Shown here piece after piece: positions 1-64,000 of a stretch of DNA of 64,000 bases. The notes beneath the pieces were generated by a model. It ran no database searches. It was not told where the DNA came from and saw only the letters and a program-made list of their open reading frames with translations. The position numbers were made by a program, and so were the translations under genes. Position 1 is the stretch's first letter; every line of letters starts with the position of its first letter. The stretch covers positions 69,316,001 through 69,380,000 of the forward strand of contig CM060732.1 in assembly GCA_030704615.1 (NCBI GenBank), in the 5' to 3' direction. The DNA is from Takakia lepidozioides (taxonomy: Eukaryota > Plantae > Bryophyta).

Positions 1-49
1 AACAAACAATAAAAAATCCCGCATTTTGTTGTAGTGAAATCTTCTCAAA

Positions 50-165
50 CAAACACGGTGATAATGACATGAATGTAGCAAAAGTCCTTAGATAAGTTGA
101 TATCCGTGGTAACGTACCAAAGATGCCAACTGCATGTCTTCTTAAAGCAGGATATGAATCAACAT
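50..165 (+). repeat. Orphan copy of the 3' flank of the KP4-like gene unit
   Basis: Closely matches about 1552-1665 (acacggtga..atgaatgtagcaaaag..gttgatatccgtggt..gtaccaaagatgcca.ct.catgtcttctt); an inverted copy lies at about 4240-4320. Confidence 0.8.
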
Positions 166-975
166 TCCAACTAGGTGGGATGGAGTCATTCTATTTAATT
201 CCTAACTTGATCTGGAGAAGAAGATTTTGCTTTTTCCCCACGAGCTGTCGAAAGCATAGAGAAGTTGCCTTCGCCAGATCCCATTGCATTTGGAAAGAGC
301 TGCACATAGCACGACCCTGCATGTTTTTCTGGCTTCAGAGATTAGGTCTGAGTGAATCCAAAAAAGGACCCAAGTAGAAGCAGGGGAATTATTGAGAACA
401 AAGGAGCAACGAGATTTCGGAGTATTCCAAAAAGTGAGCGCTCGCATGGCTGCCAGACGGGGCAGGACTTCCATGGAGAGCCGACATTAGAGATATTCTC
501 GAGGAAAATGGAGGGGGAGGGGATGCAATTGGGGACCCAGAGAGAGTAGAAGGAACTACTAATAGCTACTACTACTAGTGTGGCATGTGCCATTGAGCAT
601 TTCTAATGGTTTTCAGTGATGAAAATTACTTGAAATCCAAATTTTTCTCTCTCATTTGGTCCAAAATTGATAAAACCAATGCGGTGCATCCATCCTCATC
701 AAGGGCTTTCCAACAGTACCAAGAATGCAAGGGGAGGCCTCGTGGTTTGGGAAATCTCTACGTAGCAAAAACAAAACATAAAAAACAAACAACCCACACT
801 ATATTCTTGATAAATACAGCTACATGTATAGTATTCTTTGTTTTGTTGTGGTTTCAAATATTTTTGGTATTTTTAGATTAACAAAAATAAGATTTTTAGG
901 AGGTTGTTGATCTATACGGACATCAAAGTCCTCCACTGACAACTTTACTACCAACTACTAGAACATAATCTCAAG

Positions 976-984
976 TATATATAT
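976..984 (+). promoter_or_regulatory. TATA-like box upstream of KP4-like copy A
   Basis: TATATATAT about 100 bp upstream of ATG 1087; the motif is kept in the homologous flanks of copies B (~2237-2244) and C (~6643-6651). Confidence 0.4.
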
Positions 985-1086
985 GTCTCCGCTCGAAGGT
1001 TGCAACAGAATCCATCAGATTCGCAACCAAACAACCACAAAGCGACCTCCTCATAATGCTTCTTCGTCTTACCATTGCATTTCGTC

Positions 1087-1528
1087 ATGGCACTACATTC
1101 ATCAGTGGTGCTCACCGTTCTCATTCTCATAGACTTGAACATTCAAGGCGATGAACTGTGGCACTCGGCATCAATTGCCGCGGCAGCTCCGATTACAATA
1201 ATGTGGGGACCATGAAGCACTGCAATAGTTGGTGACCGTCATCAACGATATCAACCCCAATCGCTTTTACAACAATAAAAAATAAATTACATGCGGCGCT
1301 TTCAAGGGACAATTCATTTGTGTCTTCTGCAAAAGGTCCGGCGACACTCCCGACTACTCGATCAAGACCTTGATTCAACAACTTGCAGATCACGGTTGTA
1401 AGATTTGTGGGAGTATTCCACTTTTCTATCCACAAGACAACAATGTTGCTGATGTGATGCTGACAGTGAATGCGGTCGCTTTTGGGTGCAATTATAATGG
1501 CAATGCCAATAACGTTGACCTATGCTAA
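1087..1528 (+). pseudogene. KP4 killer-toxin-like secreted protein, copy A (frameshifts and stops)
   Basis: Hand translation: signal peptide MALHSSVVLTVLILI, then VALGINCRGSS ... LVTVINDINPNRFYNNKK*ITCGAFKGQFICVFCKRSGDTPDYSIKTLIQQLADHGCKICGSIPLFYPQDNNVADVMLTVNAVAFGC...LC*. LGINCRGSS, HGCxxCGSxP and LTVN are the KP4 family hallmarks. Confidence 0.9.
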
Positions 1529-1729
1529 GCGGAAAGCAAATCTCCTGAAGCGAACACGGTGACAATGATATGAATATAGCAAAAGACTTTAGAAAAGTTG
1601 ATATCCGTGGTAGTGTACCAAAGATGCCAGCTACATGTCTTCTTGAAGCAGAATACGAATCCACGTTTTTTGTTTTTTGTTTTTTTTTTTTGGAAAACAG
1701 CAGAAATGGTAGTGTTTGCTTTCTGCTCA

Positions 1730-2207
1730 CTAACATAGGCCAGCGTCCTCACCATCATAAATGCAGACCATTTGGACCGCGTTGACGGTCAGCATACCGA
1801 TGGCAATATTGTTGTCATCTGGATAGAAATGTGGAATACTCCCATAGGTCTCGCAACCGTGGATCACAAGCAAAGCTTAAGGCCTTTGCCGAAGGCTCAA
1901 GCTCACAATGTACCTGCAAGTTGTTGAATCAAGGTCTTGATCGAGTAGCCGGGAGCGCCACCGGAATTTTGGTAGAAGACACGAAAGTTTTATCCTTTAA
2001 AAACGCCGCAGGCAATATCTTCTTCATTGTTGTAAAAGCAATTGGGGTCGATTTGATCGTTGATGACGGTCACCAACGTTTGTAGTACTGGTCCATAGTG
2101 CCACCTTGTCCAGCAATACATGTTGCCGCGACAATTGATGCCGAGTGCCGTAAGACCGCGTCAAGGCTATGAGAATGAGAACGGTGAGCACAACTAATGA
2201 ATGTATG
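1730..2207 (-). pseudogene. KP4 killer-toxin-like protein, copy B (divergent paralogue; start codon lost, ~50-bp insertion)
   Basis: Minus strand: ALGINCRGNMYC...LVTVINDQIDPNCFYNNEEDIACGVFKG*NFRVFYQNSGGAPGYSIKTLIQQLA[insertion]HGCETYGSIPHFYPDDNNIAIGMLTVNAVQMVCIYDGEDAGLC*. Confidence 0.88.
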
Positions 2208-2624
2208 TATTCTATTGTCACCTTCAAGCGGAGACATATATATACTTGAGATCAGGTTGTAGTAGTTGGTAGTAAAGTTGCCAGTAGAAGACTTTGATGT
2301 CCGCATAGATCAACAACCTTCTAAAAATCTAAATTGTTGATCTAAAAATACAAAAAAATATTCGAATCCACAACAAAACAAAGAATACGTAAATAAACTG
2401 TTTTGTCGCGAATGCTGTTATTTTAAGGATGAAATCGCCAAACTTCTCCAAATAAATTGAATAGAATATACACGGGATTTCAAACCAGCGAGGTTTCAGT
2501 GTCATTTTCACTATTGACACATTTCACTAGTTATCATTTTCACTAAATAGTTAAGAATTGTTGACAAGACACTAAACTCACTATATAATAGTTACGCTAG
2601 AAGTGATATTTATGATATTTCATT

Positions 2625-3882
2625 AGCATTTGGGCCTCCACATAGGAGACACACTTGGATACATAGGGGATTGCACTTGGACTTAAAATGATGACACTGG
2701 AGACTTGGGCCAACATCACAGGCTACCCTAGTCAATATATGAATGAAGCCAGTTTGTTTGTTTTGTTTTGTTTGTTTGTAGCGTCGGTGAGATCTCCCAA
2801 ACCGCGGGGCCCAGCCCTGGTGCTTGGTGCCCTTGGAAAGCCCTCAATGAGGAGGGGTGCACCGGCTTGGTCTCATGATTTTTGGACCCGCGGTTTGGGA
2901 GATCTGGAATTTTGAGTACTTTTGGTCGCTGGAAATTCGGGAAAAATAGCAAAGTGGGATTTCCTGGGACATTGATTGGAGCCTCGACAAGAGATATAAT
3001 CAATATATGAAGCGAGACGTTTGTTTTGTAGCGTCATTGAGATCTCCCAAACCGTGGGCCCTAGCCCCGGTGTACGTGCCGTTGGAAAGCCCTCGACGAG
3101 GAGGGGTGCACTGGCTTGGTCTCATGATTTTTGGACAAGCGGTGAGGGAGATGTGGAATTCCAAGTACTTTTGGTCACTGGAGATTCACAAAAAATAGCA
3201 AAAATGGCAAAGTGGGCATTCCTCGGACAATGGTTGGAGCCTCGACAGGAGAGATATCAAGGGAAAGGTCTCCGGTTCAAATATGGTCGTAGGCTCCGTG
3301 GGGAAAAAAATGCGTTTATTAGATGACATTGGACCCTTGGGCCAACGGCAGAGGCTACCCTAGAGGTAGCACTTGGGCCTCGACATAGGAGATGCACTTG
3401 CATACACTTGGGCTTAGATGACACTTGACACTTGGGCCAACGACACAAGTTACCCTAGAGGTCGACTTGGGCCTCGACATAGGAGACGCACTTGGATAAA
3501 TAGGAGATTGCACACTGGGCTTAAATGGGCCTCGACATAGGAGACGCACTGGGATACATAGGAAATTGCACTTGGTCTTAGATGTCAATTCCTCACACAT
3601 GGGCCAAAGGTACAGACTGCCCTAGAGGTCGCACTTGGGCCTCGACATAGGAGATGCACTGGGATACATAGAAGATCTTACACTTGGGCTTAGATGACAC
3701 TAGACACTTGGGCCAACCACAGAGGCTATCCTAGAGATCGCATTTGGGCCTCGACATAGGAGACGCACTTGGATACATAGGGGATTGCACTTGGACTTAG
3801 ATGACACTGGATACTTGGGCCAACGACATAGGCTTAGATTTCAATTCTTCACACATCGGCCAATGGCACAGGCTACCCTAGT
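2625..3882. repeat. Degenerate tandem (minisatellite-like) array interrupted by a ~590-bp block at 2733-3320
   Basis: Recurrent cacttgggcctcgacataggaga(c/t)gcact and ggctaccctagag units of roughly 60-120 bp at 2625-2732 and 3320-3882. Confidence 0.85.
2790..2905. repeat. 116-bp unit bounded by perfect 19-bp inverted repeats, with degenerate copies at ~3040-3155 and (inverted) ~655-760
   Basis: agatctcccaaaccgcggg (2790-2808) and cccgcggtttgggagatct (2887-2905). Confidence 0.8.
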
Positions 3883-4090
3883 ATATACTTGAGATCAGGT
3901 TGTAGTAGTTGGTAGTAAAGATGCCGGTGGAGGACTTTGATGTCCGCATAGATCAACAACATTCTAAAAATCTAAATTTGTTGATCTAAATTATTCAAAT
4001 CCACAACAAAACAAAGAATACGTAAATAAACTGTTTTGTTGCTGATGTTGTTATTTCAATGATGAATTAACCGCCAAACTTCTCCAAATA
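3883..4090 (-). repeat. Orphan copy of the KP4 5' flank/promoter region
   Basis: Direct repeat of about 2239-2455 (tatatacttgagatcaggttgtagtagttggtagtaaag...ccaaacttctccaaataaa) with no coding sequence attached. Confidence 0.8.
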
Positions 4091-5784
4091 AAAAATAAGA
4101 AATGGATGAATTCATGCAATGTGGATGATATCAATGGATGAAAGTATGTATGAGGATGACCCTATCCAAATTTCAATGAATGAACAGAATATACGGCTAT
4201 TTCCTTCTATTTTCCAGAAAAAACAAAACAAAAAACCAAAAACGCTGATTCGTATCCTGCTTCAAGAAGACATGCAGCTGGCATCTTTGGTACGCTACCA
4301 CGGAAATCAACTTTCCTAGGGTAGTTGCAATGAAAAGTGGACCAAAAAATTGAAGATGTAGCCTATATAAAAGTACATAAGATAAAATAAAATAATCATT
4401 CCCTTGCACTATATCATGTGGAACGTCTGTTGGTGAGATATTGTCATTTCAAAGGGGAGAGGAAAAGATGTTATGGATGATATATGCCACCACATGCCTT
4501 CGATAACGTGATCCCAAATTGACTATAATCATAAAAATACATCCTTTTACAAATTTAACCTTGGCCCACCGTTCATCTACAATAAATCATTGTATTTAAT
4601 GAAGACAGTTCATGGAGTACTTTGGTTTTCATACCGTAAAAAGAGTGTTATTAGTAAAGTGTATAAAACTCAATTTAATGAATGAAAATATTTAAAAACT
4701 CTCATTCTAGCTTCAGATGCTATTGCTCAGTCCCCCCCCACTCCCCCCCTTCATTTCGGACCTGGGTCCAAAGTATCCACATGTCTTGTCTCTAACTTGT
4801 ACATCTCATGCATTTCACATGTTGTTCCGCTCTCGGATCAATCTTTGGAGGTTAAAGAGACAGTGTTAGTTGACACTGTTCTTCCGCAATCGACAATGAT
4901 TGCTCCGTTGTTGGAATCATCTGTGGAGGTTGTACAAGCGGTGCCCTTTGTTACCGGTCTTCTGCTATCATCAATGGTTTCCCCAATTTTAGACAACGAT
5001 GTTATGTCTGCTTCTTACAATCGACAACGGATCTTGCAAGGGGAGGTGCTATATTTGAAATTGGTTATAGGATGGGTATGGGCATTTCTTTGTTTGAGAT
5101 ACCCTGGTCCAAGGCATGGGTATGACAAAAACTCAGATGACATACTGGGGCAATATGTACAATGGTATGGTTATATTTCTAATGGATGGTATCTTCGACA
5201 ATTACACTGTATATTATGGTATTTTAAGGTTAACTTCATGTTATTTTGACATTCTGTGCTATCCTCATTTACATTTCTGCAATGTAAAATATAGCACTAT
5301 ATCTATGTGTACAATAGGGTTTGTGTAAACTTGTATCATTACACATACCCATGCTAACTTGGGTTTATCAATCCTCAATACGGGTCTCAAGCTGAGTATG
5401 AAAATATTTCATACTTAGAATGGTATGGTAGGTAGGGGGGTAGGTCCAGTGTTCAAAACCCGGGGTCAAGGATATAGCTGGTGTATACCCCCCAAGACAT
5501 ACCCAACTGGTATGTTCTACAATATCCTTACACATACCAATGCACATACCCTGGCTGACTTGCACATACTAGTACAACACTGATAGATACTATACGTAGA
5601 TAGGTGCAACATTATGAGTCCCTTTTAAATTTAGGATTATGGACCAATACCAACAAACTACGTACAAGAAAAATGACGCGATGACGTCAAAAAATGGACA
5701 TTGTAGGCTGCAATCACCCCCTAAAGACTTTTGCTATATTCATATCACTGTCATCGTGTTCACTTCATGAGATTTGCTTTCCGC

Positions 5785-6226
5785 TTAGTATAGGTCAATG
5801 TTATTGGCATGACCATTATAATTGCAGCCAAAGGCGACCGTGTTGGCGGTCAACATCTCGTCAGCAACAATGTTGTCTTATGGATAGAAAAGTGGCATAC
5901 TCCCGCAGACCTTACAATCGTGATCTGCAAGTTGTTGAATCAAGGTCTTGATCGAGTAGCCGGGAGTGCCGCCGGACCTTTTAGTAGAAGACACAAACGA
6001 ATTGTCCCTCGAAAGCGCCGCATGTAATTTGTTTTTTATTGTTATAAAAACCATTGGGGTTGATATCGTTGATGACGGTCACCAACTATTGCAGTGCTCC
6101 ATGGTTCCCCGCATTATTGTAATCGGAGCTTCCGCGGCAATCGATGCCAAGTGCCACAACACCGCCTTGAACGCTCAAGTCTATGAGAATGAGAATGGTG
6201 AGCACCACTGATGAATGTAGTGCCAT
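5785..6226 (-). pseudogene. KP4 killer-toxin-like secreted protein, copy C
   Basis: MALHSSVVLTILILIDLSVQGGVVALGIDCRGSSDYNNAGNHGALQ*LVTVINDINPNGFYNNKKQITCGAFEGQFVCVFY[fs]SGGTPGYSIKTLIQQLADHDCKVCGSMPLFYP*DNIVADEMLTANTVAFGC; close inverted paralogue of copy A, including flanks (5725-6830). Confidence 0.9.
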
Positions 6227-6230
6227 GATG

Positions 6231-6545
6231 TTCCTGCTTTTGGTGTTCCATGCCAACTCTTATCAAAGATTTCTGTCAAATCTTTTATCCAGGGATGTAC
6301 CTCAGATCTTTCACCTCGTGATTGATCTTCTTCCCGTACCAATTCCCTTAATCTTTCTTGCAAAGAAAAAGAAGGAGTGGCATCCAACTCTAGTTCTTCC
6401 GGTATGGGTGATGTACTCTCTGATCTTAATGGTGTGAGAGGTCCAGATGATTCCCCTATGTCTATTCCTCTCTCCCAAAGATATGGATAATTAGCTTTCA
6501 GATAGCTTTCTCTTTTTGCTGAATATCTCTGGCGTCTAGCTTCTC
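6231..6545 (-). mobile_element. 315-bp internal gag fragment of the local large Ty3/Gypsy family inserted in the KP4 copy C 5' leader
   Basis: Reverse complement of about 16102-16417 and 49663-49977; copy A shows the empty site gccatgacg|aaatgcaatgg. Confidence 0.93.
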
Positions 6546-6834
6546 AAATGAAATGGCAAGACGAAGAAGTATTACGAGGAGGTCGCATGTGGTTGTTTGG
6601 TTGTGAGTCTGATGGATTCTGTTACAACCTTCGAGCGAAGACATATATATACTTAAGATTAGGTTATAGTAGTTGGTAGTAAAGTTGTCGGTGGAGGACT
6701 TTGATGTCCGCATAGATCAATAACCTTCTAAAAATCTTATTTTTGTTGATCTAAAATATCAAAAATATTTAAAACCACAACAAAACGAAGAACACTATAC
6801 ATGTATATGTATTTCTGAAGACTATAGGGCAGCC

Positions 6835-9800
6835 ATGCGAGCGCTCACTCAAGAGTCCGACGTTGACAATCCGATGATGGTGGTGTTCATCAGGGAGGAT
6901 GGTACAGCGCCAAAGACATTTGGCTTTTCATTGGAAATATCTTATCGTGTGCGCAGAGCAATGATGAAAGATGCTGTTAAGATGGGATTCAATTTTCCGG
7001 AAGATGGTTCAGGCCTAAATGCAGAGAGGTTCGTCTGCGCTTGGAACATTTTCCAAGATGTACTCCATGCGCAGGGAAACCTCAACAACGAAGACAAGAC
7101 AAAGCGGCGGCGAAGGGGGGCAAAGCCCAATAAAGGAAAACGGAAGTCCACGGCAGGGTCTTCACAGACTGAGAATGAGGAGGAGCAGCCGGCCGGGAAA
7201 AAGAAAAAGAAAGCAGCGCTCGATATTGTATTTATGACCAACAACAAGAAGCCAAAAACTGGTGAGATTTTCGACAAAGCCAAGTGCGAGGCGATGCAGA
7301 AAAATCTGGAGAAGGACTACAAAGACATGTTTTTTTTTTGGGTTCAACACTATAATTTCAATTGACGTCTCAAGGATGGAACTTGCTCCAAGAAGCATGG
7401 TATATCGTCCATTGAATGTAAAGCACAAGGACGAAGTTAAAGCCCGTCTCTACAAACTGCGAGTTCTAGACTCTAAGCATCATGTCTACCTAGCCAAGGA
7501 ATGAACATGCTTTGACCGCTCGATTTCTGTGATGAAACCTCGGCAGCGGAAGACATTCACAATTCAAAGATTCTTCGTGATTGGAGGCCAGCACACTATT
7601 ATGGCTGCAAAGGTATTTTACAAGAATTTCAATGAGATGCTTAATTATGCAACCTCGCGCGATCGCGCGTGCTTCTTTTTATTCTTCAATTTCACTCTTG
7701 TTCATTTCCATGTTGATGCAACACTTTCCTCCTCAGGAACTCGTGGATGAGATTACTGACCTGGAGTTGAGGTTTTACTACTGCGAATGGCCTTCAATTA
7801 TCGTCTGGTCAGATAATAATATTGGACTGGTGAAGATTTCAAAGCTCCTAAACGATCCAAATAAAGCCCAAAAATTCGACACGACATTCCCGGAGAAGCT
7901 TGCTCACATGCGGTTGTACTATGAGTTGAGGGGGAGGCCCAGAAAATTCAGCGACAACATTTCAAAATCTGAAATCGTTCAGTGGAAGGTAATCACTCGG
8001 GCTTCCATTTTCTTTTAAGGTCCAGTTTTACATTCACTAGAAATTGCCTATACTCGCAGTACGTTGATCTGACCTGCTATTTCTGCTCCCCATGAATTTT
8101 TGCAAGCCTCACAACTTATATTGGAGATGCTAAGCATAAAGGAGGCCATGACATTGGTCCTATGCGATGACGATATTTGGGCGAAGTGGCAGTAGGTTTT
8201 CAATGAGTGGGAGAAGGGAAACCTCCTAGACATTAACGGAAAGAAGCACAAGGGTGAACAATTGCAGCTGATAAAATCTGCCGTCCGCAAGCTCCAAGGC
8301 TTGAATCCCCGACAAATGAAGAAGGTAGCCCAGAAGATATTGGACTTGCAATTCTACGTTCGTCATCCTTACAAGGGTAAGGACCCTAAGATATAGAGCA
8401 TGCCAGATTACATTGACCAAATGAAGGCCCGGAGGTTTATCATCGACGATGTCATGGTGGTATTGGGGTTTAATCCCAGAAGCAAACAACACCCCGAGCC
8501 GTATATAAAAGAAGAATGGCACGAAGTGAAGAAGAACAAAGCGGAATTCAAGACATTCCGTCAGAAACTCGGGAGCAAATACATGAATAACAAAGTAAAA
8601 ATGAACATGAAGACCGAGCCAGCGACTGATGCGTTCATCAAATACGTGCTTTCATGCAAGAAAAACGTCGAGGACAAGGAGAACAAAATAGGAACTGGTA
8701 AATGCACAGATGGGTGGACCAAAAACTGCGTAACATGTAGTTTCTGCAGTGACTTCCCTCCATGATTTTAACCATATTTGTCCAACAATTCAATATTTCA
8801 TCTAAATTTATATGCGATAGGGTTTCTAACTACAATAGGTATGTGTACCAATTGTTAGATTGCAAAAACAATCATGTACCAGAGAGCTATGGACTTTTAA
8901 AGTTGATTGCTGTGGACTGCATATGTTACACATAAAATCTTATGGAGTAAAAAAACATCATCTACACTCATATAATAGCACAAAGAAAAACATACTAGGG
9001 GTGTATTTCTAAAACCAACCCAAATCCACTTTCATATGGACTAGTTACCTTAGGAATTGAGAGCTATGGACTATTTTACACCTAAAAAACAAATTGTCCA
9101 TAACATATTATGTTTTGGGTTTTTGGGGTGTTATCTTTTACCAAAAGGCATACAAACCTATAATCTACAATGGCCAGGTGATATCTGGACAAGTGGTTGT
9201 AAGCTCTAAATTTTGACGTCAGATTAAAATATCTAATAAATAATGTATTCAATATTTTTTTTTGGGGGGGGGGGGCTCTTTATTAAAAATGTTTGGTATA
9301 CTACTATCTATTTTTTTCTAAAAATAAACTAACAAAATTGGCTTAAAAAATATATTTTTCTATGGACTCAACATCTATCTTTTTTGGTCCACCCATTCGT
9401 GCAAATGCCCCAACCTCAGCGAAACCTTCAAGTCAGATGATCAAATTATTGGAGGGAACATGAAGTTCACCGACGCAAAAACTCAGTTGAAAATTGTGAG
9501 AAAGAAGGATTTCGAGAAAATAGCAATGGTGTTCATCAACACAGTCTGTGACGACGACTCAGTTGTTTTCCAAGCAAGGAATTATCAGAATATTTTTGAT
9601 GCGTTCTTCGACCAACAGTTGAACACTTATGCATTTTTCTTCTTCTCGACACAGAGGTCCTCTGCCAATCTTATTTTCTACTTACGGTTTGGGGAGGGTC
9701 GGAACAAGTATGATGTATCTTCTGCTTCAGGGGTTGTATCTTCCAGGTGAGTTTGAGACTCCTTACCAGAGCAGCACAAAGTCCTTTGCAAGGCCAGTGA

Positions 9801-9870
9801 TGTGCCTTGACTACGTATTTCCGGCATCAGCTGCCCAGATGGATATTTCTAGTATTTTTGTGATACTTGA
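6835..9870 (+). pseudogene. Spliced, decayed gene for an unknown, probably TE-associated protein with a ParB/Srx-like motif
   Basis: Collinear ORF fragments with a Lys/Arg-rich NLS-like tract and MVYRPLNVKHKDEVK...FFVIGGQHTIMAAK; GT-AG introns at 7613-7736 and 7989-8059; several stops and frameshifts. Confidence 0.5.
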
Positions 9871-10994
9871 TTAGACATCTGAATGACATTCCAGATAATC
9901 CACAGTTATTGAGTAGATAAAAGTAGCGTCGAAAGCCGACTAGATTTCCGAGCCACACATTCTAATGGGTAGTCGAAAAACTTATTTCTCTTTCTATCGG
10001 TTGTCCATAGGTAGAGTCTAGTTCCTAGGCTGAAGGCTAGAAAACAATGTAGATTGACCTACCATCTCGAGGTCGCCGGAGTACTGAGACAACAATATCA
10101 CATGGGCAACAGCAGGAGGAGGAAAGAACGGGGCTGCACAAAATCAGAGACCAACGAGATTGAGATAACTGTGCTGAATGCACGCGGTGTTCATCTTCTT
10201 CTGAGCGCGGCACAATCCTCTCTACACCCCCCGCACTACTTACCTAGGTATGGCTCAGTGTTGCACGAGAGACGTACAACTTTGAACTGGCTGAGGCTAC
10301 GAATGCACCTGGATGAAGATGAGACATCAATGGATGACAAGTGGGTGGCGAGGGCTGACCGAGGGTGCGTTGACAGCCGGATGGCTAAACGTCATCTACA
10401 TCGTCGTCGAGTCAACAAGAAGAGCAAGACATCTACTGCGAGGGCTCTACTTTGAAAGGATTTCATCCACACGACTTCCCCGATACGCGCCGGAGATAGC
10501 TGGCTTGCAAGTTGAATTGACTTGTACGAATGCAAGGGTGCCTTTAAAACTTCCTGCCATAAAGACTGGTTACAAACGCATACTCCCACATGTTGTAACA
10601 TCAGAAGTCAATGAGATTTTCTACCTCGTTGTGCTCTCATACCTGCCATGCATTGTGCATCTGATTTTAGCTGACAACTGTCTATATTTGGGCGACCCAT
10701 TCTGCTTTGGCCAGCTTCTGATGAGAGAGATGGTCCATCCAGCCTGAAGGGTCCTACGCTCTCCCATTTTACTTTGACTTTACTGTATATTTTCCCAATC
10801 AATAAGAGTAATGTGGGATCCTAACAGTGAACGTAGCTTATCAGCCTAGCCTAGTGGACAAGGGATCACTTGGAGATCGCCCAGATGATGTAGTGTACGA
10901 GAGGAAGTCTCCAAAGTAGCATGCTGCAAACCTCGGTTTATGAGCTTTCAATGTGCCCACTAACAAATACTTTTGGATTTACTGTTGGATGTCT

Positions 10995-13900
10995 CTAGAA
11001 AAGGGTACGGGACCCATACAGAGTAGTGATTTTTTTCTGACCATTGAGCTTTTCTAATTTGGGCAGCTCGCCGGGCTCATCACACCCCTCCGACTCCACC
11101 CCTTGAACCCTCTCAACTTCCCCTTTTTGCTCGGGCAACCCCGTATACCCCTCATACCCAATTACATTGAGCTTTCCTGATCGCATGTGGCGGTAGGTTG
11201 AATCCGACAACTTGCCTAGCTGACCACAACCACAGTCCAACTCGAGCACTTGCAGTCTCTCAAGTTCCCACATCCACTCTGGCAGCTCCATAAGCCAGTG
11301 ACAACTGTTTAGGTAGAGATTTTCTAATTGGGTGAGGCAGCAGATCGAATCGGGCAGCTTGCCTAGCTGACCACAATTGCTCAAATCGAGGAATTGCAGT
11401 CTCTCAAGTTCCCCCATCCGCTTTGGCAGCTCCGTAAGCCCGTGACAACCTTTTAGGTAGAGCTTTTCTAATTGGGTGAGGCAGCAGATCGAATCGGGCA
11501 ACTTGCCTAGCTGACCACAATCGCTCAAGTCGAGTACTTGCAGTCTCTGAAGTTCCCCCATCTGCTCTGGCAGCTCCATAAGCCCCTGACAACCATTTAG
11601 GTGGAGCTCTTTTAATTGTGTGAGGCCGCAGATTGACTCGGGTAGCTTGCCTACCTGACCACAACCCATTAAGTCGAGCACTCGCAGCCTCTCAAGTTCT
11701 CGCATCCGCTCAAGCAGCTCTATAAGCCCGTGACAATTGTCTAGGAGGAGCTCTTCTAATTGAGTGAGGCGACAGATTGAATCGCGCAGCTTGCCTAGCT
11801 TACCACAAACCCTCAAGTTGAGCCATCGTAGTCTCTCAAGTTTCCCCATCCACTCAAGCAGCTTCGTAAGCCCTTGACAATTGTGTAGGTCGAGGTTTTC
11901 TAATTGTGTGAGGCGACAGATTGAATCGGGCAGTGTTGCGCGGCTTTTACTCACCCATCCCTTCGCTATCCGAGGCGGAAACTCCAAGATAGAAGAGTTG
12001 GAAATCTCTAAGTACTCAGCCCGCGCAGAACAATCAGTCATGACCTACAGCTAGTGTATCATGGGGGTGTTTCCTATTTGTTTCCCTTTCCGCATTCATC
12101 TTAGCTACCTTACCATTGATAATTAAGTATCAGTTTGCTTCATCAATCTATCGGTTTCCTTCCTCATCCATTCAATCCACAACTTCACTCAGATCTCTCT
12201 ACACAGTGTGATTGTATCGTATAAGTATCAGATTATGATTTATCAGGTATCAGGCCGAAGCCATTATGTCTCTAATCTGCTCTCCAATATCACTACAGCT
12301 TTGCATATAACAAGCATCTACTAATCCTCTTTTCTCCTTCTTGTGCTCTCCATCTCTTGCCTCCGATCTCCGCTCCAGCCTGACTCATAAGTCCTCCTCC
12401 GAATAATGATCCCCATCTCCCCGTTTCTCCCTTTATCTTCCTCTCCGCGGTTCTAACCGTTTCCCTCGCTAACCGTTGTCTGTGAACTAACATGTTCCCT
12501 TCGCAGGTGTTGTTCCCCACAGTCGTTCCCTGTCCTACTCTTCGTTCCCTATGATGTGACCGCTGTATCAAGCTGTGACTGGCTGTGTGAAACTGTGACG
12601 GGCTGTGACTGGCTGTGCGAAACTGTGACGGGCTGTGTTGGCTGTGTGGCTGTGATGGCTGTGACGGGTTGTGTTGGCTGTGTCGGCTGTGACGACTGTG
12701 TAACCCCCCTCTACAGTGCGCTGCTGTCACCCCTAAGGCTCCTGTTGGTCTCAGTCTGTGCAAAAATTAAGGGTACCCTACAGATCCCGTATAAGTGTCT
12801 AAGTCCCCTACAGTCCTCTAACAGGCAGCTTGTCTAGCTTACCACACCCTATCAAGTAGAGCTTTCGTAATCTCTCAAGTTCCCCGATTTGCTCTGGCAG
12901 CTTCGTAAGCCCCTCACATTCATTTAGGTAGAGCTGTTCTAATTGGGTGAGGCGGCACATTGACTCGGGCAGTTTGCCTAGCTTACCACACCCTATCAAA
13001 TAGAGCTTTCGCAGTCTCTCAAGTATCCCCATCCGCTCAGGCAGCTTCGTAAGCCCGTGACAACCGTATAGTTCGAGCATTTCTAATTGTGTGAGGCGGC
13101 AGATTGAATCGGGCAACTTGCCTAGCTGACCACAACCCTTCAAGTGGAGCTTTCGCAGTCTCTCAAAATCCCCCATCCGCTCAGGCAACTCCGTAAGCCC
13201 GTGCCAATTATATAGGTCGAGCTGTTCTAATTGGGTGAGGCGGCAGATCGACTCGTGCAGCTTGCCTAGCTGACCACAACCACTCAAGCTGAGCACTAGC
13301 AGCCTCTCAAGTTCCCCCATCTGCTCTGGCAGCTTCGTAAAGCCCGTGACAAAAGCTTAGGTCGAGCTGTTCTAATTGTGTGAGGCGGCAGATCGACTCG
13401 GGCAGCTTGCCTAGCTTACCACAACCACTCAAGTCGAGTACTAACAGCCTGTCAAGTTCCCCCATCCGCTCAGGCAGCTCCGTAAGCACGTGACAATTGA
13501 CTAGGTCGAGATTTTCTAATTGGGTGAGACGACAGATTGAATCGGGTAGCTTGCCTATCTGACCACAACCCCTCAAGTCGAGCACTAGCAGCCTCTTAAG
13601 TTTCCCCATCCGCCCTGGCAGCTCCGTAAGCTCGTGACAAATGCTTAGGTAGAGCCGTTCTAATTGGGTGAGGCGGCAGATCGACTCGGGCAACTTGCCG
13701 AGCTGACCACAACCCCTCAAGTCGAGCACTTGAAATCTCTCAAGTTCCCCCATCCGCTCTGGCAGCTCCTTAAGCCTCCCACACTCACTCAGGTTGAGGT
13801 ATTGTATATGACTCAGGCAGCAAATGGATTCTGGTAGATTTTCCAAAGATATGCATCCGATGAGATGTAACTCCACTAAACATATGAGAACCCCAATATT

Positions 13901-14162
13901 GTCTGGTAGTTTGTGCAAACACGGACTATGACTCAAATCAAGCACACATAACTTCTTGAGATATCCTAACGACGGTAGAACGCAGAAAGAGTAGTCTCAA
14001 TTGACTTGAGTGTTCCCCAAGACAATACTCCACATTTTGCCGACTACAACCATCCAAGCTGAGCAACCGAAGGTGGGGCATTTTTGTGAACTCGCTCATC
14101 GTATTCGTCGATAAATTCGTTGTCGAGCCTGCCAATGACACGCCCTGCATAGAAATATCCAC
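10995..14162 (-). pseudogene. LRR exon of NLR immune receptor, interrupted by a solo LTR
   Basis: About 30 LxxLxLxxCxxLxxLPxx repeats of 24 aa (ORFs 13307-13945, 12808-13320, 10995-12041); acceptor tgcag|gtg at 14163/14162; frameshifts near 13945 and 13340. Confidence 0.93.
11934..12823 (-). mobile_element. Solo LTR of the large Ty3/Gypsy family
   Basis: TG...CA ends, 5-bp TSD GGCAG (11929-11933 and 12824-12828), homologous to the LTRs at 14507, 26730 and 48139. Confidence 0.96.
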
Positions 14163-14506
14163 CTGCATGAAATTGGAACAAAGGCGTTAAAGGATGGGCT
14201 TAGGTATCCTTGACTCATATTCTAGATCCATTACTTGTTTAAGCATCGAATTGATACACATTGATTTTAGCAACACATGCTTCAGAAACTTGATTCTCGA
14301 TGGCGAGTAATTAGACAACAAAGGTATGATATCCACACAATTCAGCAACGCTACTCGTATAATAAAATACCAACTTCTACACTGTTGTATGATGCATCAC
14401 CATAGGGCCCACCCTCGAGAGGGGGGTGGTAGCCTTTAGGCAAAGTGGCTCTTAGTTACGCCGGCTTCGGCCAGGGTCTTCTCTCTCTCTCTCTCATGCA
14501 TGACCT

Positions 14507-15479
14507 TGTTAGAGGACTGTAGGGGACTTAGACACTTATACGGGATCTGTAGGGTACCCTTAATTTTTGCACAGACTGAGACCAACAGGAGCCTTAGGGG
14601 TGACAGCAGCGCACTGTAGAGGGGGGTTACACAGCCAACACAGCCCGTCACAGTCGTCACAGCCAACACAGCCCGTCACAGTCGTCACAGCCCACACAGC
14701 CCGTCACAGTCGTCACAGTCGTCACAGCCCACACAGCCGACACAGCCCACACAGCCCGTCACAGTCGTCACAGCAGACACAGCCCACACAGCCAGTCACA
14801 GCCCGACACAGCCAAACACAGCCAGTCACCGCTTGACACAGCTGTCACGATAATAGGGAACGAAGAGTAGGACAGGGAACGACTGTGGGGAACAACACCT
14901 GTGAAGGGAACATGTTAGTTCACATACGACGGTTAGAGAGGGAAACGGTTAGAACCGCGGATAGGAGGATAAAGGGAGAAACGGGGAATGAAGGGGGATC
15001 ATCATTATTCGGAGGGGGACTTCGGAGTCAGGCAGGAGCGGAGATCGGAGGCAAGAGATGGAGAGCACAAGAAGGAGAAAAGAGGATTAGTAGATGCTTG
15101 TTATATGCAAAGCTGTAGTGATATTGGAGAGCAGATTAGAGACATAATGGCTTCGGCCTGATACCTGATAAATCATAATCTGATACTTATACGATACAAT
15201 CACACTGTGTAGAGAGATCTGAGAGAAGCTGTGGATTGAATGGTTGAGTGAAGGAAACCGATAGATTGATGAAGCAAACTGATACTTAATTATCAATGCC
15301 AAAGGTAGCTAAGATGAATGCGAAAAGGGAAACGCATAGGAAACACCCCCATGATACACTAGCTGTAGGTCATGACTGATTGTTCTGCGCGGGCTGAGTA
15401 CTTAGAGATTTCCAACTCTTCTATCTTGGAGTTTCCGCCTCGGATAGCGAAGGGATGGGTGAGTAAAAGCCGCGCGACA
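14507..15479 (+). repeat. 5' LTR containing a CACAGCC/CACAGTCGT microsatellite-like array
   Basis: Near-identical to 26730-27767 except for array length and about three substitutions seen by eye. Confidence 0.96.
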
Positions 15480-16067
15480 TTTGGCGACCATACTGGGGAC
15501 CTGGGACATGAACAACCAGATGTGACAGGCATCTGGTGGGATCATGGTGGTTGGACCATTAAAGAATTTGAAGTGAATCAAATTCCCTGTGGAACGAAGG
15601 AAGAAAGATTGTCCAAACAATTCTTTCAAAGGTTCTTGGAATTGCCAGACGGATGTAAAGAAAATATTCTTAAACGAGTGCATGATGCTGATCCAGAATG
15701 GGGTCTGGAGAAAGGAGTGATAAAGATTTATCAGGTAGCCTGTAGAGGAAGAGCACGTTGGTTACCAACATTAGTTTATGTGATAGCGTTGCTATCCATT
15801 AAACGAGTAGAGTTTGAAGGCTGGGAAGAAAGAAAGGTGAATGTTTATACTCATATGCATGAAGAGCTTGTACTGGTAAAGAATTGGATTCCAAAGGATA
15901 TTTTGTGGATCAAACTCACACCAAGAACAGCTTTTCAGACTTGTTTGCCATATGGTTATATGGTAACGGAGACTTCAAGTATAGCCAAGGGTGCATTGAA
16001 GCTTGAAAGAAACCCAGGCATATACGAGAGATATTACAGAAGAGAGTTTTGGTTATTGCCACATTAA
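15372..16067 (+). CDS. Extra 5' ORF of the retrotransposon (unknown function), starting in the LTR and crossing the PBS
   Basis: 231-aa open frame; the C-terminal ~155 aa are nearly identical in the second copy (49155-49628). Confidence 0.65.
   Translation: MTDCSARAEYLEISNSSILEFPPRIAKGWVSKSRATFGDHTGDLGHEQPDVTGIWWDHGGWTIKEFEVNQIPCGTKEERLSKQFFQRFLELPDGCKENILKRVHDADPEWGLEKGVIKIYQVACRGRARWLPTLVYVIALLSIKRVEFEGWEERKVNVYTHMHEELVLVKNWIPKDILWIKLTPRTAFQTCLPYGYMVTETSSIAKGALKLERNPGIYERYYRREFWLLPH
15482..15499 (+). promoter_or_regulatory. Primer binding site (tRNA-Arg-like)
   Basis: TGGCGACCATACTGGGGA directly after the 5' LTR; the same motif occurs at ~49129. Confidence 0.75.
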
Positions 16068-16088
16068 AAGAAATGAAAGACATGGGAC

Positions 16089-19000
16089 ATGAGTGATGAA
16101 AGAGAAGCTAGACGACAAAGATATTCATCAAAAAGAGAAAGCTATCTGAAAGCTAATTATCCATATCTTTGGGAGAGAGGAATAGACATAGGGGAATCAT
16201 CTGGACCTCTCACACCATCAAGATCAAAAAGTGCATCACCTATACCGGAAGAACTAGAGTTGGATGCCACTCCTTCTGTTTCTTTGCAAGAAAGATTAAG
16301 GGAATTGGTACAGGAAGAAGATCAATCACGAGGAGAAAGATCTGAGGTACATCCTTGGATAAAAGATTTGACAGAAATCTTTGATAAGAGTTGGCATGGA
16401 ACACCAAAAGCAGGAACTCCAGTTTCTGAAGCAGAAGATGAAGAAGGAGAAGAGGATGTGGCAGAGCCAACGGAGAGTTCAGACTCTCCAACACCATTAC
16501 AGTTGAGTTACATGAGTGAAGAAGAAACCCAAGGGCAGAACTTGGAGGATGAAAACAGAGAGAAGAAATTAGAAGAGGAAGAATATGAAGAAGTAGACCC
16601 AACAGCTGAGGTTGAGACTACAACCAGGACATCCCAACCCGTTGGACCTGGATCAAGTGGAGCACTTGGATCACAGGCCAACGAAGGTGTCGGCTCAGGG
16701 GGATCAGGCGGGCTGCCTGGATCTGGCTCTGGGGGACAGGGAGTGTGGGAAGTAGTGCAACTGAAGCTGGGAATACTGTGAATATCGTGGGACCAGAAGC
16801 AAGGAGTGCTCAGGGGCCACCACTTGGTGGAAGATCCACCACAAAAACAACAGGTCCAGAAGGACCAGCACCAGCAAGGGTGCCAGCACCTGTCAGTGGG
16901 CAGAAGGTAGGGCCACAGATGGCGTTACAACCAACAGGGGCAAAACCACCCTTTCCAATATATTCAGGAAAAGGGGATCCCGATGTACACATTAGCCAAT
17001 TTGAGCACATGTGTATAGTGAACAATGAGAATGGCGATGATGCCAAGATGAGACTGTTTCCTTGTTCACTTATCAAGAAAGCAAGTGAATGGTATGCAAG
17101 ATTCCCTGATAATCATTTCCTAACCTGGAATGGCTTGAATACAGCATTTCGAAATAGGTTCAGGACAAGTAAAACTGAGGATGAAGTGTATGGAAGTTTA
17201 CAACAGCTGAAGCAGAAGAAGCATGAAACTGTTGAAGAGTATATGGAGAAGATGGAATTGATGATGAAAAAGCTGGCTGCAGTACCAGCGCCCGGTTTAC
17301 AGAAGACTTGGTTTGTGAGTGGATTAAGACCAGAGTTGCAAAAGGAGTGGATATGTTACCCCATAATACAGTGGAGGAGGCATTTGAAACTGCGAACAGA
17401 ATTGAGCAATTGGGAATGCTCAGGAGAGAGAAAAAAGAAGATGAGGACTCTGAGGATGAGTCAGATGAAGAAGAAGAGCAAGAACTAAAAAGAAAGAGTA
17501 AGAGAAAGGAGAAGTTGAAGAGGGATAACTATGAAAAAAAATTGGAAGAAATCTTGAAGAAGTATGCCACAGAGGCTGCAACACATTGGAGGAAGGGTGT
17601 ATGGTGTGCAAAGTGCCAGAATGAAGGCCATACCACCACAGAATGCCACATGAAGGAGAAACACTGTACTATCTGTAAAATGGATAACCATTCTACTGAG
17701 AATTGTTACTACAACAGAAGGACAGCTGCAAGAGAACCTAGGCAAGTAAGGGTGCATCAGGTGCAGCCCCAGCCAAGAAGAAATAATGATCAGGACCACT
17801 ATGGTAGGTCTGGTGGTTATAACAATGGCATGGAAGGGAGAGGTAATTCAAGAGGGAATTACCAAGGAAATTCCAGAGGCAACTATCAGGGTAACCCAAG
17901 GGGAATTACCAGTCCGGGAATCAGGATTATAGAAATAATCCAAGAACAGACCAAGGGCGAGGACCCAATGGTGAAGAGCTATGTTACTATTGTAATCAGC
18001 TAGGACATCGCAAGGCAGCCTGTTCATTCTGGATAAGACACCAGAATGAGATGAGAGCTCCTGTGAATGAGGGCCCAGTGGTGGCAGCTCACATGGTTAG
18101 GCCATGTGTTGTACCATAAGTAAGTACAATGATAGTAACAAGAAGTAAAGCCAAACTAATACCTCCAGTAGAAGAGGAAAAGATGAGGATGGAAGTGGCA
18201 ATGATATGCCTGAAGATGAAGAGACTTGGAAAGATGAGAAGGAACTGCACAAGGAAGTGGCAGATACTATAAGGGAAATGCAAAAGAGTACTGATATTCC
18301 TGTGGCAGATTCCTCTGATTCGGATGGAGAAAAAGAAGGGAGTGAGGAAGAAAGGAAAAAAGAAGATGCAGACATGCAAAGTAATGAAGAGACTTTGGCT
18401 GCAGTAATATGTCAGACCAAAGCAGAAATTACCATTGGACAGCTATTAGCTGTGGCACCTTATTGTAGGCACAGGCTGTACCAGGCAATCAATCGAATTG
18501 CCCAAGAGACAGGAAACACAGACCTGAACAGCAAGGTGACCAGTTATAATGTGAAGCCGGAAGGGCGAGAACCAGTCATGGACTTTGATGATTCTATGCC
18601 AGTAATCCAATTGAGAATTGGAAGCACAGAACTAACTGATGTACTGATAGATGGTGGTTCTGGAGTAAATATCATGACAGACCAATTAAGGAAGAAGCTT
18701 GGTCTAAGTAACATGAAACCAGCCCCATTTACAGTAACAATGGCAGATCAAAGAAGTGTACAACCATTGGGATTAATAAGAGGAGTTAAGATACAGATAC
18801 AGAAAATGATCTTTATGATCACAGTAACTGTATTAAAAATGGATGAAGTCATGGAGGCTTACTCCTTATTATTGGGACGTCCGTGGCTGAAACAGGCCAG
18901 GGTATTCCATGACTGGAATTCTCAGTTACTAACTGTGCATAATGGGATGCACTAGATACAAATTACCACAAAGAAATCTAGTAGATTACCTGCTACAAGA

Positions 19001-22000
19001 AGACCTCGAGGAGTCAGAGAGTATGACTGGAGAGGAGGACTGGATGAGGAGCAGGAAGCTACCCTATTTGCTGCACACCCAGAATGGGAGCAGGTTGCGG
19101 AGATGCGGCTGGAAAGCCTAAGTTGTTTAAGAGGTATCTGCTGTGGTGTAGTGTCGGCAACACCAATTGAAGAGGAAACCAACTGTTACCCACCACATTT
19201 CTATGAAGAAAAGGAGGGAGAGATAGAAATCCTAGAAGAACCAGCCACTGTGAGCTTAAAGGATGAAGTGGTGACTGGTTGGACAATCACAGCTGATGAG
19301 CAGGTGAGAGAAGTAAATGTGGGAACTCAGGAGGAACCGAGAATGGTGAAAGTAGGAGCTGATTTGGAGCCGGAATTCTTCGAAGAAGCTAAAAGCTTGT
19401 TCATCAAATACAGAGATGTATTTGCTTGGAGCTATGAGGATCTAAAAGGGATACCACCTGAAGTCTGTCAGCATAAGATTGAACTGGAACCAGGGTCAGT
19501 ACCAATCAACAGGCGAGGTATAGAATGAATCCCAACTACGCACAGAAGGTTGGAGAAGAGATAAAGAAGTTGGCTGAGGCTAAGTTTATATACCCAATAG
19601 AGTATACAACTTGGTTATCACCCATTGTTATAGTTCCAAAGAAGAATGGCAAGCTAAGAGTATGTGTGAACTATAAGAAGCTGAATGCTTGTACGAAGAA
19701 AGATCCTTTCCCTTTGCCATTCACAGAAGCAGTATTAGACACTGTGGCAGGCCATGAGATGTACTCATTCATGGATGGCTTCAGTGGTTATAATCAAGTG
19801 CAAGTGGCAGAAGAAGACCAAGGGAAAACAGCTTTCATCACAGACTGGGGGGCTTATGCATACAAAGTCATGCCCTTTGGACTTTGTAATGCACCAACGA
19901 CCTTTCAGAGAGTGATAAGTGAATCTTTTCATGAGTATCTGGATGATTTCATGCAGGTGTTTTTGGATGATTTCAGTGTGTACAGCTCTAAGAATGAGCA
20001 CTTGCATAAATTGGAGTTATGCCTGGCCAGATGCAGGATGAGAGGTCTGGGCTTGAATCCAGAGAAGTGTACTTTCTGTGTGAACTCAGGGGTGCTTCTG
20101 GGACACATTGTGTGTAAGAAGGGACTTCTTGTGGATCCCAGGAAGACAGAGTCCATTAAAGTCTCTCCACCACCAGTGAATGTTAAGAGTTTAAGGAGAT
20201 TCCTTGGGCAAACCAGTTATTACAGAAGATTTGTCAAAAGGTATGCACAAATAGCAGCACCATTGAGCAAGCTTCTGAAGAAAGATGCAGTGTTTGCCTG
20301 GACAGCTGAATGTCAACAGGCGTTTGAGGAACTTACACTGTCAGTAACAACTACACCTGTGCTGATTAACCCTCACTGGCATGTAGTATTTCATGTTCAC
20401 TGCGATGCATCAGGAGAAGCGTTGGGTGCGGTGTTAGCCCAGAATGTTACAGGAAATATAGATTCACCTGTGTACTATGCTAGCCGATTGATGAACAGTG
20501 CTGAGAGGAACTATAGTACAACGGAAAGAGAAGCATTGGCAATGATTTATGCAGTCAAGAAATTCAGGCATTACCTATTGGGAAGAAAGTTTATGTTTTA
20601 TGTGGATCACCAGGCTCTGATATATCTGGTGAACAAACCTTTGATAAGTGGAAGGATAGCGAGGTGGTTAATAATCTTGCATGAGTTTGAGTTCGAGGTT
20701 ATTTACAAGCCTGGCCGTTTGCATCTTGTGGCAGATCATTTGTCACGACTAACAACAGGAGAGGCCGCCACAGGAGTGGACGATCAGTTACCTGATGCGA
20801 GTTTATTTGTAATGGAGGTGCAAGGAAGTGCAGATGAATGGTTAGATTGGCAGTGGCCAATCAGATACTACCTTGCTCATGGTCAGTGCCCACCTAGTTA
20901 TGGTAAGGAGCAGAGGAAGAGAATTGCTATCAGAGCTTTACCTTATACTATGGTAGGAAGCAGAATGTATAAGTTAGGACCTGATGGAGTACTAAAACGA
21001 TGCTTGTACCACCATGAAGTAAATAAAGTCTTGGAGGAAGTTCATAAAGGAGTGGCTGGAGGTCATTTTGGAGAAGAGACTACCAGTAGAAAGATACTAC
21101 TCGCAGGATACTGGTGGCCTACTTTGTTCAAAGATGTACATGAGTATTGTCAGAAGTGTGATGAATGTCAAAGGCTAGGACCTTTGCAGAGATCTGGAAG
21201 AATGGCCTTGCATCCTACAATGCCTACGGAACCATTTCAGAAATGGGGACTAGACTTTGTTGGACCAATTAATCCACCATCCAAGAATACACGAAACAGG
21301 TACATAATTACAGCCACTGATTATACTACAAAGTGGGTGGAAGCTAAAGCTTTGAGGGACAACACAGCCAAGTCCACAGCAAGGTTCCTGTACGAGAACA
21401 TACTTACACGATTTTGGATGTCCCTTAGAATTTATCAGTGATCAAGGAAGTCACTTCATGAATGAGACCATTGAGTTGTTGACTAAAGAGTTTATGATTG
21501 TGCATAGAAAGAGTACAACATATTACCCACAGGGTAATGGGCAGGCAGAGGCTACCAACAAAATACTATGTACTATCTTGGCTAAGATAGTCAATGCAAA
21601 CAGAACGGATTGGGATACAAAGCTGCTGACAGCTTTGTGGTCATACAGGACTTCATATAAAGTCACAACTAAGTATACACCATTCCAATTAGTTTATGGT
21701 ATGGAAGCCTTACTTCCAGTGGAATTCCTGTTACTACCATACGGAATGAAGAATGGAGTGGGGAAAAGAATGGAATTGCAACTCCATCAAGGTCAGGAAA
21801 CATGAATTATACCATGTGGAAGAAGTACGTGCTGATGCAGCTGATAATATGACCAGAATTCAGATGAAGCGAAAGGAACAGTTTGATGAAGGCAAATTAA
21901 AGACTTTTAAGACGGGGGATTTGGTTCTATGGTTGCAGAAGAAAGGAAAGATTCAAGCTTCTAAGCTTAAATCACCATGGAAAGGACCTTATGTCATACA

Positions 22001-22659
22001 AAAGATGTATGATAACAACACCGCCATGTTACAAACCATTAACAAAGAAATGCTGGGAAGAGTCAATGCAAATAAGTTGAAGGGTACAGTGGTATCCATG
22101 ACAAACCCCTGCAGCATGATTTGCATGTTGAACCGCAAGAACAGTCCACGGGCTGCACCAGTGTTACGAACGGAGTATGGAACACTTGTCGCTAGGCCAG
22201 CATATACGACCAGGGTGGGCAAACAAACGTGAACACAGCCTATCACAGCCCGCCAAGGCGCAACACAGCCTATCACAGCCCGTCACGACGTGACACAGCC
22301 AACCACAGCCCGCACGGCGCACACCCACACCCTATAACAACCTACCACAGCGTGTCACAGCCTATCACAGCTTACCACAGTGCCATCACAGCCTATCACA
22401 GCGTAACACACAGTATGACACAGCCTGTCACAGCTCAACACAGCCTACTAAAGTTACACCATCCATAGAATCAGTGACAAGTGGACACATAATAACTTCA
22501 GGAAAATGGATGACGGAAGAAGAAAACGGAAATTACTTTAAAAATAGACACGTGGAGGTCAGGGGTGCACACACAGCAGAGAATGAAGTGCAAGGACAGG
22601 TGTCAAAAAGAAAGAGGAAAAGAACGGCCGTCAAATGGGATGAAAGGCGGGCCCATTAA
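16089..22659 (+). pseudogene. gag-pol polyprotein with several 1-bp frameshifts
   Basis: Retrotransposon gag domain, three CCHC knuckles (CAKCQNEGHTTTEC, CTICKMDNHSTENC, CYYCNQ..H...C), protease LIDGGS, RT FLDD, RNase H CDAS...DH, integrase HHCC and WGLDFVGP...GPY. Confidence 0.95.
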
Positions 22660-23204
22660 TGAATACGGAAAAGGGAAACGGAACGAACGGCAAGTACAGA
22701 AAAGCGAATTCATGTCGCATGTGTGATCCTAGTGGACTATCCAACAGGGAAAGTCCACTAAAGAAGATAAAAGTTAAAATCCAGTCACAGCGGATACAGC
22801 CAATAGAAAACCAGAGAAATGATCAAGAAAATGGAAGGAAATTGAGCGCAAGAGGCGGCGTCGTTCTGAGTAACGGGCGTCTCGACAGGACAGGCCATAA
22901 ATGCTATAACTTTGGAAACTATGGAGGAACTAACAGACTATACGCTCGCAATATTACTTACGCAGTGGCATAGACACGAAACGACAGAGCAGAGCTTTTC
23001 TCTTGAGCAATGCTTGCAAGCCCCCGCAGGCTTACAAGAGATTACCCATAGCTTTCTGCGGCAACCATACGTTTATGCTTTGTGCACTACAGGCATTCCT
23101 GCAGTTGTTACAGCCAAAGCAGTTCTGTGAGTCTAAGATGAAGAGAGTGAGAGGAATGGAGGAAATCAGGGTGAAGAGCACCACAATTTCTGCAGAAACA
23201 AACG

Positions 23205-25463
23205 ATGGCTACCCCACAGGCGATAAGATGACTGGAGGAGCTGAGATTGGAAGGATTGCAAAGCCTAGATTGGACACTACACCATAGACAGTACATGTTA
23301 CAATTTTTGCAGAACTTTGAGCCAAGGACAGGAACAACAACGGTGAAGGGAGTTGAATTAATGATTACTCCCCTATACCTCCAGCAATTGTTTCAATTGC
23401 CAGCAGGTCAGGTGCATGTGGGAGAACACAGGGCAAGACTGCAAATAGGGGACTTATTCCAAGAAGGGAGTTTCTTTAAAACTCAGGGTTATGCTTGTAC
23501 CAAGGCTGTGTACCCAGGGTTAAAAGAGATAGGCCAGGTATTGAACGTTCTGATTGCCCTGAAACAGAACCAACAATATTTGAGCAGATCCTTCACAGAG
23601 GAAATACTCAAAGGCCTGAAGGGACAGAGAGGTACAATGGGCGGACATAATGTACAACGCACTAGTAGAGGAGATGAAAAGATTACAAGGTACTACCGCA
23701 AAGTCTCCTATCATAGTGTCTGGCCCAATCATTGCTCAAATAATCCTTAATTCTGCGCATACTTAATGCACAAAGAAAGGAAGGAAATGGGGAGTGTTTG
23801 AGCCAGAGAAACAACTGCATGGAAGAGCAAGGCTCTTCACACAGTGAGGGTGGACTAGCAGCACAACCCGAGACTAAGAGGCAGAGAAGGGGAAAGACTG
23901 TAGTGGCGGATCCACTGGCTTCACGGATTCCGCATGATAATGTTTCCCAAGCTCATGACCAGGAAGGGGCACGCAGCACAAAAGAATGTTATTACTAGGA
24001 AGCAGGACCTTCAGAGAGGGAGGAGGAAGTTACTTCTGCATCACAGCCACACAGCCACTTGAACGACTTGTTACAAGGTCACAAGTTATCCATGCAACTC
24101 AACCCGAAATAATTGATTTGGAAAGTGAAGGGATAGAGATTCCAACTACAGAGCAGATAGTGGCAGAAATAGAGAAAGGGGACCTTCTCTATGAATATTC
24201 TGGTCTGGTCAAGGAGACAGAAATCCCAGAGGTGCAACAGTTGCCCAAGGAAATCCTGAGGTGCATATAATGCACACACCTGTGTTGGAGGTACCACAGA
24301 CAGAAGGTCATGACACTGTAACACCAGTCATAGATGAAGTAGTTCAGGAAGAAAATCCGGTGGGACAATGGCCTGAATGGTTAGTGAGACATCATACTGT
24401 TGAAGATCGGGAGGAACAGCAGCAACCTCACCATGATGACCCTCAACAGGCAATGCTGATGAGTTCCATAGGCAGGACACTTAATTTGTTGGGGACTTAT
24501 GTCAAATCCCATGTTCCAATTACCCAATTGACAGCCTTGAAAGAGGAACTCAGGAAGGAGTTTGAGGCTCGACTTGCCACTGAGTGTGCAAACAAGGTCG
24601 ATGAAGAGGTCACTCTCAAGATGAAGCAGGACTTGGGCAATACAGAAATGGCTTTGCAGTTGGCCAAGCAACAATTGATTGAGGCAAACCTCGCGCAAGA
24701 CCAGTTGCACGAAGCACATAAACAACAGCTATACCAAATGCAGGTGCAGCATGAAAGCAAGTTGCAAGAACTGAATGCACTACATACGGAGTTGCAGACA
24801 GTGCATAACAGGATGGCGATACAATGTGCTACATTTACAACTATGCTTGACCAATCAACAAAAGAAATAAACAGTCAAGCGGAAAAATGTACGAAGGCAG
24901 AAGAAGAGAATGTTGAGCAAATGAAGCTCATTGTCGATATGAAGAATACAATCTGTCGCCATGAAGATACTTTCAAGCAATACAGGCAGAGGGAAGCTGA
25001 TCAAGAGAAACACATCGTGGAGTTGCAACAAACCATCATGGCCAATAGAAATGAAATCACGGTCAGTAACAAGGCTTCGAAGGAAGCCAATAATCTACTT
25101 GCTGCCTATGCGCAATTGGTTGAGCCACAGGCGAAGCGCATGGAGGCTTTACAACAGCAGTTGGAATTGTACAAGCTAAGAGAAGAGCAAACTCTCAGGG
25201 GAACCACAAGCAGCTTGGTGGATAACAGCCTTATGCAGGTCTGGTTAGCACAAGGGCCAGTAGAGGGCAAAAGCCCACGGAAGCTCACCCAAAGAGAGAT
25301 GAATGAGCTCAGACTGCAGGTGCAGAACATTGCCACAACTACTATAGACAATGTCTATAGTAGGATAGCAGAGTTACAAGAGAATGTAGACGGACTCCAG
25401 ACTCAAGTGGAAGACCTCACTTCAAACATCGACCAAGAGTCTATATCCCTCACGAACAGCTAA
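23205..25463 (+). pseudogene. Extra 3' ORF3: Transposase_32/plant-mobile-domain-like N-terminus plus long coiled coil (Athila env-like position)
   Basis: FLQNFEPRTGTTTVKGVELMITPLYLQQLFQLP then an acidic linker and a Q/E/K/L heptad-rich 400-aa stretch; the N-terminal half is one open frame in copy 2. Confidence 0.7.
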
Positions 25464-26692
25464 TGGCTTCTTATTTGCAAGCCAGAACTCTGGCTTTTCA
25501 GTCTTCACAGGAGGTGCAGGAGATGCCAATGATACAGGAGCCAGTACCACCACCACCACAACAGGTCAGTGTACCAGTAGCTGAACCTGTGGTTACTACA
25601 ACCACACCACAGCCACCACAGCCGGAGGTATGGGGCAATGCCGCTTTTAACCCACCTAAAACTCCAGCTGCAAGGGAGTACAGCAGGGCTATGCTTATGC
25701 CCTTCAACCAAATTCCCATCATGTTGGATTTGGCTTGGAAAGAATTTAGTCCTCCGCAGTCATTCGCACATTACTACCAAATCATGCGTATTTGGCTGCC
25801 AGTGGCAACTAGGACTAAAGTTCTTCCAAACAATCGACATATTGAAGATCATCACTTTGCACAATACTGGCACGAGGCAGGTACCATGTTGAGGGAATTG
25901 GTTGCTTTCCAGGTTGTACATGGACTCATTTATACCAAGACCAAGGAGATAGCAAGTATTGTCATGGGGTGCGGGCTATACTATGCTGCTTGTTTTCTGA
26001 TACGTTACCACATTGAGCAACAAAAGATGCAAGCACGCTTTCAAAGTTACTCCAGTGGAGATCATTGGGTATTACCTTCGGTGCCACCTCATATGTACCT
26101 ATATGACCCAAAAGTTATGATGCAGAAGGATTCTCAAATTCGTTCATGGTTTCAAGCAGCCTGCAACCAATTGTCAACACAGAAATTCGAACTTGATGAC
26201 ATTTTCTATAAGGGACATGTGGCATGGAAGTACTTGCACGCTGCACCAGTAATTGGTACCCCACTCATCTGGACAGACAAAGAGCTCAGTGTCTACACCA
26301 ATTTTGCTGTTCAACGGTTACACCAGGTTGTAAAATGCAAACTTCCAGACATGGTAGGACAGCATTGTATGCCCCAGATGATTCCACAAAAGGTTCGAAA
26401 ATTAAAACATCTGAGAGGAGATGAGGATTCTGATACAACTGTTTCTTCACAGAATTCTTTTGACATGGCAGAAGACTATGCAATTCAGATGGAAGATAAG
26501 AAGCGACGGGGGTCTCCTATGCCGGAAAGATTACCTCGATATCAGCCTCCAGAGGGCATCACTTATCCAGGTAGTGATCAACCATCTCCGTCAACCAGAG
26601 ACAGACCTCGGGCTCGTACACACAGCCCACCACGAAACTATCAACGTCAACAAGGTGCTCACTCACAAAGGTTTGCTACTCGAAAACAGTAA
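25463..26692 (+). CDS. Extra 3' ORF4 of the retrotransposon, unknown function
   Basis: Intact 409-aa ORF whose ATG overlaps the ORF3 stop (TAATG 25461-25465) and which ends just before the PPT. Confidence 0.75.
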   Translation: MASYLQARTLAFQSSQEVQEMPMIQEPVPPPPQQVSVPVAEPVVTTTTPQPPQPEVWGNAAFNPPKTPAAREYSRAMLMPFNQIPIMLDLAWKEFSPPQSFAHYYQIMRIWLPVATRTKVLPNNRHIEDHHFAQYWHEAGTMLRELVAFQVVHGLIYTKTKEIASIVMGCGLYYAACFLIRYHIEQQKMQARFQSYSSGDHWVLPSVPPHMYLYDPKVMMQKDSQIRSWFQAACNQLSTQKFELDDIFYKGHVAWKYLHAAPVIGTPLIWTDKELSVYTNFAVQRLHQVVKCKLPDMVGQHCMPQMIPQKVRKLKHLRGDEDSDTTVSSQNSFDMAEDYAIQMEDKKRRGSPMPERLPRYQPPEGITYPGSDQPSPSTRDRPRARTHSPPRNYQRQQGAHSQRFATRKQ

Positions 26693-26713
26693 ACCGTGAG
26701 GACACGGCTTTTT

Positions 26714-26726
26714 GAGGGGGAAGGGG
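26714..26726 (+). promoter_or_regulatory. Polypurine tract
   Basis: GAGGGGGAAGGGG 3 nt before the 3' LTR. Confidence 0.85.
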
Positions 26727-26729
26727 TAA

Positions 26730-27767
26730 TGTTAGAGGACTGTAGGGGACTTAGACACTTATACGGGATCTGTAGGGTACCCTTAATTTTTGCACAGACT
26801 GAGACCAACAGGAGCCTTAGGGGTGACAGCAGCGCACTGTAGAGGGGGGTTACACAGCCAACACAGCCCGTCACAGTCGTCACAGCCAACACAGCCCGTC
26901 ACAGTCGTCACAGCCCACACAGCCCGTCACAGTCGTCACAGCCCACACAGCCCACACAGCAGTCACAGCCCACACAGCCAACACAGCCCGTCATAGTCGT
27001 CACAGCCCACACAGCCCGTCACAGTCGTCACAGCAGACACAGCCCACACAGCCAGTCACAGCCCGGCACAGCCACACAGCCAGTCACAGCCCGACACAGC
27101 CAAACACAACCAGTCACCGCTTGACACAGCTGTCACGATAATAGGGAACGAAGAGTAGGACAGGGAACGACTGTGGGGAACAACACCTGTGAAGGGAACA
27201 TGTTAGTTCACATACGACGGTTAGAGAGGGAAACGGTTAGAACCGCGGATAGGAGGATAAAGGGAGAAACGGGGAATGAAGGGGGATCATCATTATTCGG
27301 AGGGGGACTTCGGAGTCAGGCAGGAGCGGAGATCGGAGGCAAGAGATGGAGAGCACAAGAAGGAGAAAAGAGGATTAGTAGATGCTTGTTATATGCAAAG
27401 CTGTAGTGATATTGGAGAGCAGATTAGAGACATAATGGCTTCGGCCTGATACCTGATAAATCATAATCTGATACTTATACGATACAATCACACTGTGTAG
27501 AGAGATCTGAGAGAAGCTGTGGATTGAATGGTTGAGTGAAGGAAACCGATAGATTGATGAAGCAAACTGATACTTAATTATCAATGCCAAAGGTAGCTAA
27601 GATGAATGCGAAAAGGGAAACGCATAGGAAACGCCCCCATGATACACTAGCTGTAGGTCATGACTGATTGTTCTGCGCGGGCTAAGTACTTAGAGATTTC
27701 CAACTCTTCTATCTTGGAGTTTCCGCCTCGGATAGCGAAGGGATGGGTGAGTAAAAGCCGCGCGACA
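26730..27767 (+). repeat. 3' LTR
   Basis: Direct repeat of 14507-15479, followed by TSD GACCT. Confidence 0.96.
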
Positions 27768-27770
27768 GAC

Positions 27771-28867
27771 CTGTTTAGCTCGAATGGCCATCTCTACCTT
27801 CTCCACCTCCCATAATCGGTCACCTAAAGGTGGGGAATTCTCTCTTGCAATTTTCCGACCCATGTTCCGCAACTAATCATGCATCATCAACTTCCTTTCA
27901 CCATCTATTTTCACAAGACATCTATCCTGCAGATTTTTCAATCCAATACTTCATGAGCTCCATGTTCGCAGCGTTGTTTCGACAGGCATACCTTCAGCAG
28001 ACCGGCTATATTCACCAAGCTTGTCATGATTCAAAAAAGGAACTTTGCAAAAGAAGCAAGCAATGTCCAAAAACATCATCTGGTCGTCCGGACAAAGAAA
28101 TTTGTAACTAATTTGCAACGTCTTCCACAGCTTTTCATCCTCCTCACCGTCCAACGTCTTTCCATCTCTAAGCTTGACTAGTGCATCTTCCCACACTTCC
28201 AAGCTCTCACAAGTGCGAAGGAAAGCACCCATGACCTCTAGGCTCAAAGGAAGGCCATCACAAGCTTTCACAACAGTCGTCGCTATCACTTCAAACTCTT
28301 GTTTTCGTTTGTCGTCTACAAAAGCGTGTAGGCAAAACAGATCTAGGGCCAGCTTTTCGCTGAGTTTCTCCACCTCATACTTTCCGTCATCCCCCACATA
28401 CTGTCGTAAGATTTGCCGATTTAGGCCAGTCATAATCACTTTGCTGCCAGGTTTCAACTCCTTTCTCAGACCCAGAGCATTTACTTGGCCTACAATGGCA
28501 ACATCATCCAACACCAAGAGCACTTTCATATCCGTGAGACACTCCTCTACGAACCTCGGAGCTTGTTCTTCATTTAGACTGCCAGTCTGCTTTGAACTCT
28601 TACCCAAGTCCCGTAGCAATTGTCTCTGGGTCTCCACAATATTACTTGCTCTGATGTTTGGCAAGAAGCAGTGTGCATCGAAATTCATACGATCAAGATG
28701 ATCACGGTAGATCGCCTTTGCCAAGGTTGTCTTGCCAATACCGCCCATGCCAACTATACCGACCCTAGGAACCCCTTCAAACGTTGCCTCACATCATCAA
28801 CACGTTCCGGGAGCCCAACCAAATGTTACGGGAGATTGGGGATCCACTCAAGATCCAAGAAATTTAC
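27771..28867 (-). pseudogene. NB-ARC exon of NLR immune receptor
   Basis: P-loop GMGGIGKTT, kinase-2 LLVLDDV, RNBS-B GSKVIMT, GLPL, RNBS-D FLDIACFF, MHD followed by an in-frame TAG; acceptor gtgcag|gta at 28868/28867, donor cag|gtc at 27771/27770. Confidence 0.95.
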
Positions 28868-28897
28868 CTGCACCAAGACACAAATTCTCGAGATTAA

Positions 28898-29700
28898 CCC
28901 TTAAGTTCCCAAGCGACCTGAATCGGGTCACTTTGAATTTGCAGTTTGACCAAATTTTTGCAGATCTAATCTGATGGGGCCCACTCCTGAAGCTTTAATG
29001 ACAAGGGATTTGTCTCGAGTATGATGCAAGAAACAAAATTAAAAAAAAACAAAAGCTGCTACTTACAAAAAATATCTTAGATCTCTCATTTATGTTTTGG
29101 GGGCCTGAAAAGGGCTGTTGACCGCTGACGTGGCTGGTAAACAAGCCCAAAACAGATTGCACTCCAAAGGCCATTTTTGGCAGAAAATTAGCAATTTTGG
29201 AAAAAATACTTCACCTTGTGGTGTGTGAGCATTACATACACACATCCACCATTGGCTTTTAAAAAATTTGTAGAAAAAAAAGTACTTCATTTGGAGGCAC
29301 ATTTTCTATTGTCAATTTTGAGATTTCAACCCCCATGTAATTGCATGAATAGCAAGCATAGGTGAAAAAATCAGTTGGACCTGCAATTTAGTGGGGTCAT
29401 GGCCACTCCACTATTGATTTGGAAATGGTGGGTCTTGGGGCAAGCAAAATTGGATAAAGCTAGGTTTTGATTTGGTCAAACCAATTTCTTTCACACTTTT
29501 TATTTGGGACTTGATATTTGAGGTCCGGGGCCAACGCTATAATCTCACAATTTCCGAGGTGGACTTGGGTCATTTTTTGGTATGTCATGCATAAATGAGC
29601 TGGGCCCATTGCTATAAGGCTGGAATCTGTGGATGATTTTTGGTAGGTTTCTAGGGGCAATTTACTGCAGCTTACCCAAAATTGCTTGGGAACTTAAGGG
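28898..29700. mobile_element. Non-autonomous piggyBac-type TIR element (803 bp) in an NLR intron
   Basis: TTAA|CCCTTAAGTTCCCAAGC ... GCTTGGGAACTTAAGGG|TTAA: perfect 17-bp TIRs, CCC/GGG ends and TTAA duplication. Confidence 0.85.
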
Positions 29701-29839
29701 TTAAAGAGGAATATAAGGTCTATCAAGTGGCTAATTAATAATTCATTCATACCAACATCTTGAACGTTGGCGCAAATGTTCTTGACATTTTCAATGAAAA
29801 TGCAATTTAGCAAAGAATGATGGGGGATCTGGCTTTGGA

Positions 29840-29934
29840 TAAGCTGAAGGTGTTCAAGAAGCTTAAGGAGTTCGAGAAGCTTTAGGTAGCTCACATGCGC
29901 CTGGCTGGGTGGCCGACAAACTTCCATATGGTTG
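29840..29934 (-). pseudogene. C-terminal end of the alpha/beta-hydrolase domain of the NLR
   Basis: NHMEVCRPPSQAHVSYLKLLELLK matches the HxxxC(K/R)P...Y..L motif (catalytic His) of SERAC1/PGAP1/SesB-like hydrolases and lies directly upstream of the NB-ARC intron. Confidence 0.75.
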
Positions 29935-31150
29935 GGAAGTCAACACGATCTATGTTCGCTTTTTTGCACCGCCAGATTAAAGACCATGAGCCTTCCTGGA
30001 CAGAAGATTGAAACCTCCTTTGGCGCAGGGGGAGCTGAAAGTCTGCGTGCCGAGACGGCCATTCGACTCTCCTTTCACGAGAAGAAAGTCTGGGAACATT
30101 TCAGACTGCGTACTTGGCATTCGTTCCTTTTGCAATCTGACAAAGTAGAACAGCTGCAATGGTGTCGGCATATTCGTCTCTTAAGAAACTCTCCAAGATC
30201 GTTATTTTCAGTCCCACGAATTCTTTCACGAAAAGAATTTGGGAGATGGAGCGGTTGAGTTGATCTACTCCTGCCAGTGAGAAACTAAAAGGATCAGGTG
30301 CTAATTTCAGGTATAATGATTTTGGTGGAGCATGCCTCAGCAATAGAACACTCGAGCAAGAACCACTACCGAGTTGAAGACGCAGTGGGTTGAATAGTTT
30401 GAAGTTGTGTATCTGGTCTTCACCTTTCATGGAACTCACACCGCAGATTCGTCAGTTATGGCCGCCCCACGGTGAGGCTCACGAGACAAGCCTGGATGTT
30501 GTGTTCTTCCATGGCCTGCAATTCGGCGAACTAGGAGTGGAAGCTTGGAGAGACACTTGGGTGCAACGCGGTAATCCGAGAGTTTGCTGGCCTGCAGAGT
30601 GGCTTCCCAAAGATCTGGGTGAGAAAGTGCGAGTGTTTTCTCTCTCATACGATGCAGCAGCACACATGGGCCCAAAGGGAGGAAGTGGAAGTCATCAGCC
30701 ATGGTCGGTAACCACCTTTTGCTTGCTCTAGTGCTTTGCTTAGAGGGCAAAGAGTGTTGTTTGTGAGTTGCAGGTCAAGTGAATTTTACCATGGATTCAC
30801 ACCGTCACATGGCGTTGGCCCCCAGCTTCTAACAGAGTACACATAGAAAGCTTGATAGTAACAAAGCTGACAAGGTTCCGCTTTCTTACATGGGGCAAGC
30901 ACGGATCCATCCGTACTATACCAGTTTAGTTTACAATCAACATAAAAACTGAGAATGTAGTTAATATTCACCAAGAAGCCGGTGCTCACCATTGTGCTTG
31001 AGATACTGTGCACACTACTTGTGTCTTCCCTCCGCAGCTGCTACTGCCTCGGTTGTATTTCAGAGCTCGCTCCCACAGTCTGCGGATAGAGATGATACCT
31101 GCAACGTGAGGACCGTCAGTGCCTCGCTTGCGCCGGCGACAGCAGCACTT
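29933..31150. repeat. Diverged, internally rearranged duplicate of 36915-37930 (NLR 5' region)
   Basis: 29933-30260 matches 37347-37610, 30863-31150 matches 37609-37930, and 30395-30840 matches the reverse complement of 36915-37310. Confidence 0.88.
30429..30684 (+). pseudogene. Inverted first exon of the alpha/beta-hydrolase NLR domain
   Basis: MELTPQIRQLWPP..LDVVFFHGLQ...WRDTW...CWPAEWLPKDLGEKVRVFSLSYDA is a SERAC1/PGAP1-like N-terminus; it lies opposite to the rest of the gene. Confidence 0.85.
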
Positions 31151-31504
31151 ATCCTTTGTATTACGAGACATGGGCAGTGATACTGTAATTTATTCCTAGA
31201 TATCCACGGAGGTCTAGCTAATTTTCGGGCTGCTCAATTGGGGAGGGGCCCTGCTGTCTTGCAAGTTGTTTGATGCTTACTCTTGTCCCATTGGCACTTT
31301 TGAGCTTTCCAACTACGTCGTAACTTGCATGTCATGGCTAGTATGGTTATACCACCAGCGCAACAGAACACTCTGGCATACTCTATTTTGCCAGGTGTTC
31401 TCTTTCATGAGTTCGTCATCGGAAGTTTGTGAGGCCTTCTGTCCCGCTACTCCGCTGCACCTTTCTCTGAATTGTCCGCGGATTCTTACCCGTGATGCTG
31501 GGTG

Positions 31505-31720
31505 GGATGCATCGTTTGAGGGAGGACCCACACTTCACGTGGGCACGATGGAAAGTTTTTGGGCCACACTCAATCCTGCTTTCGCGTTCCAGGTTCCATC
31601 GTGGGCTCGTCACGCTCACCAGACTCGATGCATCCCTTGTGAGCTTCAAAACAGAGGGAGGACCCACACTTCACGTGGGCACGATGGAAAGTCTTTGGGC
31701 CACATTCAATCCTGCCTTCA
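31505..31720. repeat. Short tandem duplication (period ~136 bp)
   Basis: gagggaggacccacacttcacgtgggcacgatggaaagt..ttgggccaca.tcaatcctgc occurs at ~31518 and ~31654. Confidence 0.85.
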
Positions 31721-34395
31721 TGTTACATATCTCATCACGCGAATACACACGAGACATTACACTCTGGGAGAGTCTGTGCAACACTCCCATTGCCCTTTTA
31801 AGGATCCAAAAGTGGAGCGATTAGGGTCTTTGAGTTCACAACTGACTGCTGCAGCTTCTCCACAAAATTCCGGTAGTTTGCAGAGCTTCTGTATGGAAAT
31901 TAAGTCTGCCAGTCCAACAGAGACATACTGCTGCAGAGCGGGAGATTTCAAGTAATCCAAGCTCAGTCTTGACAGCATCTCATTTGAGATAGGCAATCAG
32001 GGTATTCTCCGGCTACCTTTTAAACTGGCCATAACTTTTGTTAGACAATTCAATTGAATTGATTCCTCAACCAATTTTGTTGAACATCCAACCAAATACT
32101 TGCTCACATCTGAACATTCTACCGAGACAAAAACTTTTGTTGATTATGAGAAAGAAAAGGGATGCCATGAACTGAAAGGTTCACATGTGTGTCTGTAAAA
32201 ACTGAATATATACAAAGCAATCAACCTTCAGCATTCTTATTGGCTCCACCTTCAAGATGCACCCAGTTATTCAAAAGTTCGGCGACTTTTGGTTACTCAG
32301 ACAGCTATGGAACAAAATTCACTAACAACAGAACATCCAATACTGCTGCAACAACGACTCCCAAGCTCAGTACATCAAACCACTGTAAAAAGCAACACAG
32401 ACATGAACCGACTGCAAGCCAAGACAAATCATCCCTCTTGTCCACAATGGGCACGGCCCACTTCTCTCCATTGGGACTGTCGTAGAAAAATGAGAAGATG
32501 GGCAATCCAAGAGAAGGCAGACCCAGACCCGTATTCTGCGAGAATGGACCCAGCTCCAAACTCAGCCCACGCTTGTAACTAATCTGAATTCCAAGCCACA
32601 ACAAAGCATCCTTCCACTGGTGTGAAATAATCTCAACAATAGACGAGATCAAAGAGAGTTGGGTCCTTTGACCTTCTCTTGCAAACTGTTGCCATGGAAA
32701 AGACGAGACATTAAGACCCCTCAAATCCATGAGCCATCATCCACATGGGCTTAAAATTGATACACAGCAACAACTCGACATACTTGAAACAGAGTGTGCA
32801 TGGCAAGTACATGCATGTTTGGCTGTCAGGCAAGAATGTGTAACCAACACCTTCCAAAACAGGAGACAAAGTTAGTCACAGGCTGACCACAGCAGTCGAT
32901 GTCATGTACAGGAAAACACCCTCACATATAACCCCAGAAGACTTCACAGGTCAAACGATTCAAAGCTCTTTTGCATAAACTCAAGTATGCCAAAAGCTGG
33001 ATCTACTGTATCTGTGGCTCATACAGGTGGAATCATTGGTGGACAGCATGATCAAACAATTTTTTGATCCAGCAACACCAGAACTATGTGAGACTGCAGA
33101 AGCAGAGCAGGGTTTACCACAGCAGTTAGTGCTACAAGCAGAGCTTGCGTGAATCACAAGAATTGTCAGCTGCTTGTTTGAAAGACGTTTTCTTCTTTAA
33201 GGTGGCCAAAAGATGCTTGATATGATAGCACTTTTGTTTGACAGGACGATGAGTGCAGGTATTACTTTGTGGAACCCCACATACTCCAGCTAGTGTCCAT
33301 ATATAGATTAAAATGGACATACATATATGATACATTCACATTTTTTACATGTGGCCTTCAAGCAAGCCTCAGAAAAAATTGATCTGAATTGCTGGAAAGA
33401 GAAGAGACAGATTCGTACCTCGGTGGTAGCAAACTTTGGTGCCCATGATATTCGTAATGGGATTTATTGCGGTTACAACCTTCATCCTGCCTGCAAGGCT
33501 GGGAAGCTGGCTATCTTACCCACCGCCACCCCACCAAAGTTCGAAGTGGCATCAGGGCAAGAAACAAGTTTCAGCTTAAATTGAAATGCATCATTAGAAA
33601 AATTATGGTGAGGACTTCAGGAGGAACTAACATCCACTTGGAAACACAGAAACTCCAATGTTTCCCGACCAAAAATTACACTAACCTCCATACACCAAAT
33701 TCATGCTAAGGCACATCGCAAGTGCTCACTCTTACCGACCTTCTCTCCGATGTGCTTCATTCTTCCTGAATCACATACAATCTGTTTGAGAGACACAATC
33801 AACCCTTCCACCATACGGTTGTTGTATCCACCGAAACAGCCATTCCACTTCCCAGTTAACTGTGGGTGATTTAACTGGGGTGATTGCCAACAGCCCTTCC
33901 CCAAGGCACAAGAGCAGAGAAATTGCAATGTTACAACTGACATGAAAAATCTAGTGGCACACATAAAGAAAGTTCATTCTGTCCACACAGGAGAAACTGA
34001 CTTAGTGAGATAGGCAAGGCCAGGCTGAGGGTTTTGCAGAGAACCTGGGGACACCAAGCCATACCTGGGCTGATTGTTAGGTGGTGCAACTCTCCTCCCA
34101 ATGGCTGTAGGACTGAATGGACGCGAGCTTTGCTGCTAGTAACTGTTCTGTGCTGCGCTTTTTGACTTTGCTGACACAGACAGCACTCGTTGGCCATCTC
34201 CTGCTTATGTTCTAGGGCTTCAGTCTGTTCTGTTCTTTCCGGTCTGTAGCATACTTTTGGGCTGATTACACTTCTCCTGCCTGAGCTGCATCCTTGTCAC
34301 TCACACTTTAGAGATTGGCATTCCTTGCCTTGACTTTTTGCTCCATTAAGTTTGTTCCTAGGTGTTTCCTTTAACAAATTAGGGAGGGTGAGAGA

Positions 34396-36243
34396 GATTG
34401 TACTCATAAGACGTTGTTTGCCGTAGCCTTGTGGCCCGTGACCCCGCGCCCAGTTTGAGCGGAAACAAAAGGGACAGAACCTACCTCTGTCAGGGGCTGA
34501 CGTTGGTAGTAAGACTTACCTTCGTACATAGAATTAATCCGTGTTTTCCAGATATCCTCTAGAAATCCCTTCACACAAGCATCAATCTGCTGTGTGTGAT
34601 TTGCCCAAAAACTAGGCCTCAGGAGGGCCTGGGCTTTTGGCTCAGCCTCGAGACTTTCAAAGTTGGTAAACAGAGGTACAGGCACAATTCCCTTGATAGA
34701 TTTGAAGAGAGCGTCTCTTTGGTGAGAGAACCCCGGACAGTGTATCAGAAAATGAATACTGTCTTCAGGTTGCCCACACAACGGGCAATTGCACTCGCCC
34801 TTTCCTCTCTGCTTCTGTTTGCTGTTCAAAGGTAGGCTTCCTGCCCTGAGTTTAAATTTCAGTCTAGTGCCGAGAGTGGGTAGACCCTTGAGGTCATCCA
34901 AGATGTCCTCCCCCATGTCACTGACTGGAAACAAGTTCAGGGAAGTTTTCTGCCTAACTTCATTTTCATCAGACAATCTCATGGCAACAGACATGGCTTT
35001 GGACACTACAGCCTCTAAGTCAGAATCATCCAGCAGGGTCAAGACTTGCGGTTCCAGGTCCAGGTCCTTGAGAATCTCTTCTACTCTCTTCTGCCAGGAC
35101 TCAGCCTGTTTGACAGGGCGGTCCTGTTTCCAAGATATAGAGTCCATTAACTTACGATATCTGGTGTTGGACAGATGTTGCAGCTGACCCCACCATCTGT
35201 GACCTTGAATTCATCTCGTCGGGAGCTTAAGGACGGAATGCCAAACTCACCCCGAACAGCCACATTGGCTGTTTTGGAGCATGCTGACATACACTCCTTA
35301 AGCACCCCCACTTGAATGGATTCCAGAGACTTAGCCTGGTTGGAGTTATCAACCCATATTGCAGATCCGTACTCCAAGGCAGGTCTAATAATGCGACAAA
35401 GCATGGTTTTCTTGACCTCAGAGTTGACCCCTCTGCAGTGGAAAAATTTAGTGAGCCCCAGAGCTTTGAACAACTTTCCGGATATGTGCATCCCAATTAC
35501 AATTGGAGGAAAACTCAACGCCCAGGTAAGTGTAGAAAGGGAGGACCGGGATCTCTTGGCTACCCCACTGCCACTTAAGATCACTTCCTCCCTCTCCTCT
35601 GTCGTTGAATGCTACAACTGCATTTGCTGACATTAGCCTCTAGCCCCCAAAGATCAAAGTATCTCTTCGCGCAATCAATCAACTCCTGGAGATTGGTTGG
35701 AGTCTCCCCTATGCCTGCAAAGTCATCCGCAAACATAAGGGCTGGTATGGTGGTATCACCCACCCTTAACCCAAATCCCTCATTTTCCACATCCTCGAGG
35801 AGTTGATTGATGAAAACATTGAAGAGCAGAGGGGAGAGAGTACATCCTTGAGCTACACCTTGGTCTATGTCAAAGAAGTTGGACTTCTGTCCGTTAACAG
35901 TGACACAGCTTTTGGTGTGAGCATACAAGTTGTGGACAACTCTCCACATCTTTCCCTTGATTCCACAAGACCAGAGGCGGAACCATAGGCCATCTCTCCA
36001 CACTGTGTCATAAGGCTTTTTGACATGCAGGAAAAAAACATAACTGGGTTTCCCTTCTTTTTTCCTTCCCTGGATAATCTGGCTTAGAGTGAAGATATGA
36101 TCCACACAGCCCCTGTTTCACCGAAAGCCAGCTTGGCCTTCGTGGAAACAACCTCTAGACTCCAGATCAACCTTGAGACGAGTACTTATAACTCTGCAGA
36201 ATGTCTTGCCAACAGCATTGAGGAGCGTCATGCCACGGTAGCA
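34396..36243 (-). mobile_element. 5'-truncated non-LTR retrotransposon (LINE), RTEX-like
   Basis: YRGMTLL, QAGFR, KxYDTVWRDGLW, GVAQGCTLSPLLF, FADD, YTYLG, IRPALEYG and C-terminal CPLC...EDxxHFLxxCP; several frameshifts. Confidence 0.88.
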
Positions 36244-36259
36244 AAGAAATTTGGTAATT

Positions 36260-37281
36260 GTGCGTTGCCAGTGGGTTTGCTCTCCGTGAAAGCATAGACA
36301 TTGAGGGAGCTGCCCACAACCCTTTCGTATTCTGTTGAGAGCTCCTCCATTTTTTGCTGGAAGGGATACATATTTCTCATTATCCCACTCAGCTGTGGGT
36401 ACCGGAAAAGTTTGCAGCATTTCTTTACATAAGTCTCCATATTTGCGCTTCCCGCATGCGGGACTGCATAAAATACAATGCCCTGTAGCTTTCTGAGAAA
36501 GATCTTTGCAGAGTGGCAGGCTTCTCTGTCGAAGTCATTTAGTGTGGGGTGAGAGCTTCTTCTGTGAGCCTCCACAATCAGTCTCTTGATGACAAGACCT
36601 CCAAAGTTATGGCCGAACAGAACCCTCGGGTTTCGTTTGCCATCCTTCCATCTCCCGCTGCAAAATTGTATAGTGTTAGATTGTGCTGTGACAGCACCGC
36701 ATACAAGGACACTTGATATGCATATGACAGTATATCATGCGGTCCTTCTAATGACAGATCATCCCATAGATTTGTGTCTCTGGTGCTGATTGCAAAAGAA
36801 GAGACAACTCTATGTGCATGTTCCGTAAGTTGGAGATGCTCCACATTAAGCTTCAATCTTCACTTCCAGCCGCATAAATCTAAGTTATAGTTGTTTTTGA
36901 CACACCCAAGCTTGAATCTGATTAGCTGGGGCCCAAGGCCCGGTGAGGGCGTGAATCCAAAGTAAAATTCACTTGACCTGCAACTTGAAAAACAGCATTC
37001 CTTGCCCTATAAGTAATGCAATCAAATCTGGTGATGACTTCCACATGTACACCCCACAGCTTCAATGAGAGGGGCTGGGTATTTAGAGAAAGAGACAGAC
37101 TACCTGTTCACAAAACTCTCTAGAAGGTTCTTGCCAATGTCGCTCACGTCTTTGTTTTCCTCCCTCTGGGCCCATGTGTGCTGCTGCATCGTATGAGATG
37201 GAAAAACACCACATCCAGGCTTGTCTCGTGGGCCTCACCGTCGGGCGGCCATAACTGATGAATCTGCGGTGCGCATTTCAT
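36260..37281 (-). pseudogene. Alpha/beta-hydrolase N-terminal domain of NLR, exon 1 (37281-37104, internally deleted) and exon 2 (36657-~36260)
   Basis: MKCAPQIHQLWPP..LDVVFFH/SYDA..DIGKNLLESFVN|SGRW..VLFGHNFGGLVIKRLIVEA...GIVFYAVPHAGS...VYAFTESKPT; phase-consistent GT-AG intron 37103-36658. Confidence 0.88.
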
Positions 37282-40249
37282 AACAGGTGAAGACAAGTAC
37301 ACAACTTAACTTTTCAACGCACAACAAGACCTCAGCACGTCACTTATTTGGAAGCCAACACGATCTATGCACCGCTGCCGCATTCGCTTTTAGCACCTAC
37401 AGATTAAAGACCATGAGCCTTCCTGAACAGGTTGAAACCTCCTTTGGCCCAGGGGGGTGCTGAAAGTCTGTGTTGAGACGGGCTGACACCAGGAGGTAGA
37501 ACAGCTGCAATGGTGTCGGCATATTCGTCTCTTAAGAAACTCTCCAAGATCGTACTTTTCAGTCCCGCGAATTCATTCTCGAAGAAAATTTTGGACATGG
37601 AGCGATGGAAGCTGACGAGGCTCTGCTTTCTTACATGCTGCAAGCAAGGATCCCTTCGTAATATACCCAGTATAGTTTAGAATCAACATGAATGTACATA
37701 TTATTCACCAAGTCTCCGGTGCTCACCATCGTGCTGGAGATACTTTGCACACTACTGCGGTCTTCACTCCAGAGCGGCTACTACCTCGGTTGTAATTCAG
37801 AACTCGCTTCTGTGAATCCCGCAGGAAAAAACTGTCGTGAGATGCTGTTCTCCTTCCTTTCGTTGGGGCCTTTACTGTGGGCTCCCAGTCTACGGATAGA
37901 GACTGGTACCTGCACCGTGAGGACAGCAGCAGGGAAATCGAAAGTTAAGAATGCTTTTCATTCACTGTCCTTTCTACTTAATATGAGAGCCGTGGGAGAC
38001 ACCGTCTAGTCGACCATTTGGCTTTCCACAGTCTATTTCCATACTGCACTATCTCCAGATTGTGCAGTAATAACTTATCATGAAAACACTCTCTCTACCC
38101 ACAAGTCTCTCTCCAACCTTTGCCTACTCATACAGCTCCACAGGGTTTCCTTACTGATTATTGTCCTGGGAACTTCGTACATGAACGTTTCCAACGCCTC
38201 TCATTTTACAATAATTAGGACGTTGTGGCGCAGGCGCGAGGTGACCGGTGGGCCCCGTGCACGGACGCCCCGCTCCCCCCACCTGGACCCCCCCTGCGCA
38301 AGGTCGCCCAGCTGCTGCCGCGGCCCCAGCAGCCGCGCCCACGGCAGCCCCCCCGCGCCATCAGTCCGCTACCCGTGAGTCCAGTCCACCAAATCGCCAG
38401 TCTGCCGGCCAGTCTGCTGTGCTAGTCCCCGCAAGTCCACCCAAGAGTCCGCTGTGCCCGTCTACTGCCCCCAGTCTGTCAGTCCGCACCGGCCGAAGGA
38501 TCTGGATCGTCCATTCTGAGAAACCCATCCGCGCCATCCATGTTTAGGGCATGGAAGATCGCAACATCCTGCCACGAACTCGCCCCGAACTCGCCCACTC
38601 GTTCTTGTTGTCTCGTTCTTGCGGGCCTTTGCTCTCCAATGTTGCGGAGCTGACTTTGCACGCATGCGGCTGTTCTTCTTGTTTAGGGCGATTTTAATGA
38701 TGATGAAGGGTGTGCCTGAACATGAGAGGGCTGGCGGGGCTCTACAGCCACCATCGTGCATATGCTTCCACTATTTTCACCTTCGTTTTGTGCTGACGTG
38801 CTTATTTTTTAGGACGATATGTGGAAAAATTGCATGCGTTTACGGTTTGTGGTGTGCGAGTCCGAGCTCTTTTTTATGGAGCAGGAAACCATTGGTAACA
38901 TGATAGCGGAAATCGCGGAAGCATATGCACGTGGAGGCGTGTATACATTGCAGAATTTATGTCCACTGATGAGACTGTTCAGAGGAGGACGTCTCTGCCA
39001 CCACATGTCTAGGAACTGCGTAGAGCCTCAAACATCCAGATGCACCTCCTGAAACATCATATCTCAACCACTACCGTCTCCTTGAAAATTGGACAATGGG
39101 AAAGAAGACGTAGCCTGAGAGATGTGGATTCACGTTGCTTCTGGATGTTTGAGGTCTTTACGATTGCAAATGCGTGTGGATCAACAGGCTCTTCAACTGC
39201 GTCTTTGTCAGTACTTTCTCTAAGCAGTGTGTTGTGCATGAGTATGGGTATATGTAAGTCTGCTGGACGGATGAAATGCAACCACGGCATGACGGTGACG
39301 CCAAGCGTGGTTCTGATGGGATATCAGTCTGGTCTGCTGGACTGTTGGTCTGTAGGGATACCAGTCTGGTGTGGCGCGAGTTTGTTCTTCACTGGACTAC
39401 TCGGCCATCACTGCCTGCCGAATTCCGAAGTGTCTTCTCTCGTCTTATCCCCGAAGTCTCTTCTCTCGTCAGTATATTGAACTGTCGGTCAGCTGGAAGT
39501 CCGTCTCTTCGGATATGAGTGCGTTTAACTACTACCATTTAATTATCTGCATTGTCGTGAGTCTGCTGAGCCATCGGACTGCTGGTCTGTCCATCTCTTC
39601 TGATATCAGTCAGCTAGACTGTCACAAAGTCAGTCTGTTGTGGTGCAAGTCTGTTTGCGCTGGGTCTGTTGAGCCATCATTATGATCAAGTGTAAGTCTG
39701 CTGGACCTATCGTGCTCAAATCATTGTGCTTAGGGGTAAGTTTTGTGAATGAGTTCATTTATCTGGTTGTGAAGGCTTTGATTCTAGCATGTGGTAGTGT
39801 AGTGTGGGGAGCAGCTGCAGGGAGGTAGTGTGGGGAGCAGCTGTAGGGAGGTAGTGTGGTGGCGTAGCGTCGCGAGTGTTTGCCTGCAGTACGCGCTAAC
39901 CTTGCTTTGTGCAAGTTGTGTCAAATTTAAAGTATGGTAAAGCTCTGGTCTTCTTTTGTAATTGCTTTGCCAGACTTGTTATCCTTCTCCCATTATTCGT
40001 AAGACTCACTCTCACATGGTGCATCAGTACGTGGACCCAGCTGTTATCTTGTGTGGTGTGCATTGTGTCAGTGCTGATGCAATCGCTAGGGCTTGGCGAG
40101 TTCTTGAAAGTATATCAGGCTGAGCCACGGGTGCTTACAGTCATAGTCAAATATTGTGGTGCAATGTTGTAAGTTCAATTCACTTGTTTATTTATACACA
40201 CTGGGAGAGGTTGTATTAGGTGCCTAGTAAGTGACGAGAGATCAATGCG

Positions 40250-40510
40250 TCGACCCAAGAGCTTTTCGGTACAATTTCACAAGGCTGCCCAGCTGATGTA
40301 GAGCCACTGATGCTTGCAGGTAGCGTATGGCTTTGAAGTTGGGCTCGAAGGCAGCTACCCAACAGCCATAAGGCTGCTGCTATGAGGGAGAAGTATCCAA
40401 CATGTGCGCCACCATCTACCACAAGGGCTTCACCATCGCTACAGCGCCCATTGCCCATAATGTAGTGGAAGATGATTGTCTCAACATGTGACCAGTACCT
40501 CAGACTTCTT
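40250..40510 (-). pseudogene. FkbM-family SAM-dependent methyltransferase fragment
   Basis: ALVVDGGAHVGYFSLIAAAL[fs]GCWVAAFEPNFKAIRYLQASVALHQL...LYRKALG matches FkbM motifs I-II. Confidence 0.75.
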
Positions 40511-41254
40511 ATCTTTCCAGAAATGTCACAATTGCAGTTGCTACAAACGAACATGGAGAACGTTGGCTTGAAGGCTTTAGTGGTTATGACTAATCTGCTC
40601 GTTTTTAATCTTCCAGGGGTATTTTCTTCATCTTGTTCATCTTGAGATTTACATTAGAGAACCGCAGGTATTTAGGTGCCTAGTTAGTGATGCCCCAGGC
40701 AGCTGCAAACCGCGTATTCTGGTGCGCGACTAGATTTCGCTAGAACGGATTTTACCCGGCTATGTAGCTACCACTTATTCAACGCATGCTGCAGGTACCC
40801 TAAGGACGCTAACAAAGTTCTGTTAGCCAAGCAAACTGGTTTGATATGAAGCTAGATAACATTTCATCGCAGAGGGTTTCTTGCTTGCGCTTGACAATGA
40901 GGTATATGCTTGGGTTTTTGTCTGCCAAGGCTGAGTGAGTAGCTTAATAAGCGAGCCAGCGCCCTGCTTGTGTCCGTTGGGAAGCAATCATCGGCGCTCG
41001 TCGGTGACCTTACCGCAATGTTCGATGCACACCAACATACATGTGATTACAACAAGGACTTCAGAGAAGATCGGAGAACTGACCTTAAAGAGAACAAACT
41101 GAGTTCACAGAAATGGGCCTTTTGACTGGTATGTGTAGAATAACTTTGTGGTTGAGCTTCAGAACCACTGTCGTGCGCATACGTATCGCTACACAACTAC
41201 ATCGCTGTCCAAACCACACCACACATATATGCACAATAAAGTAGTCTGCCACAA

Positions 41255-41696
41255 TGAAATGAAAACTAAACTCACACTGTCTCTTGAGACAAAAACACGA
41301 AATACAATACAATCACTCGTTAAAATAAGAGTCGAGCCAGGGGCACCCCAAGCTATGGGGACTCCACCCCACAACATCCTACTCTCCCTCCATAAGTACA
41401 CTCAGATGCTAAGCAGCGAGGGAGCTCGGTCGTGCAGGCTCAACTCGAGAGAGATAAGCCGCACGACTGACGAGCTCGTGAAGATAAGATGATTCAGGTG
41501 TCAAGCTAAACTTGATACCTGACTTAACACTTGAACTAATTCCAAGTGTTAAATACAAATAACTAGATTTATTCTAGTTAGTTTCACACTGTGTTTATTT
41601 AACTTGACAGCTGTCGTGCGCATACATATCGCTACACAACTACATCGTTGTCCAAACCACACCACACATATATGCACAATAAAGTAGTCTGCCACA
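41255..41696 (-). repeat. 3' LTR (442 bp) of the DNMT-Gypsy element
   Basis: On the minus strand it starts TGTGGCAG 2 nt after the PPT AGGGGGGCG and ends TTTCA; sub-segments recur at 41169-41253, 46523-46693 (inverted) and 46694-46859. Confidence 0.85.
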
Positions 41697-41858
41697 ATCG
41701 CCCCCCTAGCTGGTGGTTAGGTCCCTCTAACTCCAGATAGCTACAAGATGTAATAGCCACAGCCGTACTAAGTCCTCTATCACTATCCCTATTGTACTCA
41801 AACTCTATAGACCAAGAGGCCGGGTACAAAAGCAACCCCATGGTTGTATCCACTCCCA

Positions 41859-44800
41859 CTATCCAATGCAATGGGGACATAACCAATCCCCATCAGGAAC
41901 CATTTCAAGAGGTGGAGTCAAGCATCCCATATGCCAACCTCTAGAACATTGATCACACACCAGCATGGTGGCTGCCCCTCTAGCAGACCCACACAACATG
42001 CACCTCAAACTTGCAGGTACCACTGCCAGGTTTGGGTCAACCCTTCCATCAACATTTGGAAGGTGACATGGCGCGCAATTACGCACATGGTCCTTCCAAA
42101 TCATGCCATCCCGACCCTCCAAGATCAGGACTCCTGAGGGCAACACCTCTCGAACCCTCAAAATAGTACGTCCTGCAGTCACATCCAAGGTCGTAGGAGC
42201 AGTCTGCTGCAGATAAACATAGTCACCAGGGTTAAATCTCCGAACCCCAGGACGATAGCCTCACCACGTATGGTAGCATACCTCAACGTATCATGATGTT
42301 GTGCAATGGCAAGGTTCTCGAAAGCCATGGGCATGACTTTCTTGAACAACTCTGCACGCTGATCACATGCACGTGCCCACATGTCCGGATCGTCAGGGTT
42401 GAGAACTGTAGCAGCTTCTCTACGAATGGATGCAGGCAAATCCAGCTCTCAGCCAAAGAGAAGAAAGTATGGTGAGAAGGAAGCAAGTGATGCTTGCTTA
42501 CTGAACATGTAGCCCATGGCTAACCAAGGTAACTGAAGGTCCCAATCTCCTAGGTGTCCCTTCTGCAAGCCATATTTGCGCAAACCCCTCTTCACTGTCT
42601 GAACAACCCTCTCTACCAAGCCATCGGCCTCAGGATGATCCCGAGAAGTGGTGCGGTGGTCTACCAAGGCCTTATCACACAACGCCTGAAACTCCCCCAA
42701 GAACTCTCTCCCTTGGTCCGTGAGTACCTCAGCTCGAGCACCGAATCGGCTAAGTACACAATCCAAGAATGTATACGCAGCCTTATCAGGCAATGGAACC
42801 AACTCGATCCACTTGGAAAAGTGCTCCACCATCACCAACACATACTTGTTGTGGCGCATGGTCAATTGCAACGGCCCTGCAAAGTCAAGACTCCACATGT
42901 AGCCCAATCCTATGATCGGAAGAGGGTGCAATTGTGGTGTAGGGGCGTTGAATGAAGCACGCACCCTGTCACACACCATGCACCTAGCCACAAATTGTTG
43001 CACCTCTATGTGCATACCACGCCACCAATACTGCCCCTGCAGTAGACTATGAATGTGTCGCACCCCAAAATGCCCCAACTCCTCATGGGCATGCCGCACT
43101 AACCGTGCCCGCTGGGTTGGGTGAGGCACAATCCTCACTCGACCATCCTCCCACACTCGGAGTAGGTATGTCCCCTCCCACTTGAACCTCTTGGCTCGTT
43201 GTAGGATCCGATCCCTCTCCTTGGCAGTCACAGTGGCTGTCGTGCCCCAAGTGCGGAGATAGTCCAACACAGCTGAATCCTCATGTATATCTTTGGCGCC
43301 ACCTTGCTCATTGCTGGCCTCAGGGTCCTCAGACACTCGGTCTACACTCATCCCTGTTGTAGGTCCAACCCGGCCTTCCGCTGCCAAGATACACAAAAAT
43401 GCAGATGCATGCCATCCGGGCACCATCTCCTCGTCCGTCTCACCATGCCACCGAGCTCCAGTGTCATCCTGCTGGCCCGTGCATGGATTGCGACTCAACC
43501 TATCCGCATCCCGATTGACCAAACCCGGTCGATGCACAACCTGAAAGTCATACTCTTGAAGTATGAGTGCCCACCGTGCAAGCTTCCCCGTAAGCTTGTC
43601 TGACTCCATCAACCACTTGAGTGGCTGGTGATCCGTGACAAGGGTGAAGAGATTGTCATATAGATAGCACCTGAAGTGTGCCACGGCCCACACTGCATCT
43701 AAGCACTCTCCCTCATATGAGCTATACTTAGCCTCTACAGCGTTGTTCGAGCGACTGACATAAGCCACTACGAACTCTTTTCCCTCATCATCCACTTGTG
43801 TGAGCACCGCTCCAAGCCCCAGCATGCTCCAATCTATATGCAGCTGAAAAGGACGCCCCCTGATAGGTCGTCTCAAGATGGGCGCCGAGGTCAACCTCGC
43901 CTTGAGCTCTTGGAAAGCTCATTCTTGCTCATCTTCCCACTGCCACTCCTGGTCCACCTTGGTCAACTTGGTTAGAGCCTTTGCAATGGCACTAAATCCC
44001 TTGACAAACCGTCTATAATAGTTTGCCAACCCAATGAAAGCTCGAACTCGGCTCACATCCGTGGGGCGTGGAATCTGTGCAATGGCCTCTACCTTAGTCT
44101 GCTGTACCCCCAATCCTCCAGGATATATCATGTGACCCAGATACTCAATCTGGTTGTGGAAAAACTTGCACTTCCCTGGATGTAACTTCAATCCGCGCAC
44201 CCTCAAGCGCTCAAATACCACCTGAAGGTGTCTCTCATGCTCCTCCACCGTAGCACTAAAGATGATGATATCATCTATGTAGCACCGAGCAAACTCCACC
44301 CTGCTAGAATCCTGTCCATGACTCTCTGAAACTCTGTAGGAGCGTTCTTAAGCCCAAATGGTAAGAACCGCCACTGGTATAGGCAATCCTTCCAGTGCTC
44401 ATTGATCCCCCAGAATGTCGTCTTCTGCTTATCCGCCTCCTTGATCGGCAACTGGTGATATTCGGATCGTAAATCCAAAGTGCTAAAGACCTTGGCATGC
44501 CCAATGGCATCAAAGATCTCCTCTGGTGTTGGCATGGCATACCTATCGGACTTGGTCTGACGATTTACAGACCGGTAATCACCGCACATATGTCTCTCCG
44601 TCCAATTGCCATAGACATCCTTCTTGGCTGGCATCACTGTGGCTGAAGCATACTCTCCACCAGATAGCTCCACCAAACCAGCCTCCCAGAGGTCCTGAGT
44701 TCTCATCTGAATCAAGGACCTCTCCATGTCACTGTATCTATAGGGTCTCCGAAAGATTGGCGTGTCAGTGGCCAATTCAATGCGAATCTCTTGACCCTTC

Positions 44801-44868
44801 AGTGCTCCCAAGTCCTTCAACTGAAGGCAAAGCAGTTTATGTAAGCCCTCAAGAACCGCCGTATACAT
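41859..44868 (-). pseudogene. pol: RT, RNase H, integrase and C-terminal PHD finger
   Basis: MCGDYR, LDLRSEYHQ, LPFGLKNAP, YIDD; IDWS/YSSYEGE/TDHQPL; H-x4-H...CxxC and WSLDFAGP; CMLCGSARGAATMLVCDQCSRGWHMGCLTPPLEMVPDGDWLCPHC (C4HC3). Confidence 0.95.
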
Positions 44869-44978
44869 CGTCTCTCTCCTCCGGTGACTATGGGTCCAAC
44901 ATCAGGCTCCCAGTTGTCCTCCGTGACTGCAACCTTGAGTCCAGCAGGCTTAGAGGTAGAAGACGCGTCCCGTGGTTG

Positions 44979-46139
44979 CTATGCTGCAACCTCTTGAGCA
45001 GTGACCACTGCCTGCTCTGTCAGTGACAATGTCTCATCCTGCCCCATCATCCCATCCTTGAGGACCTCCTCAACCCGAGAAAAATCCCCAACCTCATCCA
45101 TCACGGCTGCCTTGGCTGCCAACTCCTTTTGAACCTCGAGCACCTCCCACGTGTGCCATGGATGCGGCCTGCACCTCGTGGTCCTCACCTGTTCGTCCCC
45201 ACACGCTGCCTGTACCGTCTCGGTAGGCAGGGAGACCATCAAGGGAAGTGTACTCCGTACTCGGCGCTGCTCAGCCATAGCCAAGCTGATAATCCAGGTC
45301 AAGCAATTGAGATCCATTGCTTGCCCCAATACCTGACGATGTGATGCCTTAGAAAGAGATGGCACCGCCGTGGTACCAGTGGTAAAACCCATCGCCCGCT
45401 CGCGCTCGTCAGCATTGGGCTCCACTAATTGGTGCAACTGGCTATCCCACAAGAGGCCAGGTCCACCATCCCAAAAAGCATGGGATCCTGGAAAACTGAG
45501 CAGTATAGGCAATGCGGCTCGTGGGTGACCCACCTTATTGACCACTGCCAAAGGTGATCGGTCATCGTGTCTCACACGCTGAGACTGTCTCCCTATGTCC
45601 AAAATGCTATCCACCGTCAAATGTGGTGGCCGTTGCACCCCATCAAATGCACGCTTGAGCAGTGCATGTGGCATCAAGTTGGTCCACCATAGTCGTGGGC
45701 GATGAGCCCGTGACCCCACTGCTGCTGCATCCAGCAACACTGCTAACCCAAGCCAAGACCGCACTTGATGCACACTGGCCATCACCTTGGCCCGAGAATC
45801 ACCCATCAATGGCACATTCTCCAAGATATATGCTGGAGAGTCTGTCTGCTGAAGTTGTAAATAGCGTAGGACCCTCAACATTTCCCAAAACAGGCGTGAC
45901 CTTGAGTCGTGTAACCCATTGCCATGCCCGGCTGATGAATGCCCTTAGCAGGGCCAACCTGCCACTACAAAGTGAATAGGGTCAACCCGCCCCAAACCAT
46001 GCGCCCCCAGCAAAGAGATGTCTGCTGACAATGCTTGTTGGTATCCACGAACTGCAGACACTGGCAACAAATCAGGGTACTGCTGCACCAATTGAGCAAC
46101 ATGACGCAGTGAGACGCGTCGTGCAGTTTCATTTGCCAT
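44979..46139 (-). pseudogene. C5-cytosine DNA methyltransferase domain (DNMT3/DRM-like) within retrotransposon pol
   Basis: ADI (III), VAGWPC*G (IV; TAA at 45945-45947 where Q is expected), GL.D.RS.LF (V), YILENV (VI), DAA.VGS.AHRPRLWWTNL (VIII), ERERAMGF..G.T (IX), RQVLGQAM (X); the two ORFs share one frame; motif I is lost at the rearrangement breakpoint. Confidence 0.92.
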
Positions 46140-46520
46140 TGTTGTGGGACGACATGGAGGAGATGTATGGAGCTACCAAAGGGCCTCGTAGGTACTCTGT
46201 AGCTATGGGCACAATCGAGTTGGATGACTTTATCCAGGAGTTTGACAGCTGGTGTGATTTGCAGCAGATGCGCAATCCACAGCTGTTCACCCTATTCATG
46301 GCGTGGAAGAGACTGTTTCAGCATTTGGAAGGCCCGCCTAAAGACGATTACCACGAGTTCAGGCGAGGACATGAAGCAGAGATTGAGGAGTGAAGGATGT
46401 ATTGGTCACCTGACTACGTCTCCAGTACTCGAGGCACGACGCGACCAGTAGCTGCATCAGCACCAATATCTCCCACTGCCAGCACTAGTAGTGGAACAAG
46501 TAGTGCCGGTACTTCTGCAG
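46140..46520 (+). pseudogene. Inverted gag N-terminal fragment of the DNMT-Gypsy element
   Basis: GPRRYSVAMGTIELDDFIQEFDSWCDLQQ...LFQHLEGPPKDDY resembles retrotransposon gag; it lies between DNMT and LTR parts on the opposite strand. Confidence 0.6.
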
Positions 46521-48138
46521 GTGCTCCCTCGCTGCTTAGCATCTGAGTGTACTTATGGAGGGAGAGTAGGATGTTGTGGGGTGGAGTCCCCATAGCTTGG
46601 GGTGCCCCTGGCTCGACTCTTATTTTAACGAGTGAGTGTATTGTATTTCGTGTTTTCGTGTCAAGAGACAGTGTGAGTTTAGTTTTCATTTCACGAGAGA
46701 GAGATGAGCCGCACGACTGACGAGCTCGTGAAGATAAGATGGTTCAGGTGTCAAGCTAAACTTGACACCTGACTTAACACTTGAACTAATTCCAAGTGTT
46801 AAATACAAATAACTAGATTTATTCTAGTTAGTTTCACACTGTGTTTATTTAACTTGACACCACGTTGTGGGGCACTAATGCATTTGACTATGGCTCTGTA
46901 TGGAGACTTTGGCTCTGGATTTGACTTTGGCTTTGGCACTTGTATGCAGGAGCATTTCTAACAGCGAAGTGCAGCAATAGATCCACCGCAGTTGCTGCCA
47001 CCACACTGAAGCAGGTCTGTCCTTCCTCACAGCTCGGTCTTCTCTTCAAAATCATACTGTTGCCGCGGACTTCGTCCCTGAAAGTTCTATTTCCTTCTAG
47101 GTGGTTGTTTGAGGCTTTGCAAAATGCTCGCCAGCTTGCCAGTGGATTCTCTCTCACCATTTTCGATTTCAACACTTCAACCTTCCTTCAACTTCCAGGA
47201 ATGCCCTAGGCTGGCTCCCGCTTGTATGTTTGAAAGGGTCTATATGAGTCCTCCGACAATTGCGCGAAGTGAGAACAAGTGAGAAAAGACCAAGGTAGAT
47301 GACCATCATTGCTGGATAGGTACTGACAGCCATAAGAAATCCCTTTGACACTCATTCTAGTCAGAATGTAGTCAGAATGGGAATTTTCTAGATCTGAAAA
47401 CAGTGGATCAGTGTAAACATTGAGGGACCCTTTCTCTGTACATTTTCTCTACAAGGGGCATCTAAGACACAACCATTTCTTCAGATGCGGGAACGGAGTC
47501 TCACATGATGAGTCGTGCATTCATGGATGCAACTCGGAGTTCCAGGAGCTGGAGGCAGTACCAACTACAGCTATTGTGGAGGGTCCACTGGAGCCAGCTG
47601 TAGCAGTTTCCTCTCCTTTGCCGGAGGTCTCTGATGAGCCCCTCAAACTCTTTTTCACTGTAGGTCAATTTTTGACAAAGTCTCCATCTCTGCTTTTGCT
47701 TTTATCTTCCTGTAGTGGAGTGTTACAAACTGGAGTTCTGGGTGATGGCTTCAAGGTGAGGTTAAGCATAGTCTTGGAGGTACAGTCCCCTCTTCCCTCT
47801 TCTCTTCTCTCTGGAGATTTTCTCTACAAGCACAAGTTAGTTTGATGATGGTTGCTATGGTTGAGAAATGATTTGTGTAGTGTTTTTGTGTGGAAGCAGA
47901 ATGCAGTTTGTGTGAACAACACCGAATTACCACCATCAACAGCCTCACGGCCATTAGGAGGACGGTGTCCATGATGCACTCTTCCGGCTGTTAGAGGTTA
48001 CTCTTCCTTTCTGCTGCTTCTAGTTGTGTTGTAATCCTATCGAGACACCGTTAACATTGGAATAGGGCCCTGATGCCCGCAGGACATTGCTGGTGCCTGT
48101 TTATTCTTAGTTACAGATTTATGCGTTTGTGGGTAGAG

Positions 48139-51100
48139 TGTTAGAGGACTGTCGGGGACTTAGACACTTATACGGGATCTGTAGGGTACCCTTAATTTTT
48201 GCACAGACTGAGACCAACAGGAGCCTTAGGGGTGACAGCAGCGCACTGTAGAGGGGGGTTACACAGCCCGACACAGTAGTCACAGCCGACACAGCCAACA
48301 CAGCCCGTCACAGTCATCACAGCCGACACAGCCAACACAGCCCGTTACAGTCGTCACAGCAGACACAGCCGACATAGCCCGTCACAGCCATCACAGCCCG
48401 ACACAGCCCGACACAGCCGACATAGCCACACAGCCAGTCACAGCCCGACACAGCCAAACACAGTCGCACAGCCAGTCACAGCTCGTCACAGTTTCACACA
48501 GCCAGTCACAGCTTGACACAGTTGTCACGATCATAGGGAACAGAGAGCAGGACAGGGAACGACTGTGGGGAACAACACCTGCGAAGGGAACATGTTAGTT
48601 CACAGACGACGGTTAGAACCACGGGTAGGAAGATAAAGGGGGAAGGGAGATCATTTGAGGAGGACTTCTTGGTCATGGAGGAGAGGGGATCGGGCAGAGA
48701 TTAAGAACGGAAGTGAAGATAGAGAGATGATGAGTAGATGCTTGTTATATGCAAGGCTGTACTGTAATGATTGTAGAGCAGATTAGAGACACAATGGCTT
48801 CGGCCTGATACCTGATAAATCATACTCGGATACTTTTACGATACAATCACACTGTGTAGAGAGATCTGAGTGAAGCTGTGGAATGAATGGATGAGTTGAT
48901 GGAATCCAATAGATTGATAAAGCAAACTGATACTTAATTATAAATGGTAAGGTAGCTAACATGAATGCCAAAAGGGAAACAAATAGGAATCACCCCCATG
49001 ATACACTAGCTGTAGGTCATGACTGATTGTTCTGCGCGGGCTGAGTACTTAGAGATTTCCAACTCTTCTATCTTGGAGTTTTCGCCTCGAATAGCGAAGG
49101 GATGGGTGAGTAAAAGCAGCGCGACATTTGGCGACCATACTGGGGACCTGAGTCATGAAGGAAGAAAGATTGTCCAAACAATTCTTTCAAAGGTTCTTGG
49201 AATTGCCAGACGGTTGTAAAGAAAATATTCTTAAGCGAGTGCATGATGCTGATCCGGAATGGGGTCTGGAGAAAGGAGTGATAAAGATTTATCAGGTAGC
49301 CTGTAGAGGAAGAGCACGTTGGTTACCAACATTGGTTTATGTGATAGCATTGCTATCCATTAAGCGAGTAGAGTTTGAAGGCTGGGAAGAAAGAAAGGTG
49401 AATGTTTATACTCATATGCATGAAGAGCTTGTACTGGTAAAGAATTGGATTCCAAAAGATATTTTGTGGATCAAACTCACACCAAGAACAGCTTTTCAGA
49501 CTTGTTTGCCATATGGTTATATGGTAACGGAGACTTCAAGTATAGCCAAGGGTGCATTGAAGCTTGAAAGAAACCCAGGCATATACGAGAGATATTACAT
49601 AAGAGAGTTTTGGTTATTGCCACATTAAAAGAAATGAAAGACATGGGACATGAGTGATGAAAGAGAAGCTAGACGCCAGAGATATTCAGCAAAAAGAGAA
49701 AGCTATCTGAAAGCTAATTATCCATATCTTTGGGAGAGAGGAATAGACATAGGGGAATCATCTGGACCTCTCACACCATTAAGATCAAAGAGTACATCAC
49801 CTATACCGGAAGAACTAGAGTTGGATGCCACTCCTTCTGTTTCTTTGCAAGAAAGATTAAGGGAATTGGTACAGGAAGAAGATCAATCACGAGGTGAAAG
49901 ATCTGAGGTACATCCTTGGATAAAAGATTTGACAGAAATCTTTGATAAGAGTTGGCATGGAACACCAAAGCAGGAACTCCAGTTTCTGAAGCAGAAGGTG
50001 AAGAAGGAGAAGAGGATGTGGCAGCCAACGGAGAGTTCAGACTCTCCAACACCATTACAGTTGAGTTACATGAGTGAAGAAGAAACCCAAGGGCAGAACT
50101 TGGGAGGATGAAAACAGAGAGAAGAAATTGGAAGAGGAAGAATATGAAGAAGTAGACCCAACAGCTGAGGTTGAGACTACAACCAGGACATCCCAACCCG
50201 TTGGACCTGGATCAAGTGGAGCACTTGGATCACAGGCCAACGAAGGTGTCGGCTCAGGGGATCAGGCGGGCTGCCTGGATCTGGCTCTGGGGGACAGGGA
50301 GTGTGGGAAGTAGTGCAACTGAAGCTGGGAATACTGTGAATATCGTGGGGCAGAAGGGGAGTGCCAAGCACCAGCAGGGAAGGGCACCAGCAAGGGTGCC
50401 AGCACCTGTCAGTGGGTAGAAGGTAGGGCCACAGATGGCGTTACAACCAACACGGGCAAAACCACCCTTTCCAATATATTCAGGAAAAGGGGATCCCAAT
50501 GTACACATTAGCCAATTTGAGCACATGTGCATAGTGAACAATGAGAATGGCGATGATGCCAAGATGAGACTGTTTCCTTGTTCACTTATCAAGAAAGCAA
50601 GTGAATGGTATGCAAGATTCCCTGATAATCATTTCCTAACCTGGAATGGCTTGAATACAGCATTTCGAAATAGGTTCAGGACAAGTAAAACTGAGGATGA
50701 AGTGTATGGAAGTTTACAACAGCTGAAGCAGAAGAAGCATGAAACTGTTGAAGAGTATATGGAGAAGATGGAATTGATGATGAAAAAGTTGGCTGCAGTA
50801 CCAGCACCCGGTTTACAGAAGACTTGGTTTGTGAGTGGACTAAGACCAGAGTTGCAAAAGAAAGTGGATATGTTACCCCATAATACAGTGGAGGAGGCAT
50901 TTGAAACTGCAAACAGAATTGAGCAATTGGGAATGCTCAGGAGAGAGAAAAAGGAAGATGAGGACTCTGAGGATGAGTCAGATGAAGAAGAAGAGCAAGA
51001 ACTAAAAAGAAAGAGTAAGAGAAAAGAGATGTTGAAGAGGGATAACTATGAAAAAAAATTGGAAGAAATCTTGAAGAAGTATGCCACAGAGGCTGCAACA

Positions 51101-54100
51101 GATTGGAGGAAGGGTGTATGGTGTGCAAAGTGCCAGAATGAAGGCCATACCACCACAGAATGCCACATGAAGGAGAAACACTGTACTATCTGTAAAATGG
51201 ATAACCATTCTACTGAGAATTGTTACTACAACAGAAGGACAGCTGCAAGAGAACCTAGGCAAGTAAGGGTGCATCAGGTGCAGCCCCAGCCAAGAAGAAA
51301 CAATGATCAGGACCACTATGGTAGGTCTGGTGGTTATAACAATGGCATGGAAGGGAGAGGTAATTCAAGAGGGAATTACCAAGGAAATTCCAGAGGCAAC
51401 TATCAGGGTAATCCAAGGGGGAATTACCAGTCCGGGAATCAGGATTATAGAAATAATCCAAGAACAGACCAGGGCGAGGACCCAATGGTGAAGAGCTATG
51501 TTACTATTGTAATCAGCCAGGACATCGCAAGGCAGCCTGTTCATTCTGGATAGACACCAGAATGAGATGAGAGCTCCTGTGAATGAGGGCCCAGTGGTGG
51601 CAGCTCACATGGTTAGGCCATGTGTTGCACCAGAAGTAAGTACAATGATAGTAACAAGAAGTAAAGCCAAACTAATACCTCCAGTAGAAGAGGAAGAAGA
51701 TGATAATGGAAGTGGCAATGATATGCCTGAAGATGAAGAGACTTGGAAAGATGAGAAGGAACTGCACAAGGAAGTGGCAGATACTATAAGGGAAATGCAA
51801 AAGAGTACTGATATTCCTGTGGCAGATTCCTCTGATTCGGATGGAGAAAAAGAAGGGAGTGAGGAAGAAAGGAAGAAAGAAGATGCAGACATGCAAAGTA
51901 ATGAAGAGACTTTGGCTGAAGTAATATGCCAGACCAAAGCAGAAATTACCATTGGACAGCTATTAGCTGTGGCACCTTATTGTAGGCACAGGCTGTATCA
52001 AGCAATCAATCGAATTGCCCAAGAGACAGGAAACACAGACCTGAACAGCAAGGTGACCAGTTATAATGTGAAGCCGGAAAGGCGAGAAACAGTCATGGAC
52101 TTTGATGATTCTATGCCAGTAATCCAATTGAGAATTGGAAGCACAGAACTAACTGATGTACTGATTGATGGTGGTTCTGGAGTAAATATCATGACAGACC
52201 AATTAAGGAAGAAGCTTGGTCTAACTAACATGAAACCAGCCCCATTTACAGTAACAATGGCAGATCAAAGAAGTGTACAGCCATTGGGATTAATAAGAGG
52301 AGTTAAGATACAGATACAGAAGATGATCTTTATGATCACAGTAACTGTGTTGAAAATGGATGAAGTCATGGAGGCTTACTCCTTATTATTGGGACGTCCG
52401 TGGCTGAAACAGGCCAGGGTATTCCATGACTGGAATTCTCAGTTACTAACCGTGCATAATGGGATACACGAGATACAAATTACCACAAAGAAATCTAGTA
52501 GATTACCTGCTACAAGAAGACCTCGAGGAGTCAGAGAGTATGACTGGAAAGGAGGACTGGATGAGGAGCAGGAAGCTACCCTATTTGCTGCACACCCAGA
52601 GTGGGAGCAGGTTGCAGAGATGCGGCTGGAAAGCCTAAGTTGTTTAAGAGGTATCTGCTGTGGTGTAGTGACAGCAACACCAACTGAAGAGGAAACCAGC
52701 ATTTACCCATCACATTTCTATGAAGAAAGAGAAGGAGAAATAGAAATCCTAGAAGAACCAGCCACTTTGAGCTTACAGGATGAAGTGGTGACTGGTTGGA
52801 CAATCACAGCTGATGAGCAGGTGAGGGAAGTGAATGTGGGAACTAAAGAGGAACCGAGGATGGTGAAAGTAGGAGCTGATTTGGAGCCGGAATTCTTCGA
52901 AGAAGCTAAAAGCTTGTTCATCAAATACAGAGATGTATTTGCTTGGAGCTATGAGGATCTAAAAGGGATACCACCTGAAGTCTGTCAGCATAAGATTGAA
53001 CTGGAACCAGGGTCAGTACCAATCAAGCAGGCGAGGTATAGAATGAATCCCAACTACGCACAGAAGGTTGGAGAAGAGATAAAGAAGTTGGTTGAGGCTA
53101 AGTTTATATATCCAATAGAGTATACAACTTGGTTGTCACCCATTGTTATAGTTCCCAAGAAGAATGGCAAACTAAGAGTATGTGTGAACTATAAGAAGCT
53201 GAATGCTTGTACGAAGAAAGATCCTTTCCCTTTGCCATTCACAGAAGCAGTATTAGACACTGTGGTAGGCCATGAGATGTACTCATTCATGGATGGCTTC
53301 AGTGGTTATAATCAAGTGCAAGTGGCAGAAGAAGACCAAGGGAAAACAGCTTTCATCACAGACTGGGGGGCTTATGCATACAAAGTCATGCCCTTTGGAC
53401 TTTGTAATGCACCAGCGACCTTTCAGAGAGTGATAAGTGAATCTTTTCATGAGTATCTGGATGATTTCATGCAGGTATTCTTGGATGATTTCAGTGTGTA
53501 CAGCTCTAAGAATGAGCACTTGCATAAATTGGAGTTATGTTTGGCCAGATGCAGGATGAGAGGTCTGGGCCTGAATCCAGAGAAGTGTACTTTCTGTGTG
53601 AACTCAGGGGTGCTTCTGGGACACATTGTGTGTAAGAAGGGACTCCTTGTGGATCCCAGAAAGACAGAGTCCATTAAAGCCTCTCCACCACCAGTGAATG
53701 TTAAAAGTCTACGGAGATTCCTTGGGCAAACCAGTTATTACAGGAGATTTGTCAAAAGGTATGCACAAATAGCAGCACCATTGAGCAAACTACTGAAGAA
53801 AGATGCAGTGTTTGCCTGGACAGCTGAATGTCAACAGGTATTTGAGGAACTTACACTGTCAGTAACAACTACACCTGTGCTGATTAACCCTCACTGGCAT
53901 GTAGTATTCCATGTTCACTGCGATGCATCAGGAGAAGCGTTGGGAGCGGTGTTAGCCCAGAATGTTACAGGGAATATAGATTCACCTGTATACTATGCTA
54001 GCCGGTTGATGAACAGTGCTGAAAGGAACTATAGCACAACGGAAAGAGAAGCATTGGCAATGATCTATGCAGTGAAGAAATTCAGGCATTACCTGTTGGG

Positions 54101-57100
54101 CAAGAAGTTTATGTTCTATGTGGATCACCAGGCTCTGATATACCTGGTAAACAAACCTCTGATAAGCGGAAGAATAGCAAGATGGTTGATAATCTTGCAC
54201 GAGTTTGAGTTCGAGGTTGTTTACAAGCCTGGGAGACTGCATCTTGTGGCGGATCATTTGTCACGATTGTCAACAGGAGAACCAGCCACATGAATAGATG
54301 ATCAATTACCAGATGCGAGTCTCTTTGCAGTGGAGGTGCAGGGAAGTGCAGATGACTGGTTAGATTGGCAGTGGCCAATCAGATACTACCTTGCTCATGG
54401 TCAGCGCCCACCTAGTTATGGTAAGGAGCAGAGGAAGAGAATCGCTATCAAAGCTTTACCTTATACTATGGTAGGAAGCAGAATGTATAAGTTAGGACCT
54501 GATGGAGTACTAAAACGATGCTTGTACCACCATGAAGTAAATAAAGTTTTGGCGGAAGTTCATAAAGGAGTGGCTGGAGGTCATTTTGGAGAAGAGACTA
54601 CCAGTAGGAAGATACTACTTGCAGGATACTGGTGGCCTACTTTGTTCAAAGATGTACACGAGTATTGTCAGAAGTGTGATGAATGTCAGAGGCTAGGACC
54701 TTTGCAGAGATCTGGAAGGATGGCCTTGCATCCTACAATGCCTACGGAACCATTTCGGAAATGGGGACTAGACTTTGTTGGACCAATTAACCCACCATCC
54801 AAGAATACACGAAACAGGTACATAATTACAGCCACTGATTATACTACAAAGTGGGTGGAAGCTAAAGCTTTGAGGGACAACACAGCCAAGTCCACAGCAA
54901 GGTTCCTGTACGAGAACATACTTACACGATTTGGCTGTCCCTTAGAATTTATCAGTGATCAGGGAAGTCACTTCATGAATGAGACCATTGAGTTGTTGAC
55001 TAAAGAGTTCATGATTGTGCATAGAAAGAGTACAACATATTACCCACAGGGTAATGGGCAGGCAGAGGCTACCAACAAAATACTATGTACTATCTTGGCT
55101 AAGATAGTCAATGCAAACAGAACGGATTGGGATACAAAGCTGCTGACAGCTTTGTGGTCATACATGACTTCATATAAAGTCACCACTAAGTATACACCAT
55201 TCCAATTAGTTTATGGTATGGAAGCCTTACTTCCAGTGGAATTCCTGTTACCTACCATGAGAACGGAGTGGGGAAAGAGAATGGAATTGCAAGACTCCAT
55301 CAAGGTCAGGAAACATGAATTATACCATGTGGAAGAAGTACGTGCTGATGCAGCTGATAATATGACCAGAATTCAGATGAAGCGAAAGGAACAGTTTGAT
55401 GAAGGCAAGTTAAAGACTTTTAAGACGGGGGATTTGGTTCTATGGTTGCAGAAGAAAGGAAAGATTCAAGCTTCTAAGCTCAAATCACCATGGAAAGGAC
55501 CTTATGTCATACAAAAGATGTATGATAACAACACCACCATGTTACAAACCATTAACAAAGAAATGTTGGGAAGAGTCAATGCCAATAAGTTGAAGGGGTA
55601 CAGTGGTATCCATGACAAACCCTTGCAGCATAATTTGCATGTTGAACCGCAAGAGCAGTCACGGGCTGCACCAGTGTTACGAACGGAGTATGAAGCACTT
55701 GTCGCTAGGCCCAATATATATGACCAGGGCGGGCAAAACAAACGTGACACAGCCTATCACAGCCGATCAAGGCAAAGCACAACCTATCACAGCCCATCAC
55801 AACGTGACACAGCCTATCACAGCCCAGCACGGCGCAACACAGCCTATCACAACCTACCACAAAATAGACACGTGGAGGTCAGGGCGCGACACACAGCTGA
55901 GAAGGAAGTGCAAGAACAGGTGTCAAAAAGAAAGAGGACAAGAACGGCCGTCAAAAGGGATGAAAGGCGGGCCCATTAATGAATACGGAAAAAGGGAAAC
56001 GGAACGAACGGCAAGTACAGAAAAGCGAAATTCTTGTCACATGTGTGATCCTAGTGGACTATCCAGCAGGGAAAGTCCACTAAAGAAAATAAAATCTAAA
56101 ATCCAGTCACAGCGGATACAGCCAATAGAAAACCAGAGAAATGATCAAGAAAATGGAGGGAAATTGAGCGTAAGAGGCGGCGTCGTTCTGAGTAACAGGC
56201 GTCTCGACGGGACAGACCATCAATGCTATAGCTTGGAAACTATGGAGGAACTAACAGACTATACGCTCGCAATATTACTTACGCAGTGGCATAGACACGA
56301 AAGGACAGAGCGGAGCTTTTCTCTTGAGCAATGCTTGCAAGCCCCGCAGGCTTACAAGAAATTACCCATAGCTTTCTGCGGCAACCATACGTTTATGCTT
56401 TGTGCACTACAGGCATTCCTGCAGTTGTTACAGCCAAAACAGTTCTGTGAGTCTAAAATGAAGAGAGTGAGAGGAATGGAGGAAATCAGGGTGAAGAGCA
56501 CCACAATTCTGCAGAAACAAACGATTGCTACCCCACAGGCGATACAGATACTGGAGGAGCTGAGATTGCAAGGATTGCAAAGCCTAGATTGGACATTACA
56601 CCATAGACAGTACATGTTACAATTTTTGCAGAACTTTGAGCCAAGGACAGGAACAACAACGGTGAAGGGAGTTGAATTGATGATTACTCCCCTATACCTC
56701 CAGCAATTGTTTCGATTGCCAGCAGGTCAGGTGCATGTGGAGGAACACAGGGCAAGACTGCAAATAGGGGACTTATTCCAAGAAGGGAGTTTCTTTAAAA
56801 CTCAGGGTTATGCTTGTACCAAGGCTGTGTACCCAAGGCTAAAAGAGGTAAGCCAGGTATTGAACGTTCTGATTGCCATGAAACAGAACCAACAGTATTT
56901 GAGCAGATCCTTCACGGAGGAAATACTCAAAGGCCTGAAGGGACAAGAGGTACAATGGGCGGACATAATGTACAACGCACTGGTGGATGAGATGAAAAGA
57001 TTACAAGGTACTACCGCAAAGTCTCCTATCATAGTGTCTGGCCCAATCATTGCTCAAATAATCCTTGATTCTGGCATACTTGATGCGCAAGAAAGAAAGG

Positions 57101-57581
57101 AAATGGGAGTGTTTGAGCCAGAAACCACTGCAATGGAAGAGCAAGGCTCTTCACACAGTGAGGGTGGACTAGCAGGGCAACCCGAGACTAAGAGGCAGAG
57201 ATGGGGAAAGACTGTAGTGGCGGATCCACTGGCTTCACGGATTCCGCATGATAATGTTTCCCAAGCTCATAACCAGGAAGGGGCACAGCAACACAGAGAA
57301 ATGCTATTACTGGAAGCAGGACCTTCAGAGAGGGAGGAGGAAGTTACTTCTGTATCACAACCATCACAGCCAGCTGATCGACTTGTCACAAGGTCACAAG
57401 TTGTCCATGCAGCTCAACCAGAAATAATTGATTTGGAAAGAGAAGGGTTAGATATTCTAACTACAGAACAAATAGTGGCAGAAATGGAGAAGGGGGACCT
57501 TCTCTATGAATATTCTGGTCTGGTCAAGGAGACAGAGATCCCAGAGGTGCAACAGTTGCCCAAGGGAAATCCTGAGGTGCA
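48139..57581 (+). mobile_element. Second copy of the large Ty3/Gypsy element, interrupted within ORF3
   Basis: 5' LTR 48139-49126, PBS, gag and pol (ORFs 50435-51553, 51567-54293, 54330-55979; GGA>TGA stop at 54291-54293), ORF3; collinear with 14507-24265 until cctgaggtgca|cagggttg. Confidence 0.96.
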
Positions 57582-57804
57582 CAGGGTTGCTCACGTCAAT
57601 GACGTCACGTCGGACCTGACGCTGACGCGATCAACGTCACGTCAGTTTGCCGAAAAATCAGTAAAACATGAGTTAGGTGAAACATATGTCACGTAGGTGG
57701 ACACGTTGTATTCCAAGCGACACCTTGGCAAGTGAATGAATTGTTTTATAAATTACTCCATCCGTCAATATTTGAGGTCACTTTTAAATCATTATTGTTA
57801 AATT

Positions 57805-58390
57805 GGTGCGACCTCCAAATGGTGGTGGTCGCAGAATTTATCTTATTTTTTAATAGTTGCGACCACCAGGAGAGGGGTTGTCGCAGCATTTTTTGTTTTT
57901 TAAAAATAGATGCGACCACCAGCAGGGGTGGTCGCAATTTTTTTTTTCTTAAATAGTTGCGACCACCAACAGGGGTGGTCGCAATTTTTTTTTTCCTTAA
58001 ATAGTTGCGACCACCGCTACTGTTGGTCGCACAATTTTTATTTTATTTGTAATAGGTGCGACCACCATCAAAGGAGTGGTCGCAACATTTTTTTATTTTT
58101 TAATATCTACGACCACCAGCATGGGGGTGGTCGCAACATTTTTCTGTTTTTTTAATAGGTGCGACCACCAGCAGGGGGTGGTCGCAACAATTTTTATTTT
58201 ATTTTTTAAATAATCTTTGTGACCACGAGCATGGGGTGGTTGCAGCATTTTTTTTTTTTAATAGGTGCGACCACTAGCAGGGGGGTGGTCGCAGCAATTT
58301 TCTATTTTTTAATATCTGCAACCACCAGCATGAGGGTGGTCGCAGCAGTTTTTTTTTAAAAATAACATACGACCTGGAGCGGTCGCAACA
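57805..58390. repeat. Subterminal array of about 12 hairpins (~50-bp period)
   Basis: GCGACCACC-N(6-8)-GGTGGTCGC units separated by T-rich linkers. Confidence 0.92.
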
Positions 58391-58571
58391 TTGGATTCTG
58401 ATTCGTCTCTTTGGACTGGGTCTCGTATGTCTTTAGCGCGCATGGTTATTTCCCAGTTGGATGTCACCCAAAAGTTCACCGGATCTTTAACCCTAGTTAA
58501 CGTCTTCGCATCCATGGCGTGCATCTATTTTGGAGCATCCCATGTTATTGTCTCTCCCCAGTGTTGTCAAT

Positions 58572-58769
58572 TTAAAAAATCGTAAGGCGATACATCCAAT
58601 GGCATGTTGTACCGGTTGTACTCGTATCCCGTGGGCATATTGTCTTGCAACCCAAAAACTCATAGAAACGTCGATGGATTGGTCCACGACAGTCAGGGCA
58701 TTGGCTGGCTCGCATGGCTGCCGATATGAAACATGCGGGATGGAACAAATGGCCACATGAACCAAGCAT
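58572..58769 (-). pseudogene. RING-H2-like zinc finger fragment (MULE cargo or second gene)
   Basis: LGSCGHLFHPACFISAAMRASQCPDCR is the C-terminal half of a RING finger. Confidence 0.7.
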
Positions 58770-59580
58770 ATAACCTCAATCTGGTCCGTAAGGGTTTAGG
58801 CACATTGTACACACCGTACCGTCTGTTACCCATGACGCTGGATTGCTCCGTGGTATCCACGTCCGTTTATCCTCATAAATGTTGGATGACATCCTCGGCC
58901 TGCTGTCCCAGTCCTCCTCTACTTCCAAATCTCAGTTTATGCTCTTATTGGTATCGGAGAGGGTTGCTATTCCATATGCACAGGTTGCATGCATGCATGC
59001 ACAAAATCCCTTATTATATATGCATGTGACAAATTTGTATGCACACATTGTAGATTGTATGCAGTGGAGTTATATAACATAGAATACGACGTATTTATTG
59101 CATATGCAAATGTTAAATCATATGTATATAGAAAAAATAAAAAAATAAAAAATAAAAAAAATCTTAGCTAACAAAATCAGTAGTCAATGGTCAAAGATGC
59201 ATGTGACCCTTAACTCCAACTAATGCACCACCTTAAACTGAAGAGAATACAAGATCCCTGGCCAAAGTAATAATTTGCAAACTTGTATTCAAGGAAAACG
59301 GTTTCATATTAACCAAAATATGGACTTTTGTACTAACAAATGCATATGTGTCATGTTTGGAACCACCACATTGTGTCTGTTTGTAATGCCAAGCAGTTCT
59401 ATAATTTGAAAACTTGTATGACAGGTACACAAGTTCCATTTTAACCAAAATAGGAACTTTGTACTAACAAATGTTATGTGTCATGTTTGGAATAAAGTAG
59501 TAACAAGATAATTACATGTCACATGCATGAAAATGAACGGCACAAGTTAGAGGTTCTTTTTTTGTGCATTTCATGTGTCA

Positions 59581-62500
59581 CTAAGAAGTTGAACTAGGGT
59601 CCTTCTTTAGCATAGCCCTAACCTCTAACTGGCTAAGGGAAGGTTGGTGGATCTCATAAGCCCCGGCGCATCCTAGATGCACGTTGTACATGAAGTACAT
59701 GTGCTTACAAGGTAGATATGTTTGTTTTTTCTTCTTGACAGATAGCTCATCAAAGTCGGGACAATCACAAGATGGAAACTGATCAATGTATACATTGTAA
59801 ACCAATCCTGCTCTGGTAGATCCCTCTGTTTGTAGCTCGTAAATTCTCCCATAACCTGGCTGAGGCATGTTTCTGAATCCACGAACCTCAGCAATAAGAG
59901 TCTTCGTTGACTCTTGGCGACTCAAGTGTCGAGGAGTCGGATCCCAACGCCGAATGCGCACCCCATAGCGTGTAGTGGGATACTTACCCACAGGAAGGAC
60001 AACACCTTGATGAATATGTTGTTCCACTGGAAGTGGTCCCACAGGAAAGTTCGGATCAGGAACGTTGGGAGGATGGACTAGTCGAAAACCTGCAAGGGTC
60101 AAGTTGTCCACCTCTTCTTGTGTAAGGTTGGTTCCAACCTTCACAGGCCACACGTTAGGTATACCCGGTTTTCCCAAGCAATAGGATGGCACGGTCCCTC
60201 CAACACACGACAAAACATCTGTGGGGCAAAACCAAAAAACTTGCAGTTTTGGTTCTTTCATGTTCGGTGCTAGTAACTTGCCAGTGAAGCAAGGTGCAGA
60301 CTTCCTTTACCTTTCCTGATGAGCGCTTTGCATTTATCCTTGGAAACTCCAACCAAGGCAGAACAACGAACCATGGAAGCAGGACCTGTCCGCTGAATCC
60401 TGAACAATGCATCGGAAAAGTCTTGTGTCTCTCTCACTGGATTTCCCCATTGCATTGGCTGAGGAGGGATAGCAACATGTGGATTTGTCTCACAGAAAGT
60501 CGAAGAACCAGGAATGTCATGACTTGATTTGGAGCTGACAAACCTAGATGGCTGGTGTGGACTGGGCATCCCAGTGGCGCGCACTGGAACAGTCTTTACA
60601 TTCATATCACACCTCCAAGATTTGTTTGGCCCACCATGCTCATCGCCTAACTTGCGTTTGACTGGAATAGTGCGATTGTCTCCTTCCAATTGAACCCCCC
60701 TTGTGTGCATGGGTGTTCCAGCTACTATGCCACGTACAACCTTACCCATTTTTGCTGGGCTATTAGATCTAGCTGCTTGACGCAACATGAGCTCCTCTTT
60801 GTCGGGCCCCGTCCCCCATGTCTTTCCTGTGGTGTGCGTAAAATGTTGCCTACTGCAAAAGAGCTCGTGACATGTCATGCATGGTGGCCTCATATAGATC
60901 CATCTTCATTTTTTTCCCATTGCCTGCTGTCTTCCACCAAGCAAATGGACTGCCTCAGACAAATTAGTGGTAGGCATATCTGCATCTGCCTCCACATCCA
61001 TGTCCTCTCTCATCCATTGGCCCCACATTCGATATCTGTAGTGCCACCATGCAAGCCATGAATCCAGTTTTGGCAGACTCTTTTCTGTGCATGCTCCTGA
61101 AGAGAGCCACCAAGCCCAAATTACAATGTATGTGGTTGTAGCATCCTCCAAGGTAGCACTATCTTTCCATTCATAACAGAGCTGAGTGTGCCTTTCACGG
61201 AAGTCCTCCAAGATATAGTCGTTGGTGTGTCTTCGGAGGCTTTCAGCCCAATGATATAAACATGTTCTTTCTTTACCTTCCATTGGGACATTGGGATCAG
61301 ATCCATAAACCCTTCGAACAGCAGCCCAATTCGCTCTTGTGCATCCGCCATGAAGCCAACAAAATTTGGTTTGTTCAAGCCAGCAAGTTTTGCTTGTTCA
61401 TTGATCATCTCCCAGAATAACACCTGAGCATCTGCATCCTCTGTTTTCATATCGCAAATGGCAATGGTCATCATTCGCTTGACATATGGTTCATAGACAT
61501 GACACGCAAGAGTTGTCCAATCCTTGATGCGTTTGACATGGTCAAATACTACCCAACTTGTGCGTAGATCCCCCTCACTCATGCGACGCACAAGATCAAC
61601 ACCACTCCCGGGACCAGCAACAGACATCTTGAAAACATGGGGGAGATGAGAAGTATGCTGGCCTGGAAGGAGATTGCTGTGAATGAAATGGTATGTACTC
61701 AGACGCTTCAACTCCAATATGGACATGATGGAATTGACACGTGCAGATGCGACCTTGTTTTTCACATTGGGGCTACAAACATGGGCAAACTCTTCAAGAA
61801 TATCTTCCAAAGCCTCTCCCTCAAGACGTACTGTCTCTGTGCCATCAGCCACAAGAACTCGATCAATCAAGAGCTTCTGGGCCATTGACAAGGAAATAGC
61901 TCCCGGGGTCGACCATGGCTTCATCTTAACGTGCTCTTGAATCATGCTTGATGCATTTTCCGCAGCCTCTCTATTCTCGCCCTTGGCACATGGAGGTTAT
62001 GAAACCCAACGTGAACTGCAACACGTGTATATGTTGGAAGGGAACTTGTGACATAGTACATTCTTGCCCCACAATGCGCCTCACAGAAAGGTCTTTCTTT
62101 GCAGAAACTACACTTGAACTGGTTGAATGGAACTTGGGCTCCTGCAATGAACACCTTGTCTGCATTGCCTTCCCAATAGCGGTCATTCCGTTCTCCTTCT
62201 TTCTTGAAGAAGGGGCAAGTGCTGCTTTGACATATGAGCTTTCCAACACAAAGAACCTTACTACATTTCACATGATCTGGAACACCAGACATATTGTAGG
62301 TATTGGTCTTGCACCAAGGATGACCATCAAACTTGTGGTCCATGCCTTGGAGGGACTGTGAACCACGGTCCGTACGTAGTTTGACCACGGGGGGGAGTTC
62401 GTGGATCACTTTTCCATCAAAAGCTCGAGGAAGACACCGAACACGATGCACTGGAATGTGACTATAGTCCAAGTAGAAAGCTCTCCTTTTGATCCATTCC

Positions 62501-63115
62501 TCCGAGCAGTGGCCAAGATACTCAAAATGGACAACACACCAGAAGGAAATGCAGATGTAGCCTCCTCTGCTAGTCGTGGAGATGAAGATAAACCCCTCGC
62601 AGTTTCGCAACAATCAGACGTGGTGTTGTCCAATGGAGTTTTCCGAGGCTTCATGTCGTGAAGCAAGACCGTATGAGCAGATGAGGAAGGTTGAGATCCA
62701 CAAAATACACTCTTAGAAACCTCAACACAATCCGAATTATGAGACCCCAAGCTCGCCGAATCTGCAACCTCCTCCTTCAATTTACAACTCCCATTTGTTG
62801 CAGCTTGATCGTTTTTCTTGCAATAGAAGTGTGTCTCTCATCATGTGACTGTGTATAGCTCGTACCTGTGACACGGTACTTGGAGAAAGTGTCTGGAAAC
62901 AACTCCCATTGCTTTTGGCCGTCATTGAAAACTGGAAGCAACACTGTGGAGGCATCATCATCTCCATCATCCTCCAAAAAAACTGAACCCGGAACAAGTT
63001 TGAATCTATTGCATAACCAAGGTTCTGGGATAATGCACTTGTTTCCATTGCAAGGATAACGAACCACTTTTGCATCAGGTGGACATGAAAGCAATGCATA
63101 TTTTGGTGTAGACAT
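59581..63115 (-). pseudogene. MULE-type transposase: GCM-like Zn domain, DDE core, SWIM finger
   Basis: DGHPW...CVGKLICQSSTC...CSFC...CGARMYY...HVGFHNLH; VVFDHVKR...FMAD...RTCLYHW (CxxH)...TTNLSEAVH; SCDCPDF...PCKH; several frameshifts. Confidence 0.8.
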
Positions 63116-63815
63116 TTGGCAATGCCCTCAAAGTTTGAGAGAAGATGCAAAATGAATGAAAGCGCACATCTTGCAAGACCTTATGCAAATACATTAAATG
63201 GCTCACATTACTTATGTGTATCATCAATCCAGAAGGTCCAAATTTTTTGAGGCATGTGCTCCATCCATATTATTCTCTGACAGAAACAACTAAATGGACT
63301 ATCCCCTATTTTTAAGACGACGGCGCCGTTGTTGAGATCTTAGAATCCAATGTACTGCCTTCTTCTTATGAGCATATGAAACATAAATGCTCTGCATGTT
63401 TCCATTTATTTTACAACCAATCGTTGATTAATCGTCCAACTATGAACTGACACACTAGACGGCACAATTTATTTACAATCAAATCCCATGACATGTATGT
63501 TGATTTGTTCTTTGATTACTCATGTATGAGTAATGAGTACAAGTATTTGTGGCGACAATTGACTCTAAAACCAATAAATTGATTAAGACACCCTAACAAA
63601 ATATTTAGTTACTTTATCACTTACTTTATATTGTATTATGAAGGCGCCGCCACAAAGTAACATGTCAATCGTACAACCATCTTCTGAGGATCCACGTGTA
63701 ACCCATGTAGTCCAAAAGCACTAACGCCAGAGTATATAAAAAAGGTTCACATTTCAGATTTGGCATTTTTAAGGCCTTCGCCTTCGCCCAAGCCCCCCTT
63801 TCCCCCCGCTCTCCT

Positions 63816-63885
63816 TGGCGGGGGCAGGTTTGAACCCGCAACCTAGTGGAAAATACACCACAACTTTACCAACAAACCATGCTCT
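63816..63885 (-). other. tRNA-like / SINE-head-like sequence
   Basis: Degenerate A box TGGTTTGTTGG and B box GGTTCAAACC at tRNA spacing; no convincing cloverleaf. Confidence 0.35.
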
Positions 63886-64000
63886 ATTCAATGAAACAAC
63901 CTCTACTTTTTTGTTAATAAACTGTTTCTATTCAGTTAAACTTGTTGCCATTACTACATGACTAACCCGGTATCATTACTACACTAACGTAGTCTAGTAT

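Follow-up and report, generated by a model that had tools for sequence, protein, structure and literature searches.

A decayed Ty3/gypsy retrotransposon of Takakia lepidozioides from a land-plant family with a DNMT3-type methyltransferase, a PHD finger and split end repeats

The analyzed window comprises 64,000 nucleotides of the Takakia lepidozioides contig CM060732.1 and carries a retroelement on its minus strand at 41169..46859. Its TG...CA termini (TGTCAAG...CACGACA), recognized from the sequence, are framed by a 4-bp target-site duplication with identical CCAC copies at 41165..41168 and 46860..46863 (plus strand). In empty-site contigs from sequencing runs X1 and X3 of one sample, 41161 is connected to 46859 across 8 intervening letters. 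The DNMT and pol domains are read on the minus strand in the order DNMT, RT, RNase H, integrase and PHD finger. The interval given by the first-pass annotation (41859..46139) captured this coding span, but missed both ends and the inverted start of gag at 46154-46423. Of the genome context proposed at that stage, the NLR part stands, with the element sitting among NB-ARC/LRR genes (nearby NB-ARC match, E 2e-34; its ESM Atlas placement goes no finer than Streptophyta); KP4 gave no match in the 28 flanking ORFs scanned, which cover part of the window. The summed contig depth, which is not equivalent to copy number, is ~1e6 inside the element versus 200-500 in the X1 flanks and suggests a high-copy repeat in the T. 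lepidozioides genome.

The methyltransferase lies at 45270..46133 (minus strand), directly 5' of RT as had been read from its C5-MTase motifs, and is of the DNMT3 type. It retains GWPC, ENV, HRPRLWWTN, ERERAMGF and LGQAMD; motif I is lost and a TAA (45947-45945) follows the catalytic PC, in agreement with the earlier view that this copy is dead. Taken alone, the window fragment matches Pfam DNA_methylase with E 5.4e-4, under the curated cut-off. Regarding the possibility, raised beforehand, that no such match would be found, 26/30 relatives lie above this cut-off. The family profile matches DNMT3A (E 7e-18), and the modelled structure of a relative's domain matches DNMT3A/B/C. The domain is intronless, non-permuted and of the DNMT3 class. 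The dN/dS comparison suggested for these sequences gave 0.10-0.20 in 8/9 DNMT pairs, dS being saturated in most pairs, and 0.53 in the young pair L001/L004; the DNMT is under purifying selection. Catalytic motifs are intact in stop-free relatives, for example L016, L034 and L035. Among 73 paired sequences, the DNMT precedes RT in 17 and lies between RNase H and integrase in 56.

The remaining pol domains follow on the same strand. The reverse transcriptase (YIDD; 43919..44900, Pfam RVT_1) gives two matches (E 2e-13 and 2e-14) and is interrupted by two frameshifts and one stop, followed by RNase H (43550..43855; Pfam RT_RNaseH, E 1.8e-32). The integrase (42179..43120; Pfam), with one stop and one frameshift, comprises an H2C2 zinc finger (E 3e-14), a DDE core (E 6e-11) and a C-terminal part. 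A scan of the pol ORFs for a tyrosine recombinase gave no match, and rve and H2C2 matched instead. At the end of pol lies a C4HC3 PHD finger (41859..42002; Pfam PHD, E 3e-11), and no Chromo match was obtained in the window or in 25 long relatives; the earlier description of a PHD-ended integrase lacking a chromodomain is therefore accurate. The nearest solved PHD fingers are those of CHD4, PHF12, KDM5B/A, ATXR5, DPF3 and PHF21A. In PHD readers of unmethylated H3K4, the position two residues ahead of the zinc histidine is not a cage tryptophan, and an acidic residue precedes the first Cys. In the family, the cage position is Gly or Ala in 30/30 aligned rows, and the acidic residue is absent in land-plant rows and present in several algal-like ones.

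Upstream of the DNMT, the window copy is rearranged and ~2.4 kb reaching from gag through protease to motif I are missing; the protease deleted here is present in relatives. The Gag N-terminus is found inverted at 46154..46423 (plus strand; 71% identity with Marchantia Mp_4g09160, residues 1-90) and is broken by a stop at 46391-46393, so that an element without gag was rejected. Whole gag-PR-DNMT ORFs occur in relatives. In the window, a TAG (44981-44979) stands in frame between DNMT and RT; together with the following CAA CCA (44973..44981, minus strand) it forms a predicted readthrough signal ending the Gag-PR-DNMT ORF. A stop at the equivalent position is present in 26/31 in-frame loci (20 TAG, 6 TAA; CAA or CAG next in 25), and decay as its origin was rejected on account of this conservation. 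Four in-frame loci (L052, L057, L058 and L080) have no stop between DNMT and RT. The sequence CAR YYA is described as the TMV readthrough consensus (PMC2754532); the exact form, in four hexamer variants, follows the stop in the window and in seven loci, and CAA-CCC, one base off the consensus, follows it in 17/26 loci. As the DNMT closes the Gag-protease ORF at a conserved UAG-CAR-YYA-type stop, it is likely made at Gag level and joined to RT-integrase-PHD only via readthrough. Protease cleavage would likely separate DNMT and PHD in the land-plant clade. The earlier notion of one polyprotein pairing a methylation writer with a histone reader is thus not supported as worded for the land-plant clade, although DNMT and PHD do share one ORF in distant algal-like members.

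The ends of the element do not form the paired LTRs assumed by the first-pass annotation. Instead of two whole direct terminal repeats, A stands at the left end and B-A-B at the right, resulting in the split-repeat layout A-coding-B-A-B, which TG..CA termini and the 4-bp target duplication delimit. The first 163 nt of A1 form the 5' end of the element (46697..46859, minus strand; 98% identical to 41447-41609), and its second half is inverted in the window copy (46523..46693, plus strand; 98% inverted match to 41255-41425). The inversion breakpoint coincides with the predicted primer and primer-site position, and the primer site is disturbed in this copy. In relatives, A1 is whole and in direct orientation, which led us to reject the 41255-41425/46523-46693 inverted repeat as a DIRS-type terminal inverted repeat. 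At the other end, on the minus strand, B1 (41612..41697) is 98% identical to B2 (41169..41254), which forms the 3' end of the element; the whole 355-nt A2 occupies 41255..41609. A polypurine tract, AGGGGGGCGA (41698..41707, minus strand), directly precedes B1, and relatives show a G6 tract before B.

The B1-A2 joint is the palindrome CGACA-GC-TGTCA (41605..41616, minus strand), composed of a 3'-end copy, 2 bp and a 5'-end copy; it is the predicted integrase attachment site. Across 80 loci it is exact in six and has one mismatch in three, always downstream of the PHD. Four elements of RT-RH-DNMT-INT order carry it without mismatch, with identities between their RT pieces mostly <50%, and the joint palindrome is conserved out to algal-like elements. 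The A..B-A-B layout recurs in L025, L056, L037/39 and L052/57, and an A..B layout is seen in L014, L015, L017, L055 and L066; copies of the latter kind could equally be produced by recombination of B1 with B2. In 11 loci with both ends, the target duplication is exact in five and matches at three of four positions in four. At the A2/B2 seam, the last base ahead of the primer site is fused to the first base past the purine tract; the seam is nearly identical in L025, L028, L056 and the window. After A1, 9-11 of 11 nt are complementary to a part of A located ~30 nt past a TATA box in 11/16 loci. These belong to three subfamilies that differ in sequence, controls do not exceed 2.5%, and the other 5/16 loci have no good complement. 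A fourth subfamily has a perfect 16-nt complementary arm 26 nt past the TATA; three distant contigs carry inverted arms and no TATA. A tRNA primer site was rejected, as TGG follows 0/19 A1 ends. Besides that, the circularly permuted contigs L071 and L080 were discounted as evidence for real circles, because assembly repeat collapse looks identical.

Altogether, the window copy is a dead, rearranged member of a Ty3/gypsy retrotransposon family of liverworts and peat mosses. It conforms to this group in its gag-PR-RT-RH-INT order (PR from relatives), DDE integrase, TG..CA termini, target duplication within 4-6 bp, and in a primer site after the 5' repeat (self-priming type, 11/16 relatives) with a purine tract before the 3' repeat. 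The family search returned 36 matches, 17 of them named Marchantia, one Calypogeia and two Sphagnum; Riccia sorocarpa and M. paleacea are among at least 120 matches listed, and more distant relatives come from green algae. No Klebsormidium-named sequence was among the family matches listed, and viral contigs gave no relative. The window groups with Marchantia copies in the RT tree, which has one outgroup, and in the DNMT tree; 29/43 supported splits of the RT tree are found again in the DNMT tree (shuffles at most 2). Locus counts in general overstate independence, because many loci are one genomic place across different assemblies. The suggestion of a land-plant family is supported, and an algal origin of the contig is contradicted by this grouping and the NB-ARC/LRR neighbours. 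Relatives carry the DNMT at the equivalent place, contrary to a one-off capture, although searches seeded with DNMT are unable to reveal copies without it. The family is real and under selection, and its identity and anatomy as described here are in our view hardly in doubt.

The closest described element is KnitGypsy-Dnmt3 of Klebsormidium nitens (de Mendoza et al. 2018, PMC5890265), whose account reports the same Ty3/gypsy domain set, an intronless non-permuted DNMT3, DIRS-like repeats and purifying selection on the DNMT. However, its DNMT is assigned to the Pol ORF, together with RT and RNase H, whereas in our family the frame is shared and the DNMT ends the Gag-PR ORF at the readthrough-type stop. 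The text of that account makes no mention of a PHD, and its passages on the element report neither land-plant copies nor a target duplication, a priming mode or an attachment site (PMC5890265). SymbioDIRS-Dnmt3 and split-repeat DIRS elements are described with the A-coding-B-A-B layout and a DNMT3 domain, reported to methylate CG in yeast, but use a tyrosine recombinase in place of a DDE integrase with TG..CA ends and 4-bp target duplication (PMC5890265). EpiLTRs of Cymbomonas and Euglena likewise pair a DNMT with a chromatin reader; they are reported to combine a DNMT4-related enzyme, an adenine methylase and a chromodomain and are described as distinct from Gypsy-DNMT3 (bioRxiv 10.64898/2026.05.21.726589). 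Ty3 elements with a PHD in pol have a precedent in Chlamydomonas Gypsy-7a_cRei (PMC9940879). There and in REM1 it is a proposed insertion guide, no DNMT is part of the descriptions, and Gypsy-7a has near-complete paired LTRs (PMC9940879, PMC6673714). What is new here is the primer site of self-priming type that follows A, together with the purine tract ahead of B and the B-A joint palindrome.

Two further groups share single steps of the cycle proposed below. Most Tf1/sushi and Tcn1 chromoviruses possess a chromodomain. Tf1/sushi elements and plant Tcn1 chromoviruses are described as self-priming, with a primer site complementary to the RNA 5' end; unlike our family, they have two whole LTRs, no DNMT3 and no split repeats (PMC6317226, PMC4600332). 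In IS3/IS911 circles, the two ends abut in a palindromic junction, the circularization seam, which a DDE enzyme cuts before inserting the ends. Foamy virus integrase is likewise reported to cleave the palindromic 2-LTR circle junction and insert the ends; there, too, the cut site is the seam, whereas the predicted cut in our family is a separate, genome-encoded palindrome within the copied repeat (PMC1180852).

From primer site, purine tract and palindrome, we infer integration by cutting inside the copied repeat of end-joined (circular) cDNA. RNA would start ~30 nt past the TATA box in A1; most ribosomes would halt at the UAG to give Gag-PR-DNMT, with a minority reading through into Pol. The first ~11 nt of the RNA would prime reverse transcription just after A1 in a Tf1-like manner, and the purine tract before B would prime the plus strand, so that the terminal repeat would be B-GC-A and the cDNA [BA]-coding-[BA]. 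We consider readthrough and self-priming probable. Joining of the two cDNA ends would then create the A/B seam of the integrated copy, and integrase would nick each strand of GACA-GC-TGTC after CA and insert these ends at a 4-bp stagger; a two-repeat circle would yield A-coding-B-A-B and a one-repeat circle A-coding-B. End joining and palindrome cutting appear slightly better than an even bet. A free two-repeat circle would hold two identical palindromes and A-B-A-coding-B copies are therefore expected, a prediction that failed, 0/19 left ends examined being of this form. Finally, the DNMT, abundant in the particle, would likely methylate CG sites of the newly made cDNA, while insertion would likely be biased by the PHD toward chromatin with unmethylated H3K4; for this last step we see the chances as balanced. 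As a whole, the family architecture combined with integration via a palindrome cut inside its own reverse-transcribed repeat is the explanation we favour with moderate confidence.

A lesser but serious possibility is that the DNMT does not mark the cDNA. Its methylation would instead fall on the target site or other host DNA once the element has integrated, or the protein would serve as a non-catalytic DNA-binding or particle component. Its two positions relative to RT fit such a role, as do retained catalytic motifs in a protein class whose Klebsormidium member showed no methylation in yeast, a result termed inconclusive by its authors (PMC5890265). Against such a role, CpG is depleted in 7/7 elements measured (o/e 0.27-0.76), which host methylation explains equally well, and in the land-plant clade the DNMT closes the Gag ORF and would therefore be packaged in excess beside the cDNA.

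DIRS/PAT-like copying, which we regard as unlikely, would take RNA from inside A1 to inside B2, with the internal B-GC-A joint templating both ends and integrase trimming the two terminal joint copies on linear cDNA, making end joining unnecessary. It would account for the A..B-A-B and A..B forms alone, as observed, DIRS elements are described with this very layout (PMC5890265), and the seam is tighter than ordinary end joining would suggest. However, the primer site after A1 would start the minus strand at the A end, so that B2 could not be copied from RNA, and the location of the seam at the primer-site and purine-tract boundaries is not predicted. It is very improbable that nested insertion, recombination or misassembly produced this layout from an ordinary LTR element, with the DNMT as passenger: the window copy is indeed rearranged in its 5' region, with breakpoints as given by the assembly, but independent subfamilies share its layout, palindrome and target duplications, an empty site exists and the DNMT is conserved and tracks the RT tree, which already contradicts it at family level.

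With this family, the range of DNMT3-bearing Ty3 elements grows from a single alga to land plants, among them the model Marchantia polymorpha, and the question left open in 2018, of what use a retrotransposon makes of its own methyltransferase, is now testable with existing Marchantia methylation mutants. Palindrome cutting would provide a concrete explanation of how an integrase element comes to have DIRS-like repeats, which have so far lacked one. We propose tentatively, and a little short of even odds, that a green-lineage integrase clade from chlorophyte algae to liverworts and peat mosses moved its attachment site to the middle of the copied repeat, integrates as a circle in an IS3-like manner and packages a Gag-level DNMT3 that methylates the new copy; the CG of the attachment palindrome might be included, which could determine the choice between the two palindromes at cutting. 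Should circles be the actual substrate, LTR circles would not be the dead ends in this clade that they are usually taken for. LTR finders requiring two LTRs will likely miss or mis-bound the family. In Marchantia polymorpha gene models, whole gag-PR-DNMT ORFs are annotated as hypothetical proteins, and family DNMTs can inflate host methyltransferase counts.

On the minus strand of the window, six-frame translation and Pfam revealed a C5-methyltransferase (46133-45270), reverse transcriptase (RT), RNase H and integrase, followed by a C4HC3 PHD finger that extends to 41859, in agreement with the first-pass annotation, which had placed the DNA methyltransferase (DNMT) ahead of RT and the PHD finger after integrase. 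A TAA directly follows GWPC and motif I is missing; since RT and integrase contain further stops and frameshifts, the copy is dead, as had been proposed. Taken alone, the methyltransferase of the window stays under the Pfam cut-off (E 5.4e-4), whereas that of 26/30 scanned relatives passes it. The start of gag lies inverted at 46154-46423 (71% identity to Marchantia Mp_4g09160), and relative to this protein the remaining gag, protease and motif I (about 800 codons) have been lost. Contigs of sequencing runs X5 and X7 continue beyond 46132 into different sequence, as expected of copies without the gag-protease loss. Summed contig depth in run X1, which is not a copy number, reaches about 1e6 within the element versus 200-500 in the flanks and marks it as a high-copy repeat.

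Searching with the window DNMT yielded 36 longer proteins among 2481 candidates, named Marchantia polymorpha (17), Calypogeia fissa (1) and Sphagnum (2) or lacking an organism (16). M. paleacea, Riccia sorocarpa and Closterium came in through a profile search, among the 120 of 304 matches listed, and Monoraphidium and Volvox were found as well; the 50% library gave 989 matches at E 0.001. Land-plant proteins consist of gag, zinc knuckle, protease and DNMT, and then end. Among 25 long proteins picked from 150 listed 50%-library matches, 20 carry the PHD finger, and a single ORF in most of the 25 places the DNMT between RNase H and integrase; in 73 paired DNMT/RT sequences, the DNMT lies before RT in 17 and after RNase H in 56. 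The window clusters with Marchantia copies in both the RT and the DNMT tree (support 1.00). Moreover, the DNMT tree reproduced 29/43 supported splits of the RT tree, the latter built with a single outgroup, against no more than 2 in shuffles, and therefore both domains have long travelled together. Together with the relatives in Marchantia, Calypogeia, Sphagnum and Riccia, this speaks for a family rather than a one-off capture, and we consider its domain content and land-plant range solid.

A large algal-like group, with Scenedesmus among its named members, combines this DNMT and a PHD finger in one ORF, the DNMT lying between RNase H and integrase (proteins P0058, P0059, P0063, P0075, P0104), a DNMT layout shared by loci L053, L054, L061, L062, L063 and L071; related matches are named Monoraphidium, Volvox, Cymbomonas and Closterium. 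Extra domains in this group are Tudor (P0068) and G-patch (P0104, P0221). The Marchantia V (male) chromosome harbors the members Mp_Vg00370, Mp_Vg00540, Mp_Vg00480 and Mp_Vg00690, annotated as hypothetical proteins.

KnitGypsy-Dnmt3 of Klebsormidium, which combines a Gypsy domain set with DIRS-like repeats in the available text of PMC5890265, is the same kind of element as that of the window, and it likely shares descent with the bryophyte family; none of the returned matches was Klebsormidium-named. PHD fingers in Ty3 elements are already known (available text of PMC9940879, PMC6673714 and bioRxiv 2021.11.30.470311). DNMT3 elements are mentioned in 'streptophytes', with no land plant named, in the accessible parts of PMC12344493 and bioRxiv 2026.05.21.726589, whose trees and supplements, like the main supplementary PDF and Fig. 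4c of PMC5890265, may include land-plant members or the PHD. The accessible parts of PMC11982613 and bioRxiv 363937 do not mention a bryophyte DNMT3-Gypsy family, and our literature search, outside which lay most subscription papers and Repbase, returned nothing on such a family, its readthrough, priming or internal attachment site.

The family DNMT profile matched human DNMT3A at E 7e-18, ahead of M.HaeIII (7e-8) and a DRM-type entry (1e-6). Similarly, for the stop-free DNMT domain of L016, a relative's locus from the metagenome scan, each of the 33 rows listed as matching the predicted structure (pLDDT 88, pTM 0.89) was DNMT3A/B/C, at query TM 0.66-0.73. The suggested dN/dS check indicated purifying selection on the DNMT, with 0.10-0.20 in 8/9 pairs at mostly saturated dS; a pair with unsaturated dS among these gave 0.12 and the young pair L001/L004 0.53. 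In yeast, according to the available text of PMC5890265, CG methylation was obtained with the dinoflagellate DIRS enzymes and none with that of Klebsormidium, the latter outcome being deemed inconclusive by the authors of that paper. The role we favor for the DNMT, at roughly even odds, would be methylation of new cDNA inside the particle. The PHD is nearest to the fingers of CHD4, PHF12, KDM5, ATXR5, DPF3 and PHF21A, several of which read unmethylated H3K4. Its cage position is Gly or Ala in 30/30 rows, but the upstream acid is missing in land-plant rows, and therefore steering of insertion away from H3K4me3 by the PHD is a moderate guess.

Among the best 80 of 100 loci of the metagenome scan, many of them one genomic place in different assemblies, 31 have DNMT and RT in a common frame. 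In 26 of these a stop (20 TAG, 6 TAA) ends the linker; an insertion breaks one further locus, and the other four lack a stop. The following codon is CAA or CAG in 25/26, and the post-stop hexamer is an exact CAR-YYA in seven loci and the window (CAACCA, CAACTA, CAGTTA, CAATCA) and CAACCC in 17 loci. CAR YYA following UAG is the TMV readthrough consensus (available text of PMC2754532). We infer programmed readthrough, by which the DNMT would be produced with Gag, and Pol in a minority of products; for the land-plant clade, such a stop weakens the proposal of a single writer-plus-reader polyprotein.

The most interesting part of the element is its end structure, left unflagged in the first-pass annotation, and we infer the mechanism of its use. 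Self-comparison yielded three repeat pairs, two of them direct and one inverted, rather than two LTRs, so 'LTR-bounded' does not hold. Contigs of two runs from one sample represent the empty site, connecting 41161 to 46859; the whole element (41169-46859, minus strand) starts with TGTC and finishes with GACA, with CCAC on either flank. In its own direction the order is A, coding region, purine tract, B, GC, A, B. At the internal joint CGACA-GC-TGTCA, whose core is palindromic, the element's 3' end and 5' end are repeated in that order with two bases between them. In the window copy as assembled, the second half of A1, the first A, is inverted and the 5' region rearranged.

Relatives show the same A..B-A-B layout (L025, L056, L037/L039, L052/L057) or A..B alone (L014, L015, L017, L055, L066). 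In 11 loci with both ends, a 4-bp duplication is exact in five, agrees at 3/4 bases in four and is not clear in two. A tRNA-type primer site after A1 was found in 0/19. The 11 nt after A1 are complementary (9-11/11) to a stretch within A in 11/16 loci (controls, at most 2.5%), with no good complement in 5/16, and match the self-priming pattern of Tf1/Tj1/Tcn1 (available text of PMC4600332 and PMC6317226). These complement sequences differ among the three subfamilies; TATA lies 24-33 nt upstream of the A stretch in the nine loci with TATA called nearby. In L034 a perfect arm of 16 nt begins 26 nt downstream of TATA; inverted arms in L054, L071 and L080 come without TATA. In the window, the predicted 11-nt primer abuts the complement of A's end at the first inversion breakpoint (46523-46700). 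This is the joint expected of self-primed minus strong-stop DNA, and it may be a relic of priming or of a switch between templates at that inverted repeat. Relatives have a G6 tract ahead of B, and the A2|B2 seam fuses the base preceding the primer site to that following the purine tract (L037, one base short). The 12-mer CGACAGCTGTCA occurs once per locus, exact in six and with one mismatch in three of 80 loci, always on the sense strand and downstream of the PHD, with no other occurrence in 686,014 bases; four of the six exact loci are distant RT-RH-DNMT-INT elements.

From a primer site after A and a purine tract preceding B, the established mechanism of ordinary LTR reverse transcription would give [B-GC-A]-coding-[B-GC-A]. 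The integrated ends are the two palindrome halves, not the ends of this cDNA. Nicks after CA on both palindrome strands would create CA-3'OH ends with 2-nt overhangs, as used by integrases; joining of the cDNA ends and opening of the upstream palindrome would then produce A-coding-B-A-B, and a one-repeat circle A-coding-B. IS3-family circle junctions are one precedent. Another is foamy virus integrase, which cuts a palindromic circle junction (available text of PMC1180852). Two points count against this scheme: the mirror product A-B-A-coding-B was seen at 0/19 left ends, and B-B recombination can likewise yield A..B copies. A DIRS-like route rebuilding both ends from the internal joint is a live rival.

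The NLR part of the proposed NLR and KP4 context stood, with an NB-ARC ORF (27951-28793; E 2e-34) that matches Streptophyta clusters and with LRR exons (10995-13996); KP4 was not found among 28 ORFs scanned. Because of these NLR features and the clustering with Marchantia copies, bryophyte rather than algal DNA is likely. Two copies, 93-99% identical, of a different large Ty3 element occupy 14500-27600 and 48100-58000. Their long LTRs bear ACAGCC-type tandem repeats, and additional ORFs follow pol; since the former copy sits between LRR exons and NB-ARC ORF, it likely splits an NLR gene. At 34404-36734 (minus), a LINE-type RT fragment adjoins a GHxxGG alpha/beta-hydrolase-like ORF without Pfam match, presumably of the kind capping some bryophyte NLRs. 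An ORF fragment at 40216-40653 (minus), 500 bp from the insertion site and likewise without Pfam match, has a VVDGGAHVGYFSL motif, which we take to be FkbM-type SAM methyltransferase-like. Finally, ORFs at 59581-62613 (minus) with a SWIM zinc finger (E 6e-4) possibly belong to a Mutator-like DNA transposon.
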